Shown here: one piece after another, positions 1 to 64,000 of the stretch
How the letters are laid out: the number at the start of each line of letters is the position of its first letter
Numbering within the stretch: position 1 is the first letter of the stretch
From: a virus
Virus record (IMG/VR): IMGVR_UViG_3300045988_174992
Length of the DNA: 64,000 bases
Reading direction: 5' to 3' (one strand)
Program-made: the position numbers and the translations under genes
The notes under the pieces: generated by a model
What the model was told of the DNA's origin: nothing
Databases searched by the model: none
What the model saw: only the letters and a program-made list of their open reading frames with translations

Positions 1-909
1 TTAGATAATAAGTTTGTAGATAAGAATATTCCATACGTTACAATTAGTGCTGTAAATGGATATATAAGTCCTAAGTTTGACCAAGAAGCCATAGCAAAGA
101 AATGCGAAGAAAAAGGTAAAACAATAAACTGCAAATGGACTGGATTGTCATATAAAGAGATATTAGACTTATGGGAACAGAAAGCTAATGTTTCTAGAAC
201 TTATGGAAAGAAACTAGATGCTTATACTGAATGCAAGCTTGAAGGAGATGAAAACAGTATAGAAGAATTCATGCTTGATAATGATGTTGATACTGATGAA
301 AGAATGAAGGCACACATCAAGGCATTTGATCAGTTCTATGAAAGAATCATGAAGTCAGGTGATGTTGAATTTGTTGGCAGAGAAATAGAAGTTTGGAATA
401 GAATTACTATCAATGACAATGATTTCTATGTGAAAGGAAGATTGGATGCATTATTTTACAACAAACGTACTGATACTTGGATCATCATAGATTGGAAGTC
501 AAATGAATGCATATCAACCAAAAGTAACAAATGGACACCAACATTGCTTGGACCTGCTCAAACACTTCCTAATCTTGATTGGTATACTTACACTATGCAA
601 GTATTCAACTATAAAGAAGCATTGTTGCAGAATTATTTGCCTGAAGGTACAGAAGCTAGTCATGTTCAATGTATGATAGTGAATTTACCTAAAGCAGAAT
701 ATGAGAATACAGATGCAGTTCTTGGTAAGAACAAAGGAGAAATCTATAAAGCATATATGCCAGCATTCAAATATGACGAGAATTTCTTGAATAGGGTATT
801 TGAGTTTGCTTATAAGAAAGATAAGCTAGAAAGAAGCATGAGAAAGTTGAAAGAGAAAGAAGAATCGGAAACCAAAGTAGAGAAGCAAGAGGAATTTGAT
901 TTGTTTTAA
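1..909 (+). CDS. PD-(D/E)XK nuclease, RecB/Cas4-like fold (5' end outside window)
   Basis: Frame stays open from nt 1 into track ORF 145..909 (TTG start in track). GRLDALF...IIIDWKS (D...D-x-K) is followed by QVFNY (QxxxY), as in RecB-family nucleases. Confidence 0.6.
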   Translation, partial: LDNKFVDKNIPYVTISAVNGYISPKFDQEAIAKKCEEKGKTINCKWTGLSYKEILDLWEQKANVSRTYGKKLDAYTECKLEGDENSIEEFMLDNDVDTDERMKAHIKAFDQFYERIMKSGDVEFVGREIEVWNRITINDNDFYVKGRLDALFYNKRTDTWIIIDWKSNECISTKSNKWTPTLLGPAQTLPNLDWYTYTMQVFNYKEALLQNYLPEGTEASHVQCMIVNLPKAEYENTDAVLGKNKGEIYKAYMPAFKYDENFLNRVFEFAYKKDKLERSMRKLKEKEESETKVEKQEEFDLF

Positions 910-931
910 ACAATATTAATAAAATAACAAC

Positions 932-1762
932 ATGAAAGTAATTGATAGTCAAACAGCAGAGATTTTAAGTTTAGGTGAAGCAACACTTGAGGAAGGTAAG
1001 AAGATTGTAGAGATTGCAGGTAGAACTTGCTATAAATCATTGAATCTTATAACAGAAGGTAGTGCGGAAAAGTTTGTAAATAGAATGATTGAATCAGAAC
1101 ATCTGTCAACATTGGAACATTGTACTATCTATCTTAAGTTACCAAGAGAAAAGAGAGATGATGCATTGTTCTTTTCATACAACAAATATAGCGAAGTAAA
1201 TAGTGATGGCAATTATTGTTATGTTACTACCAACTATAGAGTAATTATTGAAAACGAAATGGAAGATGTACTTAAGTATCAGTGTGCTTATGAACCAATA
1301 AATCATGTCAGACGAATTACAGTACGAATGATAACCAATCGCCAGATTGCAAATGAGTTTGAACGACACCGTGTATTCAGTTTCAACCAGGAATCATCTC
1401 GTTACTGCAATTATGGTAAAGATAAGTTTGACAATGAACTTAAGTTCTTGAAACCATCATTTGGAAATTTCTTGATTTCAAATGAAATATATGATGAATG
1501 GGTAAAGCAAATGGAACGTGCTGAATACTCATACCTTAAGTTATGTAGGATGGGTTGTAATGCACAAGAAGCAGCTACAGTACTTCCAAACTCTACAGCA
1601 ACAGAGTTGGTGATGAGTGGTACAACAAAAGATTGGGAGCATTTCTTTGATCTACGTATGAAAGGTCTTACTGGTAAACCACACCCATTAGCTTATGATT
1701 TGGCAAATAAGATATATTTGTTGTTCAAAGAGCAAGGTGTCAAGATCTATCCAGAAGATTAA
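932..1762 (+). CDS. thyX: flavin-dependent thymidylate synthase
   Basis: RHRVFSFNQESSRY matches the ThyX signature RHRxxSxxxxSxR. 276 aa. Confidence 0.9.
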   Translation: MKVIDSQTAEILSLGEATLEEGKKIVEIAGRTCYKSLNLITEGSAEKFVNRMIESEHLSTLEHCTIYLKLPREKRDDALFFSYNKYSEVNSDGNYCYVTTNYRVIIENEMEDVLKYQCAYEPINHVRRITVRMITNRQIANEFERHRVFSFNQESSRYCNYGKDKFDNELKFLKPSFGNFLISNEIYDEWVKQMERAEYSYLKLCRMGCNAQEAATVLPNSTATELVMSGTTKDWEHFFDLRMKGLTGKPHPLAYDLANKIYLLFKEQGVKIYPED

Positions 1763-1777
1763 ATTTTATATAAAGAA

Positions 1778-2587
1778 ATGATAAGTTTAAAAGAATATAT
1801 AGAAAGTCATAACAACTTACACAATAAGTTGTTCTGTCAAAATAGATTGAATGAGCTAGCTACTTATTTTGGTGAATCTATAGAAGACATACCAAAAGAT
1901 ATACAAGAATCATACATTAATCATACATTTGAACTTAATTCTTATCTATATGAGACATTAAAATCTCATGATGTAGATAGTTTGATTAATCATATAGAAA
2001 AAGAATATAAAGACAATATATATGAGATTTGCCCTATAAATAGATCTAATAAACATGGATTAGTAGGTGTAAAGTTCAACAACAAACAATTATATTATGT
2101 TAATTCAAGTAAGTTCTTGGATATATGTACATTCTTCAATTATGTGAAAACTGATACATGGAATGGATATACTATTTTAGAACCTGAATATCCTGATAAA
2201 TGTAATAATGAAACAATGAAATTGTTTAAGAACAAATTCATACATGTTACTACTAAGAAAAATTATGAAAAGATAAAGGTTACTGGACTTAGAATGAGAG
2301 GTTACGATGGAAAGGATGGATACAGAAAATATAGTTCTAGAATACAATTAAAAGGAAAAGAAAGTAAAGAAAGTATATTGAAATTTGCTAGAGAGTTTAA
2401 GCAAGCAAGAAAAGAATCAGATGATGAGAATCATTTAGATTGGGAAAATACAATAGTGTTGTTAGTAGACTTGTATACTGTAAACTTTGATATCTGGAGA
2501 GATCACATGTATGATAAAGAAGATCATTGTTATTTTGTAAAGAATAACATACCTGCTAAATATATAAAGAAATTATACGAAATTTAA
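1778..2587 (+). CDS. hypothetical protein
   Basis: 269-aa ORF tightly packed in the plus-strand block. No motif recognised. Confidence 0.6.
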   Translation: MISLKEYIESHNNLHNKLFCQNRLNELATYFGESIEDIPKDIQESYINHTFELNSYLYETLKSHDVDSLINHIEKEYKDNIYEICPINRSNKHGLVGVKFNNKQLYYVNSSKFLDICTFFNYVKTDTWNGYTILEPEYPDKCNNETMKLFKNKFIHVTTKKNYEKIKVTGLRMRGYDGKDGYRKYSSRIQLKGKESKESILKFAREFKQARKESDDENHLDWENTIVLLVDLYTVNFDIWRDHMYDKEDHCYFVKNNIPAKYIKKLYEI

Positions 2588-2592
2588 AAGAA

Positions 2593-3117
2593 ATGAAAGA
2601 TAATAAAAACATTGGTCACATATTTTGTGGATATCCTGCTATAGGAAAGACAAGCATAGGAGGTAACAGTATTCAAATGGAAGATGGACGATGGGTTTCC
2701 ATAGTAGATTTGGAAACAAGCTTGATGAAAGGAAATGATGGTAGACCAACCAACTGGGTAGAAATCTATGTAAACTATGTACAAGATTTAATAATGCAAG
2801 GTATCAATGTGATGTGTAGTACTCATCGATTGGTTAGAGATGAACTAGAAAAGAGAAATCTAATTTATACAAATGTGATGCCTAATCTGAATATCAAAGA
2901 ATATTGGTTGTGTAAGTTACGTCAAAGATGGAAAGATAGTGGATTAGAGAAAGATAGTCTTGCTTATGAGAGAGCTATGGAACATTATGATAAGGATATT
3001 AAAGACTTGATGGACCATGATAGATATTGTATGATAGGTGTGGAAAGAAAATATGATTTGCAAGAAGTGCTTTGTAATTATATTAGGTACGGAAAATTAC
3101 AATGGACTTTTAATTGA
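2593..3117 (+). CDS. P-loop NTPase / kinase-like protein
   Basis: Walker A GYPAIGKTS near the N-terminus. 174 aa. Confidence 0.5.
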   Translation: MKDNKNIGHIFCGYPAIGKTSIGGNSIQMEDGRWVSIVDLETSLMKGNDGRPTNWVEIYVNYVQDLIMQGINVMCSTHRLVRDELEKRNLIYTNVMPNLNIKEYWLCKLRQRWKDSGLEKDSLAYERAMEHYDKDIKDLMDHDRYCMIGVERKYDLQEVLCNYIRYGKLQWTFN

Positions 3118-3149
3118 TTATTTTAAATAAAATAAATTGAATACTTTAA

Positions 3150-3511
3150 ATGAAGAATTTATCTAATTTCATATTAGAATCATTAAATAAAATGATTATA
3201 AGAAAATTTCAGATAAGATCATCAAGCAATTTAACATATCTTCTGTAAATGACAAAGGTTTTGTAGATGATTATGTAGAATATGTTGGAGACAATCTTAT
3301 CAGTAATGGAGAATGGCAAGATATTGATGATGATTTTGACAATTTTGTTGAAGAGATAATTAATGACATTAAGAAAGATGGAAATGATTCTGAATATGAT
3401 AAGTTCTCTGATTCCAATGACTACACATCAGAAGAATTCATAAAATCCAATAAGACTAATTTCTTGGATATATTTAGAAGCATTTATAACGGCTTTAAGA
3501 GTTTTGCATAG
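3150..3511 (+). pseudogene. frameshifted (or recoded) member of the MKxLxx[FY]-leader protein family
   Basis: ATG 3150 gives MKNLSNFILESLNK..., then TAA at 3246..3248. The -1 frame is open 3191..3511 (106 codons) with no usable start, and a terminator follows directly. Confidence 0.45.
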
Positions 3512-3515
3512 AAAA

Positions 3516-3550
3516 TTGGCTCGATCTTAAGATCGAGCCAATATTGTTTT
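3516..3550. terminator. bidirectional hairpin terminator
   Basis: Perfect palindrome TTGGCTCGATC-TTAA-GATCGAGCCAA (3516..3541) plus a T-run, between convergent genes. Confidence 0.7.
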
Positions 3551-4361
3551 AAGTAGTATAATAATTAACATTATATATACAATTATTATATGTAGATGTA
3601 ATAGTTTTATTTTTTGTGCCTGGGCCATCTATACTACAACCGTCTGGAATACTATAATTTCCGTAATTTGTTGTATATTTAAAATTAGGGGTTTCGTATC
3701 CATTCCATGTTAAACTGGTTAGTTCAAAATCAATTATAACAGAAGAATTATTGTCAATATATACTTTAATATGTGTATTTATAACATCTTGTCTTAATAA
3801 ATCATATACAGGAATTGGCATTTGGGCGTCATGGCTTTCTATCTGTCCACATACAGAAATATCATGACCATCTCCTGTTACCCAAATTCCACAATTAATA
3901 TTATAAGTACCAGTATTATCTACATAAGTATATTTATAATATGCAGGATTTAATCCTAATTTAGGATAATATGATGCTATAATTAAAGCATAGGAAATGT
4001 TACTTATTTGTGATTCATCTATTTTTTCCCAAGTATAACAAGAATCAGTATCTCCCTTTAAGTAATAATTTTCATAATTATTTCCATTTGATTCACTTGT
4101 TAAATGATGACTAATATATGAAGAATAAGGAGTAGACAATATTATACCACCAGGATCAGAAATATAAGTTGAATCTTGAATAAAGAAAGATGTCAATATT
4201 AATCCTGTTACATTTTTTGAATTTACATCTGAAACACTAATTGAATTATCAATATGTGGTGTTGTAAGAAATCTTCTAACATATATACTATTATTAGTAC
4301 CAGTATCGCTTTCATATTTCTTCATACTACCACTCTGAGTGTAGCATATTCCTGTAGCCAT
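3549..4361 (-). CDS. hypothetical protein (N/S/T/Y-rich)
   Basis: 270-aa ORF ending at the shared terminator. No motif recognised. Confidence 0.6.
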   Translation of the reverse strand: MATGICYTQSGSMKKYESDTGTNNSIYVRRFLTTPHIDNSISVSDVNSKNVTGLILTSFFIQDSTYISDPGGIILSTPYSSYISHHLTSESNGNNYENYYLKGDTDSCYTWEKIDESQISNISYALIIASYYPKLGLNPAYYKYTYVDNTGTYNINCGIWVTGDGHDISVCGQIESHDAQMPIPVYDLLRQDVINTHIKVYIDNNSSVIIDFELTSLTWNGYETPNFKYTTNYGNYSIPDGCSIDGPGTKNKTITSTYNNCIYNVNYYTT

Positions 4362-4431
4362 AAATTCTCTTTCAAATATATTTTATAGAATATAAGTGAC
4401 TAAGAGAAATTATGAATATATCAAAAACTAA

Positions 4432-4697
4432 CACCCAATACCATCTCCACTTGAGATGAATTGGTAAGTGTTAAGTTGTTCATGACTAATTCATTATTTC
4501 TTTTTTAAAGAAAGCGTCAGAGTGATATAATGAAATAGCTACAAATCAATTATCGTGTACTCTGACGCTTTTAAGTCACCACTATGATATATTTTGTAAA
4601 CATCATTAATTTCTTACTGAATATTATTAATTACATATAAATTTTTATATCTAATTATTTTACTACCAATTCATCTCAAGTGGAGATGGTATTGGTG
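4432..4697. repeat. 266-bp element bounded by 35/34-bp inverted repeats with an internal 12-bp hairpin
   Basis: 4432..4466 CACCCAATACCATCTCCACTTGAGATGAATTGGTA is the reverse complement of 4664..4697 apart from one extra C. Inner stem AAGCGTCAGAGT (4512..4523) pairs with ACTCTGACGCTT (4559..4570). Confidence 0.8.
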
Positions 4698-4788
4698 ACT
4701 TAAATTTGAAGAAACATGATGTTCATTTCTAATATCTTATATATAAAAATAAGATAATTTATAAGTAGAATTTCAAGCCTGACAGTCA

Positions 4789-5991
4789 TTATTTAATTCT
4801 ATATTTAGCACCTATGATAGCATTAGCTGCAGCAAATGAACCAGTCATCTTCATCATTCTATCTTTCCAAGTGAATACAATACCTTCTGTAGAATTCAAC
4901 TTGTTTCCAAGTTTTTGAAGTCTTAACAATTGATCCTTAAGCTTATCTTTGTCTTCTTGAGTACCTTTCTCATCAACAAGCTTCTTAGTGGCTTCTATCT
5001 CATTCTTCAAATTGATTATTGCTTTGTCTTTGACTCCATCATTAATCAAACCAGATGTAAGTTCAATTACTTTATTTGACATATCTAAGAACAGGTCATC
5101 AATTGGTTCGATAACATCTTTAACATATTTCTTATAATCTTTCTTATCTATAGAAACAATTTCATCAGCATGTTCAGGGTAGCTCTTCTTCAATATTCTT
5201 ATATTTACACTCTTATCTGAATTGAACCATCGGTTGAAGAATGCATCCTTTTCAGTCATCCATTCTGGTGCTATAATTTCAAAACGTTTCTTTTTCCAAT
5301 CTTCTATAGTAGCATCTTTTCCTAAACCTTCAGATTTGAATAAGTCAATAACTTTCTTTTTATATTCATTAGCAAACTTATTGCTGTCTTTAGTAACTTG
5401 AATAATTATATTAGGTGTAAGCTTGGCTTTGTCATCCTTTTCTATAGCCTTTTGAATAATACCAAGTCCATCTTTGGTAACACTATCCTTTTTCCATTCA
5501 TCACCTTCTTTCTTATATACCCAAATATTATGGAAGTCAACCTGATCATCATCATAATACATGATATTAGTAGTACCTGATACTATACATTCACAGTTTA
5601 CTAACAATCTTGTATTAGGATCAGGATTGAAGAATTTGCTACCAATTCTTTTGAATATCTTTTCAAGTGTATTACCAGCAGATACAAATGCTTTTTGAAC
5701 GGTTGGTTTGTCTTTCCATTTTTCAATCATATCTTGGATAGTCATACCTCCACGTTCTGAATTCAAGTCACCTTTGTTTCTTATAAAAACTACTTCATCC
5801 TGATTATTCATAGATGCTTGTATGTTAGTACCATCTAATTTCTCTGTAGCATTAGATATCTTACCTCCAAACAAATCATCTATCAAATCAAGTAAATCTT
5901 GGCAGGTGAAGTCAGTTTCATCAATTACATGCATCATGTGACCACTAGCTCCACCTTCAAAGATTTGTACATATTGAGTTAAATTAATCAT
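4789..5991 (-). CDS. nucleotidyltransferase-superfamily ligase-like protein (RNA/DNA ligase candidate) with CTS-like leader
   Basis: TEKLDGTN looks like the KxDG adenylylation motif I. C-terminal EGIVF..MKMTG looks like motifs IV/V. N-terminus is MINLTQYVQIFE|GG. Confidence 0.45.
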   Translation of the reverse strand: MINLTQYVQIFEGGASGHMMHVIDETDFTCQDLLDLIDDLFGGKISNATEKLDGTNIQASMNNQDEVVFIRNKGDLNSERGGMTIQDMIEKWKDKPTVQKAFVSAGNTLEKIFKRIGSKFFNPDPNTRLLVNCECIVSGTTNIMYYDDDQVDFHNIWVYKKEGDEWKKDSVTKDGLGIIQKAIEKDDKAKLTPNIIIQVTKDSNKFANEYKKKVIDLFKSEGLGKDATIEDWKKKRFEIIAPEWMTEKDAFFNRWFNSDKSVNIRILKKSYPEHADEIVSIDKKDYKKYVKDVIEPIDDLFLDMSNKVIELTSGLINDGVKDKAIINLKNEIEATKKLVDEKGTQEDKDKLKDQLLRLQKLGNKLNSTEGIVFTWKDRMMKMTGSFAAANAIIGAKYRIK

Positions 5992-7538
5992 TTCTTAGAT
6001 TTGTTGTGTTTTAATTTTATAGACAAACTAGCATTTAATGGATTAGGAATAGATAATCCACCAACATCAAATGTCCATTTACTTACACCAGAGCTTACAA
6101 CTTCTAGAATCATTTTATTCTTTCTGATTCCAAAGTATACTTGTTTCATATCTACTGCTTTATGAATAATTGATGAAATAACATCCTCATTTTCAGACCC
6201 GTATTCTTCATTTATTTCTTTTATGCATATAGCCCATAATGGATATATAAAGAAACCATATTTAAGCTTAGGTTGATTTTCAGTATTAATTTTATCCCAA
6301 TCATACTTATTCAATAAATGAGATGTATCATTGTATCCTATTGCTTTGTATACTTCTTCAAAAAATTCTTTTGGGTTATCACCAACTATAGAATCTAAAA
6401 TTTCATTTATTTTAGAAAAATCTACTTTTGAATGCTTTTCATTTGCAAGATTTTTAAATTTCTTAAATGCTTCATTATTAGAAAGATATTTATCTACAAC
6501 ATATTTCTGTATTAGTGAATTTTTTTGATCGAATACAGACATACTATATGAGATAGCAATATTATTGATAAACTCTATTTCTTTATAGTCATACATTGCT
6601 TTTTTCTCTTTCTTATTCATCTGATCTTTTTCTTTCTTAAGATCATCAAGTTCATTTTCAACATTCTTTTTTAAGTTTGCAACAGTTTTAAGCATCAAAT
6701 CTTTACCAGCTGGTTTACCACCACCACCAAGTTGTTTAGCAGATACTTTATAACCATTAATATAGTAATCTATCAAAGGTTCATTAGAAACTGTAGGAAA
6801 AACTACCTTACAATCATTAAACAATCTAAAGAACAGGAATGGACCTAAAATTTCACCAAAGTCCTTTTCAATACAAGCAATGTCACCATTTTCTATGGGT
6901 TCAATATATTTCTTAATACTTGATAAATCTAATTCAATTCTGCCTTCAGAAGAAGTGTTGAAGAAATCATCTACAGTTCCTTCTTTAAATGATCCTTCTC
7001 TCTTTAAACTTCCATCATTCAATATATCAATTAACTTATCACAACATTTAACTATTTCTGGATGTTTTTCTTTTAATGAAGCTAAACCTCTATTTACCGC
7101 ATCCTTTAATTGTTTTCTATTATCAAAAGTATTTGATGATTCTGTTAGAACAAGAACTTTGTCAGGAGACAAATCTTTATTATGTAAAGTTTGTTTATCT
7201 TGTGTCTTATTAGCCACATAATAAACTTCATCGTTATAAGTAATTTTATAAGATTTATAAGTACCAGATGCTCCTTTTGATCTACCTACTACTTCAGAAT
7301 CATCATCTGATATAGATACACCTCTTGTGTCTTTAAATGCATCTTTCAAAAATTCTTTATTGGCATCTTCATCTGTACCCATTTCAAAACGCCCAACCTC
7401 CATAGGATCTTTATCCGCTGTTTTAAAATCAATATTATGTGAAACACAATATTTCTTTAAAATAGCTCTAAGATACGACTTATCTTTATTCGAAGACTTT
7501 CCTTCAAATATATCTACATAGTTTTCTAATGACTGCAT
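5988..7538 (-). CDS. hypothetical 516-aa protein with CTS-like leader
   Basis: N-terminus MQSLENYVDIFE|GK. 4-nt overlap with the downstream gene. GGGGKPAGK loop. No family recognised. Confidence 0.7.
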   Translation of the reverse strand: MQSLENYVDIFEGKSSNKDKSYLRAILKKYCVSHNIDFKTADKDPMEVGRFEMGTDEDANKEFLKDAFKDTRGVSISDDDSEVVGRSKGASGTYKSYKITYNDEVYYVANKTQDKQTLHNKDLSPDKVLVLTESSNTFDNRKQLKDAVNRGLASLKEKHPEIVKCCDKLIDILNDGSLKREGSFKEGTVDDFFNTSSEGRIELDLSSIKKYIEPIENGDIACIEKDFGEILGPFLFFRLFNDCKVVFPTVSNEPLIDYYINGYKVSAKQLGGGGKPAGKDLMLKTVANLKKNVENELDDLKKEKDQMNKKEKKAMYDYKEIEFINNIAISYSMSVFDQKNSLIQKYVVDKYLSNNEAFKKFKNLANEKHSKVDFSKINEILDSIVGDNPKEFFEEVYKAIGYNDTSHLLNKYDWDKINTENQPKLKYGFFIYPLWAICIKEINEEYGSENEDVISSIIHKAVDMKQVYFGIRKNKMILEVVSSGVSKWTFDVGGLSIPNPLNASLSIKLKHNKSKK

Positions 7539-7541
7539 AAA

Positions 7542-8150
7542 TCAATCAATATCAAATAAATTATCATTTTCTACATAACTTCCAAGTGAACAAAATGCAT
7601 CTTCATTCACTTTACTAAGTTCTTCTTTAAATTCATTAAACAACTTCTGTGCACCATCAGGCATCATCTTAACAAAAGCTGCCTTATCATCATCTTTGAT
7701 AGCTTGTCTAACTTTAGTAGCTGATATACCATCTACGGCAGAACTTGTTTCATCTCTTTCAATAACAAATACTTTGAAATCATCAGGAAAGTCCTTCAAA
7801 TATTTCTTATTGCTGGCCATTGATTTATACATCTTTTCTCTATCAGTACCACAACCCCAAAGATGGGCAGAATATCCTTTTTTAGCTAATTCTTCTCCTA
7901 TCTTATCTATAGCAGCATTTTTTACCCAAATAATATCTTGATAGAAATCTTTACTTCTCAGACAAGTATCTATTTCTTTCTTTATTAAATCATCAGAAAA
8001 TGGGTGTTTAGAATCAAATTTAGTGTTATGAATAAGACATAACACTGTTGGGTACCCATTTTCTTTATATAATGCTTCAAGAATTGATTGGTGACCTAAA
8101 GTAAATGGTTGGGTACGTCCAACCATTATATTGACATCTTTCTTCTCCAT
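7542..8150 (-). CDS. nicotinamide/nicotinate mononucleotide adenylyltransferase (NadM/NadR-type cytidylyltransferase fold)
   Basis: GRTQPFTLGH resembles the GRFQPFHxGH motif. C-terminal ISATKVRQ resembles ISSTxxR. Confidence 0.7.
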   Translation of the reverse strand: MEKKDVNIMVGRTQPFTLGHQSILEALYKENGYPTVLCLIHNTKFDSKHPFSDDLIKKEIDTCLRSKDFYQDIIWVKNAAIDKIGEELAKKGYSAHLWGCGTDREKMYKSMASNKKYLKDFPDDFKVFVIERDETSSAVDGISATKVRQAIKDDDKAAFVKMMPDGAQKLFNEFKEELSKVNEDAFCSLGSYVENDNLFDID

Positions 8151-8152
8151 AA

Positions 8153-8521
8153 TTATCTGAATAATCTATGAAATTCTTGATTATTTTCAATGAAGTCAGG
8201 ATGCCACATTTCAGTACCTCTACCAGTTGCTGCAAATTGTACAAAGTCATTTTCATCCTGATCCCATGCAAGTATCTCACACCATTTAGCTTTTGGGTTG
8301 TAAGCTTTGATTGTAGCATCACAATCGGCAAGGAATTGATCTTTTGACTTTCTTGCCAAATTTGTCACCATTTCTATATAGATAGGACCAAAGCTTTCTC
8401 TCATCCACTTTCCTTCATGTCCAATAAGCTGAATTCTATCTTTGAACTTTGAAGGATCATTGTTTTTAGCCTCTTCATACCTCTTCATATTTATAAACCT
8501 CACCTTTAGCTTTAGCTTCAT
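8153..8521 (-). CDS. hypothetical protein
   Basis: 122-aa ORF. The start may be the internal MKRYEE at 8488, and a 35-codon ORF (8475..8582) could be a separate upstream mini-gene. Confidence 0.55.
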   Translation of the reverse strand: MKLKLKVRFINMKRYEEAKNNDPSKFKDRIQLIGHEGKWMRESFGPIYIEMVTNLARKSKDQFLADCDATIKAYNPKAKWCEILAWDQDENDFVQFAATGRGTEMWHPDFIENNQEFHRLFR

Positions 8522-8607
8522 CTATCATATATGATGTTATCTGTTGACAACTTTCATCAACACATTTTGTTAAGATCTTCATAACTTTATAATATTAAAT
8601 TCTTTAT

Positions 8608-9015
8608 TTAAAAATCTGGATTTGTACGTATACTGAATGATAGCGATTGAACTGGCATACTATCAGCTGGAATTCCCATGGTCTTTGCAAGTTCTTTGTT
8701 TAATTCTAGACAAGAATTCCATTGATTCTTATCTATTTCCTTTCTTCTATCAATATCCTTTTGCTTATATTCCTGACCGGTTTCATCATACATCCTGCAT
8801 AATGCATCATAGAATTTGTCAATTTCTTCTTTCTTAGAAATTTCACAACGATACATATAGTCAAAATATTTCTTATAGTTCTTCTGCCTCTTTATAGGAA
8901 ATGCCGCAGAAATAGTAAAATCAGTAAAATACTTATTGATAATCTCTCTATTCTTTGATATTTGGGCATTAGAATCAAATCCTGCTTCAGTAATATATTC
9001 AGTTAAGTTTTTCAT
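8608..9015 (-). CDS. hypothetical protein with CTS-like leader
   Basis: N-terminus MKNLTEYITE|AGF. 135 aa. Confidence 0.65.
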   Translation of the reverse strand: MKNLTEYITEAGFDSNAQISKNREIINKYFTDFTISAAFPIKRQKNYKKYFDYMYRCEISKKEEIDKFYDALCRMYDETGQEYKQKDIDRRKEIDKNQWNSCLELNKELAKTMGIPADSMPVQSLSFSIRTNPDF

Positions 9016-9058
9016 TCTTTTTTATTCAAATCGATTTAAGTAAAAATAGATTTTATGA

Positions 9059-9093
9059 GAATTGGACAACTATCAAAGATTGTTGTCCAATTC
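9059..9093 (-). terminator. hairpin (candidate terminator)
   Basis: GAATTGGACAAC (9059..9070) pairs with GTTGTCCAATTC (9082..9093). It spans the stop of 9073..9336, and the T-run is weak. Confidence 0.35.
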
Positions 9094-9336
9094 ATAGAAT
9101 GCTCGATATCCACATAACAAAAATATTCCTATATAATAGATATAGAAGAATCCAATCCAAATATCAAACAAAATCAAAAATGGTAATGATATTATCAAAA
9201 TGAATGGAAAGAATTCAATAAATATTTTTGTTGCCCATATAAACAAGAAGGTTATCCCAATTACCCATCCAAAAATATTTGATGACAACCTGTCAAATTT
9301 CTTAAGTTTGCTATTTATCAGTGATTTCCAATCCAT
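9073..9336 (-). CDS. small integral membrane protein
   Basis: 87 aa, mostly hydrophobic (2-3 predicted helices by eye). Confidence 0.55.
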   Translation of the reverse strand: MDWKSLINSKLKKFDRLSSNIFGWVIGITFLFIWATKIFIEFFPFILIISLPFLILFDIWIGFFYIYYIGIFLLCGYRAFYELDNNL

Positions 9337-9547
9337 CTTTCTTCTCTTTCTTTTTCTTTTCTCTCAATTCTAGATACTTAATTACATAAAACAACCAACT
9401 TACAACAAAGAACATAAAAATATATGCTGTATATTGTATTGGTAATATTACAGAGTAAAATAATAAAATGACAATATTGACAATCATCAAATTATACCAT
9501 TTTGTACTCCAATATGTTTTTTGGCCAAAATACTGTGAATCATCCAT
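9311..9547 (-). CDS. small integral membrane protein
   Basis: 78 aa with two hydrophobic stretches and a basic C-terminus. Confidence 0.55.
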   Translation of the reverse strand: MDDSQYFGQKTYWSTKWYNLMIVNIVILLFYSVILPIQYTAYIFMFFVVSWLFYVIKYLELREKKKKEKKDGLEITDK

Positions 9548-10007
9548 GTTTTGTCTTCAATTTATTTACTTCATTACCGTAATCAAATGCATTCAAAAGC
9601 TTATTTATAGTTAATTTCAGCTGTTCTGGTGTAGTAGTATCATCTATGGCATCTACTCCAGACCAAGCAATACTTGAATACTCTGATCTTTCATACATAC
9701 AAATACTGTTACCAATAGCTGTAGAATTAGAGAAACAGATTTCAATAGACTTACCATAGAATCGTGGACCTTTGTACAATCTTTCTACTCTATCAACGAT
9801 CATATAATTAGTAGAAACATATACTGCACCTATCATCTTCTTTGTAATGATGATCTTTCCAACAAAACGTTCAACATCATATTTTTGAATTTCAATTTCA
9901 TCTATCTGCTTCTGAATATTCTGTTGTTCATCAGCTAGCTTGTTTCTTTTTAGACGTAGATCATCTTGCTTTTTCTGCAATTCATCGAATTTTTCTTTCT
10001 CGATCAT
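9540..10007 (-). CDS. hypothetical protein (N-terminal coiled coil)
   Basis: 155-aa ORF in the minus-strand gene train. Confidence 0.6.
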   Translation of the reverse strand: MIEKEKFDELQKKQDDLRLKRNKLADEQQNIQKQIDEIEIQKYDVERFVGKIIITKKMIGAVYVSTNYMIVDRVERLYKGPRFYGKSIEICFSNSTAIGNSICMYERSEYSSIAWSGVDAIDDTTTPEQLKLTINKLLNAFDYGNEVNKLKTKHG

Positions 10008-10032
10008 TTTCTTTCCTTTATATATTTATATT

Positions 10033-10554
10033 TTAATCATGTGGTTCGTATGTATTAGTATGCTTGTAATGTTCATACTCCATACTGAACAAGTACCATC
10101 TCTTATATTTTGTCAACCAACTGATTGGGCATACTTTATGAATATCTTCATTACCAAAGAAGATACCATTTTCAGCACAATAGTATTCACGTTTCTTACC
10201 TGTTCTAGGATCAACCAATACAATGAACTTCTCACCAGTATTTTCATCTACATAATACTTTTCTACTTCATCTTCATTTGTGTATACTAGAACTTTCTCA
10301 TAATATTCTGTATCATATAGAACGAATGCAGCTAATCTTGGCAATGTTTCTTTCTTTGTCTTAGCATAACCAAGCTCATGAAAACTTACCATTGTTGCAG
10401 TATTTCCATGTTCCTTAGTCTTAGCTTCTTCAAAAGCTTCAACATCTTCTTGAGTCATCATAGATTCTGTCTCATAGATGGCTGTATACTCAAGATAAGG
10501 AATTGTTGATGTAGCAGATATGTCTACACGATAGTTTACTAAATACTTTCTCAT
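10033..10554 (-). CDS. hypothetical protein (LV[NS]Y[KR]V N-terminal family)
   Basis: Begins MRKYLVNYRV, like 20251.., 20518.. and 23981... First gene after promoter 10583..10614. Confidence 0.6.
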   Translation of the reverse strand: MRKYLVNYRVDISATSTIPYLEYTAIYETESMMTQEDVEAFEEAKTKEHGNTATMVSFHELGYAKTKKETLPRLAAFVLYDTEYYEKVLVYTNEDEVEKYYVDENTGEKFIVLVDPRTGKKREYYCAENGIFFGNEDIHKVCPISWLTKYKRWYLFSMEYEHYKHTNTYEPHD

Positions 10555-10582
10555 TTTAATTATATTTTAATTATTAACAATT

Positions 10583-10614
10583 ATAATATAGAACTTTTTA
10601 AGTAAATTTCAAAA
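10583..10614 (-). promoter_or_regulatory. phage promoter, TTTGAAAT / TTCTATATT class
   Basis: Reverse complement reads TTTGAAAT-N13-TTCTATATTAT. Upstream of 10033..10554, directly after a terminator. Confidence 0.6.
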
Positions 10615-10620
10615 TAATGC

Positions 10621-10649
10621 AAAAAAGGATGATCTTAAGATCATCCTTT
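10621..10649 (-). terminator. rho-independent terminator
   Basis: AAAGGATGATC-TTAA-GATCATCCTTT followed by a T6 run on the minus strand. Confidence 0.75.
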
Positions 10650-10658
10650 CTACATATT

Positions 10659-10979
10659 TTAGTTTATCATCTTCGAAATTCTGTCATAATAAACATTTGA
10701 CATGATTTTACAAAATGTACCTTGGTCAATAACAAACTTATCAACAACATGTCCTCCATTAGAAATTGTCACTTTAATATTCAATGAGTTAGGTGAATTC
10801 CATCCCACATTCATCGGTCTCATATTGGTGTAAGCAACTATTTTATTTCCAGGAAACATTTTATGATCTACCATGAACTGGGTAATATGGCTCTTTTCAC
10901 CAATATAGCATTCAAATGAAAATCCATATTCATTCTTCCAGTTTACTTTTCTATTTATATATCTCATAGTCTTATCCAA
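10659..10979 (-). CDS. hypothetical protein
   Basis: 106-aa ORF followed by a terminator. Confidence 0.6.
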   Translation of the reverse strand: MDKTMRYINRKVNWKNEYGFSFECYIGEKSHITQFMVDHKMFPGNKIVAYTNMRPMNVGWNSPNSLNIKVTISNGGHVVDKFVIDQGTFCKIMSNVYYDRISKMIN

Positions 10980-10990
10980 TATTGAGTTAT

Positions 10991-11749
10991 TTATTTGAAG
11001 TTCTTATACTTGTCAATGTACTCCTGTGGAGAAAGAATATTGGTATCATCAGGAACATCAGTTACCTTAGCTTCTGCAATCTCATCAATCTTGCTTGTTC
11101 TTTCCATAACAGTCATCTCATTAGTATAGTCGCCCATCAAATCACTCAAGTCAATATCAAACTTAACAGCCTTAGAACATGAATTAGCAATATAAGTTGA
11201 AATCAATGTAAGTACCTCTGCTCGTTTCATCTCAATCTTGTTGCTAAGCTTAGCCATTGTTGCATTGACACTCATCACTTGATTCCTCAAATTATCCAAT
11301 GATTTCTGAGATGCAGCAATTGACTTATCAAGCTGTTCTACCTGCATTACCATCTGGCCACCAATATTAGGATCCGAATCAGGATTTTCCTTCATCTTCA
11401 AGATGGATGATACAATATTATGCTTCGCATTTTGCAACTTAGTGATATTGCTGTTGATATTTGATTCAGTATTTGTGAGATTTACAATTACTTTCTTTAC
11501 TTCATCAACCTTAGCGGCTTTATAATCATCCAATGCATCAAGCATTTCTTGCTGGATATCTTCCGGTGTTCGCAACTTACGATTCAAATCATCCATATAA
11601 TGTGAGAACTTCTTCTGAAGAGTACATGCTAGCTTCTCACCAGAACTCTTCTTGTAATTAGCTTTCTTTCGTCCACTAAGATAGCATACTACCAAGAAAG
11701 TTACAACTACGATTACAATACCTAAAATTACATTTGTTACCATTTCCAT
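10991..11749 (-). CDS. membrane-anchored coiled-coil protein
   Basis: N-terminal hydrophobic helix (VILGIVIVVVTFLVVCYL), then long heptad-like segments. Confidence 0.6.
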   Translation of the reverse strand: MEMVTNVILGIVIVVVTFLVVCYLSGRKKANYKKSSGEKLACTLQKKFSHYMDDLNRKLRTPEDIQQEMLDALDDYKAAKVDEVKKVIVNLTNTESNINSNITKLQNAKHNIVSSILKMKENPDSDPNIGGQMVMQVEQLDKSIAASQKSLDNLRNQVMSVNATMAKLSNKIEMKRAEVLTLISTYIANSCSKAVKFDIDLSDLMGDYTNEMTVMERTSKIDEIAEAKVTDVPDDTNILSPQEYIDKYKNFK

Positions 11750-11751
11750 TT

Positions 11752-12060
11752 TTATTTACTTAATTTTCTAATTAATTTATTAATATCTGATTGCAAATCT
11801 TCTTCTGCATATTTATTCAATTCATTCTGCTTATTTCTGTTTCTTCTTTCATTCTCATTGTAATATTGATTAAACTTACTATAAGAAATGAATGGGGCAC
11901 AATAGAAGTTTTCAGTTATTGAATTTCCTGTTATATCTTCATAATTATATCTGTTTTCTGACTTGAATACCCATCTGAATGCATTTACAATAAAATAGAA
12001 TACTACGCAGATATTTGTACATCTATAGAATGCCCACCAGAATCTTTCTGTTTCACACAT
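11752..12060 (-). CDS. hypothetical protein
   Basis: 102-aa ORF. It overlaps 12003..12263 by 58 nt, so one of the two boundaries is uncertain. Confidence 0.45.
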   Translation of the reverse strand: MCETERFWWAFYRCTNICVVFYFIVNAFRWVFKSENRYNYEDITGNSITENFYCAPFISYSKFNQYYNENERRNRNKQNELNKYAEEDLQSDINKLIRKLSK

Positions 12061-12263
12061 CTTTCTAGACTAGGTATATTGCTATGACAGATAATAGTTG
12101 TGAAGAAAATTACTGTTGTAATAGCAACAACTGTATAGATAACTAAAAATGATATGTCACATACCACCAAATTATATTTTGCATCTTTCTTTGGAAGATA
12201 CATGCATCCAAAAATTCCAAGCAAATTTGCTCTAATCCATTGTAATAATTTATTATTCATCAT
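12003..12263 (-). CDS. small membrane protein
   Basis: 86 aa with hydrophobic segments. Overlaps the downstream ORF. Confidence 0.45.
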   Translation of the reverse strand: MMNNKLLQWIRANLLGIFGCMYLPKKDAKYNLVVCDISFLVIYTVVAITTVIFFTTIICHSNIPSLERCVKQKDSGGHSIDVQISA

Positions 12264-12272
12264 ATTTTTAAC

Positions 12273-12560
12273 TTATTTCTGTATAGACAACTGAGTATAC
12301 AAATCACCAATAAATGAATCAAGATTCCATCTTCCTGTAGTAGTACCGTGAAAACGATATCTTGTACCACATTTAGGACATTCATTTACCATCATCAATC
12401 CAAGATCTCCACTATCACACCAACCAATTACATGATTAGTATCTTGTGTATTGCATTCTGGACATCTGAAATCTTTTACATAAGGATCTGTTGATTCTCT
12501 TTTCAGTTTCAACAACTTATCCCATCTAGAACCTAATAGTTCTTTCCAAGTCTTTTCCAT
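12273..12560 (-). CDS. zinc-ribbon protein
   Basis: CPECN...CPKCG (two CxxC pairs). 95 aa. Confidence 0.6.
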   Translation of the reverse strand: MEKTWKELLGSRWDKLLKLKRESTDPYVKDFRCPECNTQDTNHVIGWCDSGDLGLMMVNECPKCGTRYRFHGTTTGRWNLDSFIGDLYTQLSIQK

Positions 12561-12607
12561 TTATTTCTTAATTGATGTTACAATGTTGTTAATTTTTATA
12601 CATAATA

Positions 12608-12636
12608 AATATAGAATACATATCAGGAATTTCAAA
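12608..12636 (-). promoter_or_regulatory. phage promoter, TTTGAAAT / TTCTATATT class
   Basis: Reverse complement reads TTTGAAAT-N12-TTCTATATT. Upstream of 12273..12560. Confidence 0.55.
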
Positions 12637-12640
12637 TAGA

Positions 12641-12877
12641 ATGAATCAAAATTATAAAAAAATACAAGGGCTACCTCTTTCAGCATTACAACCTATGATA
12701 TTAGGAAAGAATGTTGAAATGGTAGCCACATGTTATCTATTTCCAGATTTTCATGTTGTTGGAATAGTATATAAAATTGAACAACCATCAAATACTTGTA
12801 TCATATATGTAAAAGAAAAGAACAGAATAGTAAAAGTTGATGGTGGAATGAATGGTTTGTCATTTATTTACCAATAA
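12641..12877 (+). CDS. possible lone plus-strand small ORF
   Basis: 78-aa ORF filling a 307-bp gap that has no minus-strand ORF. No recognisable promoter or motif. Confidence 0.3.
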   Translation: MNQNYKKIQGLPLSALQPMILGKNVEMVATCYLFPDFHVVGIVYKIEQPSNTCIIYVKEKNRIVKVDGGMNGLSFIYQ

Positions 12878-13440
12878 CCACTATTCAATGTTCCATTCTT
12901 TCTTGCTTCTTTTACTTGTGCTTCTCTTATCTTTATATCTAATATAAGTTTACCTAATGGTTTCAAGAATGGCTTAATAGTTTTTTGTACTGGATATTCT
13001 TTATTTTCTTTATTACAATGGCTAACCCATTGATTTTCTACATAAGAATCATATAATGCATCTTCTTCTGGCTTCTTCAATTCTCCTGTTATGCTATTTA
13101 CATTATTCATCATTGAAAGAATACCTTCCCAATAGCAAACATCAAATGCTTCTTCATCATATTTTGGTGCTATAAAATCAATATGAAGAGAAATATATCT
13201 GAATAAAGTAATTTCTATATATGGATCTTCTTCATATTCAAGCATCCCATATTTGCTTTTCCAACCTAATCCAACCCCATATATTTCTAATATATTCATT
13301 GGATCTACACCATGATACTTTCTCTTCAAAAATCTAAATTTCATCTTTGGTTTCATGAAGTACCTTCTTCCATACTTCTCCCATATTTCTAATGGATTTT
13401 CCCAATCGATTTTAAATAAATTATAAAACTTCCAATACAT
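12868..13440 (-). CDS. hypothetical protein
   Basis: 190-aa ORF in the gene train. Confidence 0.6.
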   Translation of the reverse strand: MYWKFYNLFKIDWENPLEIWEKYGRRYFMKPKMKFRFLKRKYHGVDPMNILEIYGVGLGWKSKYGMLEYEEDPYIEITLFRYISLHIDFIAPKYDEEAFDVCYWEGILSMMNNVNSITGELKKPEEDALYDSYVENQWVSHCNKENKEYPVQKTIKPFLKPLGKLILDIKIREAQVKEARKNGTLNSGYW

Positions 13441-13457
13441 TATTTTATATGAATTAT

Positions 13458-14711
13458 TTAGTTACTGCCATTCATCATATTCATGATGATTTCTTTCTTT
13501 TTTGGAGTCATATTTTCTAATATCTTATCAGTTGCATCTTTCAAAGTCATCTTTACTGTTGATAGAGAAACACCTTCATTTTCCGCTAATTCTGATACTG
13601 ACATGCTGTAAGGCATGCCAACACCATATCGTTTCTTCATCATTCTCTTTGCAGTAGGTGACAATGGTTCTAACAATTCATCTATAGCATTCCTCAAGCT
13701 AGATATACGTTCTTCTTCATCTAACTTATTGTCTTCAATGATGAATTCATCATTAGCCATCTTGCTTATATCATTATCATGATAGCAATCATCTGTATAA
13801 GGATTGATTCCATCTAATCTTATTATATCAGCTAATTTTGTTCCTTTACCAGCATTAGGTACTCTTACAACTTGACCTTGTCTTGATATATCTACTAATA
13901 TGCTTGCACGAATCCATTGAAATGCAACAGAAGCAAATACTGCAGTCTTTACATTCTTATCAACCCAAGCATAGAATTCTGATGTATTGTTGAATCCATC
14001 GACAGGTAATTTGCTCAATGTTTCATCAAGAAGCTTATCATAAGTAAATCCTTCTTTTATTATGCTCTTAGCTTTTTCATAGCATATAGGACTATCCTCA
14101 TCACATTCTAGCTTTATCTTTTGCTTGATAGAATTTCTCAGATTTGCTTTAGATGTATCAAATCTGTCGAATGCCGCTATCAATCCTTCATTACCAGATT
14201 GAATCAAATCATCAAATGGCATACCAAGATTCTGATAACGTTTAGCACAGTTTACAACTAATTTAAGATTGTTCTTTAAGAATATATCTCTATTTTCATC
14301 ACAGAATACTAAATCATCACATTCATTTTGTGGATGCTCTATATATTGCTTCTTTACTTCATTGAAGTATCTGTCTATATTGTTGTCAAAAGTCTTATCA
14401 GTATACTGCTTTACTAAACTTGCTCTTGCTTTTTTCTTAGCGGCAAGATATAATGTAGTTGCATCTGTTCTAGAAATAAATGGAGCTACTCTCATAGCTT
14501 CATCTATATAAGTACAAATGATATCCTTTTCATGACAATCCCTTATAGATCTTATTTCATCCTTCATTAACTGAATCCAATCTGCGAGGAAATTATCTTC
14601 TTCTATACCTAACCAAGGGCCAAATACAGGATATTTCTTTTTCAATGCTTTTACAAAGTCAACAATACGCTTTGTATTTGTTTTATTTATAGTTACTTTA
14701 ATACGTGGCAC
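13458..14711 (-). CDS. sigma-70-family RNA polymerase sigma factor (phage-encoded)
   Basis: Region 2: [49 protein letters not shown] is region 2.3/2.4-like. C-terminal HTH: [27 protein letters not shown] start. Confidence 0.8.
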
Positions 14712-14802
14712 TTTTTACTTTTTACATGTATTTTCAATACAATTAAAATAGTAAAAATACCACGTATTATTCAAACATACAAATGTTAAATATTATTAAA
14801 AT

Positions 14803-15387
14803 TTAAGATAGAGCCTTTTTAATCTCATCTAGCTTTTCTTTATGTTCTTTTATTTCTTCTACAGTTGCCAATCTGATAGTAGTATGAAGCAATTTGTTAT
14901 TTTCTTGGACATGAAATTCTTCAGTATCATGATCTTTAACTAATGGAATAAATCCAACTCCTGCATCTATACCACCAGCTAAGATTTGACAACCACGATG
15001 CCAACTTTTATCAATATTGATACCAAACTTTGGAATCTTATCATTCCAAGAAAATCCAGTAACTTCAAACCCTTTATAATATCCAATACTTACAGGGGCA
15101 TTAGCACTTATCTTAAATTCTTTCGTCTTAGTATCATATTCCATATTAGGTGAAACAGCAACCATATCACCTTTCTTGATACCTAAACTAGTAATATACT
15201 TGTCTTCAAATTCTTTTTCAACAAACTTTCTAAGATTGTTTGCCCAATATACTGCTTTGTTGAATGCATAATAAGTATCAGCATCATCTACCAATCTTTC
15301 TGTACCATCTATATCGTTAATTGCAAATCTGTCTTCCTCTATAGTGACATTACATCTCTTGGAAACTTTTACTTTCTTGAACTCCAT
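14803..15387 (-). CDS. hypothetical protein
   Basis: 194-aa ORF in the gene train. Confidence 0.6.
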   Translation of the reverse strand: MEFKKVKVSKRCNVTIEEDRFAINDIDGTERLVDDADTYYAFNKAVYWANNLRKFVEKEFEDKYITSLGIKKGDMVAVSPNMEYDTKTKEFKISANAPVSIGYYKGFEVTGFSWNDKIPKFGINIDKSWHRGCQILAGGIDAGVGFIPLVKDHDTEEFHVQENNKLLHTTIRLATVEEIKEHKEKLDEIKKALS

Positions 15388-15393
15388 AGCATC

Positions 15394-15732
15394 TTACTTA
15401 ACTGTAATAGCAATATGATAATTGCCATTCTTTATTGTAGTGGAAAACATATAAGCGTATTTTACTGGTTTATTGAGAATATGAATAGGAATCTTCTTCA
15501 ATTCAGTATCAGAAATAATACCTCCTACATACTTTACTTCTACAATAGGTTCATCATACAACTCTTTAGCATTATATATCTGAACAGTACCTACACTATG
15601 GCATTTTCCATTCTGTTCTAACTCTTGAATATCATTCAACATTGACTGCAATGATGTACCAGAATCAAAATCTATAGAATAAAGGGCAACCATGGTCTCT
15701 TCATCTAATTGCTGAAAATTTAAGCTAATCAT
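15394..15732 (-). CDS. hypothetical protein
   Basis: 112-aa ORF in the gene train. Confidence 0.6.
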   Translation of the reverse strand: MISLNFQQLDEETMVALYSIDFDSGTSLQSMLNDIQELEQNGKCHSVGTVQIYNAKELYDEPIVEVKYVGGIISDTELKKIPIHILNKPVKYAYMFSTTIKNGNYHIAITVK

Positions 15733-15738
15733 AATAAT

Positions 15739-15972
15739 TTACAATCTAGAACCATAAACAAAACCTACTACTCTCATCTTATCACCAAACTTATCTTTAA
15801 TTGATACATTTGAATAACCTTTCTCTTCAACATCATCAACAATGACAACTTGATTTTGCGATACTCCAGTCATATCACAAACATATTCATTGACTTCATC
15901 AAGTGAATCAAAATTTATTGTTTGTCTAGTTGAATCAACATAAAGTGTATATGAATTAAATTTACTCTTCAT
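15739..15972 (-). CDS. hypothetical protein
   Basis: 77-aa ORF in the gene train. Confidence 0.55.
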   Translation of the reverse strand: MKSKFNSYTLYVDSTRQTINFDSLDEVNEYVCDMTGVSQNQVVIVDDVEEKGYSNVSIKDKFGDKMRVVGFVYGSRL

Positions 15973-16549
15973 TTCTCAATTTTGTTAGAATTTTTTCTAA
16001 TGTATATAAATCTGAATTTTCAATATTAACAGTAAATAAAGTATCTGTATTCAACATCAAACTCAATTCAGCAATATCTTTCTTCAGTTGCTTTTCTTTT
16101 CTGACTTTCTCTTTATATTCATCAAGAGCTTTAACAATACGCTTGTAATACTCGTCATTACTTTCATACTTCTTTTTAATGATATTTACATTAACATCAT
16201 AAGAAGTATTGCAGTTATATGCTTTGTATTCGTGTTCATCAAACTTTACTTCTGCATCTGAACCATACTTTTCTATTGCTTCATCTATAATAGATTTCAA
16301 ATCACCTAAAGTAGTATGCCCAAACGTAGAATCTGATGTTTTGAATCTCTCATCTGGAGTTCCAAATACTTCACCTTTACAATTTCTATCGTCACAATCC
16401 CAAGAATATTCATCTTTTTCTCTTGAATACTCTATCATTGGTACATTTACTGGCCAATATCCTCTATCTGGAACAACAAACCCTGGATATTCTCGTACAA
16501 TATCCTTTACAAGATCATCCAGGGTTTTTGCATTCATTTCTTTTTCCAT
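15962..16549 (-). CDS. hypothetical protein
   Basis: 195-aa ORF in the gene train. Confidence 0.6.
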   Translation of the reverse strand: MEKEMNAKTLDDLVKDIVREYPGFVVPDRGYWPVNVPMIEYSREKDEYSWDCDDRNCKGEVFGTPDERFKTSDSTFGHTTLGDLKSIIDEAIEKYGSDAEVKFDEHEYKAYNCNTSYDVNVNIIKKKYESNDEYYKRIVKALDEYKEKVRKEKQLKKDIAELSLMLNTDTLFTVNIENSDLYTLEKILTKLRNEE

Positions 16550-16561
16550 GAATATTTTATA

Positions 16562-16948
16562 TTAAAGAGTTTCTACAGGATCAGAAGTATTGAATGTGAA
16601 ATTGTCGCTAATAAACTGACTATAATCAGACTTATTGATTTTGTAATACTGTGGTGTTGTAGTATGTACATAATACTCATCATCTTTATCAGTTGGCTGA
16701 ATACCAATTACATAGTCATTCTTTACTACCAAGCCACTAACAAATGTATAGAACTCTGAACTAGAAAGACACTTCTTAAGGTATTCATAATCATTTTTAT
16801 TGATTTTGTAATACTGAGATGTTACTGTATGTACATAAAACTCATCCTTATCAAATGTGTTAGGCTGAATTCCTACAATATTTGAAAACTTAATAATCAA
16901 ACCATTTGAAAGTACTGCAAACTGTGAATTACTTGACTGTGTCATCAT
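16562..16948 (-). CDS. hypothetical protein with internally duplicated ~50-aa module
   Basis: Two copies of ..G[LI][IV]...[IV]IG[IV]QP....DE[FY]YVHT.T.QYYKINK.DY... A single-copy paralog lies at 21965..22180. Confidence 0.65.
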   Translation of the reverse strand: MMTQSSNSQFAVLSNGLIIKFSNIVGIQPNTFDKDEFYVHTVTSQYYKINKNDYEYLKKCLSSSEFYTFVSGLVVKNDYVIGIQPTDKDDEYYVHTTTPQYYKINKSDYSQFISDNFTFNTSDPVETL

Positions 16949-16993
16949 ATTATTTATAATTTAATTTTATATTTGTATTTATATTTTAATTTT

Positions 16994-17383
16994 TTAATCA
17001 AACAAACTTACTAGATAATCTTCAAGTTCACCATCGATATCTAAGCGACCACCTTGCCATGCTTTATCAACATCCATGCTGAACCATCCACCATCTACTG
17101 TTCTAGCAAACCAGATTAGATTCTTATCATAATCTTTGATATCACAAGCAATGATATAATCAGTTGTCTTATTCCAAATCCAATCATAAGCTTTAGATTC
17201 ACGTTCAAAAGCCTTCTTAACTTTATCAGGTGCATCATCATATACCATTACTTGCTTTACTGTTGCTTGATACATTCTGTTATATGAAATCTTACCATCA
17301 TCAAAGAACATGCAAGTCTGATTTACCTTTGGAATAGGCTTTTCATCAAATTTCATCTGCTTGCTATTAATTGTCTTACCCAT
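16994..17383 (-). CDS. hypothetical protein
   Basis: 129-aa ORF in the gene train. Confidence 0.6.
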   Translation of the reverse strand: MGKTINSKQMKFDEKPIPKVNQTCMFFDDGKISYNRMYQATVKQVMVYDDAPDKVKKAFERESKAYDWIWNKTTDYIIACDIKDYDKNLIWFARTVDGGWFSMDVDKAWQGGRLDIDGELEDYLVSLFD

Positions 17384-17402
17384 ATCTTATAATCATTTTA
17401 AA

Positions 17403-17756
17403 TTAATATACTTCTTCACAATCCAAATCTTCAAGATATGCATTATCTGTATCATAGTTGAAGAACTCATTTACACCGTCATCGTAAACATCAATGATAC
17501 GTTCTACATCATCAAAGTCAAATATAGGAGTACCTTCAACACCAAAGATTGATACTTCTTTGTTACCAAGAATCTTATATTCACCATTCTCATCTTTCTT
17601 TGAAAATGCAAGATTAATAGTAAGAGTATCATCATCCATAGTGAAAACAGTTGAAGTATCATCAAACTTGCAATTGAAAAGATAAGTATCTCCATTCAAA
17701 AGATTTACAACTGCTTTATCGAAAGAAATTTTATTTGTATTCATAATCATAATCAT
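17403..17756 (-). CDS. acidic promoter-proximal protein (paralog of 22220..22576)
   Basis: Starts ATGATTATGATTATG, is very D/E-rich, and is the first gene after promoter 17775..17803. Confidence 0.6.
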   Translation of the reverse strand: MIMIMNTNKISFDKAVVNLLNGDTYLFNCKFDDTSTVFTMDDDTLTINLAFSKKDENGEYKILGNKEVSIFGVEGTPIFDFDDVERIIDVYDDGVNEFFNYDTDNAYLEDLDCEEVY

Positions 17757-17774
17757 TAATGTTTTAACAATTAT

Positions 17775-17803
17775 AATATAGAAATTACAAATAAAATTTC
17801 AAA
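17775..17803 (-). promoter_or_regulatory. phage promoter, TTTGAAAT / TTCTATATT class
   Basis: Reverse complement reads TTTGAAAT-N12-TTCTATATTAT. Confidence 0.6.
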
Positions 17804-17812
17804 CTTTTTATA

Positions 17813-18799
17813 CTATTTATTTCGTCTCCAATGGCAATCTTTCAGATAGTCAAAACATGACTGACCACCATCGTCTTTATCTTTATTGTATTCTGCTAAT
17901 GTATCTACAATCTTTTCAATAGACTTGTCATTTACAGTATCAGGTACTTCATATCCAAGGAGCCAATCTACTTCTTTCATGATATTGTACCATTCATCGT
18001 CTGTTTGATATATAGGAGTAACAGACTTTGTTGCTGTATATGGAAACTTGTCAAAACAAGCATAAACAAGACCTACCATCAACTTTGCAACATCAAGCTC
18101 CTTGTCTGTCAAAACGTTAAATACTGGACTAAAAGACATTCTATATACAAACTTGCTTGCAAGTTTCATGTATGTTTTAGTTCTGTTATCTGCCTTCTTC
18201 TTCTGAGAATGTTCAATCTCATCCTTCAATCCATCAATATACTTGTCAATAGAATATTCAGACATCATGAATGTATAGTAGTCCTTTGAAATCTTTGGCA
18301 TCTTAGGTCCACAAACCTTAATCTTAAGCTTATCAAGCAAATCCATATTGCTATCCATATCTTCAAAGTAATACTGGATAGGACAATACTTTCTTCCACC
18401 GACCTTGATTACATTATTGAAGAATCTTGGCTTTGGAATCAAGTCATACATCATATTAGGATCTGATGTATCATTCACAATATACTTACATCCATTCTTC
18501 TTCAATGAATAGATAATAGTAATATGATATTCTCTTGCAATCTTTGCAGCACACTCCCAGAAATAATGTACAGGGTTGAAGTAACTATCTTCATTAATAG
18601 GCTTGCAAATAAGACATCTTACTTTACTGATATCTGAATATTTATCATCTAACCATTCGTTCAACATCTTGTTTGTATGCTTTTCAGCTAATACATTCAT
18701 GCTATCCATGTACTCACCACAAGTTCCATGTTCCATATCTTTGTAGATGAAGATATCAATATCAAACACACTCGCACACTTTCTAAGTTCTTCAGTCAT
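17813..18799 (-). CDS. hypothetical protein
   Basis: 328-aa ORF. No motif recognised. Confidence 0.65.
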   Translation of the reverse strand: MTEELRKCASVFDIDIFIYKDMEHGTCGEYMDSMNVLAEKHTNKMLNEWLDDKYSDISKVRCLICKPINEDSYFNPVHYFWECAAKIAREYHITIIYSLKKNGCKYIVNDTSDPNMMYDLIPKPRFFNNVIKVGGRKYCPIQYYFEDMDSNMDLLDKLKIKVCGPKMPKISKDYYTFMMSEYSIDKYIDGLKDEIEHSQKKKADNRTKTYMKLASKFVYRMSFSPVFNVLTDKELDVAKLMVGLVYACFDKFPYTATKSVTPIYQTDDEWYNIMKEVDWLLGYEVPDTVNDKSIEKIVDTLAEYNKDKDDGGQSCFDYLKDCHWRRNK

Positions 18800-18832
18800 A
18801 ATCTATCTATATTAATATTATTTTAATTCTGT

Positions 18833-19738
18833 TTACAAGTAAGAAGGTGACCAATTACATACATAATTAACCAAAGCCATGATATTTGAATATCCTACTT
18901 CTTCATTCTTACCATATACTTTATATACATGTTTCTTCATGATGCTTCCACATTCATTAAGTACATCCATCTTTCTCATTTCATTAGAGAAATTGACACA
19001 ATGCTCAATATATGTATCTAGATAATGCTCACGAATCTGGTCATCATTAAATCTTTCTTTTCTACCACCAGGTACCAGACAAGAAGTTGGTAAATCATTA
19101 TAGTAGAAATACTTTTTCTTATTGTTTTTACAAAGACCTATAATGAATCTGTATAATGAACGAACATACATCCTTACAGTATTAGAAGTTCCATTTGGAA
19201 ATTCATTTTTCTGTACTTCATCTTCAATATCTGATGCAAATGTGTAGTAGATAAGCTGTGCTTTCTCCCTATGCATCTTCTTCAGTTCTTCTGTATAATT
19301 CTTGATAGTCTCATTATATGAATTCAGATGATGGAAATTGTACAGAACTCTATTTGATGGATAATTGCAATTGCCAGGTGCATCAGGACCAAACTTATGA
19401 AGATAATTCTTCTGCAATGATTCATGATAAAGCTTTACCAACTGTGGTACACTAGATGGCTTAGCTATATATGTGATAGCTCTATATCGACAGACACAAG
19501 TGCAATTCAAACTCTTTGCAACTTTACAAACGGTTTCCCAGATAGCAATATCATACTTATCTTTGTCATGATTCTCATAAACATAGTCAAGAACAACAGT
19601 ACGAATCTTATTATATTCATACTTATTCTTATGAAGAATCAGTTCAGTAACACTTAAACCATCCTTCTTCAAATTCTTCTTTGACAAACCAATACAATGT
19701 TCATCACTCTTAAACTGGAAACCTTTTACTGTAATCAT
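18833..19738 (-). CDS. hypothetical protein
   Basis: 301-aa ORF. No motif recognised. Confidence 0.65.
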   Translation of the reverse strand: MITVKGFQFKSDEHCIGLSKKNLKKDGLSVTELILHKNKYEYNKIRTVVLDYVYENHDKDKYDIAIWETVCKVAKSLNCTCVCRYRAITYIAKPSSVPQLVKLYHESLQKNYLHKFGPDAPGNCNYPSNRVLYNFHHLNSYNETIKNYTEELKKMHREKAQLIYYTFASDIEDEVQKNEFPNGTSNTVRMYVRSLYRFIIGLCKNNKKKYFYYNDLPTSCLVPGGRKERFNDDQIREHYLDTYIEHCVNFSNEMRKMDVLNECGSIMKKHVYKVYGKNEEVGYSNIMALVNYVCNWSPSYL

Positions 19739-19760
19739 AATTGAAATAAAATTTTTAAAA

Positions 19761-20105
19761 TTAAATACAACCTGAAATTAAGTTTGCTTGATCTAATCTA
19801 GTCAAGAAATCAAACTTTGAATCTGGAGAACTTGAAAATGGATAAAAATCCTTCATCAATTCACATTCACCGAACTTCAATCCATTTAAGATATCAGTAT
19901 CATTTTCAATGTTGAATTCCCATCCAGACCAAACTTCTGTTTTATTTTTGCTATTGAACAATATCTTCATTGTAACAATATTATTCTCAATCTTGATAGC
20001 AATTACAGAAAAACCAAATGGCTTCATCCAAAGTGACTTATTAGGTTCCACCTTTCGGTAACCCATTGATATTAATGCCTTATTCAAATTGTTCATCATA
20101 ATCAT
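19761..20105 (-). CDS. hypothetical promoter-proximal protein
   Basis: Starts ATGATTATGATG. Follows the tandem promoters. Confidence 0.6.
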   Translation of the reverse strand: MIMMNNLNKALISMGYRKVEPNKSLWMKPFGFSVIAIKIENNIVTMKILFNSKNKTEVWSGWEFNIENDTDILNGLKFGECELMKDFYPFSSSPDSKFDFLTRLDQANLISGCI

Positions 20106-20140
20106 AATAATTTAATATTCTACATTTATTTAACATAATT

Positions 20141-20169
20141 AATATAGAAAAGTTGAATTAAAATTCAAA
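20141..20169 (-). promoter_or_regulatory. phage promoter (proximal of a tandem pair)
   Basis: Reverse complement reads TTTGAATT-N12-TTCTATATT. Confidence 0.5.
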
Positions 20170-20196
20170 CTTTTATTTCCTGTTAACTTTAGTTAA

Positions 20197-20225
20197 CATA
20201 TAGAACAATCTTCTAAAATTTCAAA
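20197..20225 (-). promoter_or_regulatory. phage promoter (distal of a tandem pair)
   Basis: Reverse complement reads TTTGAAAT-N12-TTCTATATG. Confidence 0.5.
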
Positions 20226-20250
20226 CTATAATTTCTTAATTTCAATATTT

Positions 20251-20505
20251 CTAATATGTTCCTAACTTGCAAAATGAAAGAATAGAATACTTAAGAATTG
20301 TAAAAGTAGATTCATAATCAACTCGTTCTTTTCTACAGATTCTATCAGCCCACATCATAAGTACTTTCTCATCAACAACATTTTTGAATTCAATAGGATG
20401 TTCTGCTGTACTTCTTGTATCTAATACTAAAGAATCAATGTTCTCTACTATCTTATTTGTCTGTATACACCGTTTTACAACTTTATAGCTTACTAGAAAC
20501 TTCAT
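20251..20505 (-). CDS. hypothetical protein (tandem paralog A)
   Basis: 84 aa. MKFLVSYKV...FCKLGTY aligns end to end with 20518..20772. Confidence 0.6.
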   Translation of the reverse strand: MKFLVSYKVVKRCIQTNKIVENIDSLVLDTRSTAEHPIEFKNVVDEKVLMMWADRICRKERVDYESTFTILKYSILSFCKLGTY

Positions 20506-20517
20506 GACTTATTTGTT

Positions 20518-20772
20518 TTAATATGGTCCTAACTTACAGAATGAAATAATAGAGCAATTCAATATTGTATATTCATATCCATCAATAAATCTTTCTGTAT
20601 TGCAAATTTCAAAACTCCACTTATCTAATACATTTCTGTCAACAACATTCCCATATTCAATATGATGCTTATCAGTACTATCAGTATCTAATACTAAAGC
20701 ATTGATATTTTCTACAACAATGTCATTTATGTCATTACGTTTAGTTACCTTATAGCTTACTAGAAATTCCAT
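20518..20772 (-). CDS. hypothetical protein (tandem paralog B)
   Basis: 84 aa. MEFLVSYKV...FCKLGPY. Confidence 0.6.
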   Translation of the reverse strand: MEFLVSYKVTKRNDINDIVVENINALVLDTDSTDKHHIEYGNVVDRNVLDKWSFEICNTERFIDGYEYTILNCSIISFCKLGPY

Positions 20773-20776
20773 AGTC

Positions 20777-21109
20777 TCAATCTCTTTTCTTGTAACGTTT
20801 AACTACTTTATATCTCTTACCATCTCTATATAGAAGCCAATCTCTAATATCAGAAATATCTTCAAATTCAGAAATGGTACCATATTCATCTTCAAATACA
20901 ACAGTTTGCCATTTGCGACTTAACCAACCAGATGGTACAATCTCTTCAACTTGATAATAGACTTCATCCACCCATTTGAATGTACCATCATCTTGCTTCT
21001 TTCTCTTATGTTGACTTACTTCAACAATACGATACTTCAATTCAACACCTTGATTGAGTTCACCTAATTCTTCTGTTGCATCGACATCAACAATTCTCTT
21101 CTGTTCCAT
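20777..21109 (-). CDS. hypothetical protein
   Basis: The track ORF runs to 21178, but the internal start MEQKRIV (ATG 21109) avoids a 92-nt overlap with 21087..21566. Confidence 0.55.
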   Translation of the reverse strand: MEQKRIVDVDATEELGELNQGVELKYRIVEVSQHKRKKQDDGTFKWVDEVYYQVEEIVPSGWLSRKWQTVVFEDEYGTISEFEDISDIRDWLLYRDGKRYKVVKRYKKRD

Positions 21110-21566
21110 GCTTATATAGTTTATTCCAATAGCTCTCAAGAATATCACACTGAATGTTGTGGCTGAATGTCTCATCAAAAATCAGCTTATGCTGAAAATC
21201 AATAGCGACTGCAAATGGATAATCATGAAAATACATGCTTGGCATTTCTCTATTAGGATTTGAAGAAGTCAAATCCAGAAAATCTGTTTCCATCTGTTCT
21301 GTTGACAAACTACTCTTCAATGGTACCATCTTGAATAATGTAGTATCAGAATCAACAGGAATTCCAAAAAACATAAACTTTACATTATGCCTAGAATTAG
21401 TACCAAGGTTGAAGAATGAAACACAAATTTCCCAACCTATCAAATTATCAAGCTTAGATACGTAAACTTTATGTTCGCATAACGAAGTGTTCTTGAAACC
21501 ATAATATTTCAAGCATTCTTCAATATCTTTCTTAATCTCATTTTCTACAAAAACAACATCCATCAT
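21087..21566 (-). CDS. hypothetical protein
   Basis: 159-aa ORF in the gene train. Confidence 0.6.
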   Translation of the reverse strand: MMDVVFVENEIKKDIEECLKYYGFKNTSLCEHKVYVSKLDNLIGWEICVSFFNLGTNSRHNVKFMFFGIPVDSDTTLFKMVPLKSSLSTEQMETDFLDLTSSNPNREMPSMYFHDYPFAVAIDFQHKLIFDETFSHNIQCDILESYWNKLYKHGTEENC

Positions 21567-21581
21567 AATAATTAATTTTAT

Positions 21582-21968
21582 TTATTTTCGATTCTTTGAT
21601 TTGAACAACTGAAACAACAAGTTATGAAACCAACCATATTCCCATACATTGATATTCAATTGACTTATGAAATGTAGAGCAGAATCAAAAGCAGTACATT
21701 TATTGCAGATACTTACATCATCTCTCTTAGGACAAAGATCAGTATCTCTGTTGCAGTAAACTTCTACTTCTTTCTTATCTGGATTATATATACAATGTAA
21801 GCTTACTGTATAGTAGTCGTTTCTGTTATACTTTTCTGTAAAGAAAAACTTAATATCAGCAATACAAGTACCTAAGTAGTTACATTCTATAGCATGAATG
21901 ACATCAGAATTAGAATATCCTTTATCTAGCCATTCTTTTACTTTTCTTTCAAATTCTCTTTCACTCAT
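21582..21968 (-). CDS. Cys-rich hypothetical protein
   Basis: Likely start is MSEREF (ATG 21968), preceded by AAGGAGA and forming an ATGA overlap with the upstream stop. Confidence 0.55.
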   Translation of the reverse strand: MSEREFERKVKEWLDKGYSNSDVIHAIECNYLGTCIADIKFFFTEKYNRNDYYTVSLHCIYNPDKKEVEVYCNRDTDLCPKRDDVSICNKCTAFDSALHFISQLNINVWEYGWFHNLLFQLFKSKNRK

Positions 21969-22180
21969 ACAATCTCCTTTACATCCAATCCAAATCCACA
22001 AGTAATGAGATACTTGTAATCTTCTTTAGATACTTTATAATACTGTGATGTAATAGTATGAATGAAGAACTCATTCTCATTGTCAGGGTTTGGTTGTACT
22101 CCGATAACCTTATCCATATCAACAACCAAACCAGTTGACAAAATAACATACTTCATGTTTGCTTCGTTCTGTACTTTCAT
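21965..22180 (-). CDS. hypothetical protein (single-module paralog of 16562..16948)
   Basis: STGLVVDMDKVIGVQPNPDNENEFFIHTITSQYYKVSKEDY matches the duplicated module. Confidence 0.6.
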   Translation of the reverse strand: MKVQNEANMKYVILSTGLVVDMDKVIGVQPNPDNENEFFIHTITSQYYKVSKEDYKYLITCGFGLDVKEIV

Positions 22181-22219
22181 ATTCTTTCTATATTTATAAT
22201 CTATCTTTTATAAATTAAA

Positions 22220-22576
22220 TTAATATTCCAAACAGTTAGAATTCTTCCACTTGGTAATTCCAATAGGAGCAATTCCAAAATCTTCATTCAACAAATCTTC
22301 AAGCTTCTCAAGGAGGAAGTCAATATCATCCTGAATAGTATTGCCATTCATCAAATCTTCATCATACTCAATAAGATGAACTTTATTAGATACTACCTTC
22401 AAACCAGTATCTTCATCCTTAGTAGTGGTTTCGAAAATAAGGTTAACAGTACCATCTACCTCATTCATTGAGAATACTGCTTTAGTATATTCTGTAATCT
22501 TCAACTTAATACCGTTAGAATCACCAAGAAGAAGATTTTCAAAAGCGTCATTTGTGTTGTTTGTAATCATAATCAT
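22220..22576 (-). CDS. acidic promoter-proximal protein (paralog of 17403..17756)
   Basis: Starts ATGATTATGATTAC and is D/E-rich. Confidence 0.6.
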   Translation of the reverse strand: MIMITNNTNDAFENLLLGDSNGIKLKITEYTKAVFSMNEVDGTVNLIFETTTKDEDTGLKVVSNKVHLIEYDEDLMNGNTIQDDIDFLLEKLEDLLNEDFGIAPIGITKWKNSNCLEY

Positions 22577-22628
22577 TAAAAATTAAATTGTTCTACATTC
22601 AGTTTGTCAATATTTATTTGACATACTA

Positions 22629-22657
22629 AATATAGAACAATCTTTCAGGATTTCAAA
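22629..22657 (-). promoter_or_regulatory. phage promoter, TTTGAAAT / TTCTATATT class
   Basis: Reverse complement reads TTTGAAAT-N12-TTCTATATT. Confidence 0.6.
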
Positions 22658-22671
22658 ATATATTCAAAAAT

Positions 22672-23979
22672 TTATTCAGCTGCCTTAATATTTATTCGTT
22701 CTTTTATTCTCTTCAGAATCTGAACTGTTGGTTCAATCTGCTCAATAATCTCATCCATAGGCTTGTATGCCATAGGAGACTCATCTAATGTTGACTTGTT
22801 GACAGAAGTTGAACAAACATCCTTCATTTCTTCGACAAATTCATCCATAGAAAGATTTGCCTTAGCAGCAGAACGTGACATCAATCGACCGGCACCATGA
22901 GGAGCAGTACAATTCCATTCAGCATTTCCTTTACCTACACAAATCAATACACCATCTCGCATATTGATAGGAATCACAAGTTCACGTCCATAAGCGGCAT
23001 TGACAGATCCTTTACGAATAATCATATCGTCAAAGTCAATGTAGTTATGCATTGTATTGATGACACGTGCCATAGAAGCACCTTTGACAATCTTAGTATA
23101 GATTTCTGTCATCTTATCCGAAATAAGCAAATGATTGTACTTGGCATAAGTCTGTGCAATTACCATATCAGTAAGATAGCCAATCAGATTCTTACCATTC
23201 AGATAGCCTGTTGGAACAGATGATACAAAGTCTTCCTTTGCATTCTTAATTCGCTCATTCCATTCTGACTTAGGATACATATCCTTTATCTTTTCAATAT
23301 GCTTTGCCCATTCAGAACTATCAACATGATAAGGCTTGTTTGCAACATTCATCCAGTACTTTGCTACCTTCAAACCAAAGTTGCGAGAACCACAATGTAT
23401 CATTATATATCCATTACCTTCGTCATCAGTATCATAAGACAAGAAATGATTGCCACCACCAGTAGTACCTAATGACTTCCAAAAAGTACCTTCATCCATA
23501 CCAATTCGGTTCAGCATATCGGAAATGTACTTTTCATTTACATTTACATTGTTTACAAAATTGGTTGTAGCAACAGCTCTGTCAATAGCAGTATTGCACA
23601 TCTTGTAAAACATCTTCTCATCAGCAATCTTCTTATCATAAATAGTGAATCCAGTAGGAATATCCTTCTTCCATCGATGTTCAAGCAATGCATAAGATTC
23701 CTCTGGACATGGCTTTGACATCTTGATGCAAGTTACCTGACAACCAATATCAACACCTACATGGCTTGGATTTACCATTGGATTATCCTTATCAATAGTA
23801 GAAGAGAAGCCAATTGTTATCGACTGCCCCAAGTGGATATCCGGCATTATTCGTATTTTCTGATCCTTGAATGCAGGACAGTCACAGATACTGTAAACCA
23901 TCTTCAATGCATCTTCTTCAACTGTCTTTGCAAAAATCTTGCAATCCTTATTGTACTTTCCAATTATATTGTATTCCAT
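22672..23979 (-). CDS. rtcB: RNA-splicing ligase RtcB (3'-phosphate/5'-hydroxyl RNA ligase)
   Basis: GVDIGC, GGGNHF, HCGSRNFG and APHGAGR motifs in RtcB order. 435 aa. Confidence 0.85.
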   Translation of the reverse strand: MEYNIIGKYNKDCKIFAKTVEEDALKMVYSICDCPAFKDQKIRIMPDIHLGQSITIGFSSTIDKDNPMVNPSHVGVDIGCQVTCIKMSKPCPEESYALLEHRWKKDIPTGFTIYDKKIADEKMFYKMCNTAIDRAVATTNFVNNVNVNEKYISDMLNRIGMDEGTFWKSLGTTGGGNHFLSYDTDDEGNGYIMIHCGSRNFGLKVAKYWMNVANKPYHVDSSEWAKHIEKIKDMYPKSEWNERIKNAKEDFVSSVPTGYLNGKNLIGYLTDMVIAQTYAKYNHLLISDKMTEIYTKIVKGASMARVINTMHNYIDFDDMIIRKGSVNAAYGRELVIPINMRDGVLICVGKGNAEWNCTAPHGAGRLMSRSAAKANLSMDEFVEEMKDVCSTSVNKSTLDESPMAYKPMDEIIEQIEPTVQILKRIKERINIKAAE

Positions 23980-23980
23980 G

Positions 23981-24256
23981 TTAATTCAAATCTAATTTTG
24001 TGAAACCTGTAATGACAACATGCAATTCTGCTACTTTACCTTCATTTTCTTGTCCATGTGAATAGGTTCGTTCATTCAACTTCTTGGTTTCTTCATCTTC
24101 TAATACATCTGTCCAAGTATCTAATGTATTTTCAGTAACATTACCAAACATGTTACACCACATCAGTTTTGTACCTTCATAAAAACCAGAAATTCCAAAC
24201 ATCGTGGTATAGCTAACTTTATAGTTGACTAATGCTTTTCTTCTCAATAATGACAT
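23981..24256 (-). CDS. hypothetical protein (LV[NS]Y[KR]V family)
   Basis: KALVNYKVSY near the N-terminus. 91 aa. Confidence 0.55.
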   Translation of the reverse strand: MSLLRRKALVNYKVSYTTMFGISGFYEGTKLMWCNMFGNVTENTLDTWTDVLEDEETKKLNERTYSHGQENEGKVAELHVVITGFTKLDLN

Positions 24257-24284
24257 ATCTATTTACTAATTATTAATTAATTCT

Positions 24285-24382
24285 AGGATTCACCTGCTAA
24301 GCGCCTGGATCACACAGGAAGCGGAAAAATATACTTCAGTATGTTCTATAAAAGGGACTCATTTGAGAGTCCCTGTGTGAAT
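24285..24382 (-). repeat. conserved helix-closed ~90-100-nt element, copy 1 (candidate ncRNA or miniature mobile element)
   Basis: The minus strand reads ATTCACACAGGGA...TTCCGCTTCCTGTGTGATCCAGGCGCTTAGCAGGTGAATCCT. TCACACAGG (24310..24318) pairs with CCTGTGTGA (24372..24380). Confidence 0.7.
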
Positions 24383-25180
24383 TTATTCCTCATTCAACTT
24401 GATGAATCTGATCTGGGTGAGGATAAACTTACCTTCATTTGTCTTTGCAATCTCCTTAAGCTTCTTGTCTACTTCTGGACGAGTTTCAGGAGTATTAGGA
24501 AGAGGTTCTGTCATCACCTTGATGAATTCACCTTTGCGAACTCCATCGGCTTCATCTTCTGAAACATTCTTCTTAATTACAACCAACTGAGTCTTGTCCT
24601 TTGTATCCATAACTGAAGTAAGAATCTTACCGTAAGCTGCTTCCTTGATGAGATTGTTACGGAGAATTCTGAGCTGCTGTTCTTCTGAAGAAAATGAATA
24701 CTCCTTATTGATTCTATAAAGGTTATCAACATTCTTGTGGCATGTATCTTCAAGTTCCTTAGCAAATTCCTTGTTGTTGATAATCATTGCAACAAACTCA
24801 TAGTACTTGAGAACTTTAGTACTTCTTTCATCAAGGTTGTTGATTCTTACATCACCATAAGAACTGATGTTCAAACGGAAATCCCACACCTTTTTATTGG
24901 TATCCCAATTGTATTCATAAGAAGGATAGATATCTAATTCATAGAAGCTGTTGTTATCTTCTGGTTTGAAAGTTACATGTCGATCAGTAGCAAGGTCAAC
25001 ATGGTACTCATCAATGTTGAACTTCTTCAAAATATCATTCACATCATTGATGTAGTTAGTAACAGCACTTGTATATTTCTCTGCTCCAACCTTGGTCAAT
25101 TCATTAATTTCATTCAAACGATTGTCAATTGACTCAACTGTTGTATACTTAGCTTTAACTTCTGCGTAGTTCATAATCAT
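24383..25180 (-). CDS. hypothetical protein
   Basis: 265-aa ORF, starts ATGATTATGAAC after promoter 25225..25253. Confidence 0.65.
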   Translation of the reverse strand: MIMNYAEVKAKYTTVESIDNRLNEINELTKVGAEKYTSAVTNYINDVNDILKKFNIDEYHVDLATDRHVTFKPEDNNSFYELDIYPSYEYNWDTNKKVWDFRLNISSYGDVRINNLDERSTKVLKYYEFVAMIINNKEFAKELEDTCHKNVDNLYRINKEYSFSSEEQQLRILRNNLIKEAAYGKILTSVMDTKDKTQLVVIKKNVSEDEADGVRKGEFIKVMTEPLPNTPETRPEVDKKLKEIAKTNEGKFILTQIRFIKLNEE

Positions 25181-25224
25181 TCAAATTTTAAAAATTAAAC
25201 AACTTATTTATTTATTACGCATTA

Positions 25225-25253
25225 AATATAGAACAAAACATGTTTTTTTCAAA
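25225..25253 (-). promoter_or_regulatory. phage promoter, TTTGAAAT / TTCTATATT class
   Basis: Reverse complement reads TTTGAAAA-N12-TTCTATATT. Confidence 0.55.
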
Positions 25254-25273
25254 ATATATTCAAAAAAATTTCA

Positions 25274-25310
25274 AAAAAAAAAAAAATGGAACAATCAATT
25301 GATTGTTCCA
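25274..25310 (-). terminator. rho-independent terminator
   Basis: TGGAACAATC-AATT-GATTGTTCCA followed by a T13 run on the minus strand. Confidence 0.8.
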
Positions 25311-25317
25311 CTTCTAT

Positions 25318-25899
25318 TTAGATATATTGCTTTACATTTTCTATAGATTTACTGAATGTATTCAAGAACATGTTTGCTTGACTATCTTCTGCAAAAGACA
25401 GCAATCTTGACCACCCAGTAACTTTCCTTACATCTAATTCACCATTATGAACAGCTACAGCCCAACAAGGTGTTCCGTCATCTGATGGTTCCCATCCTCT
25501 TCTGTAGATATCTCTCAATATGATAATCTTACCAAGTTCATATAAGTCATCTTTCAAAGCTGAATTGTCATCATCTTCATAAGAACGAGCTTCATAAAAT
25601 GAATCTACTGCTTCTTCCCATGATTCCGGAAAGCTTTCTATTTCATTCAATGGTGGCAATTCTTTCCAAACTTTCTTCAAAGATTCCCACAACATGGTAT
25701 CATCTTCCATATAGACGATCTTGTTGTTGTCATGAAAATCAATGTAGAATACATGGTGAGGATTAGCCAATTCAATACTTTTGAAATCTTCTCCTACAAC
25801 ACCACCACAAGCCATCAATCGATTCATGACACCTAGTGGATTTGATGGGCAACCCAACACATATATAAACTGATGATCTTTGTGTTCTTTATATTTCAT
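25318..25899 (-). CDS. hypothetical protein
   Basis: 193-aa ORF in the gene train. Confidence 0.6.
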   Translation of the reverse strand: MKYKEHKDHQFIYVLGCPSNPLGVMNRLMACGGVVGEDFKSIELANPHHVFYIDFHDNNKIVYMEDDTMLWESLKKVWKELPPLNEIESFPESWEEAVDSFYEARSYEDDDNSALKDDLYELGKIIILRDIYRRGWEPSDDGTPCWAVAVHNGELDVRKVTGWSRLLSFAEDSQANMFLNTFSKSIENVKQYI

Positions 25900-25900
25900 T

Positions 25901-26152
25901 TTACAGCTTTACAGTCATCCTATATGCTAGTCCATCTTTTCTGTTTATCAAATCTGCTGTAACTTTCTTAACTTCTGTATTGAAAGTATAATCAATAGAT
26001 TTGTCAGAATTCTTGACAAACGTATAGTCACTATCTATATTTGTCATGTCTAATGACATGTATATTGGTTTTCCTTGGTCATCAATACCAGGGAAAAAGA
26101 AGAGATGACTCTTGCCATCTCTCTTGTATAATGATACAAATCCTGGAAACAT
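25901..26152 (-). CDS. hypothetical protein
   Basis: 83-aa ORF after promoter 26204..26234. Confidence 0.55.
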   Translation of the reverse strand: MFPGFVSLYKRDGKSHLFFFPGIDDQGKPIYMSLDMTNIDSDYTFVKNSDKSIDYTFNTEVKKVTADLINRKDGLAYRMTVKL

Positions 26153-26203
26153 ATTTATATTCTTTTCAATTAAAATTAATACTTATATGATATTTACTTA
26201 TAG

Positions 26204-26234
26204 AATATAGAATATGAGTATAGATTATTTCAAA
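26204..26234 (-). promoter_or_regulatory. phage promoter, TTTGAAAT / TTCTATATT class
   Basis: Reverse complement reads TTTGAAAT-N14-TTCTATATT. Overlaps the stop of 26225..26908. Confidence 0.45.
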
Positions 26235-26908
26235 GCCTTGAGAGCTTCAACAATTTTTGCTTTATGATGCACTTTAATGCTCTTAGGTCCACCTGTAGGA
26301 ATATGCCAAGCAATCTTATCAATAACAGCATCTTTATCTGTTGCAGTTGCTATTTCATCTAACCACATCTTTACAACATCATAAGTTACACCACAATGCA
26401 AACGAAGTTCACGTTCCAAACCTGTGTGTCCATCAGCATCTTTTAGAAGTTCATCATGGGCCCAAGGTTCTTCTACTTCTGGACCACAGTCATTTGATGG
26501 TATTTGGTCTGGATCTTCCGTACTACCTCCTGGCTTAGATGGATCTGGATTTGGCTTAGATGGATCTGGATCCTTAGGTGGTTCTGGTACCTTATAGTTA
26601 GGATTTGCCTTACGATGATCTGCATCCTCTTTCTTGATAGTTTCATCATCACTATCATAATGGTACAAATATTGATCTTTTTCAGTACCTTCTGTCCAAT
26701 AATGACCTGACTTACAATTTTTGTTAGGACAATGACCAGGTTTGCAAGTACATACATGGGCAGGATTTGAACAATCACCGGCATTAATTGGTGTAGGAGT
26801 ATTTTCTACTACATCCTGAATAGTTGTATCCTGTATTGGATTTACTTCATCATTCAAAACAACTGTTGATTGCTTTGTTTCTTCTGTATTAGTTGATTTC
26901 TTTGCCAT
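26225..26908 (-). CDS. Cys/His-rich protein with Pro-rich linker
   Basis: CSNPAHVCTCKPGHCPNKNCKSGH cluster, then PKDPDPSKPNPDPSKPGG tandem peptide repeats. Confidence 0.6.
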   Translation of the reverse strand: MAKKSTNTEETKQSTVVLNDEVNPIQDTTIQDVVENTPTPINAGDCSNPAHVCTCKPGHCPNKNCKSGHYWTEGTEKDQYLYHYDSDDETIKKEDADHRKANPNYKVPEPPKDPDPSKPNPDPSKPGGSTEDPDQIPSNDCGPEVEEPWAHDELLKDADGHTGLERELRLHCGVTYDVVKMWLDEIATATDKDAVIDKIAWHIPTGGPKSIKVHHKAKIVEALKALK

Positions 26909-26965
26909 TTTTCAATTCAATTTTAATGGATTTAGTTAAAAATAAATTCAAGTACAATGAAGAAT

Positions 26966-26996
26966 ATTAAAAAGAGATGCTTGTTTTAAGCATCTC
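26966..26996 (-). terminator. rho-independent terminator
   Basis: GAGATGCTT / AAGCATCTC hairpin around the polymerase stop codon, with a T-run on the minus strand. Confidence 0.6.
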
Positions 26997-28278
26997 CAAA
27001 TAAGTCAAATTGTACTGTACCATTGCTATTCAACAATGGGAATTTCATTACTTCAAGAAATCTGTTCAATGGATCAAGAACATTCTTTTGCCATTGAACC
27101 GCTTTATCACATGGTGGTGCCCAAGATGGAAGCTCACCAGATGGATATCCAAAGTAATCTGTTTCAGCCTTCTTTGTACTTCCTAATCTTATATTGTAAT
27201 ACTTTACTTTCTGTCCTTGTACAATACGAAGATTTCTCTGATTGTTCTTCTTTGCCAAATAGTTATATCTTGCTGCACATTTTACTGATACTGGAGTCTG
27301 TTTTGCAAACATCAAATCTTCTTCATCACACAATACATATTTCTTGTAATTACCAACATTAATTGACTGTGAAATATCTTCAATAGGAGCAGCCCAGAAT
27401 TTCTTCTTCCATTTATCCAATTTACTGTTGAAATAGAGAATATATTCTTCTTTTGACATTTTACCAGTATCATAAACCAATGACCTTGTCATATCAGTAA
27501 TGATTTCCTTTGCAAGCTTAGGAGAAGTTGTCTTAATAAGTTCAATTCCAACACCAGTAATCTTTGAAGGTGTAAACCATTTGCCTTTTGAATAAGACAT
27601 GGCCTTCAAATATTTCTTTTTCTTCAATGTAATTGTTGCTTCAGAAACAGTTTCCAATTCAAACTCATGAATTGAATGACAATGACGTGGATTGTACATA
27701 TCATTCATCCATTCTGTATTCTGCTTATCAAGAAACTCCTTATTGAATTTCAATATCCATTTGATCTTGTCATCTCGTTCTGGAATACTTGCTAAAGTTT
27801 CTGGTGTCCAACATCTGAAGAAATCACCATATTGGGTATACACAGAATCTGTATCTGAGTATTCACTAATATGCTGTTGCCTAAACCAATCATGCTTTGA
27901 CTCATCAAGTTCAAATCCAAATTTTTCCCACAAATCCTTTCTTTGCCAAATATCTTCATGGAAAAACTCTTCAAGTCTATTCCACATGAATTTTGTCAAA
28001 TTTCTTGCCTCGCAGGTAATATCGGAAGCGCACCTCATGTCGTAGAAATAGAAGAATCTGTTTGCACATGCACCGTACGCCGAGTTATTTAAAAGCTTAC
28101 TGCATAATTCCAACATTGAATTCTCTTCAATAAGATGTTCCAAGTCCTCTTTATATGCTTTAAGCTCTTCCAATGAAAGTGAATATATGTCCCTTCCATC
28201 AAGCTTATCTTTCATAAATTGCTGACACTGCTCAGAGAAAACTTTTTTTTCTCCATATTTCTCTACATTATATTCCAT
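26986..28278 (-). CDS. family-B DNA polymerase, C-terminal (palm/thumb) fragment only
   Basis: KLLNNSAYGACANRFFYFYD is motif B as in T4 gp43 (KLLINSLYGA). YSDTDSVY is motif C. No Exo motifs or motif A. The ORF starts ~60 aa before motif B. Confidence 0.8.
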   Translation of the reverse strand: MEYNVEKYGEKKVFSEQCQQFMKDKLDGRDIYSLSLEELKAYKEDLEHLIEENSMLELCSKLLNNSAYGACANRFFYFYDMRCASDITCEARNLTKFMWNRLEEFFHEDIWQRKDLWEKFGFELDESKHDWFRQQHISEYSDTDSVYTQYGDFFRCWTPETLASIPERDDKIKWILKFNKEFLDKQNTEWMNDMYNPRHCHSIHEFELETVSEATITLKKKKYLKAMSYSKGKWFTPSKITGVGIELIKTTSPKLAKEIITDMTRSLVYDTGKMSKEEYILYFNSKLDKWKKKFWAAPIEDISQSINVGNYKKYVLCDEEDLMFAKQTPVSVKCAARYNYLAKKNNQRNLRIVQGQKVKYYNIRLGSTKKAETDYFGYPSGELPSWAPPCDKAVQWQKNVLDPLNRFLEVMKFPLLNSNGTVQFDLFGDA

Positions 28279-28280
28279 TA

Positions 28281-29348
28281 TTAAATTCTATTTATATATT
28301 CTTTTACTTGATTAATAGTAAAAAATTCAAGATAATTCAAATTATTTCTTTTTGCACATTCTCTTTTCTCAACATCTTTAATAGTCCATGTTGTTATAAT
28401 TTGTGGTAATTTCTTCCAATGTTTATATTTCCTTTTAAGCCTTTCTAATATTACTTGATCTTTAACTGAATTTTTATCATAGGGATTACTACCATGTGTG
28501 TAAAATCCTTGATATTCTATAAACAAATCTTTTGATGGTATGTAAAAGTCACATTTATATGGGTACCTGATCTTATCATAATATTGCCTTATTATATCAG
28601 GATATATTTCTTTCAATAAATTATAACATTCATTTTCTGATTTAGAATTTCTTTTATCCAAAGTACCATTCTTCCTCATTGTAAGATATCCCTTTTTTTG
28701 TACTTCTTTAGATATAGAACTTGCAAACTTTTTGTATTCTTCTGTTTTAGCATAATTATCTACACCATAATGTTTCAAAAAAGTTTGTTTTTTCTTTTCT
28801 GTTATCTTGTTTCTATCTTCTTTAGAAATATATGACCATCTTTCTTTTTGAATATCCGATAAATATGTTTCTCCATATTTATTTTTTATCAATTCAGGAA
28901 TTTTCTTTCTAAACTCTTTGTTACCTAATATAGAATTTGAACCATATTTCTTTTTACAAGTTTCTTTTCTCTTATCTATAAACTCTTTTACACTTAATGT
29001 AGATTTGACCCCATATTTATCTATAATGGATTGCCTCATGTTTTGCAATTTTTCTGGGTCATGTTGTTGACAATAAGATGAACAATATTTTTTCAGACCA
29101 TCTCTATTCCCATAAGACTTTATTTCATTTATGAAAGGAATTCTCTTTCCACAAAGTTTGCAAGTTAATGGTTTATCCAAACCATGCTTTATCAAATAAA
29201 ATGCCTCATATATATTATCTACATTTTCAAATCTAGTTTTAAGATATTCTATTTCTTCTGGAAGTACTTTGCCATATTTTGCTTTTCTATATAGCATGTT
29301 AGTATTCTTCCAGTATTTTGATATCAATACTTCATCTGTTACCTCCAT
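28281..29348 (-). CDS. free-standing endonuclease candidate (Vsr/DUF559-like PD-(D/E)XK C-terminal domain)
   Basis: C-terminus SKSENECYNLLKEI...YKCDFYIPSKDLFIEYQGFYTHG fits the S..E...L....DF.....L.IE..G..H pattern. N-terminal CxxC plus four KYG[VSE] repeats. Confidence 0.5.
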   Translation of the reverse strand: MEVTDEVLISKYWKNTNMLYRKAKYGKVLPEEIEYLKTRFENVDNIYEAFYLIKHGLDKPLTCKLCGKRIPFINEIKSYGNRDGLKKYCSSYCQQHDPEKLQNMRQSIIDKYGVKSTLSVKEFIDKRKETCKKKYGSNSILGNKEFRKKIPELIKNKYGETYLSDIQKERWSYISKEDRNKITEKKKQTFLKHYGVDNYAKTEEYKKFASSISKEVQKKGYLTMRKNGTLDKRNSKSENECYNLLKEIYPDIIRQYYDKIRYPYKCDFYIPSKDLFIEYQGFYTHGSNPYDKNSVKDQVILERLKRKYKHWKKLPQIITTWTIKDVEKRECAKRNNLNYLEFFTINQVKEYINRI

Positions 29349-29355
29349 ATATTAG

Positions 29356-29386
29356 AATATAGAAAATGGACACTACTTTGTTCAAA
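29356..29386 (-). promoter_or_regulatory. phage promoter embedded in a terminator hairpin
   Basis: Reverse complement reads TTTGAACA-N14-TTCTATATT. The -10 box ends 7 nt before ATG 29348. Confidence 0.45.
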
Positions 29387-29397
29387 GCAATGTCCAT
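29366..29397 (-). terminator. hairpin terminator
   Basis: ATGGACA/TGTCCAT plus CTTTG/CAAAG stems downstream of 29418..29792, followed by T-rich sequence. Confidence 0.5.
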
Positions 29398-29417
29398 TTC
29401 ATTTACAAATAAAGGAC

Positions 29418-29792
29418 TTAGATGCAGTCCTTCAAGAAGTCAAGCTCATCATCTGTCAAACCTGTTACCTTAGCATTAGGGAACAATGTGTTGTGGATCT
29501 TGACTGCAATCTTGATCTTTCGAGCTAGAACAGCCATAGACTGAGCTGTGGTATTCACCTTATTGAGAATCTTGACTGGATCAATTGCTTTCAAATTAGT
29601 AGCAACATCTGTGGTATTTGTGATACCCAAGTCAAGTGAATTCTCGAGATCATTCTGCATATTACGATAGTCCTGTACCATCTTAGCTACATCCATCTCA
29701 GACTGTGTCTGAATTGATCGTGTTGCGTTCTTTACACGAATATCCTTTACTTGCTTTGCACTTCCACCAATAATTGACTCAAAACTCTGCAT
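29418..29792 (-). CDS. hypothetical protein
   Basis: 124-aa ORF after promoter 29855..29883. Confidence 0.6.
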   Translation of the reverse strand: MQSFESIIGGSAKQVKDIRVKNATRSIQTQSEMDVAKMVQDYRNMQNDLENSLDLGITNTTDVATNLKAIDPVKILNKVNTTAQSMAVLARKIKIAVKIHNTLFPNAKVTGLTDDELDFLKDCI

Positions 29793-29854
29793 AATTCTTT
29801 CTTAATTTAAATTGTTAAAAATATTTGTTTGTTGTATATATTAAATACGTTTAT

Positions 29855-29883
29855 AATATAGAAAAGCTTCAAAAAATTTCAAA
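29855..29883 (-). promoter_or_regulatory. phage promoter, TTTGAAAT / TTCTATATT class
   Basis: Reverse complement reads TTTGAAAT-N12-TTCTATATTAT. Confidence 0.6.
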
Positions 29884-29903
29884 CTATTTATATAAAACTA
29901 TTT

Positions 29904-30293
29904 CTACAAAAGAAGCATATCAACATTATCAGAACTTGCATAGGGTATAGAATAAGAAACTTCATTCTTTGTATCTGGTTTATTTTTCTTAAGTTTCCTA
30001 GGAATAGTTGTCAATTCTTTAAGTAACTCATCTTGCTTAGTATACTTATTGTTTCTCAACTCCGTATGCATCTTTTCCAACATTTCAATCTTATACTGAA
30101 GATATTCAATATGTTTTCTTAGAATCATCTTACAAGAAAGACCAATGTCATAATCATCAGTACTGAAATTCCTAGTATCATTCAAAAAACTTCTTATTAC
30201 ATTGAGTTCTACTTTGGAATCCATCAATTTGTTGCTAATAGTATCGCCATTTGGTGATGCAATAATATCCTTAATTAATTCAATTTCTTCCAT
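29904..30293 (-). CDS. hypothetical protein
   Basis: 129-aa ORF. Confidence 0.55.
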   Translation of the reverse strand: MEEIELIKDIIASPNGDTISNKLMDSKVELNVIRSFLNDTRNFSTDDYDIGLSCKMILRKHIEYLQYKIEMLEKMHTELRNNKYTKQDELLKELTTIPRKLKKNKPDTKNEVSYSIPYASSDNVDMLLL

Positions 30294-30365
30294 ATTTATT
30301 CTTTCTGTTATTCATAATCAATTCAGCTCTAGTATATATAACATAGCCATTATCATCAATTTACA

Positions 30366-30680
30366 TCATAACAATACCTCACTTTCTTTATTTGCAAATA
30401 CATTATCTTCTTTACTCTTGCCAAGTTCATAAGGTCTCATAGATCCACAGATGAATGTCCAACCTTTCTTCAGATAAGGCTTGTCAGAAATATAAGACAA
30501 GATTCTCTCTCGTTGGCTAGGACTAGTCCATTCCTTTTCCATGTTATTGTCTGGGTTGGTACAATACATAGCCATGTCATCATCATTGAACCAATCATCT
30601 GGGTCTGGATCTGGCACGATAGCATGGTACTTGCACTTCAGACACTTCTTATCACAAAACTTCTTTTCACTCATAAGCAT
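30366..30680 (-). CDS. Cys-rich small protein
   Basis: CDKKCLKCKYH near the N-terminus. 104 aa. First gene after promoter 30702..30730. Confidence 0.55.
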   Translation of the reverse strand: MLMSEKKFCDKKCLKCKYHAIVPDPDPDDWFNDDDMAMYCTNPDNNMEKEWTSPSQRERILSYISDKPYLKKGWTFICGSMRPYELGKSKEDNVFANKESEVLL

Positions 30681-30701
30681 AATATTTATTTAACATATAA
30701 A

Positions 30702-30730
30702 AGATAGAATATTTTGTAGAAATTTCAAAC
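30702..30730 (-). promoter_or_regulatory. phage promoter, TTTGAAAT / TTCTATATT class (variant -10)
   Basis: Reverse complement reads TTTGAAAT-N12-TTCTATCTT. Confidence 0.5.
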
Positions 30731-30739
30731 AAATAATCT

Positions 30740-32070
30740 AACTTTTAGAAAATTTTTATGATATTTCTATTTTTATAAATAATTGAAATTAATTTATATA
30801 AAATACTATATTAAATTATAAGATATAAATTTATTCCTAATATATGAAACTTAAGCTAACACAACAAATTATCATAGGGCAGAAGCATAAGAATTATGCT
30901 TCACTTGATATACTGTGTTGGCTTTCTAAGAATCTTTATAACCAAGCTTTGTATCAGATAAGACAGCAATATAGTAAAGACAAGACTTATCTTGGTTATT
31001 CTAAGCTATATAGACTATTATATGATACAAAGCAACCAGATTATTTTGCTTTACCATATACTCAATGTAGCCAGCAAATACTACGTTTAGTTGATAAAAC
31101 ATATACTTCATTCTTTAAAGGAATAAAGTCAGCTAAGAATAAAGGAAAGAAAGTCAGACTTCCTAAGTATAAAGATAAAGAAAATGGAAGGTATGTATTT
31201 GTATATACCAGTCAATGTATCAAGGTAAAGGATGGCATTCTAAGACTTAAAGTGAACAAGACTGATTTCATTTACTTTAATTGTGACAAGGAAGATGTAT
31301 GCCAAGTAAGAATAGTACCTAAAGGAAATCATATAGTAGTAGAAATAATATATCAAGTAGAATATGAACTGAAGAAAGATAATGGAAATTATGCTAGCAT
31401 AGATCTTGGAATTGACAATATAGTTACTTTAGCTTCTAACTCAGCTCAATCCGTTCTTTATAATGGAAGACCATTGAAAGCAATAAATCACTTTTACAAC
31501 AAGAGAAAAGCTGAGTTGCAATCTAAGGTAAAGACTAAGTCAACTAAGAGAATAAAGCGTTTGAATGGTAAGAGAAACAGAAAGGTAAAAGACTTCATGC
31601 ATAAGCTAAGTCATGCCATAGTATGTTACATGGAATCAAACAACATAAATACATTGATTGTAGGAAAGAATGTTGGTTGGAAAGACAGTATCAAGCTAGG
31701 GCATGTTGTAAATCAAAACTTTGTTTCAATACCATACAATATGCTAATACAGATGCTAGAGTATAAGTGTAAGCTAAAAGGTATCACATTCATTGTGGTA
31801 AATGAAGCATATACTTCAAAGTGTAGTTTCATGGACAATGAAAATATTTGCAAGCACAAAGTATATGCTGGATCTAGAATAAGAAGAGGATTGTTTGTAA
31901 CAAAGAATGGACTTAGACTAAATGCAGATATAAATGGAGCTTTGAATATAATGGTACTAGGTTGTACTAAGATAAATGTAAAACGTGATGCTCTAGTAAT
32001 AGAGCCAGCGAATATGAGGTTTGTAGTGAACCCAATTAGATTGACTTTAAGTCAATAGAATGAAATTTTA
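30740..32070 (+). mobile_element. TnpB-only IS200/IS605-like element (boundaries approximate)
   Basis: tnpB sits alone between the minus-strand promoter (30702..30730) and the first fibre gene. No tnpA seen. Ends not defined. Confidence 0.35.
30844..32058 (+). CDS. tnpB: TnpB (IS200/IS605-family OrfB, RNA-guided RuvC-like nuclease)
   Basis: RuvC triad in order: ASIDLGIDN (D), VVNEAYTSKCS (E), LNADINGALNI (D). 404 aa. The TSKCSF...RRGLF subtype lacks the second CxxC pair. Confidence 0.85.
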   Translation: MKLKLTQQIIIGQKHKNYASLDILCWLSKNLYNQALYQIRQQYSKDKTYLGYSKLYRLLYDTKQPDYFALPYTQCSQQILRLVDKTYTSFFKGIKSAKNKGKKVRLPKYKDKENGRYVFVYTSQCIKVKDGILRLKVNKTDFIYFNCDKEDVCQVRIVPKGNHIVVEIIYQVEYELKKDNGNYASIDLGIDNIVTLASNSAQSVLYNGRPLKAINHFYNKRKAELQSKVKTKSTKRIKRLNGKRNRKVKDFMHKLSHAIVCYMESNNINTLIVGKNVGWKDSIKLGHVVNQNFVSIPYNMLIQMLEYKCKLKGITFIVVNEAYTSKCSFMDNENICKHKVYAGSRIRRGLFVTKNGLRLNADINGALNIMVLGCTKINVKRDALVIEPANMRFVVNPIRLTLSQ

Positions 32071-32137
32071 TTTGAAATTTATTTGTTTATGTTATTTTTA
32101 TATACATAAAATAAATAAATAAATAATAAAATACACT

Positions 32138-33229
32138 ATGACATTAACAAATTTGAATAAGCTTTTTGTTCGTGTTACAGAGGCTGGGCTTCGTGATGCA
32201 GTCATTAATAAATCTAAGGAGTCTAACAACAATAAGATTTACTTCTTAACAAAATCTCAAGAAATTGTTACTCAGGGTGTTGCTTATGGTCTTTCTACCG
32301 ATGTCCAGGCACAGATTGCTAACATCAAGTCTATCTTGAAGTCATTTGACAATAATGGTCATGGTACAGAGGATTCAGTAAAGTCTGCTATCGATGCTGT
32401 ACAGGCTGCTCTTGATGCATATAAAGCAGAAAATGATGCTAAGCGTGCTCTTCTTGTTAAGACAGTTGCTTACAATGCTGATACTAAGACTATCGACTTC
32501 ACATCAGAAAATGGTACAACAGTTCAGCATATCAATGCTAGTGATATCATTGGCAACCATGTTGTAAAGAGTTCTTCTTATGATGCATCTACTAATAAAT
32601 TGAAGCTCACATTTGGTGGTGCTAGTGAAGATGTTGATGTTGATATCGACCTTGGTCAGATGCTTGACATGAATGACGTCATCTCTGGTGATGTTGCACA
32701 CTTCACAGTTAACTATGCTGAGAAGAAACTTACTATCAAGCCAGTTACTGCAAAAGTTGCTAGTGATACAGTAGGTCTTGCTGATGCTAAGGATGTTAAG
32801 TCTTATGTTGATGCTGCTGTTAGCGGTGCACAGGATACTCTCCAGGCTGCTATCGATACTATCAATAGTAAGCTCAATATTATTCAAGGTGCAGAAAGCG
32901 TAGAGGGCTCTATCAATAAGGCATTGAAGGATGCTAAGGAATATGCAGATGGCCTTAATTCAGCTGCTAATGCTGCTATTACAAAGGAAATTTCTGATCG
33001 TCAGGCTGCTGACCAAGCATTGTATGGTGGTGTAATCCCTGCTGATGGTGCTTCTACTATCTCTGGTAATGCTACTAACATCGCTGCTTTAGTAGCTGCT
33101 CTTGAAACTGAGAAGACAAATCGTGAAGCTGCTGATAACGCTGAAAAGACTGCTCGTGAAGCTGCTATCAAGGAGATTACAGATGCATTAGCTGATCCTG
33201 CTACATTCTGGGAAGATTACACTTCTTAA
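32138..33229 (+). CDS. tail-fibre-like protein (Ala-rich, coiled-coil)
   Basis: Shares the N-terminal module (KLFVRV...KIYFLTKSQEIVTQGVAYG) with 34144.. and the LRR fibre genes. Ala/Asp-rich repeats. Confidence 0.5.
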   Translation: MTLTNLNKLFVRVTEAGLRDAVINKSKESNNNKIYFLTKSQEIVTQGVAYGLSTDVQAQIANIKSILKSFDNNGHGTEDSVKSAIDAVQAALDAYKAENDAKRALLVKTVAYNADTKTIDFTSENGTTVQHINASDIIGNHVVKSSSYDASTNKLKLTFGGASEDVDVDIDLGQMLDMNDVISGDVAHFTVNYAEKKLTIKPVTAKVASDTVGLADAKDVKSYVDAAVSGAQDTLQAAIDTINSKLNIIQGAESVEGSINKALKDAKEYADGLNSAANAAITKEISDRQAADQALYGGVIPADGASTISGNATNIAALVAALETEKTNREAADNAEKTAREAAIKEITDALADPATFWEDYTS

Positions 33230-33250
33230 TCTAAAATGATATGAATATGG

Positions 33251-33290
33251 TCAAGGTATCACAAGGATGACACCTTGATTTATTTTTAAT
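33251..33290 (+). terminator. rho-independent terminator
   Basis: TCAAGGT...ACCTTGA hairpin followed by TTTATTTTT. Confidence 0.55.
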
Positions 33291-33312
33291 CAACAAAATT
33301 GAACAACAACTA

Positions 33313-34104
33313 ATGGGAAATGTAAAGATATCTGAACTACCTTATGCATCAAAAATAGATGATGATGCATTGGTTGTTCTCGTTCAAGACCATGCTAATA
33401 AAGTTGTTACTGTTGATGAGCTTTCTCAAAAGATAAATGAGAAACAAAACCACACTATAGACCATCTATGGCATGAACTTAGACGTGCAACAGGTATGGA
33501 AACCGTAAGGGCTATATCTAATACTGTTTCTAATCATGAATATAGAATAGATGGAATAGAGAAGCTGAATGGAAAGCAAGATAGACAATTGGCAAGCTTG
33601 ACTAATGCTATGCGTGAAATCTCTGCTAGACAACATTCACATCATGATGATATCAATATATTGCAGACTGGTGTAAAAGAAAATCGTCGTTCATTAGCCT
33701 ATCTAAATTTCCGTGTGGATGGTGTTATTGATGATACTTATACGTACTTTAACAACATCAATCAAATTCAAGCTGATTTAGCAGCAGCAATTAAAAAGCA
33801 TGCAGATGACTTGTCTTATACTTATGATTATATTGAGAGAGCAGCTGAAGCTGCTAAAACATATTGCAATACTTACACTTCTACTGAAGTAGATAACAAT
33901 TGGGCATACACATATTCAGCTTATGCCTATCTTTCCACTTATGTTCATTTTAGTCCTAATGAATATTGGGGTATAATAAATGGATCTACATATAGTCTAT
34001 ATGGTACATGGGCTGATAATTATGTTCCAACCACTGAAGGATCCGATACTGGTAATGTAGGTAATAAAAATCAATGTGCTCCTGGATGTCCATGTGGACA
34101 ATAA
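33313..34104 (+). CDS. putative virion/tail-fibre-associated protein
   Basis: The N-terminus VKISELPYASKIDDDALVVLVQ is of a type common in fibre proteins. Located in the fibre array. Confidence 0.4.
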   Translation: MGNVKISELPYASKIDDDALVVLVQDHANKVVTVDELSQKINEKQNHTIDHLWHELRRATGMETVRAISNTVSNHEYRIDGIEKLNGKQDRQLASLTNAMREISARQHSHHDDINILQTGVKENRRSLAYLNFRVDGVIDDTYTYFNNINQIQADLAAAIKKHADDLSYTYDYIERAAEAAKTYCNTYTSTEVDNNWAYTYSAYAYLSTYVHFSPNEYWGIINGSTYSLYGTWADNYVPTTEGSDTGNVGNKNQCAPGCPCGQ

Positions 34105-34143
34105 AATAAAACAAATATTAAATATAACTAGTTATAAAATAAT

Positions 34144-35778
34144 ATGGCTGATTTAAAGAAAGTATTTATTTATGTAAAAGCTGATTCAACTACTATTGTC
34201 GATTCATTGAGACAGCAAGTTGTAACTAAAAGTGCAACAGACTATAATGACAGAATTTTCTTCTTAGCTGATACTGAAGAAATTGTTACTCATGGCCATG
34301 TATTTGGTGTATCTAAAGAAACAGTAGCTCACCTTGAAAATCTTGATAATGCTATTAAAAAGATTACTGGTGTTGAATTTGAAAAACTTACCGGTGCTGA
34401 AACTTTTGAAATTGTAGATGACACTGCCAAGTCAACTATTGCTAAATATGTAGCAAAGAAGATGACTACAGTTTCTGCTAAAGCAGATTCTGCAGTTACT
34501 GTTACTCCTCAAGATGTTGATGGTCACAAGAATTACGAAGTAGCTGTAATAGCTGATGAGCTTACAGTAGTTACTAAGGCTGGTAAGCTTACTTCTGGTT
34601 TGCAACTTGTTTATGCTAACAAGCAAACAACAGTAGATGGTATTGATGCTGGTCACCCAAGCATGTATCTTGCTGACAAGAATGGTACTAAGGTAGGTAC
34701 TGCTGTTGATGTTAATGATTTCATCGTTGATGGAATGATTAGTTCAGTAGAGTATGTTGCCCAAGGTGAAGATGGTCTTCCAGCTATTAAGATTACATGG
34801 AATGCTGATGGAGAGAATAAGGTAACTTATATCCCTATGGCTGATGTATTCAAGCTTGAAGAAATTCATACTGGTACTCCTACATATATCGCAGTAAAGA
34901 AGACAACTCCTACTCATGAGAATGATCCTCATCAAGGTGATGTTGATGGTGGTATGTGTTATGAAGTTAATGCTGTAGTTGATGACACTGACTTGAGAGT
35001 TGCTACTACTGTTACTCATACACCAGCAGATGAGGCTCATAACACAGAAGAAAGCTATGCTGCTTCTATTACTTCAGGTATGGGTGCTAACAACTTTGCA
35101 GATATTAGTGGTTTAGCTGATTCTGTTAAGGTAGCTGATAAGTTCAAGGCTACTGATGAGTTGATTGCTGCTGTTGCTAATCGTGCTATTGAACGCGACA
35201 AAACTTTGACTGCTGGTATCGAGCAAAAGATCCAAGCATTACGAGATTCTCTTGACCAAGAAGTTGAAAATCGTACAAATGGTGATGCTGATCTCCAGAA
35301 TAAGATTGATGAAATCAATTCTACTTCAGAAGATCTTGTTGCTCATCCAACATCTGTAGCTGCTAAGATTGCAAGTCTTCGTGATAGCCTTGTAGCAGAA
35401 CTTCATGCTCAAGATGCTGTAGAAAAACCTCTTATTACTGTAAGCCTTAAACAAGAAGCTGGTAGAATTAAGGATCTTGCAGTTACAAGTAAGACAGACA
35501 CATTGATGTCAGATGTTAAGCTTGCTGGTATCGATGGACAAGTAACTGTAGGTGCTAAGACTTATTATGTTAAGGATCTCAATGCTATTGCTGCTCATGA
35601 TCCTGCATTGGTAACAACCCAGGATGCATGGTTGTATGGTCAAGCATTGATGACTACTGTAAAGTCTGATAACAATCAGTACATCAAGGTAGAGAATAAT
35701 GCTGGTAAACTTATGATTCAATATGAACCATGGGCAGAAATTCACTCAGTAGGTGAGTTGAATGCTCTTTACAAGTAA
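34144..35778 (+). CDS. tail-fibre-like protein
   Basis: N-terminal module KKVFIYV...RIFFLADTEEIVTHGHVFG. 544 aa. Terminator follows. Confidence 0.5.
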   Translation: MADLKKVFIYVKADSTTIVDSLRQQVVTKSATDYNDRIFFLADTEEIVTHGHVFGVSKETVAHLENLDNAIKKITGVEFEKLTGAETFEIVDDTAKSTIAKYVAKKMTTVSAKADSAVTVTPQDVDGHKNYEVAVIADELTVVTKAGKLTSGLQLVYANKQTTVDGIDAGHPSMYLADKNGTKVGTAVDVNDFIVDGMISSVEYVAQGEDGLPAIKITWNADGENKVTYIPMADVFKLEEIHTGTPTYIAVKKTTPTHENDPHQGDVDGGMCYEVNAVVDDTDLRVATTVTHTPADEAHNTEESYAASITSGMGANNFADISGLADSVKVADKFKATDELIAAVANRAIERDKTLTAGIEQKIQALRDSLDQEVENRTNGDADLQNKIDEINSTSEDLVAHPTSVAAKIASLRDSLVAELHAQDAVEKPLITVSLKQEAGRIKDLAVTSKTDTLMSDVKLAGIDGQVTVGAKTYYVKDLNAIAAHDPALVTTQDAWLYGQALMTTVKSDNNQYIKVENNAGKLMIQYEPWAEIHSVGELNALYK

Positions 35779-35822
35779 TTTATATAACTTATACTTTATA
35801 ACTTAAATATTTCTAATGTATA

Positions 35823-35860
35823 AAGGACAGGACAATCAAGTTCTGTCCTTTTTATTTTTA
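35823..35860 (+). terminator. rho-independent terminator
   Basis: AAGGACAG...CTGTCCTT hairpin followed by TTTATTTTT. Confidence 0.7.
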
Positions 35861-35965
35861 TATAAATGAAAACAGTAAGACACCGACAGTAAGACTTACG
35901 GATTTTATATTTACAAATGTTAATCTGTTTGGTGTCATTTACAAATTAACATATTTTAAATTAAA

Positions 35966-36250
35966 ATGGCAAATACAACATTTCCTATTCATAAACTATT
36001 TAGAGTATATGAAACATTAGACCAGTTTGATGCAGAAGCAAATCACCCAGAAAATAAGATATGCTTCATCAAAGATAAGAGAATAATCTATGCTAATGGG
36101 GTTGAATATACCAATGAGCAGATGTATAATGATAATATAACTGATGATATCAAAGATGCTGCTAAATTCAAGACTGTTTATAATGCATTATTAGATGAAC
36201 TGAAGAACAGAAACTATATGGAGTTATCCAAAGATGGTGAAAATATTTAA
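35966..36250 (+). CDS. stand-alone fibre N-terminal adaptor module
   Basis: 94 aa. LFRVYETLDQFDAEANHPENKICFIKDKRIIYANGVEY matches the N-termini of the three LRR fibre genes but lacks an LRR part. Confidence 0.5.
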   Translation: MANTTFPIHKLFRVYETLDQFDAEANHPENKICFIKDKRIIYANGVEYTNEQMYNDNITDDIKDAAKFKTVYNALLDELKNRNYMELSKDGENI

Positions 36251-37433
36251 AAACTATGATACATTATCCCAATTCAATGATGAATCTATACACCCAGAAA
36301 ACAAGATATGTTTGATAAAAGATAAAGGTGTAATATATTCAAATGGTGTACAGTATTCACATTCTAAAATGCATATAATACAAGATATTGGAGATTCAGA
36401 TAACATAGTAGATAAGTTTAATGAATTGAGAAAAGGTTTATTAGAATCAAATCTAATGGCAGCTAGGACACCACATACTCTCATTTACTGGACAGGAGAT
36501 TCTAATACTATAGATATTAGTGGTACTACATATACAGCTGAACCAGATAAAGTAAACATAGATGGGGTAGAATACTACCAGTTAAAATTAGATAAAGATT
36601 TAAATAATAGTTTTAGTAATAATACTTTTACTAATTTAATATTTAAAGATGTTGATACAAGTAATGTTACTAATATGAATAATATGTTCGGTTATTGCAA
36701 TGCTCTTACTTCTTTGTATGTGTCTGAATTTGATACAAGTAATGTTACTAATATGGCTAATATGTTTTATTATTGCGAGGCTCTTACTTCTTTAGATGTA
36801 TCTAAATTTGATACAAGTAATGTTACTAATATGTTTAATATGTTTGGTAGATGCTGTGCTCTTACTTCTTTAGATGTATCTAAATTTGATACAAGTAAAG
36901 TTACTAATATGAGTAATATGTTCAATAATTGCAGTTCTCTTACTTCTTTGGATGTATCTAAATGGGATACAAGTAAAGTTACTGGTATGTATAGTATGTT
37001 TAATTATTGCATATCTATTACTTCTTTAGATGTATCTAAATTTGATACTAGTAAAGTTACTGATATGTCTAGTATGTTTCAACATTGCAGATTACTTACT
37101 TCTTTTGATGTGTCAAATTTTAATACAAGTAATGTTACTAATATGAATACTATGTTCTCTTCTTGCAGTGCTCTTACTTCTTTGGACGTATCTGGGTGGG
37201 ATACAAGTAATGTTATTTATATGGGTTATATGTTCAGGAATTGCTGGGCTCTTACTTCTTTGGACATATCTGGATGGGATACAAGTAATGTTACTAATAT
37301 GAATAGTATATTCTCTGGTTGCAGTTCTCTTAAAACAATAAGAATGGTAGGTTGTTCACAGACTACTATAGATAAGATAAAAGCACAACTATCTACAGAT
37401 GGTATAACTGGATGTACTATTGTAACAGAATAA
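36234..37433 (+). CDS. BspA/DUF285-type leucine-rich-repeat fibre (receptor-binding) protein, paralog 1
   Basis: About 10 repeats of F..C..LTSLDVS.FDTS.VTNM..MF. Conserved N-terminal module and a C-terminal module ending LKTIRMVGCSQTTIDKIKAQLSTDGITGCTIVTE. Confidence 0.7.
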   Translation: MVKIFKNYDTLSQFNDESIHPENKICLIKDKGVIYSNGVQYSHSKMHIIQDIGDSDNIVDKFNELRKGLLESNLMAARTPHTLIYWTGDSNTIDISGTTYTAEPDKVNIDGVEYYQLKLDKDLNNSFSNNTFTNLIFKDVDTSNVTNMNNMFGYCNALTSLYVSEFDTSNVTNMANMFYYCEALTSLDVSKFDTSNVTNMFNMFGRCCALTSLDVSKFDTSKVTNMSNMFNNCSSLTSLDVSKWDTSKVTGMYSMFNYCISITSLDVSKFDTSKVTDMSSMFQHCRLLTSFDVSNFNTSNVTNMNTMFSSCSALTSLDVSGWDTSNVIYMGYMFRNCWALTSLDISGWDTSNVTNMNSIFSGCSSLKTIRMVGCSQTTIDKIKAQLSTDGITGCTIVTE

Positions 37434-37470
37434 ATATAACAGAATAAAATTTTATATATAAAAAGAAATC

Positions 37471-38217
37471 ATGGCTAAATTATTTAGAAATTACAATACA
37501 TTGGTGGAATATGAAGCAGACACAAATAAACCTGTAAACACAGTTTGTTTCATTAAAGATGCAAAGGTCATCTATGTAGATGGCATACGATATTCATATA
37601 AGCAACTTGACTATCTACCACCTGCTATTAATGAAGCAGAAGCATTAGAATATATGGGTAAGATTATTAAGAATGCCCAGGAAGTAGGATTGATTGGTAT
37701 ACCAGTACCTAAACTAGTACCTGGTATATACTGGACAGGAGATTCTAATATTATAAGTATTAGTGGTACAGATTATACAGCTGAATCTGATAATATAACT
37801 ATAGATGGTGTAGAATACTATCAGTTAAAATTGGATAAAGATTTAGATAATGATTTTTACAACTTTAATTATAATTATTTTACTAATTTAATATTTAAAG
37901 ATGTTGATACAAGTAATGTTACTAATATGAGTAATATGTTCGAAGGTTGTTGGGATCTTACTTCTTTGGATGTTAGTAATTTTGATACAAGTAATGTTAC
38001 TGATATAGGATTTATGTTTAGTGATTGTGGTTCTCTTACTTCTTTAGATATGTCTGGATGGGATATAAGTAACGCCATCAAAATGAACAAAATGCTCACT
38101 GGTTGTAGTGCTCTTAAAACTATCAGAATGGTAGGTTGTTCACAGACTACTATAGATAAGATAAAAGCACAATTATCTACTGATGGTATAACTGGTTGCA
38201 CTATTGTAACAGAATAA
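37471..38217 (+). CDS. BspA/DUF285-type LRR fibre protein, paralog 2
   Basis: Same N- and C-terminal modules, with about 3 LRR units. Confidence 0.7.
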   Translation: MAKLFRNYNTLVEYEADTNKPVNTVCFIKDAKVIYVDGIRYSYKQLDYLPPAINEAEALEYMGKIIKNAQEVGLIGIPVPKLVPGIYWTGDSNIISISGTDYTAESDNITIDGVEYYQLKLDKDLDNDFYNFNYNYFTNLIFKDVDTSNVTNMSNMFEGCWDLTSLDVSNFDTSNVTDIGFMFSDCGSLTSLDMSGWDISNAIKMNKMLTGCSALKTIRMVGCSQTTIDKIKAQLSTDGITGCTIVTE

Positions 38218-38250
38218 ATTATAACAGAATAATTATAACAGAATAAAATC

Positions 38251-39225
38251 ATGCCGAAAATATTTAGAAACTACAATACATTATCTCAATTCAATACTGA
38301 ATCCACACATCCAGAAAACAAGATATGTTTCATTAAAGATAATGGAGTAATATATTCAAATGGTGTACAGTATTCACCTTATAAAATGGACACTATAGCT
38401 AATATAGAAGATTCAGATAACATAGTAGATAAGTTTAATGAATTGAGAAAAGGTTTATTAGAATCAAATCTAATGGAAGCTAGAACACTACATACTGTCA
38501 TATACTGGACTGGAGATTCTAATACTATAAACATTAGTGGTACTACATATACAGCTGAACTAGATAAAATAAATATAGATGGTGTAGTATACTATCAGTT
38601 AAAATTGTATAAAGATTTAGATAATAATTTTTATAAATTTAGTAATAATACTTTTGCTAATTTAATATTTAAAGATGTTGATACAAGTAAAGTAACTAAT
38701 ATGAATAATATGTTCCATTATTGCAATGCTCTTACTTCTTTGGATGTATCTAAATTTGATACTAGTAAAGTTACTAACATGTCATGGATGTTTGAATATT
38801 GCATGTCTCTTACTTCTTTAGATTTGAGTACATGGGATACTAGTAAGGTTACTAATATGAATGCTATGTTCCTTTATTGTAGTGCTCTTACTTCTTTGGA
38901 TTTGAGTGGATTTGATACTAGTAAAGTTACTGATATGAGTTTTATGTTCAGTAATTGCAGTTCTCTTACTTCTTTGGATTTGAGTGGATTTGATACTAGT
39001 AAAGTTACTGATATGAGTTTTATGTTCAGTAATTGCAGTTCTCTTACTTCTTTGGATTTGAGTGGATGGGATACAAGTAATGTTAATAATATGCGTAATA
39101 TGTTCAGTGGTTGTAGTGCTCTTAAAACAATCAGAATGGTAGGTTGTTTGCAGACTACTATAGATAAGATAAAAGCACAACTATCTAGTAATGGTATAAC
39201 TGGATGCACTATTGTAACAGAATAA
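38251..39225 (+). CDS. BspA/DUF285-type LRR fibre protein, paralog 3
   Basis: Same modules, about 6 LRR units including a perfect 78-bp tandem duplication. Confidence 0.7.
   Translation: MPKIFRNYNTLSQFNTESTHPENKICFIKDNGVIYSNGVQYSPYKMDTIANIEDSDNIVDKFNELRKGLLESNLMEARTLHTVIYWTGDSNTINISGTTYTAELDKINIDGVVYYQLKLYKDLDNNFYKFSNNTFANLIFKDVDTSKVTNMNNMFHYCNALTSLDVSKFDTSKVTNMSWMFEYCMSLTSLDLSTWDTSKVTNMNAMFLYCSALTSLDLSGFDTSKVTDMSFMFSNCSSLTSLDLSGFDTSKVTDMSFMFSNCSSLTSLDLSGWDTSNVNNMRNMFSGCSALKTIRMVGCLQTTIDKIKAQLSSNGITGCTIVTE
38887..39042 (+). repeat. perfect 2 x 78-bp tandem duplication (one LRR unit)
   Basis: 38887..38964 and 38965..39042 read identically, each encoding LTSLDLSGFDTSKVTDMSFMFSNCSS. Confidence 0.85.
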
Positions 39226-39250
39226 TAGTTTTTATTTAAATAACATAAAA

Positions 39251-39276
39251 AGAAGAGGAATCTTAAGATTCCTCTT
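39251..39276. terminator. bidirectional hairpin terminator
   Basis: GAAGAGGAATC-TTAA-GATTCCTCTTC between convergent genes. Overlaps the stop of 39263..39754. Confidence 0.65.
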
Positions 39277-39754
39277 CCAATTTCTTTTTCAATTCTTCAC
39301 ATACCTTATGGTTTTCTTCTTCCATCTTCTTGATAGTTTCTGGATTTCCATCAAATGACTCAATTGTCTTTTTCATATCCTTTTTCAAATCTTCATATAG
39401 ATCTGGATTGATCTTAGTCCAATTCTTCCTAGGATCTTTCTTTCCGGTGTATTCCCAATCATCAAGAATTGTTTGAATAATATTGATTCTACACATTTCC
39501 CATTCATATTCATTCAATTCTTCAAACAATTCATCAACTTCTGAATTCAACTTCCACAATGTATCACCTTCAGAATCTGATGGAAACACATCCTTTGGTG
39601 TACAGATGCAAATCTGGCGAATCTTATTCTTTATTCCATCAATATTTTTTGAACATTCTTCTTTTGCTCGTTCAAAATCACTATAAGAAGTATATTGACA
39701 ACCTGGTAACCAAACTTCTCCTTTATAAGCTTTAATGCAATGATCTACTGACAT
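39263..39754 (-). CDS. hypothetical protein
   Basis: 163-aa ORF with an AAGGAGA Shine-Dalgarno-like sequence 7 nt upstream of the ATG. Confidence 0.65.
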   Translation of the reverse strand: MSVDHCIKAYKGEVWLPGCQYTSYSDFERAKEECSKNIDGIKNKIRQICICTPKDVFPSDSEGDTLWKLNSEVDELFEELNEYEWEMCRINIIQTILDDWEYTGKKDPRKNWTKINPDLYEDLKKDMKKTIESFDGNPETIKKMEEENHKVCEELKKKLEEES

Positions 39755-39783
39755 GATAATTCTCCTTTTAAATTAATATATGT

Positions 39784-40326
39784 TTAGCTGAAATCCGTAT
39801 ACAATGCAAATCTCAATCCTTCTTTAGTAATGAAATCATGATACTTAGGTTCAATAGTATTGTTCATAGCATACTTCTTGAACATATTTATTTCTCGTTG
39901 ATACTCTCTAGTAAAAGGTGTACGATGTTCAGGATACTGTTCATAATACTCTTTACCAGTGAAAGCACCGCAATCATATTTCAAAACATCACCAATCTCA
40001 TCTATGAACTCATCCCATGTATATGTACTTCCATTTTCACTAACAATACATGCATTGTTAGATTCAATGAAATTCTTAATGGACTCTAATACAGGTTCAT
40101 AGTACTTTAAGTCATTGGCATCCCAATCAAATACCCAACCACCAGATCTCTTACCAAGATGGATACGGTTTTTATCAATTTCTTCTTTTACCTCAAAAAT
40201 CTCCGCTTCAATAGCATCAATATCATAAGGTGTATTATTGATGAGCTCAATAGCCTTCTCAAGATTCTTTGTTACCTTCTTCTTTACTGGAATTACTGCA
40301 TAAAAATTTGTTCCCATATTATTCAA
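39784..40326 (-). CDS. hypothetical protein
   Basis: 180-aa ORF with an IHLGKRSGGW motif of unknown function. Confidence 0.6.
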   Translation of the reverse strand: MNNMGTNFYAVIPVKKKVTKNLEKAIELINNTPYDIDAIEAEIFEVKEEIDKNRIHLGKRSGGWVFDWDANDLKYYEPVLESIKNFIESNNACIVSENGSTYTWDEFIDEIGDVLKYDCGAFTGKEYYEQYPEHRTPFTREYQREINMFKKYAMNNTIEPKYHDFITKEGLRFALYTDFS

Positions 40327-40348
40327 ATTATTAAATTAATTATCCTTC

Positions 40349-40879
40349 TTATCCTAAGTTAACTCTATTTGATGTACCAATCTTGTTTACATAGATTTCA
40401 ATGTAAGTCATTCTACGGTTAGTACCGAAATCACCACCTTCATCCATGTTGTTGATGTAGACTAATTCATCTTTCATACCATTGATAAAGAACATTTCTC
40501 TCAAGGTTGAACCAGTCATTACATTATCATCATATTCTTCTGAATCACCATCCAAAATCATATAACCATTCTTTCTTGCGATATTATCTAAGTAAGTGAA
40601 ACCTACATAGTCACCACCTTCATCACCATAATTCAATGAAATTTTCCATTCATTCAAATTAGAGTTATGCAATATTGAAATGATATCTTTGATAGTGAAA
40701 CAAGAATCATCTTCTTTAATCACAAGAACAGTGTCATAATTCTTGTGGTTTACAATCTTAACTCCAAATGAAGTATTGTATTTATCATTAACATTCTCAA
40801 TATTGCTCTTGATAATTTCAGCTTTTGTCATAACTTCTGTTCTTAATATCACCGAAGTGATGTTATTAATCATAATCAT
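40349..40879 (-). CDS. hypothetical promoter-proximal protein
   Basis: Starts ATGATTATGATTAAT after promoter 40897..40925. Confidence 0.6.
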   Translation of the reverse strand: MIMINNITSVILRTEVMTKAEIIKSNIENVNDKYNTSFGVKIVNHKNYDTVLVIKEDDSCFTIKDIISILHNSNLNEWKISLNYGDEGGDYVGFTYLDNIARKNGYMILDGDSEEYDDNVMTGSTLREMFFINGMKDELVYINNMDEGGDFGTNRRMTYIEIYVNKIGTSNRVNLG

Positions 40880-40896
40880 TTTTATTTAACGATTAT

Positions 40897-40925
40897 AATA
40901 TAGAAAAAAGCCTTAATTTTTCAAA
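40897..40925 (-). promoter_or_regulatory. phage promoter, TTTGAAAT / TTCTATATT class
   Basis: Reverse complement reads TTTGAAAA-N12-TTCTATATTAT. Overlaps the stop of 40913..41152. Confidence 0.5.
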
Positions 40926-41152
40926 TTTTTCCTAAAATTTTTCAATTTATTTTTATTGTAATACTTTAGTATCTGATAAAATGCATACAATCCACCAACA
41001 AAACATAAGAAGATTATAATAGGGATCCAAAGTGGTGCAGTTACCCACCACCAAGACCAATCAATAACATTAGTCAACTTAAGTACAAGAAATACCAAGA
41101 ACAAGACACTTGAAAAGGATAATCCACTTGTATAATTGCTATTATTTTCCAT
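40913..41152 (-). CDS. small two-helix membrane protein
   Basis: 79 aa with two hydrophobic segments and a basic tail. Confidence 0.55.
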   Translation of the reverse strand: MENNSNYTSGLSFSSVLFLVFLVLKLTNVIDWSWWWVTAPLWIPIIIFLCFVGGLYAFYQILKYYNKNKLKNFRKNLKN

Positions 41153-41181
41153 TTGATTTTATATGTTTAAATTTGTTAAAT

Positions 41182-41270
41182 ATTCACACAGGGACGTTAA
41201 AATTATCTTAACTGATAGAATATACTGAAATATGTTATTCCGCTCCCTGTGTGACCCAGGCACATTCCTA
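41182..41270 (+). repeat. conserved helix-closed element, copy 2
   Basis: ATTCACACAGGGACG...TTCCGCTCCCTGTGTGACCCAGGCAC. Orientation is opposite to copy 1 relative to the flanking minus-strand genes. Confidence 0.7.
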
Positions 41271-41280
41271 TAGTTATTTT

Positions 41281-41739
41281 TCAAAAATGCTTAGCAAGTT
41301 CTGTATTTGAAAAGAACATCATATTGACACATTTAGCCATCCATTCAACTAAACCTTCATTACATGACTCTTCAAAATACTGACCAGATTCAAGCATGAT
41401 GTGAATACACTCATGTACAAATGTTTGCTTTATCTGTTCTGGTTTCAATGGCTTACCAGATGGAGTAGTCAATGACAAGTTGATTACCTGTTCTGATAAG
41501 TTGCTGTTACCAAAGATCCAGCAAGAAGTATCGTAATCAGAATATACTTTATCATGAAAACAAACATCAATGGTTTCACCAAACAAGTTGAACTGAAAAT
41601 CTTCATACTTCTTCTGTTTCTTCATATTTCTATTTGTATTAGTATTCTTTACATTATTGTTCTTTGAAGCTCTGCAAGGTTTGTTGAATATGATTTTCTC
41701 ATCAGGATTCAACACATCTTTTGCAAACTCAGTGTCCAT
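41281..41739 (-). CDS. putative zinc metallopeptidase (HExxH)
   Basis: FVHECIHIMLESG contains HExxH. 152 aa. Confidence 0.4.
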   Translation of the reverse strand: MDTEFAKDVLNPDEKIIFNKPCRASKNNNVKNTNTNRNMKKQKKYEDFQFNLFGETIDVCFHDKVYSDYDTSCWIFGNSNLSEQVINLSLTTPSGKPLKPEQIKQTFVHECIHIMLESGQYFEESCNEGLVEWMAKCVNMMFFSNTELAKHF

Positions 41740-41788
41740 AAAATCTACTACTTTTCCATAATCATCATTATTAATTATTTACGTAATG

Positions 41789-41818
41789 AATATAGAAAAA
41801 AATGCAGGAAATTTCAAA
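41789..41818 (-). promoter_or_regulatory. phage promoter nested in a terminator
   Basis: Reverse complement reads TTTGAAAT-N13-TTCTATATT. The -35 box lies in the loop of hairpin 41802..41833. Confidence 0.55.
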
Positions 41819-41833
41819 AGAAAAATCCTGCAT
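41795..41833 (-). terminator. rho-independent terminator
   Basis: ATGCAGGA (41802..41809) pairs with TCCTGCAT (41826..41833), followed by a T7 run on the minus strand. Confidence 0.65.
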
Positions 41834-41837
41834 TTTG

Positions 41838-42674
<837 letters not shown>

Positions 42675-42708
42675 TTTCTTATTTAAATACTAAACATTAT
42701 AAATATAG

Positions 42709-43347
42709 TTATTTGTCTTTAATAAGTTCACTCTTATTGTTATCAAAAACCATATCTTTTTCTTCAATTTCCAACTTTATTTTATCATCCATATATTTTA
42801 CAATATTGCTTGATCTAGTTCTCTTGAAGATATCCCATAAGTCATATAGCAATCCATCATCTGATGTGTTTGTAACATCAAATTCTGACCAATCAACAAT
42901 GAACCTTAGATTTTCCAATGCATAATTCTTAAGATCATCTTGTTCACCTTTAAAGTTGTCATCTAATGATTTGTCAAAGCCAAATGTACAATGCAATCCA
43001 TCTTTTGCATCTTCTTTCTTTTCAAACTCAAATCTAGAATCTATAATATTATCAGCATTAGCACCAAAATATTCTTTAGCTAAATCATCATCAGATGGCA
43101 TGCTTTCAAGAAGCAAATCAGATATATATTGATTGATATCATCATCTGTATAGTCTTCTGGTACTTCTATTACAAAAATACCTTTTCGGTTTTCTGGATC
43201 TTTCACCTTCCAAATAGCTTCAAAGTCATTCAATCTGATAGTCTGATCTCTATCTTCATTTAGAGCAAAAGGAGAGTTCGTTGCCAAGCTCTCCTTCATA
43301 TATTCTACTAACTGTTTCATAGTTTTATCCAATTCTAATTTGTTCAT
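42709..43347 (-). CDS. hypothetical acidic protein
   Basis: 212-aa ORF. Confidence 0.6.
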   Translation of the reverse strand: MNKLELDKTMKQLVEYMKESLATNSPFALNEDRDQTIRLNDFEAIWKVKDPENRKGIFVIEVPEDYTDDDINQYISDLLLESMPSDDDLAKEYFGANADNIIDSRFEFEKKEDAKDGLHCTFGFDKSLDDNFKGEQDDLKNYALENLRFIVDWSEFDVTNTSDDGLLYDLWDIFKRTRSSNIVKYMDDKIKLEIEEKDMVFDNNKSELIKDK

Positions 43348-43634
43348 GATAATGGTCCTTCATGACCTTTCATTCTGCCATTTTTCTTCAAACAAGCATC
43401 AAATACTTTTGATGAACTTGCTTTTGATTTAGCAGATTCCCAATCTTCTCTATTTACAAATATAGATTCAGGATATTTCTTGTAATCTGTATACCATCTT
43501 ATATCATATTTATCTACAAGTCTCCATACATCTATCATCTCATTGAGTTCAAGAACATTTTCATTATCTGTAGGATCCATTTTTGTAGGAGCATCACATT
43601 TCTTCTCCAACAGCATACATACTAAACTTCTCAT
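43344..43634 (-). CDS. hypothetical protein
   Basis: 96-aa ORF with a 4-nt overlap with the downstream gene. Confidence 0.55.
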   Translation of the reverse strand: MRSLVCMLLEKKCDAPTKMDPTDNENVLELNEMIDVWRLVDKYDIRWYTDYKKYPESIFVNREDWESAKSKASSSKVFDACLKKNGRMKGHEGPLS

Positions 43635-44321
43635 TTATAAATCTTTATGGTTTGGATTCATTGCCTTACAGATAGCATTGATAGCAGCTTTATCATCTTC
43701 TGATAAATACTTTAAGCAATCATCATCATGTCTACCACCTTTTTCTTGCATCAAATATACTGGAATGAAATTATCTGTATCTATAATATAGAAAAATTCC
43801 ACACGACCCGTATTAGTAAATAATTCTACAAAAGTAAATGGCTTCTTTGCTTCTAAATCATTTATCTTTTCAGCTATTCTACTGAATTTATTTGATATCT
43901 TTCTCCAATTACCTTCTGATATGATAGATTGTCGTAAGAAGATTTGTCTATCTCCACTTTTATTGGATGCAACATAAACATTAGAGAAGAATTCCAAATC
44001 ATCATTTTGTATTTCAAGAGCTGTACCTCTGCTAAGATCTCTCAAAATTGCACCACCTCTCCAATTCTTAGCTAATGCTTTAAGTCTAACAATAGATTTC
44101 TTATCGACATTATAGTAGATGTTGAATTTCTTTTCTTCATCATCTGGATTTTCGTTCATCAATTCTTTATCAATATTATCTTTAAATGCCTGCAAGAACT
44201 TTTCTGCTCGAGGATCTCCAAGTTTCTTTGCTTTCTTAGCAGCATTCAAATATGTTTCACCTTTCAATTCAAAAACATATTCATCAAGTTTTTCGTTTGG
44301 ATATTCCGAAATGCTAATCAT
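43635..44321 (-). CDS. hypothetical protein (weak CTS-like leader)
   Basis: MISISEYPNEKLDEYVFE|LKG. 228 aa. Confidence 0.6.
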   Translation of the reverse strand: MISISEYPNEKLDEYVFELKGETYLNAAKKAKKLGDPRAEKFLQAFKDNIDKELMNENPDDEEKKFNIYYNVDKKSIVRLKALAKNWRGGAILRDLSRGTALEIQNDDLEFFSNVYVASNKSGDRQIFLRQSIISEGNWRKISNKFSRIAEKINDLEAKKPFTFVELFTNTGRVEFFYIIDTDNFIPVYLMQEKGGRHDDDCLKYLSEDDKAAINAICKAMNPNHKDL

Positions 44322-44622
44322 TTTTTCCTTTATTTAATGCATTTATAGTGTCTATAATTTTCTTAAGAATATAGATATTGTCATAGTTGTCTGGTAATCC
44401 TTTTGCATCATCATTCATCATATCAGTCAATGCATTGAAGTTGATTCCACTGTCATCTACCAGTTTCTTGAAACCTTCTATATCTTTCTGGTTTGGTGCT
44501 TCTTTCATGAATGCGTCTAATGAAGATAATTCTATTCCTTTAGACCAATTGTCAAATTTCCATTGAATGTTGTCACCATCCAATTCTTCTTTCATGACTA
44601 CATAGCTCTTAAGATTAATCAT
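44314..44622 (-). CDS. hypothetical protein (weak CTS-like leader)
   Basis: MINLKSYVVMKEE. 102 aa. Confidence 0.55.
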   Translation of the reverse strand: MINLKSYVVMKEELDGDNIQWKFDNWSKGIELSSLDAFMKEAPNQKDIEGFKKLVDDSGINFNALTDMMNDDAKGLPDNYDNIYILKKIIDTINALNKGKND

Positions 44623-44990
44623 CGCTTTTTACCAGTATTTTTGAACCAATCATACAACTGTTCTGCAAAGTCAACTTTTTTAAAATTGAATGCAACCTTC
44701 ATAGTATCATAACTAGAATCATGAATTTCTATATACAGATATTCTTTTCCACTTATTGTTTCTGTATGAGCATCAAATGAAATTTCTTTGCTTTGACTTG
44801 AAGTGATCCAATCTTCTTTATTAGGACCACCATCACTGTACATATTCAGATTAGATACTAATTCTGATATGGCTTTGCTTTTTGACAACTTGGATAATTC
44901 TATATACTTGTCAATGAATTGCTTGAGAGTAATCTTCATTGTATATCTTTCAATGCTACTCTCAAGCAAATATTCAGATAAACTTTTCAT
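44619..44990 (-). CDS. hypothetical protein with CTS-like leader
   Basis: MKSLSEYLLE|SSI. 123 aa. Confidence 0.65.
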   Translation of the reverse strand: MKSLSEYLLESSIERYTMKITLKQFIDKYIELSKLSKSKAISELVSNLNMYSDGGPNKEDWITSSQSKEISFDAHTETISGKEYLYIEIHDSSYDTMKVAFNFKKVDFAEQLYDWFKNTGKKR

Positions 44991-44991
44991 C

Positions 44992-45372
44992 TTACTTACA
45001 ATTCTTTATGAATTTCTTAGCAGCTGATGTCAATCCAATTTTCTCTATCTTGAATGTAAACCAATCTTTATCATCTACTTTCTTGAAGTATATGAATAAT
45101 GAAATGAAGCTACCAAAGTTGTCCTCATACTTGAATTCAAACTTTTCATTCAAATTCTTCTTAATATATTCTACCATCTGTTCAGGTTTCTTGAACTTTG
45201 GATTACCATCATTGAATTCAAAAGTATCAGATGCAATAGAGCTTACAAGATTGTCTACTGTCAACTTCTTTGAATCTTTCTTTATTAAAGCATCAAGAAA
45301 ATCTTGCATTGTTGAAATGCAAGAATATTCTTTTGCTTTAGATTCTGAAATATATTCTGTTAATGATTTCAT
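44992..45372 (-). CDS. hypothetical protein with CTS-like leader
   Basis: MKSLTEYISE|SKA. 126 aa. Confidence 0.65.
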   Translation of the reverse strand: MKSLTEYISESKAKEYSCISTMQDFLDALIKKDSKKLTVDNLVSSIASDTFEFNDGNPKFKKPEQMVEYIKKNLNEKFEFKYEDNFGSFISLFIYFKKVDDKDWFTFKIEKIGLTSAAKKFIKNCK

Positions 45373-45378
45373 AATATT

Positions 45379-46578
45379 TTACTCACGATATGCAGTATCA
45401 TTGTCATTTATACGAAATACTGATGGATCTGCATTTCTCTGATCTTCATCATTCAAACACTCTTTATAGAGAGAATACAACTCAGCAAATGCTTTATTCA
45501 ACTCTGGAGTATTCTTAATGTACTGAAGAACTTTGAAATTAGAATTAGTAACTTCTGATGGATTCTTCATACCATACTTAGCCATAATCTGCTTTGCTTT
45601 AAGCTTTTCATGACCAAACAATCCATTCATACTATAGAATACATCAAGCTGCTTTTCAGTAAATTTCTTCTCAAGCATCTTAACAATCATCTTCCAAAGC
45701 TTAGCAATATCTTGCTGGTCGAGTGAAGCATCTGCATCTTCTTTAGAGTCAACCTTATCAAAGATTCCCTTGCCTTCATCTCCACCACCAATAGGTGATT
45801 CACCGGATACTGAAGTCTGCTTTGTATTTCTACCTGTATCTTTACGTTCCTTATTCTGAACAGAAACTGGAATACGTACTAAGTGTGAAGTATTCTTGAT
45901 ATTTTCAAGGATTACAATGCGAATCAAATAGCTAGCATAACTCAAGAAAGTGAATGCCTTACGCTTCTTCATTTCATCTTTCAATTCTCCAGCCATCTCT
46001 TCTGCTTCAGCATTCTTTCCTCCACGCTTCTTAGCAGTCTCTTCAGAAGACTTACCATATTGGTTCATTGCAATTGTAAGACCTTCCATACCGAAAGCAA
46101 ACAAATCGTCAAGAGAGAAGCTAGACTTTCCATTGAATCCACGAGCAATCTTCCAAACCAATGGAGTATACTTCTTAGCTACAGCATCACGACCCTTCTT
46201 AGTCTTCAAATCAAGCAATATCTCATCTGGTGAAATCTCATTCTTGATAATTGCGTTGAATTGCTCTTCAGTCTGAAATACTGGTACTTCAAGAAGACGG
46301 TGAGCCTTAGCAAGTGTTCCAATCCACTTGTACAATTCCTGCAACTTAGGATCTTTTGGTTTACCCTTACCATAGAAATTTTGCAATGAGCCAAGCTCCT
46401 TCATATATGTAGCATTGTTTACAATCAACCAATTGATGATTTCTTTAGCCTCAACAGAAATGAACTTGTCTGCTGTAGTAAGATATGTCTTAAGCTTAGC
46501 AGATGGAATGAAATCCAAAGTATCATTCTGTACATCAAGTGACTTAGCTTCTGCAACAAATTCTGATAATTTCTTCAT
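45379..46578 (-). CDS. sigma-70-family protein with CTS-like leader
   Basis: MKKLSEFVAE|AKS. Region-2-like LVWKIARGF..DDLFAFGMEGLTIAMNQYG. SYASYLIRIVILENI..HLVRIPVSV. Region-4-like C-terminus QLDVFYSMNGLFGHEKLKAKQIMAKYGM. Confidence 0.65.
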   Translation of the reverse strand: MKKLSEFVAEAKSLDVQNDTLDFIPSAKLKTYLTTADKFISVEAKEIINWLIVNNATYMKELGSLQNFYGKGKPKDPKLQELYKWIGTLAKAHRLLEVPVFQTEEQFNAIIKNEISPDEILLDLKTKKGRDAVAKKYTPLVWKIARGFNGKSSFSLDDLFAFGMEGLTIAMNQYGKSSEETAKKRGGKNAEAEEMAGELKDEMKKRKAFTFLSYASYLIRIVILENIKNTSHLVRIPVSVQNKERKDTGRNTKQTSVSGESPIGGGDEGKGIFDKVDSKEDADASLDQQDIAKLWKMIVKMLEKKFTEKQLDVFYSMNGLFGHEKLKAKQIMAKYGMKNPSEVTNSNFKVLQYIKNTPELNKAFAELYSLYKECLNDEDQRNADPSVFRINDNDTAYRE

Positions 46579-46708
46579 ATTTTCTTGAACTTTTTAAGTT
46601 TGAATTTCTAAATTTAATTTTTGTTCTTAAAGAACTAAAAGTGATGTTATTATTTCAAACAGGTCTTGAAATATATCAAGTACATGTTCTATTTTATATA
46701 ACGAGATG

Positions 46709-46737
46709 AATATAGAACAATAGGATAAAATTTCAAA
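46709..46737 (-). promoter_or_regulatory. phage promoter, TTTGAAAT / TTCTATATT class
   Basis: Reverse complement reads TTTGAAAT-N12-TTCTATATT, about 130 nt upstream of the start of 45379..46578. Confidence 0.55.
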
Positions 46738-46805
46738 CAAAATATGAAAAATTTTATTTTTTAATTGCCTAATTCACCTATTAGATAAAAATAGAGAAAT
46801 TTATA

Positions 46806-47351
46806 ATGATTTACAAGAAATCACATGGTATAAGTTGGATATTTAAGAAAATTGGATCAAATACCCTGACTTGGAGATTAGTAATGTTAGTACAATCAAT
46901 ATACAGATACATTACTGACATGTCATACATATCTGATACTTTATACAGTAAAGAATTCCTTACAGTTCTGAAGCAGTATCTTAGAATATCTGTAAAGAAA
47001 GATTGGATTGGAAGATTGTATGGTGTAATAAACCCATATATTGATATTGATGGAAAGATTGACTTCAACAATACAATCATAGAAATTGATGGAGACAATA
47101 CAAACAGTAATGAATATGTGAAGAATTGGGTATATAGACAGTTCAATTTGATTGACAATCTGTTCAAGATAAACAAACTTTATGATTATATTAATGTCGA
47201 CATAAAGCATGTGGGACCATTGAATGCAGACAATTATCTTATTGTAATTGATATTGTGAGCAGAAAAGAAATGGCTTATGCTTTGAAACGTGTTTTGAAA
47301 CAAACTATATTATATATGATTATCGCACTAAGTGCAGTAATATTGCTATAA
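46806..47351 (+). CDS. hypothetical protein (C-terminal membrane anchor)
   Basis: 181-aa ORF ending in the hydrophobic ILYMIIALSAVILL. Start uncertain. Confidence 0.5.
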   Translation: MIYKKSHGISWIFKKIGSNTLTWRLVMLVQSIYRYITDMSYISDTLYSKEFLTVLKQYLRISVKKDWIGRLYGVINPYIDIDGKIDFNNTIIEIDGDNTNSNEYVKNWVYRQFNLIDNLFKINKLYDYINVDIKHVGPLNADNYLIVIDIVSRKEMAYALKRVLKQTILYMIIALSAVILL

Positions 47352-47374
47352 ATTTACGTAAATTAAAAACCATT

Positions 47375-47893
47375 ATGAGTAAGAGAAAGTTATCAGAAGT
47401 AGAAAAGAATCAGCAAATTTACAATGACTTTGTAAAGACACTTGAAGGTAAGACAAATGAAGAGTTGCTTGCAATGGAGCAGGATCTCATCAAGGAAATT
47501 GACAAGCATGACCGTAAGGTTGCAAAGTATGAATTTAAGGTTGCTGATAAGGAAGCATTGAAGGAAGCTGTAGAAATTTATCGTTTCTTCATCAATAAGC
47601 AGAAGCTCCAGTTCAGTTATGTTGAAGGAATGCTTCAATTGTGGGATGCATTCAATCCAGATCTTGAGACAATTCCATACCCAACACTTGATGTAATATT
47701 GATGAATCTGGGTCAGCTTCAGTTTGAAGGTCATGATGAGTGGGTAAAGATCATGAAGTTCAATGAGTTTACTAAGCCATATTCAGATGAATATACTAAG
47801 CTTAAGGCTCGTACTTACTTGCTTTCAGAGGAGCATTCAGCTCTTCAATCTAAGCTCGGACTTGATGATGCCGCTACATCTAACAACAAGTAA
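47375..47893 (+). CDS. hypothetical protein
   Basis: 172-aa ORF followed by a terminator. Confidence 0.6.
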   Translation: MSKRKLSEVEKNQQIYNDFVKTLEGKTNEELLAMEQDLIKEIDKHDRKVAKYEFKVADKEALKEAVEIYRFFINKQKLQFSYVEGMLQLWDAFNPDLETIPYPTLDVILMNLGQLQFEGHDEWVKIMKFNEFTKPYSDEYTKLKARTYLLSEEHSALQSKLGLDDAATSNNK

Positions 47894-47907
47894 GAGTTAA
47901 TTACTGA

Positions 47908-47934
47908 ATGGAGAACTTAAGTTCTCCATTTTTA
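47908..47934 (+). terminator. rho-independent terminator
   Basis: ATGGAGAAC-TTAA-GTTCTCCAT followed by TTTT. Confidence 0.75.
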
Positions 47935-47955
47935 GTTTTATAAAAATTTTAGAAA

Positions 47956-48366
47956 ATGAAAATAATAGATAATTCGCCAATATGGGAACATGAAGATTTT
48001 GTAATGAGAAATCCAATGGTTGATTGCAAAATTGACAATATAGTAATAGGATGGATGATTGTGGATAAAGATACTGATGTACCTGAATCTTTTCAAATAT
48101 CATTTACCAAAGATGAATTGACTAGGTATTATAAGATATTTGAGAATCTGGTTGGTTTCATTATAAGTAAGATAGTTGATGGGTCAGTAAGCTACATTAC
48201 ACATTATGTTGATACACACGATTTTGGAAATCTGAATTACGAGAATATAATGGATCATGTTGAATTTCTATCTAAATTGAGATTTGAAGTACATACTTGG
48301 TTTGTACATGACAATATCAATATACTTAAAAGTTTTGAAGAATTGATTAAAGAAAAAATTAAATGA
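47956..48366 (+). CDS. hypothetical protein
   Basis: 136-aa ORF. Confidence 0.6.
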   Translation: MKIIDNSPIWEHEDFVMRNPMVDCKIDNIVIGWMIVDKDTDVPESFQISFTKDELTRYYKIFENLVGFIISKIVDGSVSYITHYVDTHDFGNLNYENIMDHVEFLSKLRFEVHTWFVHDNINILKSFEELIKEKIK

Positions 48367-48515
48367 ATATGGGCAAAGCATTAGAAAGTCTTAAGAAATA
48401 TTTTGAAGAAACACCAAAAGAACAATTAGACAAGGACTTTAAAGAAATAGACAATAAATGGGGTCATATAGGACCAACAGTTGAAGAATGGTTAGAAAGC
48501 AATTTTAAAAAGTAA
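48363..48515 (+). CDS. small hypothetical protein (50 aa, not in ORF track)
   Basis: ATGA overlap with the upstream stop. MNMGKALESLKKYFEETPKEQL... Fills the gap before the helicase gene. Confidence 0.45.
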   Translation: MNMGKALESLKKYFEETPKEQLDKDFKEIDNKWGHIGPTVEEWLESNFKK

Positions 48516-48519
48516 TTTT

Positions 48520-50451
48520 ATGATACATTTTAAATATTCAAATAAAGCTAATCAATATGTTTTTTTAAAGATAGATGGTTATAACGATTTAAAAGCTATT
48601 GCAAAACTTAAAGAAAAGATAAATTTAGTAGACCCAATATGTTATTTAAAATCATATCAAGGTACTCCATATACACAAGATTTTCTTTATGAATATGTTC
48701 AAAAATCTGGACAGAAAGTTTGGTATGCAAGTATTGGATTAACCCAAACTATTTGCAATATATTAAAAGAAAATAATTATGAATATGATGGAATACAAAA
48801 AGAAAAATATTTAACTGAATTTAATTTATCTTTTGAAGAATTCAAAAAAATAGTTGACAGTTGGAATTTGAAGTATACACCAAGACCATATCAGTATGAA
48901 GGGGCATATAAAATATTGCAATGGAAGCGATCAACATCTGTATTTGCTACAAGAGCTGGTAAGACTATGCTTAGTTATATAGTTTTCAGGTATGCAAGAG
49001 AATATCTTGGTGTACGTAGAATATTAATGATTGTACCAAGTATTGACTTAGTAAAGCAAGGATATTCTGACTTCAAAGAATATGGAGATTATTTCAACAG
49101 TGAATGTCTTTGGTCTGGTGGTAAGTTGGTTGAATCATCTGACTTGACAATTACAACATTCCAAACACTTGTGAATTTCTTAAATAAGAATTCAAAACGT
49201 TACAATCCACATTTCTTTGATGGTAATGGAATAGATAGATGTGGATATGATATGGTGTTTGTTGATGAAACACATCGTGCTACAGCTAAATCTATTAAGG
49301 ATATAATAAGCCAGCCATTCATGTCAAATGTGAAGATAGCATTTGGAATGACAGGTACTTTACCAAAAGATTTCACTATAGAAAGACACTGTATCAATGC
49401 ATTGCTAGGTCCTAAGATACAAGAATTGAATCCAAAAGACTTACAAGATGGCGGCTATATTTCTGATGTTAAGATAACACAGTGCAGATTGCAATATATG
49501 AATGAATGGCAATCCATTAAAGATTGGATAAAATGCGCAGAATATTGTTTGTCAATATTTGAGGAAGTACCTAATAAGAAGAATCCAAAGAAAATGGACC
49601 ATGTACCATTGACAGATCCAAAATTCTTAATTGCTTATAAGAAAAACCTACCACAAGGTATTATTGATGCTAAATGGAAGATATATGAAGAAAAGAAGCC
49701 AGATACCAGCAAGATGTCTGATGAACAATGGCAACAATATCAAGATTTACAGTATAAGCATTTTCTTCAGATGGTAATACAGGAATCTACAAAGACTAAT
49801 GCATTACATGTTGAAATGATGACTGTGCATTTCAAAGAAAGAAGAATAGATTGGTTGATAGCAAAGCTTAAGGATTGCCCTAACAATACATTGATTCTTG
49901 CACAACATCGTGAATATATAAAATATGTTTATGAAAGAGTTAAAGAAGCATACCCAGATAGAGAAGTCCTATATGTAATAGGTGGTTCTAAAGACAGAAA
50001 TATAGTGAAAGAAGTGATGAAAACCAAAAATAATGTGATACTGATCGCAGGGTATTCCATCATGAGCACTGGTATTACACTTTCTAATCTTTGTCATGGT
50101 TTCTTATTTGAATCATTCAAATCTCAAGTAATCAATATGCAATCTATTGGTAGAGGACTTGGTTTGTCAGATATGAAAGATGCTTATGAACTATATGATG
50201 TTACAGATCAATTTGATCCTAAGATAGCATCTAATAAAATATATCTCCAGGGTTTAGCCCGTTGTAAACTTTATAAAGAACAAAAATGGTCTTATAATAT
50301 AGAAGAAATTCCTTTGGAAGATTGTGTACATATAGATCAAAGAATAGTTGACTTTGTATATAAGAAGAAACCAAAGATAGAAGAAAAGAAAAAGAAAGAA
50401 CAAAATGCCAATGGAAGCTTGGGATTTTTAGAACAAGATTTATTTAAATAA
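48520..50451 (+). CDS. superfamily-2 DNA/RNA helicase (DExH, UvsW/type-III-Res-like)
   Basis: Walker A ATRAGKTM, DExH box VFVDETH, motif III MTGT, motif VI QSIGRGLG. Confidence 0.8.
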   Translation: MIHFKYSNKANQYVFLKIDGYNDLKAIAKLKEKINLVDPICYLKSYQGTPYTQDFLYEYVQKSGQKVWYASIGLTQTICNILKENNYEYDGIQKEKYLTEFNLSFEEFKKIVDSWNLKYTPRPYQYEGAYKILQWKRSTSVFATRAGKTMLSYIVFRYAREYLGVRRILMIVPSIDLVKQGYSDFKEYGDYFNSECLWSGGKLVESSDLTITTFQTLVNFLNKNSKRYNPHFFDGNGIDRCGYDMVFVDETHRATAKSIKDIISQPFMSNVKIAFGMTGTLPKDFTIERHCINALLGPKIQELNPKDLQDGGYISDVKITQCRLQYMNEWQSIKDWIKCAEYCLSIFEEVPNKKNPKKMDHVPLTDPKFLIAYKKNLPQGIIDAKWKIYEEKKPDTSKMSDEQWQQYQDLQYKHFLQMVIQESTKTNALHVEMMTVHFKERRIDWLIAKLKDCPNNTLILAQHREYIKYVYERVKEAYPDREVLYVIGGSKDRNIVKEVMKTKNNVILIAGYSIMSTGITLSNLCHGFLFESFKSQVINMQSIGRGLGLSDMKDAYELYDVTDQFDPKIASNKIYLQGLARCKLYKEQKWSYNIEEIPLEDCVHIDQRIVDFVYKKKPKIEEKKKKEQNANGSLGFLEQDLFK

Positions 50452-50459
50452 AATACAAT

Positions 50460-50705
50460 ATGAAAAAATTAAGTGAATTGGTAAATGAAAAGCTATCTGA
50501 TATAGAAGGTAAATGGGATCCACCAGAAGGATTGTTTGCAAAGAACAATCCTAGAGAGATAGCTCAAATACTTTTAGATGCTTCAGATTCAGAAGGTCAA
50601 GCAATGAAAAGACTTGTATTCTATATGAACAGAGCAGGAGAAGATTGTCCTAATAAAACAGTTTTGAATAAAGTAAAAGATATATTGAGAAGCAATACAA
50701 AATGA
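50460..50705 (+). CDS. hypothetical protein with CTS-like leader
   Basis: MKKLSELVNE|KLS. 81 aa. Confidence 0.6.
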   Translation: MKKLSELVNEKLSDIEGKWDPPEGLFAKNNPREIAQILLDASDSEGQAMKRLVFYMNRAGEDCPNKTVLNKVKDILRSNTK

Positions 50706-50731
50706 GGAAGACTTAAGTCTTCCTCATTTTT
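50702..50731. terminator. bidirectional hairpin terminator
   Basis: ATGAGGAAGAC-TTAA-GTCTTCCTCAT followed by TTTT, between convergent genes. Confidence 0.75.
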
Positions 50732-50732
50732 A

Positions 50733-51068
50733 TTATGCATTCTTAATTTTTGTTAATTCATCATTGAGACTATTTAATATTTTCTTTTGTTGTTTTACTA
50801 ATTTAGGGAATTTAAACAACATTTTTATTGAAGGATTTTCTTGTAATTGTTTTATTTCTTTAAATACAGGCACCATATCTTTTAAATGCTTAACAATAAT
50901 TTCTTTTGCTTTATCAAGTTCATCCTGATCAAGTTTTCTATCAGCATTTTTTTCTGTACTTTTAATTATAAATTCAGCAATGCCATCAAAATCACTATTA
51001 TCATTCAAACCTTGTAATAACACTGAAAGTTCATCTTTAAAATCAGTATTTTGATTTAGTTCTTTCAT
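50733..51068 (-). CDS. hypothetical protein
   Basis: 111-aa ORF. Confidence 0.55.
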   Translation of the reverse strand: MKELNQNTDFKDELSVLLQGLNDNSDFDGIAEFIIKSTEKNADRKLDQDELDKAKEIIVKHLKDMVPVFKEIKQLQENPSIKMLFKFPKLVKQQKKILNSLNDELTKIKNA

Positions 51069-51105
51069 TTATGAATAAATTTAATGATTTCATTTTATAT
51101 ATTAT

Positions 51106-51306
51106 CTAGTTTGATTTTTGATTTTTATGACCTACATGCCACTTATTGCAATAATTACAATAATATGGTTCTAAATAATCATTCTTTTGCCTATATAAAA
51201 ATAAAATTGCATCCTCTTTAGAAGAAAAAGCAATTTTGCTATGTTTGTTCTTGTTATAATGTGATCTTTTTGTTTGAGATATTTTCTCTGGCAACTTAAG
51301 AAACAT
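51106..51306 (-). CDS. small basic zinc-binding-like protein
   Basis: YYCNYCNKWHVGH near the C-terminus. 66 aa. Confidence 0.45.
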   Translation of the reverse strand: MFLKLPEKISQTKRSHYNKNKHSKIAFSSKEDAILFLYRQKNDYLEPYYCNYCNKWHVGHKNQKSN

Positions 51307-51326
51307 TAAACATTCTATATTTGTTT

Positions 51327-51545
51327 TTAATTTAAAATTTGAGTGAGATAGTCAATTGCTTCATCTCCTTCAATATCAGTAATAGAAATATCTCCATCCA
51401 AATCCATTATTTCTTCAAGATTCATTTTAAATGACTCAACTGTTTCTGGATATCCGTCAAATGAAGAAAATGGAAGAACTTCATTTTGTTCCATGGTTTC
51501 CAACTTACTAATAGCATCACTCAATTTAAAATTCATTTTATTCAT
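51327..51545 (-). CDS. hypothetical protein (paralog of 51574..51822, without leader)
   Basis: ETVESFKMNLEEIMDLDGDISITDIEGDEAIDYL aligns with the neighbouring gene. Confidence 0.5.
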   Translation of the reverse strand: MNKMNFKLSDAISKLETMEQNEVLPFSSFDGYPETVESFKMNLEEIMDLDGDISITDIEGDEAIDYLTQILN

Positions 51546-51573
51546 AATTTTAATAATCTTTATTTTGTTTAAC

Positions 51574-51822
51574 TTATTTCATCAAATCAATAAGGTACTT
51601 CTTAGCTTCCTTATGAGTGATTTCATTAATATCAACATCACCAACAATGTCAATAACACCTCTAAGATCATTTCTGAATGTTTCTACAGTATATTCTTTC
51701 TTAGGATCTGAGTACTCATCATAAAATCCAAGCTTCTGCTTAGGATCCATACCTGCTAATCTGTTATATGCTTGAGAAAGCTTTATTGATTTTCCTTCAA
51801 GAATTTCTACTAATGTCTTCAT
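51574..51822 (-). CDS. hypothetical protein with CTS-like leader
   Basis: MKTLVEILE|GKS. 82 aa. Confidence 0.55.
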   Translation of the reverse strand: MKTLVEILEGKSIKLSQAYNRLAGMDPKQKLGFYDEYSDPKKEYTVETFRNDLRGVIDIVGDVDINEITHKEAKKYLIDLMK

Positions 51823-51856
51823 TTATGTATAAATAAAATTTAAATAAAAATAAGAT

Positions 51857-52135
51857 TTAAATAAATCTAAACAGATTATTCCAATTTACTTTTTGAAAAT
51901 TCTCAATAAAATTCTTAAATGTGACTGGAGCCATACACCATTCTTTTGCTACTTCTTCAGGAGTTGCATCTTCATGACCATTATTGACCCAATCACGAAC
52001 ATCAGTGGCAAGATCAGATAAGATAACAGCATTTTCATCTGTATGTAAATATCTTACCGTGGTGAATGCAAATCCATCTAATATTTGATAATCAATCAAT
52101 TCATTGATTACATCTAAAGTTTCTTTTACTGTCAT
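51857..52135 (-). CDS. hypothetical protein
   Basis: 92-aa ORF. Confidence 0.55.
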   Translation of the reverse strand: MTVKETLDVINELIDYQILDGFAFTTVRYLHTDENAVILSDLATDVRDWVNNGHEDATPEEVAKEWCMAPVTFKNFIENFQKVNWNNLFRFI

Positions 52136-52152
52136 AGTTAATTGAATTTAGA

Positions 52153-52545
52153 TTAGTCTTCTGGTTCATCAAGAGTATCAGTTCCAAGAATGTAATCTGT
52201 AGAACTCAGAACTAAGGCACAATACTTCATAATGTCATAGTCATGATGATTCTTATCTAATACATCTACTAACTGATTTAAGAAAACTTTCTGATTAGTG
52301 ATATATTCAAACAATGTATCTGCGATATCAAGATACTGTGGAGTGTTCTCCTCTTTGTAGCCCATGTTTACATAAGACTTATAGATCTTACAAACAATCT
52401 CATAAACTACACTCTTGAGAGCTTCATTTGTCAAGTTCTTCATGTTGTGCTCTAACTGGTTGTGTACCTGTAAGAAACGGAATGCGATAGAAGTTGGAGC
52501 ACTCAAGTTGAAATTGTTTACTGTATTTGAATTCATCATAATCAT
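52153..52545 (-). CDS. hypothetical promoter-proximal protein
   Basis: Starts ATGATTATGATG after the tandem promoters. Confidence 0.6.
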   Translation of the reverse strand: MIMMNSNTVNNFNLSAPTSIAFRFLQVHNQLEHNMKNLTNEALKSVVYEIVCKIYKSYVNMGYKEENTPQYLDIADTLFEYITNQKVFLNQLVDVLDKNHHDYDIMKYCALVLSSTDYILGTDTLDEPED

Positions 52546-52581
52546 AAAAATTAAATTGTTCTACATTATTTTAACATATCT

Positions 52582-52610
52582 AATATAGAAAAGTTGAATT
52601 AAAATTCAAA
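52582..52610 (-). promoter_or_regulatory. phage promoter (proximal of a tandem pair)
   Basis: Reverse complement reads TTTGAATT-N12-TTCTATATT. Confidence 0.5.
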
Positions 52611-52637
52611 CTTTTATTTCCTGTTAACTTTAGTTAA

Positions 52638-52666
52638 CATATAGAACAATCTTCTAAAATTTCAAA
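52638..52666 (-). promoter_or_regulatory. phage promoter (distal of a tandem pair)
   Basis: Reverse complement reads TTTGAAAT-N12-TTCTATATG. Confidence 0.5.
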
Positions 52667-53225
52667 ATATTGGCAAAAAAGTTTGGCCTAAATTGAATTT
52701 TATTGTATTAAGAAGCATTCTTGTATGTTGATATTGCTCTTCTTTAATATCAAACAATGAAATGCAATTTGACTCATCATCAAACAATTCTTGGATAGAC
52801 TTCCAGATAGCCGTTGCATGGTCAAAAGCCAAATCATCTTTCCTTAGACCTACCAATGATACCCATTGTACTGTTGATGCATCATCTTTTGCTTTTATCA
52901 AACCTTCAAAATCATCATGAACTGTATCAGCATATACAATAGAAATGCATCTTTCTCGTGGATCTCTTCCTTCTTTAGTAAGAGCACAAACTTGAAACAT
53001 ATAACTCAAGCTCAAGTTTGTCTCTTCCTTAAGTTCACGAATAGCGGCACTCATAGCAGATCTGTCTTCTGGATCTAAGAATCCACCAGGAAGAGCTAGC
53101 TTTCCTTTGAATGGTTCATTCTTACGAGTGATGAGCAACACCTTTGGATTATTTGGATCCTTTAAATTGAAAATCACGTTATCTACTGTAACTGCATAAT
53201 GTACGTATTCGTATGTATAACTCAT
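52662..53225 (-). CDS. Nudix hydrolase (ADP-ribose pyrophosphatase-like)
   Basis: Nudix box GGFLDPEDRSAMSAAIRELKEETNL. The track start at 53261 lies inside the promoter -10 box, so ATG 53225 (MSYTYEY) is preferred. Confidence 0.75.
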   Translation of the reverse strand: MSYTYEYVHYAVTVDNVIFNLKDPNNPKVLLITRKNEPFKGKLALPGGFLDPEDRSAMSAAIRELKEETNLSLSYMFQVCALTKEGRDPRERCISIVYADTVHDDFEGLIKAKDDASTVQWVSLVGLRKDDLAFDHATAIWKSIQELFDDESNCISLFDIKEEQYQHTRMLLNTIKFNLGQTFLPIF

Positions 53226-53249
53226 AATTATTATTTTTTGTTCGAATAT

Positions 53250-53278
53250 AATATAGAACAATTTTTAAAAATTTCAAA
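53250..53278 (-). promoter_or_regulatory. phage promoter, TTTGAAAT / TTCTATATT class
   Basis: Reverse complement reads TTTGAAAT-N12-TTCTATATT. Confidence 0.6.
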
Positions 53279-53305
53279 TAAATATCATTTTAGAATACAA
53301 AAAAT

Positions 53306-53403
53306 ATTCACACAGGTAGCGTAAAATTTTCTTAGGTTATAATTTATACTCCTAAACAATTTTCCGCTCCCTGTGTGACCCAGGCGCTTTACTAGTGAAT
53401 CCT
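53306..53403 (+). repeat. conserved helix-closed element, copy 3
   Basis: ATTCACACAGGTAGCG...TTCCGCTCCCTGTGTGACCCAGGCGCTTTACTAGTGAATCCT. Confidence 0.7.
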
Positions 53404-53414
53404 TCGCTTATATG

Positions 53415-53765
53415 CTATCGTATAGTCCTTTTAGTCAATCTATAAGTACCATCTTCATATTTGATTATCCTATAAAACGTCCAGTTGCTTGACTTCATCC
53501 ATCCATAAGTTGATATGTCTTTCTTTGATTCATATCCTCTCATAGGTGAATATACCCATTCTACAGGATATATTGCTAATGTATCAGCAATACATACACT
53601 ATCTATAAAATGACGATCAACTATTGTATCAAGTTCATATTGCATTGTTGTATTGTCAATTTCTTTTGGTGTACCACAAGACATGAAGAAGAATGACAAT
53701 ATAATAGCAAACATCAATATCCAAGTAATTACTGTAGCTTGCATTTGTGTGAGATTTCTTTTCAT
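53415..53765 (-). CDS. putative lipoprotein
   Basis: Signal-peptide-like N-terminus ending in the lipobox-like FFMSC|GTP. 116 aa. Confidence 0.5.
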   Translation of the reverse strand: MKRNLTQMQATVITWILMFAIILSFFFMSCGTPKEIDNTTMQYELDTIVDRHFIDSVCIADTLAIYPVEWVYSPMRGYESKKDISTYGWMKSSNWTFYRIIKYEDGTYRLTKRTIR

Positions 53766-53800
53766 CTAATTTTTAAATATATATTTGATTAATAATCATC

Positions 53801-54421
53801 ATGAGAATGTTAGGTTGTAAAGCATCAAAGATAGATGCTCATGATAAGAAGATCACCAAGAATTTGACTAATAAGATTCCTGATGAATATAGCTTTGTAA
53901 ATTATCTTAGTCCAATAACAGATCAAGGTTCAACAAACATGTGTGTCACCCATGCTCTTGCATGCTTTTTGAATTGGATTACTGATATGAAGTTGAAGAC
54001 TTCAAGGAAAGACAACAATATTGATTTGAAACAGATATATAATGCAAGATCAGATAAGGATCATGATAATGGCATGTCTATCAAAGAAGCATTGTCATTG
54101 GCAAGAACACATGGTATAAAATCAAATGTTGGAACTATAAAAATCCATGACTTTGCAATGATAGGAAGTGAACAAATCTTGAAGCAAGCAATATTATGCA
54201 ATGGTCCAGTATTGATAGCGTTACCAGTATATGACAGTTCAAGAAATGATTTTTGGAACGGAGCAGAATTAGAAGGAGGTCATTGTGTTGCTGTTGTTGG
54301 ATATGATAAGAATGGTTTTATTATAAGAAACAGCTGGGGTAGAAGTTATGGAAGAAATGGATATTGGACTTTACCTTATACTGAATTCAATAAGATAAAG
54401 GAGATTTGGACATGCATATAA
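53801..54421 (+). CDS. papain-family (C1) cysteine peptidase
   Basis: QGSTNMC (Gln six residues before the catalytic Cys, as in papain), GGHCVAVVGYD (His), IIRNSWG..GYW (Asn-Ser-Trp). Confidence 0.8.
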   Translation: MRMLGCKASKIDAHDKKITKNLTNKIPDEYSFVNYLSPITDQGSTNMCVTHALACFLNWITDMKLKTSRKDNNIDLKQIYNARSDKDHDNGMSIKEALSLARTHGIKSNVGTIKIHDFAMIGSEQILKQAILCNGPVLIALPVYDSSRNDFWNGAELEGGHCVAVVGYDKNGFIIRNSWGRSYGRNGYWTLPYTEFNKIKEIWTCI

Positions 54422-54433
54422 ATCAATGAACAA

Positions 54434-54457
54434 AAGGTCAAGCTGTTGCTTGACCTT
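54434..54457. terminator. bidirectional hairpin
   Basis: AAGGTCAAGC-TGTT-GCTTGACCTT between convergent genes. Overlaps the 3' end of 54438..55073. Confidence 0.55.
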
Positions 54458-55073
54458 CATTAGTTTTGTTAGTAGTTGTGGTTGTGTATTTTCTTTGATT
54501 TAAGCGTGCTGTCATTTCTTCAATAAACTCTCTAGAACCTTTTATTACCATCTTACCATTACCATCATCTTCTTTATCTTTTTCTTCAAATGATTTTTGG
54601 CATTCTTCTTGCATCATTCTGAATATATCTTCTAGTTTAGTAACAACATCATCAAGTTGCTTCTGTATAGATAATGTAGAATTCTGCAATGATGTAAGAG
54701 ACTGATATAATGTTGACTTTGACATGGACAACGCTATGGCCATTATAATACTGTCTTGTGCCTTCTCATTTATAGTGAGCATTTTGAGAAGTCTCCTTAT
54801 GCTTTGCATTTCTGTTTGGATTTTACAGACAATATAAGGATGTTCATCAACATACTTTGCATCAAAATAATATCCTGAAAGACGTTCTACTATGAACTGA
54901 GCTTGTGTTGCAGATTCAGATTCTACTTTCTCTAAATCTAGATCAAGCTTAGGCATTTCAAGCTCTTCTTCTGGATCATCAGTCAAAACCGGATCAGATT
55001 CATTCAACATTGTATCAATGTCATTCCATTCAGGGTTTTCTTTATCAACCTTTTTCCATCCAGTTTTACTCAT
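54438..55073 (-). CDS. hypothetical acidic/coiled-coil protein
   Basis: 211-aa ORF. Confidence 0.6.
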   Translation of the reverse strand: MSKTGWKKVDKENPEWNDIDTMLNESDPVLTDDPEEELEMPKLDLDLEKVESESATQAQFIVERLSGYYFDAKYVDEHPYIVCKIQTEMQSIRRLLKMLTINEKAQDSIIMAIALSMSKSTLYQSLTSLQNSTLSIQKQLDDVVTKLEDIFRMMQEECQKSFEEKDKEDDGNGKMVIKGSREFIEEMTARLNQRKYTTTTTNKTNEGQATA

Positions 55074-55115
55074 TCAAATTCTACATAAAATATATTTGAT
55101 TAAAAATAAATTAGA

Positions 55116-55415
55116 TCAATCATTTTTCTTAACTACCTTATAGAACTTAGAATTTTCTTTGATTCTGTATTCTCCTTTTACCTTCTTTTTCAATTCTTCT
55201 GGATCATTGAGCAAGTCAGTGCTGAATCCAAAAGTAATGATATGCAGCTTACCATCCTCAAGATAATCATATTTACCATAGATGAATACTTTGTTTCCAA
55301 CAATTGTCTTATGGAAACCTACAAGTTCACCAGGAACTACGGTATTTCCAAAATTATCTGTTACTGCACCTTTAATATTATTAAACATATCTTTAAACTG
55401 TCCCATTGTAATCAT
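55116..55415 (-). CDS. hypothetical protein
   Basis: The track start at 55445 overlaps the -10 box, so ATG 55415 (MITMGQ) or 55406 is preferred. Confidence 0.55.
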   Translation of the reverse strand: MITMGQFKDMFNNIKGAVTDNFGNTVVPGELVGFHKTIVGNKVFIYGKYDYLEDGKLHIITFGFSTDLLNDPEELKKKVKGEYRIKENSKFYKVVKKND

Positions 55416-55433
55416 TATTTTTTGTTCAGAGAT

Positions 55434-55462
55434 AAAATAGAACAATTATGATTTATTTCAAA
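55434..55462 (-). promoter_or_regulatory. phage promoter (variant -10)
   Basis: Reverse complement reads TTTGAAAT-N12-TTCTATTTT. Confidence 0.5.
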
Positions 55463-55486
55463 TTTTTATATGGGATTTTTAAAAAA

Positions 55487-57127
55487 TTATGCACTTGCAC
55501 TTCCTTGCATATCTATTATCTTTCTAGCTGTATCATTTATCATAAGATGTTGGCTTGTAGGATACTGTTGCAGTAATTCTGATACATTATCTATATAAGA
55601 ATCAAAAAGCTTGAAGTTAGTAACTGTACCTGGTATACCATTTATCATTACATCTTGCTTTTCATCTTCTACCATTTCTACATTCCATTTTGCTACTTTA
55701 TGTGCTGTCAAATTATTCAAGTCAAACTTGTAATGTGCTGGTTGCAACTTATATAGAGGGATATTTTCATTATAAGAATATTCCGAAACTCCTAATTCTA
55801 CTACATTCCTAGATTTAGACCATCTTAAATATATGAAATAATGATTGTCAGTAATATTGGCATCTTGTTTAGGTAAGTATACAGAACAATCTTCTACATT
55901 ATCTAAACTTACTTTGATTCTTCTGTTTGTCATTTTCAATCTAAGTATGATATGACCTATCTTTATGAGTTCAGAATCATAATCATACATTCCATTCAAA
56001 CCAACAATAATGCTTGTACTACCTTCTTCACCACAATATTTTCTTTGATATACTATCTTATTCTTAAGTCTGTATAGTGATGATGGATCAAACTTGTAAC
56101 ATCTGTCACTTATCAATGTTCCTCTTTGATAGATATTTGTATCTACAAAGTTTGTACCTTCTGATGTAACATACTTTCGGCAAGAATCGGATTCATATAC
56201 AGGGTACATGCCATTTCCAGAATATGTTGGAGCTTCTGTTGTTTCTTCTCCACTATCTAATCCTTCTTTATCTCCAAACAAATCTTCATACTTTGTCTTT
56301 ACTAAGCTATCTATAGTAGAATCAAAATCTCCTAAGTCAACAGAACCCTTTTCTTGATATTTTACTAATGCCAATTTGAATGTAGTATTGTTCCACATCA
56401 ATGAACCATTCTTCTCTTCGTATGCTTCATTTACCATCCACATCCTTTTCATCATTGGAATATATATCAAATCACCTTCCATTGGCTGTGCAGTAATTCC
56501 AAAAGCCGTAGCAAACATTGTCTTGCTTATCTCGGTTTCCCAATCAGTTTGCCAATCTAATCCAAAATCAGAAAATTCTGGTTTGCTGCTTGGCATCTGA
56601 CCTTCATTTACTATAAGCTTTATCTGCTTTACTGATTCTACATTCATGAGAGTATACTCTTTAAACGTGATATCTTTAGAACCAGAATCAGGCTTAAGTT
56701 TGAAGTAGTATATAGGTATACCAATCATACAAGCAACGCTATCAGATAATGATTGCTGCAAAGCTATAGCTGAAGTAAGACCAGCATAAGGATTGTATTT
56801 GTTAGATGATTCACAAGATGGTGATGAGATGCTTGAAGCAATAGAAGTAGTATAGTCTACACTTTCATCACCATCTTTTACATCATTAACAACACCATTT
56901 ACTTTAAACTTTATGTAGAAATCAGATGGACTATCAACCAGTATTTTTTCTGCATCACCATAGGAAGCAAAACATGACCAATTGATACCATCATAACTCC
57001 ACGATACCTCTAAGCATGATGTATCATATTTTACATCATCACAACCAAGTATAGATATTGATGACATATCATTAATAGCCATTGTCAACAATACCTCTTG
57101 AGCAGGCATACAACTATTGAAATCCAT
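55487..57127 (-). CDS. large hypothetical protein, probable virion/baseplate component
   Basis: 546-aa ORF directly downstream of the cell-wall hydrolase gene. Assigned from context only. Confidence 0.4.
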   Translation of the reverse strand: MDFNSCMPAQEVLLTMAINDMSSISILGCDDVKYDTSCLEVSWSYDGINWSCFASYGDAEKILVDSPSDFYIKFKVNGVVNDVKDGDESVDYTTSIASSISSPSCESSNKYNPYAGLTSAIALQQSLSDSVACMIGIPIYYFKLKPDSGSKDITFKEYTLMNVESVKQIKLIVNEGQMPSSKPEFSDFGLDWQTDWETEISKTMFATAFGITAQPMEGDLIYIPMMKRMWMVNEAYEEKNGSLMWNNTTFKLALVKYQEKGSVDLGDFDSTIDSLVKTKYEDLFGDKEGLDSGEETTEAPTYSGNGMYPVYESDSCRKYVTSEGTNFVDTNIYQRGTLISDRCYKFDPSSLYRLKNKIVYQRKYCGEEGSTSIIVGLNGMYDYDSELIKIGHIILRLKMTNRRIKVSLDNVEDCSVYLPKQDANITDNHYFIYLRWSKSRNVVELGVSEYSYNENIPLYKLQPAHYKFDLNNLTAHKVAKWNVEMVEDEKQDVMINGIPGTVTNFKLFDSYIDNVSELLQQYPTSQHLMINDTARKIIDMQGSASA

Positions 57128-57152
57128 GATATTGCATATATATAACTAAATT

Positions 57153-58646
57153 TTACGGGAGAGGTGTTTTCTTTCCTATATACCAGTTTGCTTCCCATCT
57201 ACGACGTTTCTTCAAACCTGCTAATCCTCTATGATCTGATAATGTTGACCAAGTAGACCAAATAGTTTGCATAGGTGCATGATTTGCTATCAAAGAACAT
57301 ACTTTATATCTAGATAGTGTCAGGAATCCAGGACCAAAATTGAATGTAGCACAAGTCAATGCATCTATCTGATTTTGTGCTAATTGCAAACCTCTTGAAG
57401 AAGCCCAATTTCTTACTTTAGAACTGAACTGTTGAACATGTGTAACATACAATGCTTCAAGTTCTCGTTGAGTCCATCTTGGCTTTATCTGATCCATGTA
57501 TTTTCCATTTGGATGAACTAACAAACCATAACCATAGGTTTTATGACCTTTGTCATGTCCATATCCATTCAAATCCTTAGGTGTCATTTGATATCCATAA
57601 CTATGACCAGTTTCAAAATGACATATTGCATTGAACATTTCTTGGCTTACACCAGATGCTCCAGCTGAAAGATTTCCCATTTTCATTCCTTGTGTAATTG
57701 CTGTATATCTAAATATATATAGAAGACCACATTGTCCTCCATATACCCAAGCTCTTGGTTGTCTGAAATCTGATATCCACTGTTTACCAGTATACATACA
57801 TATATGGCCAGGTCCTCCTTTAGGGTTAGCCATAACTGCTATATCACCAGGCATAGCTTCTCTCATATAAGTCTTATATGGGTTATCATACTTTATAGTC
57901 TTTATATGCCTAAATCCTACTGTTGGTAAAAACCTTACATATTCTATAGCATTTTCTGGATGACCAGCTAAAGACAATCCACCAGCTTCTATAGCTTCTC
58001 TCACATATCTAGCACATCTGTGTGTAGACTTTTCATGAGAAGCACTTACTAAATGATTGATAGATTTTCCTAAGTCCCAATTTCCAACAACACCACCAGA
58101 AAAATCCATACCAAAAGAACCTAAATCAAATGATCCAGTGAAGTGCCCAGTCTTCATCCATTCAACAATAAGGTCACCTATAGATTTATCTGGATCCACA
58201 TAATTGGTAGCTCCAACTTTATTTTCTTGGTAATTTTTCTCTTCTTCACAATAAGCTTCATTATCATATTTCAAAGACAGATTTTGGTTAGCATCAAATT
58301 CTTCTTCTAAAAGATTATGATATTCATGCCCACCTTTAATGTTTCTTTCATCATACTCTAAAAATGATTCAAGTATCTCTTTACCAAGCTGATTTCTAGC
58401 CCATGTAAGATTTTTCATCAATTCATGGGTTGCATCTTCTTCATCTGCTAATACCCATTGTGGTTCACTAACAGATGGATCTATACCATTAGGTGTGTAT
58501 GCATCTTTCTTTACTTTATCTAATTCAGCTTTATTTGACTTAGCAGTGCTATCAGAAGATTTGTTCTTATTCGTTTGTTTAAGTTTTTTACTTTCTGAAG
58601 TATCCTCTATCAAAGTCTTTAATGCATCAAGTAAACCCATAGTCAA
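57153..58646 (-). CDS. bifunctional peptidoglycan hydrolase (papain-fold NlpC/P60-CHAP-like plus GH24-like lysozyme), probably virion-associated
   Basis: HRCARYVREAIEAGG...GHICMYTG form a Cys/His pair. C-terminal part has FETGHSYGY..KTYGYGLL..ATFNFGPGF..KRRRWEANWY, lysozyme-like. Confidence 0.6.
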   Translation of the reverse strand: MTMGLLDALKTLIEDTSESKKLKQTNKNKSSDSTAKSNKAELDKVKKDAYTPNGIDPSVSEPQWVLADEEDATHELMKNLTWARNQLGKEILESFLEYDERNIKGGHEYHNLLEEEFDANQNLSLKYDNEAYCEEEKNYQENKVGATNYVDPDKSIGDLIVEWMKTGHFTGSFDLGSFGMDFSGGVVGNWDLGKSINHLVSASHEKSTHRCARYVREAIEAGGLSLAGHPENAIEYVRFLPTVGFRHIKTIKYDNPYKTYMREAMPGDIAVMANPKGGPGHICMYTGKQWISDFRQPRAWVYGGQCGLLYIFRYTAITQGMKMGNLSAGASGVSQEMFNAICHFETGHSYGYQMTPKDLNGYGHDKGHKTYGYGLLVHPNGKYMDQIKPRWTQRELEALYVTHVQQFSSKVRNWASSRGLQLAQNQIDALTCATFNFGPGFLTLSRYKVCSLIANHAPMQTIWSTWSTLSDHRGLAGLKKRRRWEANWYIGKKTPLP

Positions 58647-58649
58647 TCA

Positions 58650-59450
58650 CTAAACCATACTTTTGAATTCAAGAAGCTGTGATATTCCACTAGCTCTTTC
58701 TTTGATATCATGCAAATCTATTATATCTTCTGGATATTTGAAAAAGTCATTATATTCCAAGAATACAATTCCTATTAAATTATTGTTACAATCATAAAGT
58801 CCGGCATAAATCATATTGCTAACATTAAGTTTGTTCTTCAAATGGTCATACAATACTGGAGATCTTTGTTCTAATGTTTTCATTTCAGAACTTCTGTATA
58901 CTACAATACCATCATTATCTATAAGGTCTTCCATAACAGGAGAAAGTATTGGAAGTTGAAGATTTTTTACTTTTCCAGATATAGGTGTAACATTTCTTTG
59001 CATGTTTTCATAAGATAAATCATACCATAGGAAACTGAGGTTATTCAAATTGCTTGTACTATTATGGAATTCAATTACACCACATCTTCTAGCATGATAG
59101 AAATTCATCATTTCAAACAACATCTTTTGCATTTTAACAGATATATCCATTCTATGGTTCATACTAGCATTATGTATTTTTACAGCATTCTGATCTCTAA
59201 GATTCATAGTTTTTTCTATCAAATTGATAAGACTAGTTTGCATTTGATTGTTTGATGAAGTCAATGTACTTAACAAATCTTTATTTTGGTTAGCTAATGT
59301 AGCAGATATGTTTTCAGATAAATCTGCTATAGACTTTTCTGTTTTCTTATCAGAACGAGTTATCAAGAAATATAGCAAGCCACTTAAGACAAGTATAACT
59401 AATCCTAAACCGCCAAATTCCTCGATTATTTTAGTGAAGAATTCAAACAT
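58650..59450 (-). CDS. membrane-anchored hypothetical protein
   Basis: N-terminal hydrophobic helix GGLGLVILVLSGLLYFLI. 266 aa. Confidence 0.6.
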   Translation of the reverse strand: MFEFFTKIIEEFGGLGLVILVLSGLLYFLITRSDKKTEKSIADLSENISATLANQNKDLLSTLTSSNNQMQTSLINLIEKTMNLRDQNAVKIHNASMNHRMDISVKMQKMLFEMMNFYHARRCGVIEFHNSTSNLNNLSFLWYDLSYENMQRNVTPISGKVKNLQLPILSPVMEDLIDNDGIVVYRSSEMKTLEQRSPVLYDHLKNKLNVSNMIYAGLYDCNNNLIGIVFLEYNDFFKYPEDIIDLHDIKERASGISQLLEFKSMV

Positions 59451-59464
59451 GATATATAAATTAA

Positions 59465-59502
59465 ATGTGGAATATCTTTAATTTAATAAAAATATTCCAC
59501 AT
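59465..59502 (-). terminator. hairpin (candidate terminator)
   Basis: ATGTGGAATAT (59465..59475) pairs with ATATTCCACAT (59492..59502). Confidence 0.45.
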
Positions 59503-59520
59503 TGTAAACTTAAAGTCTTT

Positions 59521-60585
59521 TTAAGGTTTTTCTGTTTCTATCATTGGTCTTCCTGTAATAGTATCAAACCATATTTTCTTCACTTTATGATATTCATTCA
59601 ATATATTGCTTATATCAGAATACTGATTCAATAATGTTCCAACCTCTATCATTGGTCCACCTGATGGATCTATGAAAACTATCTGTCCATTATCATGTGC
59701 TACTCTTGATGCTCCATATTCTGAAACAAGATACCAAATATATCCATGATTTCTATATGTATCATTAACAGGTGTTTCTTCTAATACCATGAAATTATCA
59801 GAACAATCATGGGAATATAAATTGATAGTTATATTTTTGAATCTTACATTTTCATTTATCATATCCCATACTTGATAGAACAAAGATTCATAATCAGAAT
59901 TGTTTTCTATGGTGAAGTCAAAATTTTCTTCATCATCCAAATCATGTTCAGCAACATTGTTCAATTGGGTAATTCCATCCCTGACAATGTTTATCATTAC
60001 ACCTTGATGTGTTCTGATAAAATCAAATTCGTGTAAGAATCGTACATCAGTACAGATAGCGTATTCAAGATTTGTTCTTTGATTGATTTTCTTTTCTACA
60101 ACATTTGTAAATATTCTTTTAGAAATAGAATTCTGCAATACATAAGTTCCAACATAAACAAGAATTTCTCTTAATGACATATAGAATTTATCATTAGATT
60201 CTTGATACATACTTGTATTCACATAATAGTCTTCTGCTGTTATGATATGTTTAGGATCTGGTTTTTCTTTGGTGAACTCAAATCCTTTATTGATGCAAAT
60301 CCAAGAATTAGCTTTTGATGTATAGAAATACTCGATATTTACTTGAAACATGTTAGCACATAATTCCTTCAATTGATCAGCAAAAGCAATGCACATACAC
60401 TTATTGTACATCTTATCTGGTGGAAATGTTGCAGTTTCTTCAGGATTGAAATTTCTCTTGAAACTATCCCAAGCACTTTCTTTATCCGAAAATGAATAAT
60501 TCAAAATATGTGATAGCATTTTTGCAACTGTATCTTTTCCAGATCCGGCATATCCATTCAAACCAATATATAATACTCTTTTCAT
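59521..60585 (-). CDS. dNMP-kinase-like P-loop protein with extra C-terminal domain
   Basis: The N-terminus GLNGYAGSGKDTVAKML resembles the T4 gp1-type dNMP kinase P-loop (..SGKDT). 354 aa. Confidence 0.5.
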   Translation of the reverse strand: MKRVLYIGLNGYAGSGKDTVAKMLSHILNYSFSDKESAWDSFKRNFNPEETATFPPDKMYNKCMCIAFADQLKELCANMFQVNIEYFYTSKANSWICINKGFEFTKEKPDPKHIITAEDYYVNTSMYQESNDKFYMSLREILVYVGTYVLQNSISKRIFTNVVEKKINQRTNLEYAICTDVRFLHEFDFIRTHQGVMINIVRDGITQLNNVAEHDLDDEENFDFTIENNSDYESLFYQVWDMINENVRFKNITINLYSHDCSDNFMVLEETPVNDTYRNHGYIWYLVSEYGASRVAHDNGQIVFIDPSGGPMIEVGTLLNQYSDISNILNEYHKVKKIWFDTITGRPMIETEKP

Positions 60586-60614
60586 TCTCTATTATGTTTT
60601 TATTCTATAAGTAA

Positions 60615-60645
60615 AATATAGAAATAATGGTTAACGCATTTCATC
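60615..60645 (-). promoter_or_regulatory. possible weak promoter
   Basis: Good -10 (TTCTATATT) but a poor -35 (ATGAAAT) at N14. Confidence 0.3.
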
Positions 60646-62952
60646 TTTAGATGTTATAAATTCTTCTGTATCACAACCACTCCAAGCAAATCTAGTATAC
60701 TCTTTAGTAGATGGACTATCAAATCCAGTATTTGTCTTACCAGGAATCAGATTTACCATATTTCTTTTATATTTATCCTTTTCATTTTTATCTATAAAAT
60801 TATCATACATCAAATCTTTGGTGTCCTTTTTTTGTTCATTATCTGCATTCTTCTGTTTTTCTTTGCTTTCTTCTTGTGGTTTTGTTGCATCATTTATCTG
60901 ACCTTTAGAAGGTGTTTCCGGTGGAGTTTCCAAGTTTATGTTTGTACCAGCTTTTTGATTATCATTAAATTCTATAGTATTGTAAGGAGAACATAATGAT
61001 AAATATATTCCATTCTGACCTTTAGTATACATCTTAGATATTTCTGTAGCATCCCTTGACATGGCATGCTTTAATGATACGGATACATGTAAGTCTGTTG
61101 GGAAATCATCAAATCCCAATGGTCCACTATGTGTTATCTTTGCATTTGTCATTATCAAATTTCCAAATGTTGCAATAGGGTTTTTTGGATTACCTATAGT
61201 TACATGCCAAAGACCTACTTTAGCTCCAGTAAGCAATGAGTCAAAAGCATATAATGATGGACGACCTAATTTATTTTTTATAGAACCCATCATTGCTTGT
61301 CCAAGATTCATCTCTGCTGTCTTTTTGGCTGCCATTTGGGCCGCAGAACCAATTTTATTTACAACTTCACCCGTAGTCATATTACCAGACAAGAAATCTT
61401 TAACTGATTGCAAAGCATTATTTACCATCTTACCAGCATCTAATCCTGCACCTTTAGCTATATCAAGAAGGGCACCATTGAATTGAGTTAATGCTCCTGC
61501 CATGGTATCTGTGTTTGAACCTTCAAGGTGAAATATGTTTTTCCATAAGTCTCCACCTGCTTTAGACAATCCATCTAATACATTGTTGTATTTTTGCCAT
61601 CCTGCTTTATTAGGTTTAGCTCCCAATATTTCACTCTTTCCTCCCCAGAATGTTCCTTTTCTATATGTAACAGTCAATATATTGCCAAGTAAATCCAGAA
61701 AAGCAGATTTTGGGTTGATGTTGTCATAAGCTCTCAACTTATAAGAGAAATTCAAAGTGAATTCATGTTTGAATGTAAGCTTACCTTCATATATATGAGT
61801 ATCCCAAATAGTATCTCTTGGGGTATATACTTTGTTGTTATCATAATTTCTACCTAATGCTACATCATTATGCTGATATTCATGTGAATCAGCACCTATA
61901 CCCATGCTATTCATCAACTGTCCAAGCAAACCACCTGAATTGATACCATGAGCTGTTCCTAAATTATATCCAGGACTTAAGTTGTTAATTATCTTACCAG
62001 CTATGCCTCTACCCTCATCATCTTCTTGAGAATCCAACTGCTGTATCTTAGCATCAAGCTTTTTCCAAGAAGCTTCATATTCATAAGACATGATATCACT
62101 AAGCTTATTGTCATCAGTATCAAACCAAGTAATCATTCTACCAACATCACCAATAGTAGACATTGGGTCTTGCTTACCTTCAGCCGCGGTTGTTGCAACA
62201 GTTGATCTGAATATATTGTCTCCAACAGGAATAGCAAACTTACGTAAAGTTATCATGTGATTGTTAGAAATCTTTCCAAGATCTTTACAATACATGAAAT
62301 CTGCATACTTATATCTTGCATTACCAAGTATAGACTTTCTTACAGAACTGAGGTTAACCAACTCTCTTATAGAACAATCATCTAAGTTAGCTATTTCTTT
62401 TTTGTCATGCTTAGAAAGAAATGTACCATCCATCAAAGGTACATTTTCCATTATACCATAAACAGGTAATGCATGATAAGGGTTAAACAATGATGGTGTC
62501 AAGTCACCCCTAAAGTTATATGTCTTATACATCTTTCCATTAGTACCTTGTTTTTCACCATCATTTCCTGTTTCTATAAGCATATCAGATAAGAAACACC
62601 TGTAATTGTTCACTACTTGAAATATTTCATTATTCATGTGAGTTGGTGTCCAAATTACAGCTTGTCTATTTTCTTCTCTATTTTTGTCAGCAGGAGGTGC
62701 CAACATATTTGATTCATATTTTATTGTTGGGTGTGAAGAAAAATCTAAATCATCTATCAATGAAGAAGTGTCCCTATCTTCATTATATCTTATACCATCA
62801 GTATCATAACCTTGTCCGGATGTTGCTTTTGATATTGTGGCGTTAAATGCAGATCTTAATGAATTGTTCAATACATCCTTCAAAGAATTAGATTGTTGTG
62901 GTGTAATGAGGTGAGAACCACCTTTATTTAATGTACTTGGAAATGATAACAT
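60631..62952 (-). CDS. large hypothetical protein, probable virion structural component
   Basis: 773-aa ORF in the structural-looking block. No motif recognised. Confidence 0.45.
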   Translation of the reverse strand: MLSFPSTLNKGGSHLITPQQSNSLKDVLNNSLRSAFNATISKATSGQGYDTDGIRYNEDRDTSSLIDDLDFSSHPTIKYESNMLAPPADKNREENRQAVIWTPTHMNNEIFQVVNNYRCFLSDMLIETGNDGEKQGTNGKMYKTYNFRGDLTPSLFNPYHALPVYGIMENVPLMDGTFLSKHDKKEIANLDDCSIRELVNLSSVRKSILGNARYKYADFMYCKDLGKISNNHMITLRKFAIPVGDNIFRSTVATTAAEGKQDPMSTIGDVGRMITWFDTDDNKLSDIMSYEYEASWKKLDAKIQQLDSQEDDEGRGIAGKIINNLSPGYNLGTAHGINSGGLLGQLMNSMGIGADSHEYQHNDVALGRNYDNNKVYTPRDTIWDTHIYEGKLTFKHEFTLNFSYKLRAYDNINPKSAFLDLLGNILTVTYRKGTFWGGKSEILGAKPNKAGWQKYNNVLDGLSKAGGDLWKNIFHLEGSNTDTMAGALTQFNGALLDIAKGAGLDAGKMVNNALQSVKDFLSGNMTTGEVVNKIGSAAQMAAKKTAEMNLGQAMMGSIKNKLGRPSLYAFDSLLTGAKVGLWHVTIGNPKNPIATFGNLIMTNAKITHSGPLGFDDFPTDLHVSVSLKHAMSRDATEISKMYTKGQNGIYLSLCSPYNTIEFNDNQKAGTNINLETPPETPSKGQINDATKPQEESKEKQKNADNEQKKDTKDLMYDNFIDKNEKDKYKRNMVNLIPGKTNTGFDSPSTKEYTRFAWSGCDTEEFITSKDEMR

Positions 62953-62954
62953 AA

Positions 62955-63010
62955 ATTGTTGTTTCAGTTTTCTTAATCTTATTTAAAAATTAAGAAACTA
63001 AAACAACAAT
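62955..63010 (-). terminator. long imperfect hairpin (candidate terminator)
   Basis: ATTGTTGTTTCAGTTTTCTTAAT pairs with ATTAAGAAACTAAAACAACAAT (~22 bp, one mismatch plus one bulge). Confidence 0.45.
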
Positions 63011-63019
63011 CTGATTCAT

Positions 63020-63427
63020 TTATTTCTTTTTCTTGGTCAATCCACATTCATCTTTATCAAAAAGCAATTTTTTCAAGCTTTCTAATTGATTATAAAGATA
63101 AACATGATGTTCAGAACCAGTCATGTGACATGGCATATTGTCATAACATCTTTGCAATACTTCATATATCGGCATAACATACTTTGCTAATTGCATATTG
63201 AAATCATGATAAGTATTTCTAATAGTGCAATGTTGTGCAATATATGGTTTAGCTGCTTCTAAATGCTTAATAAGATTGAATGACCAGTTTAGCAACTTAT
63301 CATCATCAGGAAGTGGACATTCATGATATGTATAATACATCATACCAATGCATTTGTCCAATTCCTTCATCTTATCTTTCATATCTTTCATACCGATATC
63401 GACATTGTTGAAATCTGTCATTCCCAT
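63020..63427 (-). CDS. hypothetical protein
   Basis: 135-aa ORF. Confidence 0.6.
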   Translation of the reverse strand: MGMTDFNNVDIGMKDMKDKMKELDKCIGMMYYTYHECPLPDDDKLLNWSFNLIKHLEAAKPYIAQHCTIRNTYHDFNMQLAKYVMPIYEVLQRCYDNMPCHMTGSEHHVYLYNQLESLKKLLFDKDECGLTKKKK

Positions 63428-63430
63428 AAT

Positions 63431-63961
63431 TTATTTCTTATGATCTTGTGAACCAAATCCATTTTCTCCACGTTCAGAATCTTTCATCAATTCTCTATAG
63501 TCATCCTCAGAAAGTTCATCAATATTGGATACTTGCCAAATAGGAAGAATAAGCTGCTGAATAATCTTGTCACCACACCAAATCATTGGACTCTTCATAT
63601 CCTTTGTAAAAGAAATAGAAAGATGTACACATCCAACATAGTCTTCGTCAATCACCTGACTACGGACATCAAAACCTTCATTACCTTTACCAGACTTATT
63701 CAAAAATACACCAGCATAGTCATGTGGCAATACTTCATGAATACCTGAATTGATTTTAAGTTGGTCTCCAAAATCCAACCAAAGACCTACTCTGTCTTCT
63801 TTCTTATCATAAACAAGACGATGGTCACAGAAATCTTCCAACTTCTCTAATCTAGTATTATGATTGTTTCTAGTCATTACACTATCCAATGCTAAGAACA
63901 AATGTACAGTATCAAGTGTATTCTCATCTGCTCGTACAGCATCACCAATCTTCTCCATCAA
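63431..63961 (-). CDS. dut: dUTP diphosphatase (trimeric dUTPase/dCTPase family)
   Basis: VIDEDYVG (motif 3), KIIQQLILP (motif 4), RGENGFGSQ (motif 5). The frame stays open to nt 64000, so the start is ATG 63958 or lies outside the window. Confidence 0.8.
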   Translation of the reverse strand: MMEKIGDAVRADENTLDTVHLFLALDSVMTRNNHNTRLEKLEDFCDHRLVYDKKEDRVGLWLDFGDQLKINSGIHEVLPHDYAGVFLNKSGKGNEGFDVRSQVIDEDYVGCVHLSISFTKDMKSPMIWCGDKIIQQLILPIWQVSNIDELSEDDYRELMKDSERGENGFGSQDHKK

Positions 63962-64000
63962 AATACGCTTAGTTTCATTACAAAGCTCGGCAATCTCAGG

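What the first reader, a model, noticed from the sequence alone, without database searches (positions are those of the whole stretch)
24285..24382. Conserved ~90-100-nt helix-closed intergenic element, copy 1 of 3: candidate novel ncRNA or miniature mobile element
Three intergenic sites share ATTCACACAGG[GT]A...(55-60 nt)...TTCCGCT[TC]CCTGTGTGA[TC]CCAGGC[GA]C. In all copies a 9-10-bp closing helix (TCACACAGG with CCTGTGTGA) is possible. The C-to-T change in this copy keeps the pairing as a G-U wobble. The interior differs in sequence, but each copy contains its own hairpin: GGGACTC/GAGTCCC here, GTTAA/TTAAC in copy 2, TTAGG/CCTAA in copy 3. A conserved ATACT block and TTCCGCT are also shared. 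Copies 1 and 3 share a 3' extension (GCGCTT..GTGAATCCT) whose GTGAAT can pair with the 5' ATTCAC instead. Copy 1 is sense to the flanking minus-strand genes, while copies 2 and 3 are antisense. That pattern fits either an independently transcribed RNA or a DNA-level element such as a MITE or a recombination or binding site. I could not match it to any RNA family I know.
Basis: seen in the sequence. Interest (0 to 1): 0.8.

Follow-up and report, generated by a model that had tools for sequence, protein, structure and literature searches.

The report
Palindromic intergenic repeat of a jumbo phage
The three look-alike intergenic sequences are real copies of a roughly 100-base palindromic repeat found about a dozen times per genome in a group of uncultured giant phages, and it most likely marks the ends of transcription units as a terminator-type hairpin rather than being a new RNA gene.

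Summary
The window holds exactly three copies: 24285-24382 (minus strand), 41182-41273 (+) and 53306-53400 (+). A 16-mer from the element hits 3 times against 0.01 expected.

About 90 more copies exist, all in one clade of AT-rich, T4-related jumbo phages. These are IMG/VR contigs from one metagenome, two 'Romboutsia' MAGs that are the same phage, and some ENA/Logan contigs. The copies occupy about 12-14 fixed syntenic sites per genome.

The closing helix is only a subfamily trait. The constant part is a GC-rich module, TTCCGCTYCCTG-NNNNNN-CCAGGCGC, followed by an ending ..GnGAAY. Distant relatives show a longer palindrome with inverted termini (ATTCAC...GTGAAT).

On the gene strand most copies follow the same order:
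- stop codon;
- the element, GC module first;
- a T-run;
- often a sigma-A-type promoter.

Copy 1 is the flipped case and carries its own small hairpin plus T-run in the gene sense.

Other results:
- The site of copy 1 is empty in two more distant relatives.
- Covariation is weak and does not pick a strand.
- There is no Rfam match, target-site duplication, transposase or CRISPR-like array.

Best reading: a PeSL/REP/ERIC-like palindromic extragenic repeat that acts as a terminator or 3'-end hairpin. It is not an independent structured ncRNA. The strongly conserved core remains unexplained.

The parts
24285..24382 (-). Copy 1 of the palindromic repeat (the finding). It is read on the minus strand, which here is the same sense as the flanking genes. 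This is the flipped orientation compared with most sites.
   Evidence: Orthologous copies are present in all 8 close relatives checked, L129-L133, L066, L174 and L177, and in L200 and L201.
24371..24382 (-). Left arm ATTCACACAGGG. It is complementary to CCTGTGTGA in the core and also to the 3' end GTGAAT.
24348..24373 (-). Interior hairpin GGGACTC-TCAAAT-GAGTCCC followed by TTTTAT. It looks like an intrinsic terminator in the sense of the genes and is specific to this site.
   Evidence: It is kept in the orthologues and is the only part of the element retained in L199.
24301..24326 (-). Conserved GC-rich core TTCCGCTTCCTGTGTGATCCAGGCGC.
   Evidence: Per-column information is about 2 bits. The core is 23 of 26 bases identical in L193, whose flanking gene is 66% identical in DNA.
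24288..24300 (-). 3' extension TTAGCAGGTGAAT, the right terminus of the element (family form ..GnGAAY).
24383..24385 (-). Stop codon of the 265-aa ORF. It directly abuts the element.
41182..41273 (+). Copy 2, antisense to the flanking minus-strand genes. The core is at 41238-41263. The right terminus is degenerate (ATTCCTATAG). The stop codon of the 152-aa ORF is at 41281-41283.
53306..53400 (+). Copy 3, antisense to the flanking minus-strand genes. The core is at 53362-53387 and the right terminus ..CTAGTGAAT ends at 53400. The stop codon of the 116-aa ORF is at 53415-53417.
53250..53277 (-). Sigma-A-type promoter (TTGAAA, 16 nt, TATATT) that follows copy 3 on the gene strand and precedes the NUDIX gene. 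It belongs to a promoter motif family with at least 15 members in the window.

Best explanation
The finding is one copy of a family of roughly 100-nt imperfect-palindrome extragenic repeats.

SHOWN
- The family is native to a clade of uncultured AT-rich, T4-related jumbo myoviruses.
- It occupies about 12-14 fixed sites per genome.
- The constant unit is a GC-rich module, TTCCGCTYCCTG-N6-CCAGGCGC, followed by ..GnGAAY. An AT-rich centre and a partial inverted copy of the module complete the hairpin.
- On the strand of the neighbouring genes the usual order is: stop codon, then the element with its GC module first, then a T-rich run, then often a sigma-A-type promoter.

INFERRED
- The element is transcribed as the tail of the upstream message.
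- Its long hairpin plus U-run then acts as a boundary of the transcription unit: an intrinsic-type terminator, a 3'-end protecting or processing hairpin, or both. This is the role of the stem-loop part of the PeSL cassettes of T4-type phages.
- The copies arose by duplication, insertion and recombination at the DNA level. Deletions in one arm have kept the palindrome imperfect.
- Copy 1 is inserted the other way round. It supplies termination in the gene sense through its own compact hairpin plus T-run.

NOT EXPLAINED
- This model does not account for why the 26-nt core is kept so exactly.
For: Family and sites
- 37 exact 24-mer hits fall in 8 jumbo contigs. Profile searches raise this to 82 copies and 69 distinct sequences.
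- The copies fall into about 12 flank-defined syntenic sites, each with a fixed orientation. Variant-core sites add to this.

Polarity
- In 32 of 38 copies the ORF beyond the ..GAAY end is on the opposite strand, with its stop codon about 1-60 nt away.
- On the reverse-complement strand, 45 of 74 copies are followed by at least 7 T in 12 nt, against 15 of 74 on the other strand.
- On the same strand, 32 of 74 copies are followed within 130 nt by a match of at least 10/12 to TTGAAA-N16-18-TATAAT, against 3 of 74 on the other strand.
- Site (10,10) shows stop, element, T-run, promoter (TTGAAA...TATAAT or a close variant), ATG in all 7 genomes.
- Copy 3 is followed by the promoter at 53277-53250. 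That promoter belongs to a motif family of at least 15 members in the window.

Hairpin-plus-T-run modules
- In subfamilies without the big helix, a compact hairpin flanked by an A-run and a T-run sits next to the core (type H and variant V2; L218).
- The flipped site of copy 1 carries GGGACTC-N6-GAGTCCC+TTTTAT in the gene sense.
- My own scan found only 4 canonical terminator-like hairpins on the minus strand in 64 kb, one of them inside an ORF. The elements therefore supply a good share of the candidates.

Strand
- G.U cells in the closing helix number 27 on the reverse-complement strand and 13 on the other.

Stability
- Both strands fold with z from -2.9 to -5.8.

Precedent
- PeSL stem-loops are intergenic, precede sigma-70-type early promoters, and terminated transcription in reporter assays (PMC2839356, PMC4122927).
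Against: - No transcript data exist, so termination is inferred from position and shape only.
- The stem encloses a 55-60 nt interior, and the T-run usually starts 2-3 nt after the stem. This is unlike compact intrinsic terminators, and the consensus terminator scan did not call any copy.
- Two to three of about 12 sites, including the finding itself, have the element in the other orientation. The (8/9,0) site has no obvious replacement terminator.
- A structural role alone does not explain the core. It is 23/26 identical between genomes whose flanking genes are 66-71% identical in DNA and whose remaining intergenic sequence is about 52% identical.
- It also does not explain why the partner arm is less conserved, or why three site families keep the core without the partner arm.
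- The wobble asymmetry is small and its cells are not independent events.
Confidence: 0.5

Rival explanations
1. A non-autonomous mobile element (MITE-, REPIN- or ERIC-like) that spreads at the DNA level and has no function for the phage. Its position next to stop codons would reflect where insertions are tolerated or targeted. This overlaps with the best explanation.
For: - The site of copy 1 is empty in L197 and L195 (24-28 nt spacer) but filled in closer and in more distant relatives.
- In L193 the element sits 30 nt after the stop rather than directly against it, and has a different left half. This suggests a separate insertion or heavy remodelling.
- Inverted termini are present: GATTCACCAGGATG...CATCCTGGGGACTC in L193, and ATTCACTAGGAA...TTCCTGGTGAAT in variant V2.
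- The core is nearly identical across genomes with 56-75% protein identity in the flanking genes.
- Tandem partial termini occur at the ..GAAY end.
- REPINs are inverted REP doublets of similar size (PMC3116915, PMC3337134).
Against: - No target-site duplication is visible at any junction.
- Apart from a lone TnpB, no transposase or recombinase is found among the window's ORFs.
- Two sites were checked across all close genomes and every genome holds the element, 8/8 and 7/7.
- Orientation and position relative to stop codons and promoters are strongly non-random.
- The element is absent from 185,579 species-representative genomes except for the phage contigs binned as Romboutsia.
Confidence: 0.25
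2. The GC-rich core is a sequence-specific recognition site, on DNA or on the transcribed RNA, for a phage protein. Candidates are an antiterminator or terminator-modulating factor, a repressor or activator, a fork or recombination protein, or a nuclease. The roughly 14 copies would then form one regulon, and the variable hexamer would set subclasses.
For: - The core is the best-conserved part, at about 2 bits per column. It stays 88% identical where the surrounding DNA is 52-71% identical.
- It is kept where the partner arm is lost.
- Its layout is two constant blocks, CCGCTYCCTG and CCAGGCGC, around a hexamer that takes at least four forms: TGTGAC, AACGTC, ACCGCC and GCCGCC.
- Where a compact hairpin replaces the big helix, the core sits at a fixed distance next to it.
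Against: - No candidate binding protein was identified.
- At site (10,10) three close genomes carry three substitutions in the core (CAGGGAGCGG to CAGTTGGCGG, and CGGTTGGCGG in L225) with no other change to the locus. L132 has a decayed core.
- The arms of the core are only a weak inverted repeat (CCTG/CAGG).
- Within a genome, conservation could owe something to gene conversion between copies.
Confidence: 0.2
3. An independently transcribed small RNA or structured ncRNA. In this view a promoter lies in the AT-rich centre, the core forms the RNA body, and the 3' extension or a hairpin forms the end.
For: - A -10-like box (TAGAAT/TATAAT and TATACT) lies at a constant distance from the core in most copies.
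- Some copies have CCAGG-N6-CCTGG, or ACAGGG-GAA-CCCTGT with a covarying ATAGGG/CCCTAT, followed by T-rich sequence.
- A few inner hairpins show G.U only on this strand.
Against: - There is no -35 box, and the match is no better than chance in the promoter scan. The phage's own promoters have a clear TTGAAA-N16/17-TATAWT form.
- The central TATAAT box is inverted relative to the core in variant V2 compared with type H, and in L129/L133 compared with the window.
- The 3' hairpin is absent from about half of the copies and shows no covariation.
- RNAalifold gives no consensus structure beyond a 4-bp hairpin.
- No Rfam hit.
- Most copies would run head-on into the 3' end of the neighbouring gene.
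Confidence: 0.07
4. An intercistronic double-stranded RNA processing site, comparable to the RNase III sites of T7 or SP82 early mRNAs or to Correia and ERIC hairpins. It would work in either orientation.
For: - The long, mostly paired stem reaches 18-19 bp in type C copies.
- It lies in transcribed spacers between co-directional genes.
- It occurs in both orientations.
- The comparison with T7, SP82, Correia and ERIC rests on my own knowledge and on a review retrieved only as a search hit and not read (PMC10969869).
Against: - Many copies have only 11-13 bp of stem, and some have 6-8 bp.
- The strong orientation bias and the T-run are not needed for processing.
- No cleavage data exist.
Confidence: 0.12

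Closest known systems
PeSL (promoter-early stem-loop) cassettes of T4-type myoviruses (Arbiol et al. 2010, PMC2839356; Comeau et al. 2014, PMC4122927)
   Same: - Both are repeated intergenic motifs of about 100 bp in large T4-related myoviruses.
- In both, a stem-loop directly follows the upstream gene and is followed by an AT-rich stretch and a host-sigma-type promoter for the next gene.
- In both, copies are mosaic between related genomes and lie at indel junctions. Here the RtcB cassette is deleted in L199 with one end inside the element.
   Different: - Here the stem-loop is a long imperfect palindrome with a 55-60 nt interior and a 26-nt GC-rich core kept almost exactly. PeSL stem-loops are short G-run/C-run hairpins.
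- The promoter is a separate motif at a variable distance and is absent at several sites.
- Two to three sites carry the element inverted.
- Recombination between copies, such as mini-circles, has not been shown here.
REP/REPIN, ERIC/IRU and Correia (CREE) elements of bacteria
   Same: - All are short, palindromic, extragenic and multi-copy elements, co-transcribed with neighbouring genes.
- REPINs are inverted doublets of a module that itself holds a small hairpin, with singlets and decayed arms.
- These elements act as terminators, stabilisers or RNase targets.
   Different: - This family lives in a phage genome, with about 14 copies rather than hundreds.
- No RAYT or other transposase is seen.
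- No GTAG-type conserved end and no TA duplication are present.
- One arm is systematically shortened.
Rho-independent (intrinsic) terminators
   Same: - A GC-rich stem is followed by a U-rich tract.
- The structure is placed after a stop codon and before the next promoter.
   Different: - The stem encloses a large branched interior.
- The U-tract usually starts 2-3 nt after the stem.
- The sequence, not just the shape, is conserved.

Membership tests
Any Rfam RNA family | A covariance-model match at or near the family's gathering score. | tested here: not met
   The whole window gives 0 hits at gathering thresholds. The three loci searched at E<=10 give nothing for copy 1. Copies 2 and 3 give only 10-19-bit matches, mostly to generic hairpin miRNA/sRNA models, far below the gathering scores.
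Structured ncRNA (general) | A conserved secondary structure supported by compensatory changes. | tested here: inconclusive
   The closing helix has 88% of cells paired, but 7 of its 13 pairs depart only by unpaired cells and only one pair changes on both sides. Over the whole structure 3 pairs change on both sides, against a shuffle mean of 3.0. RNAalifold returns only a 4-bp consensus hairpin. Hairpin hp1 shows no covariation.
MITE | Terminal inverted repeats. | tested here: met
   Termini are ATTCAC...GTGAAT in window copies 1 and 3. They reach 12-14 nt in variant V2 and L193. In the window subfamily the left terminus is shortened.
MITE | Target-site duplication flanking the element. | tested here: not met
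   No direct repeat is visible at the junctions of the window copies, V2 or L193. The filled-versus-empty comparison is too diverged to fix the junction to the base.
MITE | Presence/absence polymorphism (empty sites). | tested here: met
   The site of copy 1 is empty in L197 and L195 and holds a half element in L199. There is no polymorphism among the close genomes at the two sites tested.
MITE | A parent autonomous element or a transposase acting on the same ends. | tested here: not met
   The window ORFs scanned against Pfam show only a lone TnpB (OrfB_IS605), whose flanks are unrelated to the element. The rest of the genomes was not scanned.
REPIN / REP-RAYT | Two REP modules in inverted orientation forming one hairpin. 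| tested here: met
   The left arm of L193 equals the reverse complement of its right arm minus 20 nt. Type C copies have an 18-19 bp inverted repeat.
REPIN / REP-RAYT | A cognate RAYT (Y1/HUH) gene flanked by the repeats. | not tested
   None was found in the window. The complete phage genomes were not available to scan.
PeSL cassette | An intergenic stem-loop followed by a host-sigma-type early promoter and the next gene's start. | tested here: met
   This holds at copy 3 and at site (10,10) in 7 of 7 genomes. Promoter matches of at least 10/12 follow 32 of 74 copies on that strand, against 3 of 74 on the other. It does not hold at copy 1 or copy 2.
PeSL cassette | Demonstrated terminator and promoter activity, and recombination between copies. 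| not testable with these tools
   This needs reporter assays and inverse PCR, as in PMC2839356.
Intrinsic terminator | A compact GC-rich hairpin (loop 3-8 nt) immediately followed by a U-tract. | tested here: not met
   The consensus scan calls none of the three copies. The big stem has a 55-60 nt interior. The T-run is enriched, with 45 of 74 copies having at least 7 T in 12 nt. Inner compact hairpins plus a T-run exist in copy 1, type H and V2.
Solitary CRISPR repeat (RNA anti-CRISPR) | Sequence identity to the repeat of a CRISPR array in a host genome. | tested here: not met
   The 17-mer CCCTGTGTGACCCAGGC scanned against 185,579 species genomes gives only isolated single hits and the phage contigs. 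No array-like clusters were found.
IS200/IS605-derived PATE or TnpB omega-RNA | Similarity to the ends or omega-RNA region of the resident tnpB element. | tested here: not met
   The flanks of tnpB (30400-30900 and 31900-32260) are AT-rich and share nothing with the element.

The most novel reading that the evidence does not exclude
The 26-nt GC-rich module would be a dedicated recognition site read by a phage-encoded factor on the nascent RNA or on the DNA. It has constant blocks CCGCTYCCTG and CCAGGCGC around a hexamer with at least four allelic forms. It would sit at the ends of about 14 transcription units and would make termination, read-through or recombination at these boundaries conditional. 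That would be a phage-wide switch for transcription-unit boundaries of a kind not described for jumbo phages.
Probability: 0.15. Interest if true: 0.7.

Novelty: new variant of a known kind. Interest (0 to 1): 0.4.

Why it matters
Repeated regulatory or palindromic cassettes have been described in detail for only a few phages, notably the PeSLs of coliphage- and vibriophage-type T4 relatives.

This family shows the same logic in an uncultured, AT-rich jumbo-phage clade that is probably hosted by low-GC Firmicutes of the gut. A repeated hairpin sits at gene ends next to promoters, is mosaic between genomes, and lies at indel junctions.

It adds one unusual feature: a long, almost invariant GC-rich core with a variable hexamer.

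Possible uses:
- a ready marker for transcription-unit boundaries when annotating these genomes;
- a handle for tracing recombination between them;
- a defined 26-nt sequence to test for a binding factor.

It also serves as a caution. A helix-closed conserved intergenic element in a phage need not be an RNA gene.

Tried and rejected
1. Rfam, at gathering thresholds and at E<=10: nothing meaningful.
2. tRNA or tmRNA: none.
3. Similarity to cultured phages or plasmids. Megablast of the surrounding 5 kb against the phages and blastn of the consensus element against phages and plasmids found nothing.
4. Solitary CRISPR repeat: no array-like hits in the species genomes.
5. Link to the window's TnpB or an omega-RNA: no shared sequence.
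6. Small ORF inside the element. An SD-plus-ATG reading frame exists in some subtypes only and is not conserved (read from the alignment).
7. Internal sigma-A promoter. The scan is at chance level. The box flips relative to the core. The phage's real promoter motif is different.
8. Promoter on the reverse-complement strand, with the core as a -35 or activator site centred near -41. This fits the spacing, but it would fire antisense at the flipped and convergent sites, and a separate canonical promoter already follows many copies. Not pursued further.
9. Tyrosine-recombinase or attC-like site. The arms are only weakly inverted, no GTTRRRY/RYYYAAC boxes are present, no integrase is found in the window, and synteny is stable.
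10. Modular shuffling inferred from a shared 5' flank. That shared flank proved to be a second short palindrome (AGTTCTGTTCAAGAACT). Longer flanks pair one-to-one apart from the (8,0)/(9,0) and (11,9)/(12,9) site pairs.
11. Choosing the strand by G.U against A.C counts: 27 against 13, not independent events, and inner hairpins lean the other way.
12. Hairpin hp1 (CCAGG-N6-CCTGG): present in about half of the copies, with no covariation.

Full report
**1. The observation**

- The 16-mer CCTGTGTGAYCCAGGC matches at 24303-24318(-), 41246-41261(+) and 53370-53385(+). That is 3 hits against 0.01 expected by chance.
- The 5' block ATTCACACAGGKA matches exactly at 24370-24382(-), 41182-41194(+) and 53306-53318(+).
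- Reading the sequence confirms the closing helix, the copy-specific inner hairpins, the ATACT and TTCCGCT blocks, the G.U wobble of copy 1 and the alternative ATTCAC/GTGAAT pairing. The minimum-energy fold of copy 1 uses that alternative pairing.
- All three copies lie between co-directional minus-strand ORFs. Copy 1 is sense to them; copies 2 and 3 are antisense.
- Both strands of every copy fold better than shuffles, with z from -2.9 to -5.8. Folding therefore does not pick a strand.
- A relaxed search finds no fourth copy in the window.

**2. The genome**

- The window is about 30% GC and densely packed with genes.
- It encodes a split family-B DNA polymerase, a T4-type neck protein, a lysozyme-domain protein, a sigma-70-family protein, RtcB, NUDIX, ThyX, dUTPase and a lone TnpB.
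- There are no tRNAs and no close cultured relative. The polymerase is at most 30% identical to those of Chryseobacterium, Tenacibaculum and cyano T4-like phages and of uncultured megaphages.
- Contigs 88-95% identical to the window sit in two MAGs labelled 'uncultured Romboutsia sp.'. This is a weak hint that the host is a low-GC Firmicute.

**3. The family**

- The exact 24-mer occurs 37 times in eight 167-294 kb IMG/VR contigs from one metagenome.
- A profile built from these copies finds 82 copies and 69 distinct sequences. Almost none differ in length.
- Clustering by 500-nt flanks puts the copies into about 12 syntenic sites. Each site has a fixed orientation and its own subtype.
- A looser core pattern adds further sites in the same genomes with a different hexamer.
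- Only the phage contigs hold the element. A scan of 185,579 species genomes gives only isolated chance hits and no array-like clusters. Cultured phages and plasmids have nothing similar.

**4. What is conserved**

- Per-column information peaks at about 2 bits over CCGCTCCCTGTGTGACCCAGGC. It is also high at the GAA of the 3' end and at ATAC(T).
- The 5' arm is more variable.
- Whole site families have a different 5' arm: TTGTGTCAGGG, TTCACTAGGAAA, or no arm at all. In the last case (type H) a compact hairpin, GGTCGAGAGAT..ATCTCGACC, sits next to the core. All of these keep the core and the 3' end.
- The 'helix-closed' look is therefore a trait of the window's subfamily and does not define the family.
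- The core has two constant blocks, CCGCTYCCTG and CCAGGCGC, around a hexamer. The hexamer is TGTGAC at the main sites, AACGTC and ACCGCC at other sites of the same genomes, and GCCGCC in a distant relative.

**5. Deeper relatives**

Homologues of the 265-aa protein next to copy 1 range from 52% to 96% identity. The state of the site varies with the relative:
- L201 (82%) and L200 (79%) hold the full element.
- L197 (66%) and L195 (59%) are empty, with only a 24-28 nt spacer.
- L199 (68%) keeps only the 5' arm and the small hairpin. It lacks the 91-aa gene and RtcB.
- L193 (56%) and L198 (52%) hold variant elements.

In L193 the left half, GATTCACCAGGATGGCG|GATTAATCC, is the reverse complement of the right half, GGATTAATCCGCTACCTGTGTGACCCAGGCGCCATCCTGGGGACTC, minus 20 nt. 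In variant V2 the left end ATTCACTAGGAA mirrors the right end TTCCTGGTGAAT. The underlying unit is therefore a long palindrome of a roughly 45-nt module with inverted termini, and one arm has been shortened in different ways in different lineages.

The core is 23/26 identical between the window and the L193/L217 genome. The flanking genes there are 66-71% identical in DNA, and the rest of the spacer is about 52% identical.

The site of copy 3 in relatives L217, L219 and L218 also holds a GC-rich block after the stop codon and, before the next gene, an AT-rich hairpin or a T-run, with a TTGAAA/TATATT-type promoter box visible in L217 and L219.

Among the close genomes, presence or absence does not vary. 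All 8 hold the element at the site of copy 1, and all 7 hold it at site (10,10). Individual cores can decay, as in L132 and in L223-L225.

**6. Position and polarity**

- In 32 of 38 copies the ORF beyond the ..GAAY end is on the opposite strand, and its stop codon is about 1-60 nt away.
- Read on the gene strand, the element therefore starts just after a stop codon with its GC module first.
- On that strand 45 of 74 copies are followed by at least 7 T in 12 nt, against 15 of 74 on the other strand.
- On that strand 32 of 74 copies are followed within 130 nt by a match of at least 10/12 to TTGAAA-N16-18-TATAAT, against 3 of 74 on the other strand.
- This promoter form is the phage's own abundant intergenic motif, with at least 15 copies in the window. 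One of them follows copy 3.
- Site (10,10) shows the whole order in seven genomes: stop, element, T-run, TTGAAA...TATAAT or a close variant, ATG.
- Copy 1 is the flipped case. In the gene sense it carries its own hairpin, GGGACTC-N6-GAGTCCC plus TTTTAT. This hairpin is conserved in the orthologues and is the only part left in L199.
- Canonical compact terminator-like hairpins are few. My scan found four on the minus strand in 64 kb, one of which (26973-26997) lies inside an ORF.

**7. RNA structure**

- RNAalifold gives no consensus beyond a 4-bp hairpin.
- The closing helix has 88% of cells paired. Only one of its pairs changes on both sides, and the observed values barely exceed the shuffles: 84.3% against 83.4% of cells paired.
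- G.U cells number 27 on the gene-sense strand and 13 on the other, or 10 against 5 when the armless sites are left out. This is a weak lean, and the cells are not independent events.
- The small hairpin CCAGG-N6-CCTGG occurs in about half of the copies and shows no covariation.
- The middle hairpin is inverted as a block in L129/L133. The central TATAAT box is inverted relative to the core in V2 compared with type H. These are behaviours of DNA palindromes and do not fit a fixed promoter for a core RNA.
- Rfam has no match.

**8. Interpretation**

The best-supported reading is a palindromic extragenic repeat that serves as a boundary of transcription units. It would act as a terminator or 3'-end hairpin transcribed as the tail of the upstream message.

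This corresponds to the stem-loop half of the PeSL cassettes of T4-type phages. Those cassettes lie between a stop codon and an early promoter, terminated transcription in reporter assays, and mark indel junctions (PMC2839356, PMC4122927). The family also resembles bacterial REPIN, ERIC and Correia repeats (PMC3116915, PMC3337134).

The position, polarity and family structure are shown. Termination itself is inferred.

The exact conservation of the 26-nt core and the role of the variable hexamer remain unexplained. A sequence-specific reader, protein or otherwise, is the main open possibility.

The ncRNA-gene reading is weak. The plain-MITE reading fails on target-site duplication and on the absence of a transposase. 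It is nonetheless supported by the empty sites and the inverted termini.

**9. Verdict**

This is a real, well-defined, clade-specific repeat family. It is a new variant of a known kind of element and of moderate interest.

Noticed in passing
window 30844-32058 (+): A lone TnpB-like ORF of 404 aa (Pfam OrfB_IS605 6e-25, Cas12f1-like TNB 4e-15). It lies at a strand-switch point, has very AT-rich flanks and no tnpA. No obvious omega-RNA structure lies downstream.
   Followed up: partly
window, many intergenic sites, e.g. 10573-10628, 17763-17818, 20129-20250, 22604-22666, 29830-29898, 30676-30730, 40885-40940, 41771-41817, 46710-46762, 52570-52691, 53225-53287, 55409-55463: A second, more abundant intergenic motif. 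Its gene-strand consensus is ATTTGAAAT-N~10-TTCTATATT, i.e. a sigma-A-type promoter (TTGAAA, 16-17 nt, TATATT/TATAAT). Two 112-nt promoter-pair blocks, 20118-20229 and 52559-52670, are 96% identical.
   Followed up: partly
window 4435-4466 and 4664-4695, within the 427-nt gap 4362-4788: A perfect 32-nt inverted repeat with arms 197 nt apart. It encloses another strong hairpin (AAAGCGTCAGAGT...ACTCTGACGCTTTT). This may be a different palindromic element or a structured RNA.
   Followed up: no
window 3515-3542(+), 47906-47931(+), 39251-39278(-), 25282-25315(-): The canonical terminator-like hairpins of this phage are near-perfect DNA palindromes centred on CTTAAG or CAATTG. A related short palindrome, AGTTCTGTTCAAGAACT, flanks many element copies in the sister genomes (e.g. 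L006, L016, L029).
   Followed up: no
window 36574-39211: Tandem 78-nt coding repeats run across three adjacent ORFs. Three ORFs of the window match DUF285 (best E 1.9e-59).
   Followed up: no
window 42029-42172, within ORF 41838-42674: A hexanucleotide repeat encodes a long (EP)n/(ES)n low-complexity tract in a membrane-type protein.
   Followed up: no
window 22672-24256; relative L199 900-1100: The RtcB gene and the adjacent 91-aa gene are missing in relative L199. One deletion end lies inside the element and the other lies at the promoter region downstream of RtcB. RtcB therefore behaves as an optional cassette.
   Followed up: partly
window 13458-14711 (-): A phage-encoded sigma-70-family protein with regions 2 and 4. 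Its promoter specificity is unknown. It is conserved in the distant relative L193.
   Followed up: no
L136, L144, L146, L150, L153, L156, L159, L162, L164, L169, L172, L174, L177, L179, L188, L190, L191 (GenBank CALFLM01, CALESE01): Two public MAGs labelled 'uncultured Romboutsia sp.' contain many contigs that are this jumbo phage, 88-95% identical to the window. This is either a binning artefact or a clue to the host.
   Followed up: partly

Follow-up and report, generated by a model that had tools for sequence, protein, structure and literature searches.

How does a phage replicate its DNA when the only polymerase gene in view encodes half an enzyme? The question is raised by the 64-kb stretch of viral DNA analysed here (the window; IMG/VR record IMGVR_UViG_3300045988_174992), in which the initial annotation recognized the C-terminal half of a family-B DNA polymerase (PolB) with an endonuclease gene directly upstream of it and no N-terminal half in sight. 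The explanation that we very much favor as a whole is a heterodimeric PolB encoded by two genes, broken at the fingertip and assembled non-covalently, with a separate selfish endonuclease beside one of them. We regard it as a real two-subunit polymerase that, judging from its sequence, is probably functional. The features of the locus are collected in Table 1.

Table 1. Features of the C-half locus (window coordinates)
Feature	Position	Strand	Basis or remarks
Terminator-like hairpin overlapping the C-half stop codon	26973..26997	-	10-pair stem, T-run; consensus match only
PolB C-terminal subunit gene, 430 aa (predicted)	26986..28278	-	Family matches, motifs, alignment, dN/dS
Endonuclease cassette indel, about 1.08 kb	28279..29355	-	blastn and alignments; L150
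Free-standing DUF7487/Vsr-like (EDxHD-type) homing endonuclease gene, 355 aa (predicted)	28281..29348	-	Family matches, residues, models
Resident intergenic element: 17-pair hairpin and T-run overlapping promoter-like TTGAAC-18-TATATT	29356..29400	-	
Conserved 124-aa gene, syntenic upstream neighbor of the C-half locus	29418..29792	-	No family matches

The two polymerase genes

Database comparisons confirm that the 430-aa product corresponds to the C-terminal half of a T4/RB69-type family-B polymerase and that this half stands alone as an ORF. In a profile search it matched PHROG 1918, a 382-position family of polymerase C-halves, at positions 11–370, and the full-length polymerase family PHROG 262 at positions 469–840 of 856 only. 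Pfam PF00136 scored above its cut-off, and the RB69/T4 gp43 chains align to it from residue ~556 on (RB69 gp43 ~556–839); identity to gp43 is only about 23–25%. It contains the second fingers helix, motif B (KLLNNSAYGA, aa 61), palm motif C (YSDTDS, aa 140), KKKKY (aa 219), the thumb and a C-terminal QFDLF tail that looks clamp-binding-like. As first noted, the N-half is neither next to this gene nor within the 64 kb: a pattern scan of all six frames of the window found no motif A or Exo motifs, and tblastn of the window with a phage N-half as query gave no match. Megablast of the locus against GenBank phages likewise gave none.

The source is a human-gut jumbo phage, and a 276.7-kb gut-metagenome contig, 99.95–100% identical to the window where the two overlap, bears both halves. 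The search outside the window for an ORF with Exo motifs and motif A, which the initial annotation had proposed, was made by reading 10 kb past the window end, and it located a 517-aa ORF on the same strand as the C-half. This gene lies at about window coordinates -8880..-7327 (7.3 kb past window position 1), 34.3 kb from the C-half gene and transcriptionally downstream of it. Its product carries ExoI (FSDIETE, aa 98), ExoII (GWNYYRFD, aa 200), ExoIII (YYNAID, aa 315) and motif A (DDFASLYPS), has Pfam PF03104 recorded for it, and matches PHROG 262 at positions 37–480 and RB69 gp43 at residues 109–489. A protein search with the N-half of MA9V-2 retrieved other clades and missed this one, a scan with the P0159-clade N-half alignment returned only unrelated jumbo-phage contigs, and a scan for the locus with an alignment of diverse N-halves gave nothing because no stretch is conserved enough.

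The two products match different, complementary parts of PHROG 262 and RB69 gp43, and between them they hold all the catalytic motifs (ExoI–III and A in the N-half, B and C in the C-half). An alignment to intact relatives of 926 aa places the two ORFs end to end at the fingertip, and no part of the enzyme is absent: the N-half extends to RB69 ~489 plus 27 aa, the C-half begins about 56 aa ahead of RB69 556, and the break falls in the loop between the two antiparallel fingers helices with no residues lost. The halves overlap at the break by about 8 non-homologous residues, and there are about 8–13 non-homologous residues at the termini. Both halves are under purifying selection, with dN/dS of 0.05–0.10 over the two and 0.07–0.10 for the C-half.

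The endonuclease gene and its surroundings

The gene upstream of the C-half matches Pfam DUF7487 and PHROG 3339 'homing endonuclease', and by sequence it is a predicted Vsr-like (EDxHD-type) homing endonuclease of the DUF7487 family; the Vsr-like signature first seen in it is borne out by these matches and by its EDxHD residues. The reported 2-nt gap between its stop and the C-half ATG is likewise correct. The protein has an N-terminal Cys4 element, KYG (DUF7487) repeats and a C-terminal nuclease domain, in which residues E11, D40, E51, H58 and D98 do not vary across 39 sequences. The D-to-E and D-to-H distances (11 and 18 residues) equal the Vsr D51/F62/H69 spacing (PMC2677866, PMC3239194), and the invariant extra Glu falls at the Vsr Phe62 position. 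An AlphaFold model of the nuclease domain (pLDDT 89.7, pTM 0.81) has Vsr (1cw0_A) as its top Foldseek match, with probability 0.87, TM 0.45 and an E of 0.064 that is not statistically significant. A PDB profile search with the domain did not retrieve Vsr or I-Bth0305I and gave only a weak PD-(D/E)xK exonuclease match, a sequence search of the PDB with the whole protein gave spurious zinc-finger matches only, and a literature search found no mention of DUF7487. Like I-Bth0305I and the EDxHD endonucleases (PMC3239194), the protein has E, D, H and D with Vsr-like spacing and a Glu at Vsr Phe62, is bipartite (N-terminal DNA-binding region, C-terminal nuclease), and is phage-borne and free-standing. 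Unlike them, it has Cys4 and KYG repeats in place of NUMOD/HTH modules at its N-terminus, an H-to-D spacing of 40 versus 9–28, and no sequence-level match to 3R3P.

The cassette that contains this gene is exactly absent from 95–97% identical relatives, which have about 36–40 bp of intergenic sequence instead, whereas L150, a genome from a different sample, carries it at the same site. Other relatives have DUF7487 paralogs at the N-half 3′ end, and paralogs also occur beside the major capsid gene, so that the family shows mobile behavior in both its precise presence or absence in close relatives and its multiple copies beside conserved genes. The insertion flanks hold no consistent target-site immunity or co-conversion signature; a 25-nt recoded patch near the insertion is unique to the window genome and is absent in the other endonuclease-positive genome. 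Comparison with relatives that lack the endonuclease, also suggested at the outset, found their polymerase still split and the halves still dispersed, and thus the present endonuclease copy did not separate them. Nor does this gene lie between the halves, since its upstream neighbor is the 124-aa non-polymerase gene and the N-half is 34 kb downstream.

It is nevertheless conceivable that the DUF7487 protein is not a selfish homing endonuclease but a nuclease domesticated to work with the C-half, for instance in regulation or repair. Even lineages that share only 59–71% identity in their C-halves have a DUF7487 gene immediately upstream of the C-half, and in the window the coupling to the C-half is translationally close, but the gene is absent in the 95–97% identical genomes, the copies at this site are 32–45% identical to each other versus 59–71% for the polymerase, and the family is multicopy, also standing beside the N-half and the capsid gene. 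We therefore consider a domesticated role unlikely and treat the gene as a selfish element.

The initial annotation gave the endonuclease its own consensus promoter, and with it a nearly leaderless mRNA. A TTGAAC-18-TATATT element is indeed present, and its -10 ends 7 nt ahead of the endonuclease ATG. The same hairpin/promoter-like element is, however, common to the endonuclease-less relatives, where it directly precedes the C-half, and the number of promoter-like matches in this AT-rich region is what chance would give (27 found versus 24.5 expected). The element belongs to the resident intergenic region and not to the endonuclease, and the near-leaderless mRNA from an own promoter does not survive the comparison. 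The terminator reported between the endonuclease gene and the next gene upstream is represented by a terminator-like hairpin at 29400..29363. That upstream gene, described at first as not polymerase-like, has no polymerase similarity in family searches, and its synteny extends to L004, L098 and L150.

The split state in relatives and in known systems

As judged from the homologs found, the split form prevails in a very large jumbo-phage polymerase group and is not peculiar to this phage. There are 565 C-half homologs, and nearly all of the best 120 are 410–435 aa long. Among the best 150 representatives at 50% identity, 68 have the size of a C-half and 20 that of a full-length polymerase; stand-alone C-halves dominate the surrounding PolB sequence space. 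The C-half cluster has >1,100 member sequences in gut metagenomes, the stand-alone N-halves all terminate at the same position, and the intact ~926-aa gene is seen in one nested subclade. The C-to-N spacing is kept at 34–37 kb in four IMG/VR relatives, and in 635–642-kb megaphages the halves are 100–280 kb apart.

Comparison with other split polymerases is informative. The T4-related Aeromonas/Acinetobacter phages 25, 44RR, 31, 65 and 133 have a bicistronic, fingertip-split gp43 (43A/43B; Petrov et al. 2006, 2010, as cited in PMC2988022 and PMC3061061). As those accounts present it, 43A/43B is like our polymerase in being a gp43-type family-B replicative enzyme with a fingertip break between two helices and no intein, in having a start and a stop codon for each half, and in being associated in some members with a homing endonuclease gene. 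It differs in that its ORFs are described as adjacent (2 bp to 3 kb) and in N-then-C order, whereas here 34.3 kb separates them, the C-half gene is the upstream one and the two belong to separate transcription units, and in that its endonuclease is GIY-YIG (seg-like) and not Vsr-like/DUF7487. What is new here is therefore the unlinked, order-swapped genes; the fingertip split itself is known from the T4-like phages. A two-subunit family-B polymerase without an intein is likewise described for Methanothermobacter thermautotrophicus, where its two genes are unlinked and lie at a distance of 85 kb (Kelman et al. 1999, as cited in PMC3061061); it differs in being archaeal, in having its break in the palm, some 83 residues beyond the fingertip site toward the C-terminus, and in having no endonuclease described with it. 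The Jug (jumbo gut) phages (PMC12880540) have genomes of 360–402 kb and encode RpoC, whereas the window phage is about 277 kb with sigma-factor-like proteins; for them intervening endonucleases are described, and not unlinked halves.

In 'fractured genes' a split intein is accompanied by a free-standing Vsr-like or GIY-YIG endonuclease (Dassa et al. 2009, PMC2677866); the model for them predicts eventual genomic uncoupling of the halves (PMC2677866), and with them we group the split PolB of MIJ3/PA5oct (PMC6892783). Our case resembles these in that the breakage of a phage replication gene goes together with a free-standing Vsr-like endonuclease, and exactly the fractured-gene arrangement occurs at motif C in two relatives, L145 and L128 (split intein plus Vsr-like endonuclease, with IntN/IntC blocks in L145). 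Such cases, the inteins carried by some C-half homologs and the endonucleases at both broken ends in different relatives would be expected if the resident endonuclease had split the polymerase and the halves were rejoined by protein or RNA trans-splicing. At the break of the window polymerase, however, alignment to intact relatives found no intein blocks where the N-half ends or where the C-half begins, only the 8–13 or so non-homologous residues. An Rfam search of the window and L093 matched no family, group I introns included, and so gives no evidence for split introns. The endonuclease, moreover, does not lie between the halves, and the split does not depend on it, since close relatives that lack it stay split. 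Trans-splicing is thus very unlikely, and the preferred reading remains non-covalent assembly.

A decaying C-half remnant, in a phage replicated by an intact polymerase encoded elsewhere, was named at the outset as an alternative, and it would accord with a window that holds only half a polymerase and with the about 190 kb of contig outside the part inspected. It fails because no full-length copy was found in the about 84 kb of the 277-kb contig that were read. Pattern scans of related IMG/VR contigs, moreover, found exactly one N locus and one C locus in each and no intact copy, and the C-half's low dN/dS, its intact catalytic motifs, its similarly selected N-half on the same contig and the hundreds of conserved stand-alone C-halves make a remnant scarcely credible. 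An assembly artefact fusing unrelated contigs near 28.2–29.9 kb, a concern raised early on for what is a short-read metagenome assembly, has a negligible chance of being correct, given that the gene order is the same in ENA, Logan, NCBI and IMG/VR assemblies from different samples and that the flanks are colinear with those of endonuclease-less relatives across the junction.

Proposed assembly and origin of the two-gene polymerase

In the two-subunit enzyme that we propose, the 517-aa subunit would supply the N-terminal domain, the 3′-5′ exonuclease, the motif A catalytic aspartate and the first fingers helix, and the 430-aa subunit would supply the second fingers helix, motif B, the motif C catalytic aspartates, the thumb and the clamp-binding-like tail. 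The halves of the phage 25 polymerase, gp43A and gp43B, co-purify and are active (PMC2988022), and a fingertip-split Pfu polymerase reconstitutes fully (PMC3061061); by analogy, the two polypeptides here most likely join non-covalently and rebuild one active site with no intein involved.

The selfish DUF7487 gene would have inserted downstream of the resident promoter-like hairpin element and ahead of the C-half start codon, and the C-half is thus now probably co-transcribed with it across the short stop-to-start interval. Endonuclease invasion of the fingertip-coding region may have created or exploited the split, with later rearrangement unlinking the halves; the location of DUF7487 genes at the 5′ end of the C-half or the 3′ end of the N-half in different relatives fits such a history. 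A broader version of it, which we put forward only tentatively, is that the fingertip split is the ancestral and long-kept state of the very large jumbo-phage PolB radiation, with its genes free to drift apart, that the intact ~926-aa gene is a secondary re-fusion, and that DUF7487 endonucleases homing to both broken ends made and then scattered the halves.

If the two-subunit reading is correct, an essential viral replicase can be kept for long evolutionary periods as two unlinked genes, and its stoichiometry and assembly must then be handled post-translationally. The locus would also be a natural and abundant case in which to study the way selfish endonucleases break and mark essential genes and perhaps scatter them. 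Annotators would do well to expect that a half-length 'DNA polymerase' ORF of a jumbo phage will usually be a functional subunit and not a pseudogene. Engineered fingertip splits of Pfu broaden its use of nucleotide analogs, and so natural split enzymes could be of biotechnological interest.

Finally, TnpB genes lie near the C-half in both the window phage and MA9V-2. They are only 24% identical, and we treat the shared location as coincidence and not as a sign of kinship between them.

The two polymerase genes

The gene at 26986..28278 encodes only the C-terminal half (C-half) of a family-B DNA polymerase (PolB), as proposed in the initial annotation. Its product matches PHROG 1918 (382 positions, polymerase C-halves only) from end to end, its match to the full-length polymerase family PHROG 262 is limited to positions 469–840 of 856, and it aligns with the RB69 and T4 gp43 chains from about residue 556 on. 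Pfam PF00136 scores above cut-off. The protein has motif B (KLLNNSAYGA, at aa 61), motif C (YSDTDS) and KKKKY, and it carries a QFDLF tail at the C terminus. The N-terminal half (N-half) is indeed missing from these 64 kb, where a six-frame scan found no motif A or polymerase ExoI context and the N-half of a phage, used as tblastn query, had no match. The initial description of the sequence was accurate, since the ORF, motif, spacing, hairpin and promoter-like features were all found again, including the C-half ATG 2 nt past the stop of 28281..29348.

The C-half gene lies in a 276,731-bp metagenome contig from the human gut (ENA ERZ919512 k127_125124) that is 99.95–100% identical to the window over the stretches compared. 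The initial annotation had called for a search of the complete genome for an ORF with ExoI–III and motif A, and extension by 10 kb past the left window end (locus L093) located one on this same contig, with ExoI (FSDIETE), ExoII (GWNYYRFD), ExoIII (YYNAID) and motif A (DDFASLYPS). This ORF aligns with RB69 gp43 over residues 109–489 and also matches the N-half family PHROG 2062 and PHROG 262 positions 37–480, the last exactly complementary to the C-half range. The C-half, N-half and endonuclease genes all lie on the minus strand, with the C-half gene 34.3 kb upstream of the N-half gene in transcription order; the intervening genes include a block on the plus strand, so the two halves cannot form one operon.

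Features of the window, its extension and related loci
Feature	Position	Strand	Basis
Polymerase C-half, 430 aa	26986..28278	-	PHROG, Pfam and gp43 matches; motifs
Polymerase N-half, 517 aa	L093:189..1742 (~window -8880..-7327)	-	Pfam PF03104
Endonuclease, 355 aa	28281..29348	-	Pfam DUF7487; PHROG 3339 "homing endonuclease"
Hairpin with T-run	29400..29363	-	
TnpB ORF	30844-32058	+	OrfB_IS605; Cas12f1-like TNB
RtcB RNA ligase	22672-23979		
Sigma-factor-like proteins (two)	13458-14711, 45379-46578		
ThyX	932-1762		
NAD-dependent DNA ligase	L093 5911-7956, just outside window		
DUF7487 genes abutting N-half (relatives)	L124 3881-5011 and 6541-7437; L125 6542-7579; L120 7387-8559		
Intact ~926-aa PolB loci (relatives)	L106-L110, L114, L116, L127, L129, L133, L143, L144, L147		

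Break point, distribution and history of the split

Relatives with a 50–54% identical C-part carry one uninterrupted ORF of ~926 aa, and in alignments to these the N-half occupies columns 1–513, with the C-half beginning near column 505. The sequence is broken after "...EIDRLIK" and before the second fingers helix begins (a fingertip split), with no residues missing, and every stand-alone N-half recovered stops at the identical position. Only ~8–13 non-homologous residues are added at the broken ends, far too few for split-intein halves. No Rfam family (e.g., group I intron) matches in the window or L093.

Both halves are conserved, with dN/dS against 95–98% identical relatives of 0.07–0.10 for the C-half and 0.05–0.06 for the N-half. 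The catalytic aspartates are divided between them, motif A in the N-half and motif C in the C-half, and because conservation of these motifs in separate proteins otherwise makes no sense, we infer that the two proteins assemble. There is precedent in phage 25, whose gp43A and gp43B purify together and have polymerase activity (PMC2988022), and in Pfu polymerase split at the fingertip, whose separately purified fragments reconstitute full activity (PMC3061061). The pair is a real and very probably functional two-subunit replicative polymerase.

Such halves are widespread. The C-half has 565 homologues, nearly all of the best 120 of which are 410–435 aa long. Among the best 150 representatives at 50% identity from 1.84 billion proteins, 68 are C-half-sized and only 20 full length; 55 of the 68 have a Met start, no motif A, a motif C, and a motif B that falls within the first 130 residues. 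Stand-alone N-halves (460–525 aa) are equally common. Four IMG/VR genomes, 95–98% identical, share the gene order and a C-to-N spacing of 34–37 kb; a more distant relative (47% identical in the C-part, 45% in the N-part) has the order N then C, 36 kb apart; and Chryseobacterium phage MA9V-2 has only 3.5 kb between its halves, which holds a TnpB gene and two others. The halves are unlinked in megaphages too: in three uncultured 635–642-kb phages (GenBank LR756502.1, LR756504.1 and LR745206.1) they lie 100–280 kb apart on opposite strands, distances given by a single N and a single C tblastn hit each.

Fingertip splits of gp43 are well described in T4-related phages, whose two ORFs are separated by 2 bp to 3 kb and in some cases flank a GIY-YIG endonuclease (PMC3061061, PMC2988022, PMC2677866). 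Methanothermobacter (palm split, genes 85 kb apart) and Nanoarchaeum, the latter with a split intein, are known examples of unlinked PolB halves (PMC3061061, PMC2677866). A limited literature search turned up no account of a phage polymerase that is split at the fingertip and has its halves unlinked and order-swapped. According to the "fractured gene" model of Dassa et al., the halves should become uncoupled once the endonuclease is lost (PMC2677866), and the present locus fits that end state, but without an intein.

A textbook case of their fractured gene occurs in two relatives, L145 (5001-9554) and L128 (IMG/VR 3300028805_004760 and 3300021256_002164, respectively), whose fingertip is unsplit and whose PolB is instead broken at motif C: after YSDTDS, ORF1 closes with the N-terminal blocks of an intein; next comes the gene for a 420-aa Vsr-like endonuclease, and ORF3 opens with the C-terminal block of an intein (…VHN|S). 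Close C-half homologues include one with an intein (P0005) and two of 333–338 aa (P0014, P0015), which suggests that three-piece polymerases exist within this phage's own clade.

In neighbour-joining trees of the N and C parts, which carry no support values, the intact and motif-C-fractured relatives form one clade that sits inside the fingertip-split lineages, and every outgroup is split. At face value the fingertip split would be ancestral and the intact gene a secondary re-fusion; the nesting suggests either such a re-fusion or a single hot spot at which the gene was split independently many times. No split sister lineage has a C-half within 5 kb of its N-half.

The endonuclease and its insertion site

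The product of 28281..29348, correctly recognized as an endonuclease in the initial annotation, belongs to a family of at least 1,246 members and consists of a Cys4 element, KYG repeats that correspond to the DUF7487 Pfam region, and a conserved domain at the C terminus in which E11, D40, E51, H58 and D98 are invariant in 39 homologues. The D-to-H spacing of 18 equals that of Vsr D51–H69, and the extra Glu occupies the position of Vsr Phe62, the signature of Vsr-like/EDxHD homing endonucleases (PMC2677866, PMC3239194). AlphaFold models (pLDDT 83 for the whole protein; 89.7 and pTM 0.81 for the C-terminal domain) both have Vsr 1cw0_A as top Foldseek match, with weak scores (E 0.42 and 0.064, probability 0.85–0.87). 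A PDB profile search with the nuclease domain gave only a weak match, to a PD-(D/E)xK exonuclease.

Comparison with relatives, as the initial annotation had advised, shows the gene to be exactly absent from five IMG/VR genomes with 95–97% identical C-halves, in which the 124-aa gene (29418..29792 here) is followed by the hairpin, TATATT, ~36–40 bp and the C-half ATG. At the same site a different sample has a 91%-identical copy, and in phages whose C-halves are 70% and 59% identical the copies there are only 45% and 32% identical to this one. In L124 and L125, related loci, DUF7487 paralogues replace the last codons and terminator of the N-half, and L124 has another directly upstream of it; the N-halves of L124, L125 and L120 are 97–98% identical, and some of the DUF7487 genes overlap the N-half start. 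Since DUF7487 genes abut the N-half in these relatives and none does so in this genome, the polymerase's two broken ends serve as alternative endonuclease sites. Given its precise absence in close relatives and paralogues at other sites, 28281..29348 behaves, as judged from these comparisons, as a free-standing homing endonuclease. The gene is not responsible for the present separation of the halves; it is an independent mobile endonuclease parked at one broken end.

The promoter that had been assigned to the endonuclease exists as a TTGAAC-18-TATATT match with its -10 ending 7 nt before the ATG, but it is not the gene's own, since endonuclease-less relatives carry TATATT too. Judging from this conservation, the element is part of the resident intergenic region, and the cassette has inserted between it and the C-half start codon. 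Across this AT-rich stretch, promoter-like matches show no excess (27 found, 24.5 expected from shuffles).

Just past motif B, at 28012-28036 (C-half nt 243–267), a 25-nt patch holds a cluster of changes, most of them synonymous (Ser AGT to TCC and Arg CGT to AGG are among them), that only this genome has among seven close alleles. A short gene-conversion tract could account for the patch, as could recoding of an endonuclease target.

Other genes and insertions

An IS605-type TnpB-only element at 30770-32110, with no TnpA nearby, is a ~1.3-kb insertion relative to the 93–97% identical, endonuclease-less L098. Conversely, upstream of the 124-aa gene L098 has ~1.2 kb (8150-9422) with three small ORFs (113, 109 and 131 aa) that the window lacks, which marks a further indel hot spot in that intergenic neighbourhood. 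In a related jumbo phage (L151 3093-5899; ENA ERZ9426306 NODE_10, 275 kb), the gp23-type major capsid gene is directly followed by a tandem pair of DUF7487 genes and an Intein_splicing ORF.

The gene set (RtcB, sigma-like proteins, ThyX and ligase, with no phage RNA polymerase seen among the annotated genes) fits the T4-like "group 2" jumbo phages of Iyer et al. (2021). Three adjacent genes for DUF285/BspA-type leucine-rich-repeat proteins (36234-39225) contain many internal DNA repeats, with offsets in blastn self-matches that are multiples of 78 nt, and their copy number varies among close relatives.

Follow-up and report, generated by a model that had tools for sequence, protein, structure and literature searches.

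An element between two minus-strand genes

The short space between the minus-strand genes at 40913..41152 and 41281..41739 contains a conserved element that can close into a hairpin, which raises the question of what this element does and on which strand it acts. It lies in a stretch of 64 kb of phage DNA with about 30% G+C (the window, which is the whole stretch that was analysed). In the initial annotation it was read as a plus-strand element, antisense to its neighbours, and as the same helix-closed element as the one at 24285..24382. The homology was confirmed by alignment, since the sequence aligns with the reverse complement of 24285..24382, and by a covariance model built from the copies of relatives, which matched 41182..41279 with 105 bits. 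The alignment of this copy, hereafter copy 2, with 43 relatives contains no indels. The parts of copy 2 and its immediate neighbours are as follows.

41184..41276, proposed functional strand minus (plus in the initial annotation): whole element, copy 2, family locus 0a (covariance model and alignment)
41184..41194, no strand: distal arm TCACACAGGGA, partner of 41244..41254
41195..41239, no strand: AT-rich interior of 45 nt, 'type A', of constant length in the family and without a consistent fold
41240..41263, no strand: GC-rich box CCGCTCCCTGTGTGACCCAGGCAC, containing the arm 41244..41254 and the 'C-CCA' 41255..41258
41264..41276, no strand: variable tail, in which the family GAA is lost (family alignment)
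41172..41183, minus: tract after the hairpin, AUAUUUAACAAA, 4 U in 10 nt, the weakest U-tract in the family
41281..41739, minus: upstream gene in the sense of the mRNA, 152 aa, weak SprT-like match, stop codon 41281..41283
40913..41152, minus: downstream gene, 79-aa membrane protein (ORF list and protein matching)
41789..41817, minus: phage promoter motif TTGAAA-N17-TATATT, upstream of the 152-aa gene (motif scan)
40895..40924, minus: next phage promoter motif, TTGAAA..TTCTATATTATA, at the end of the 79-aa gene (motif scan)

The closing helix pairs TCACACAGGGA (41184..41194) with TCCCTGTGTGA (41244..41254) over 11 bp without a mismatch, so that the helix that was first described as 10 bp long is real and one base pair longer than counted. 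Directly 3' of it on the plus strand follow C41255 and CCA (41256..41258), and the distance from TCACACA to this CCA is 75 nt, both in agreement with the earlier description, as is the divergence from copy 1 of the tail after CCAGGC. Copy 2 also misses the GAA (alignment columns 92-94) that is otherwise near-invariant in the family. Its fold energy is -24 kcal/mol (z = -4.6 compared to shuffles), and the 11-mer arm, allowing at most one mismatch, occurs 6 times versus 2.0 expected. On the minus strand the box reads GUGCCUGGG-UCACACAGGGA-GCGG and lies 5' of the hairpin loop. The end of the tail is 4 nt from the stop codon of the 152-aa gene, and the start codon of the 79-aa gene follows 32 nt past the hairpin, with no promoter motif in between. 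The ORF at 41838..42674 carries a (GTTCTG)x15 tandem repeat at 42071..42159, which encodes a Glu-Pro / Glu-Ser repeat.

The pair TTGATT (41153..41158) and TTAAAT (41176..41181), separated by a 17-nt spacer, had been pointed out, as weak evidence, as a sigma-70-like pair that could drive independent transcription of the plus strand. The pair is present, but a role as a promoter is not supported. The second position of the -10 hexamer is a T instead of an A, the pair is absent from the list of the promoter scan, and a transcript would begin inside the 5' arm. Moreover, it is found only at this orthologous locus, where in the related contigs L070-L072 it is located 39-78 nt away through inserted modules, and the other ten loci of the family share no common upstream motif.

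A repeat family with eleven conserved loci

Scanning the 64-kb window with the covariance model gave three copies with scores of 105, 102.5 and 96 bits, and, barring reverse-strand echoes of these three, no other match in the window scored above 13 bits. The two other copies are:

24285..24382, minus: copy 1, family locus 8, inside the operon leading to RtcB; one of only two 'sense' loci
53306..53403, plus: copy 3, family locus 3, between the gene of a 116-aa membrane protein and the Nudix gene; antisense like copy 2

On the minus strand the hairpin of copy 3 is followed by AUAUUUUUUG and then by a promoter motif at 53277..53248.

More than 150 copies of the element were present in related contigs. 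A 22-nt pattern taken from the 3' side retrieved 47 copies in nine IMG/VR contigs of 167-294 kb, an arms-only pattern returned the same contigs again, plus variants, and a metagenome scan found many further copies in human-gut assemblies, about 65 of which were confirmed by the covariance model. Among GenBank phages there was no DNA match to the element, in either near or distant mode, and the only matches in bacterial genomes came from two 'Romboutsia' metagenome bins that carry the same phage loci. The contigs in question from these two CONCOCT MAGs (L045-L058, CALFLM01..., CALESE01...) are most likely mis-binned phage contigs, probably binned by their low G+C, and the host label is not trustworthy. 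Judged by these searches, the family is confined to a single clade of uncultured jumbo phages of the human gut.

The family is a repeat of fixed length (~93 nt) with 11 conserved intergenic loci per ~290-kb genome. Clustering of the flanks resolved the copies into 11 orthologous loci with one copy each per genome, and assigned the window copies 2, 3 and 1 to loci 0a, 3 and 8, respectively. An alignment of 44 copies over 98 columns contained no gaps and revealed a layout in which an A-rich flank precedes the 5' arm (columns 3-13); then come 45 nt of variable AT-rich interior, the box (columns 59-82), nine variable bases, and GAA. The box, CCGC-TCCCTGTGTGA-CCCAGGCGC, was near-invariant in 114 distinct copies, an apparent invariance that is inflated by retrieval patterns anchored on the box and for which the arm-only search controls in part; the parts of the box outside the arm were conserved although this arm-only search did not demand them. 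The C-CCA after the helix was conserved in at least 112 of the 114 copies. The arms measure 11 bp, those of 'type B' copies 19 bp, and the 'types' of interior have been swapped between loci. At the three loci of the family that lie between convergent genes the distal arm is degenerate.

Across about 15 closely related genomes, none of the 11 loci turned up empty, and each pair of flanks was at least 73 nt apart. Differences in intergenic length between relatives are due to tail variants and to a separate 39-nt module (0-5 tandem copies). In relatives this module, ATGAACATCNCTTNCAGNTCTGTTCAAGAACTNAAGTTA, adjoins the element in either orientation, and its number differs between otherwise near-identical genomes (sites outside the window: L070-L072, about 3559..3640; L074/L075, about 3459..3516; L041, 1291..1581). 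Loci 2 and 9 are the only ones whose left flanks differ in gene content between genomes. We conclude that this phage repeat family is real, conserved and previously uncatalogued.

The phage itself has no near DNA match among GenBank phages over the window, which encodes a family-B DNA polymerase fragment, a helicase, a sigma-like protein (13458..14711), RtcB, a Nudix protein, TnpB and structural proteins. The polymerase shares less than 30% identity with its counterparts in Bacteroidota jumbo phages and metagenomic megaphages; the polymerase, a gp52-like topoisomerase and other replication genes are of the T4 type. Shine-Dalgarno sequences were not found at the genes of this phage. At 26986..29348 on the minus strand, the C-terminal half of the polymerase forms a separate 430-aa ORF with a homing-endonuclease-like ORF (355 aa, DUF7487) directly upstream, and the N-terminal half was not located nearby. 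A TnpB-type gene (OrfB_IS605 and Cas12f1-like TNB domains) occupies a short plus-strand island at 30844..32058, and no TnpA was seen near it. The window also holds a set of RNA-repair-type genes on the minus strand, for the RtcB ligase (22672..23979), a weakly RNA-ligase-like protein (4789..5991) and a Nudix hydrolase (52662..53261). Two of the three window copies adjoin RtcB or Nudix, an association that is not kept across the family. Three consecutive DUF285/leucine-rich-repeat genes at 36234..39225 on the plus strand are built from 78-nt tandem repeats.

Polarity and placement relative to genes, promoters and terminators

The orientation of copy 2 antisense to its neighbours, as first reported, proved to be that of the family majority. 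At 9 of the 11 loci the gene on the tail side lies on the opposite strand (6 co-directional, 3 convergent), with its stop codon 0-40 nt from the element, while loci 2 and 8, the latter represented by window copy 1, are in the reverse orientation inside operons. This 9:2 split corresponds to a one-sided binomial p of only about 0.03. Since most loci are antisense to their neighbours, a function on the mRNA strand of these neighbours is indicated. On this strand the order is GC-rich box, hairpin and U-rich tract, and at all loci the 10 nt after the hairpin contain 4-8 U on the box-first strand (5-8 U if copy 2 is set aside) versus 0-1 on the other. The A-rich 5' flank of the element is conserved as well. 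The box-first strand folds slightly more stably than the other, and the wobble-type variants are mostly on the transcribed strand.

The phage has a well-defined promoter-like class, TTGAAA-N16-(TTC)TATATT(ATA), that was found at about 13 window sites upstream of genes on the coding strand, and the motif TTCTATATTNTA occurs 20 times in the window versus 9 times expected. At the canonical terminators in the window, a perfect palindrome has CTTAAG (UUAA tetraloop) at its centre, and several of these terminators are bidirectional between convergent genes. The sites are:

10612..10583, 17802..17773, 22656..22629, 25252..25225, 29882..29853, 40924..40895, 41817..41789 and 53277..53248, minus: promoter motif
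30783..30812, plus: promoter motif
3515..3542, 10622..10651, 39251..39278, 47906..47931 and 50699..50730: CTTAAG-loop terminators

These terminators often lie directly before a promoter, for example at 10651..10622/10612 and 25315..25282/25252. The element shares this position, because at loci 1, 3 and 6 (partly also at locus 0b) the same TTGAAA-N16-(TTC)TATATT promoter follows 19-68 nt past the hairpin on the box-first strand. Beside the element at loci 4 and 7, which are convergent, there is a canonical bidirectional terminator, and here the distal arm has decayed (TTGTGTCAGGGA and TCACTAGGAAA) while the box is intact. Decay of the arm would be expected if the job of the helix is termination and had been made redundant. 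Overall, the element is found after a stop codon, the position of a terminator, at 9 of the 11 loci; copy 2 is less clear, since the next gene lacks a promoter.

The hairpin and the replacement of its stem in a sister phage

In the family, the closing helix P1 is 89% paired, only one pair shows a two-sided change, and most of the variation breaks pairs. Covariation is almost absent, since the helix hardly varies. The 45-nt interior shows neither a consistent fold nor covariation. The gap between the arms amounts to 49 nt, and a standard terminator scan made no call at the site of copy 2.

A sister phage (IMG/VR 3300001525_000092), whose gp52-like protein and RtcB are 87% and 80% identical, carries two elements, one after the gp52-like gene, at the orthologue of locus 0b, and one after RtcB. 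At least two copies of the sister-phage cassette were located:

L177, 2905..3040: sister-phage cassette, GC-rich stem TTTAGGCGCCGCTGGCGGCC...
L201, 3306..3440: sister-phage cassette, GC-rich stem TTTAGGCGCCGCTGGCGGCC...

In the sister elements the parts are arranged alike, the loop (TATAAATTAT) and the lead-in are homologous, and a U-rich tract comes next, with the same promoter after it. Their stems are wholly different and GC-rich, yet still complementary (GGCGCCGCTGGCGGCC.../...GGCCGCCAGCGGC), and there is no CCA after the stem. Replacement of both arms with their complementarity kept argues for selection on the hairpin itself, and we take it as the strongest argument for such selection. 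The site of window copy 1, locus 8, is empty in the sister phage, and after RtcB the sister phage has an element and this clade has none. Because the sister phage lacks the element at locus 8, cassettes are gained and lost at boundaries over longer times.

Alternative explanations

The initial annotation had drawn attention to the N-CCA directly after the helix, and the element could be regarded as an independent small RNA of the plus strand with a tRNA-like acceptor minihelix, formed by a 7+4 bp stem followed by N-CCA. The conservation of the 11-bp helix and C-CCA in at least 112 of 114 copies, and the presence in the window of genes for RtcB, an RNA-ligase-like protein and a Nudix protein, would fit such an RNA; nevertheless, we consider this highly improbable. 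ARAGORN found no tRNA or tmRNA gene in the window, the Rfam 15 covariance models gave no match at gathering score and only two chance-level matches at E <= 10, which also speaks against Y-RNA-like, ribozyme and SRP families, and a cloverleaf is absent, there being no D arm or T arm. Conservation continues unbroken past the CCA, and because the GGCGC that follows is as conserved as the helix, the CCA is not the signature of a 3' end. Furthermore, neither a promoter nor a terminator is common to the loci on the plus strand, three loci have lost the helix, and in the sister family no CCA follows the stem. There is a slim chance that the element itself contains a plus-strand promoter, composed of TTAAAA (columns 16-21), an 18-nt spacer and TATACT (columns 40-45), at 41197..41226 in the window. 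The box would then be a conserved 5' leader, and the RNA would be antisense to the adjacent 3' end in most cases and sense at loci 2 and 8. Both hexamers are the most conserved columns of the interior, the spacer length is invariant, the region just past TATACT is the least conserved, and the scan lists the pair with 9/12 matches; the 5' arm would also be dispensable, matching the convergent loci. However, matches of such quality are not commoner than in shuffled sequence, the pair is unlike the phage's own class with its 16-nt spacer and TTCTATATT, and an invariant C at position 5 of the hexamer is unlike a -10 element. Such a promoter also implies long antisense RNAs without a terminator at 9 of the 11 loci, and it leaves the complementarity of the arms unaccounted for. 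Matches to a putative wider class of TTAAAA-N18-TATACT promoters were likewise not above chance.

Another possibility, which we regard as unlikely, is that the element is a palindromic repeat comparable to MITE, REPIN or Correia sequences, either selfish or spreading passively, which would be copied to intergenic sites by recombination or by an unseen transposase and tolerated at gene ends, with its terminator-like behaviour being incidental. The element is multi-copy, has inverted arms of 11-19 bp and occurs in both orientations, and the exchange of interior 'types' between loci indicates gene conversion. The empty locus 8 in the sister phage and the sister-only element after RtcB could also be explained in this way, as could the location of loci 2 and 9 at the border of regions of differing gene content, and there is a TnpB gene in the window (30844..32058). 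What weighs against a selfish repeat is that none of the 11 loci is empty in about 15 close genomes, that there is a single copy per locus without any target-site duplication or duplicated flank seen, and that the polarity of the flanks is conserved. In the part of the window proteins that was scanned, TnpB stands alone without a TnpA/RAYT-type enzyme, and the arms are missing from the ends of the TnpB element. The box never occurs alone as a 'target': a 71-bp MITE inserted in a pre-existing 'target' repeat was rejected because CCAGGCRC without arms gave only 4 chance matches, in or probably in coding sequence. The box may instead be a recognition site at the DNA level, in which an asymmetric 24-bp box is bound by a phage protein and the second arm is a weaker inverted half-site, serving as a signal for replication or recombination or, like a stoperator, as a roadblock. 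This reading, which seems rather improbable to us, would explain why the box is invariant including the bases outside the helix, why it persists at loci whose opposite arm has decayed, and why covariation within the family is absent, and it is compatible with the intergenic location, the orientation bias (9:2) and the fixed spacing. In the sister phage, however, both arms have changed and yet are complementary, which is more easily explained by selection for a hairpin; the conserved polarity of the U-tract is left unaccounted for, and no candidate binding protein was identified.

Several other readings were considered and rejected. Protein coding is contradicted by the box-first frame, which is open through 'type A' and is interrupted by a stop in 'type B' at the same loci, and by the invariance of wobble positions in the box; an extension of the 152-aa gene by a -1 frameshift is possible only in the sequence of this genome. 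A complementary partner of the box elsewhere in the window was not found, none of its 10-mers being repeated on the plus or the minus strand. The T4-type late promoter TATAAATA in the loop is not enriched, with 20 window occurrences versus 15 expected. A likeness of the box to T7/K11-type or sigma-54 promoters was dropped, since the spacing does not fit and a phage RNA polymerase is not evident.

A proposed PeSL-like cassette on the mRNA strand

The reading that we favour, to which we give an even chance on the basis of the comparisons above, is that the family of copy 2 is a PeSL-like terminator/attenuator cassette functioning on the mRNA strand. The cassettes would be polar intergenic hairpins with their action on the strand that carries the flanking genes, at copy 2 the minus strand. 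On that strand each copy begins a few bases past a stop codon with a short variable lead-in, followed by the invariant GC-rich box (GCGCCUGGG-UCACACAGGGA-GCGG), the AT-rich interior, the complementary arm and an A/U-rich tract. The RNA hairpin is predicted to terminate or attenuate transcription of the upstream gene, or at least to insulate and stabilise its 3' end, and it would thereby mark the boundaries of transcription units, like the stem-loop half of the T4-type PeSL cassettes. The family, its polarity, its placement and the exchange of its stems are directly seen in the sequences, and termination or attenuation is inferred from them. Since the box has stayed conserved at loci with a decayed hairpin, a further partner that recognises its sequence is probable, for example a protein or the transcription complex itself.

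Copy 2 has the weakest U-tract of the family and a promoterless gene 32 nt downstream, both of which count against a terminator, so that here a partial terminator (attenuator) or a processing or stability hairpin is more likely than a full stop. The 49-nt 'loop', the two inverted loci, the modest significance of the 9:2 split and the near-zero covariation also count against a terminator, and termination does not account for a box that is invariant, even in 9 nt beyond the stem, opposite an arm that varies. It is conceivable, though we think it unlikely, that the eleven cassettes form a genome-wide switch controlled by a factor, with the box as candidate site of a lineage-specific phage protein that turns the terminators off, or on, at a set time of infection. 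This would be a timed read-through resembling nut sites or stoperators, in which box and factor co-evolve and the cassettes double as recombination linkers. The box itself has been kept where the hairpin decayed and replaced as a unit in the sister phage.

Closest in kind to the element is the stem-loop part of the promoter-early stem-loop (PeSL) motifs of T4-type phages (Arbiol et al. 2010, PMC2839356; Comeau et al. 2014, PMC4122927). PeSL cassettes are conserved, repeated intergenic sequences of ~100 bp, in which a stem-loop terminator or attenuator follows the stop codon of the upstream gene and adjoins a sigma-70-like promoter for the next gene, and they have been implicated in the exchange of flanking genes (PMC2839356, PMC4122927). 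The element described here is also an intergenic stem-loop of ~100 bp, present at 11 loci in a T4-related genome, with a TTGAAA-N16-TATATT promoter after it at several loci and with two loci bordering variable gene content. However, the PeSL unit includes the promoter, an AT-rich UP region and a Shine-Dalgarno sequence, whereas the element comprises only the hairpin and the GC-rich box, the promoter being separate and present at some loci only, in a phage without Shine-Dalgarno sequences. The hairpin interior of 45-49 nt, the two inverted loci and the absence of indel polymorphism of the element among close relatives are further differences. An intrinsic terminator resembles the family in having a GC-rich stem and a U-rich tract on the transcribed strand, directly past a stop codon, but at copy 2 the tract holds only 4 U in 10 nt, and the loop of such terminators is usually 3-8 nt instead of 49 nt. 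In the element, moreover, not just the shape but the sequence is conserved over 11 loci, including 9 nt 5' of the stem, and the phage separately has sequence-diverse terminators with CTTAAG loops.

The bacterial REP/REPIN, ERIC and Correia sequences are extragenic imperfect palindromes of ~70-150 nt, whose copies number tens to hundreds and can have either orientation. Often they are transcribed together with the 3' end of a gene, where they affect termination or mRNA stability, and they are mobilised by RAYT or IS transposases or are associated with TA target duplications. The element is likewise a short, extragenic, multi-copy imperfect palindrome found in either orientation, but it occupies 11 fixed phage loci, and neither a mobilising transposase, in the part of the window proteins that was scanned, nor TA duplications were found. 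The stoperators of cluster A mycobacteriophages are repressor-binding sites of 13-14 bp without a hairpin, in temperate phages. Like these, the element is an asymmetric conserved site in short intergenic regions whose orientation tracks the direction of transcription; unlike these, it has a hairpin, which is conserved across the stem swap. With tRNAs and tRNA-like RNAs the element has in common a terminal helix followed by N-CCA and a distance of about 75 nt to the CCA, but it has no D, anticodon or T arms, and its conservation continues past the CCA.

The finding bears on no long-standing open question. If the cassette reading is true, the elements would map the transcription-unit boundaries of an uncultured ~290-kb human-gut phage lineage without a close cultured relative, and the PeSL idea, that repeated cassettes insulate and possibly shuffle genes, would reach a distant T4-related branch without Shine-Dalgarno sequences. 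The stem swap in the sister phage may be seen as a natural compensatory experiment on a regulatory module of ~100 nt, and the invariant box would provide a concrete handle for finding a new phage regulator.
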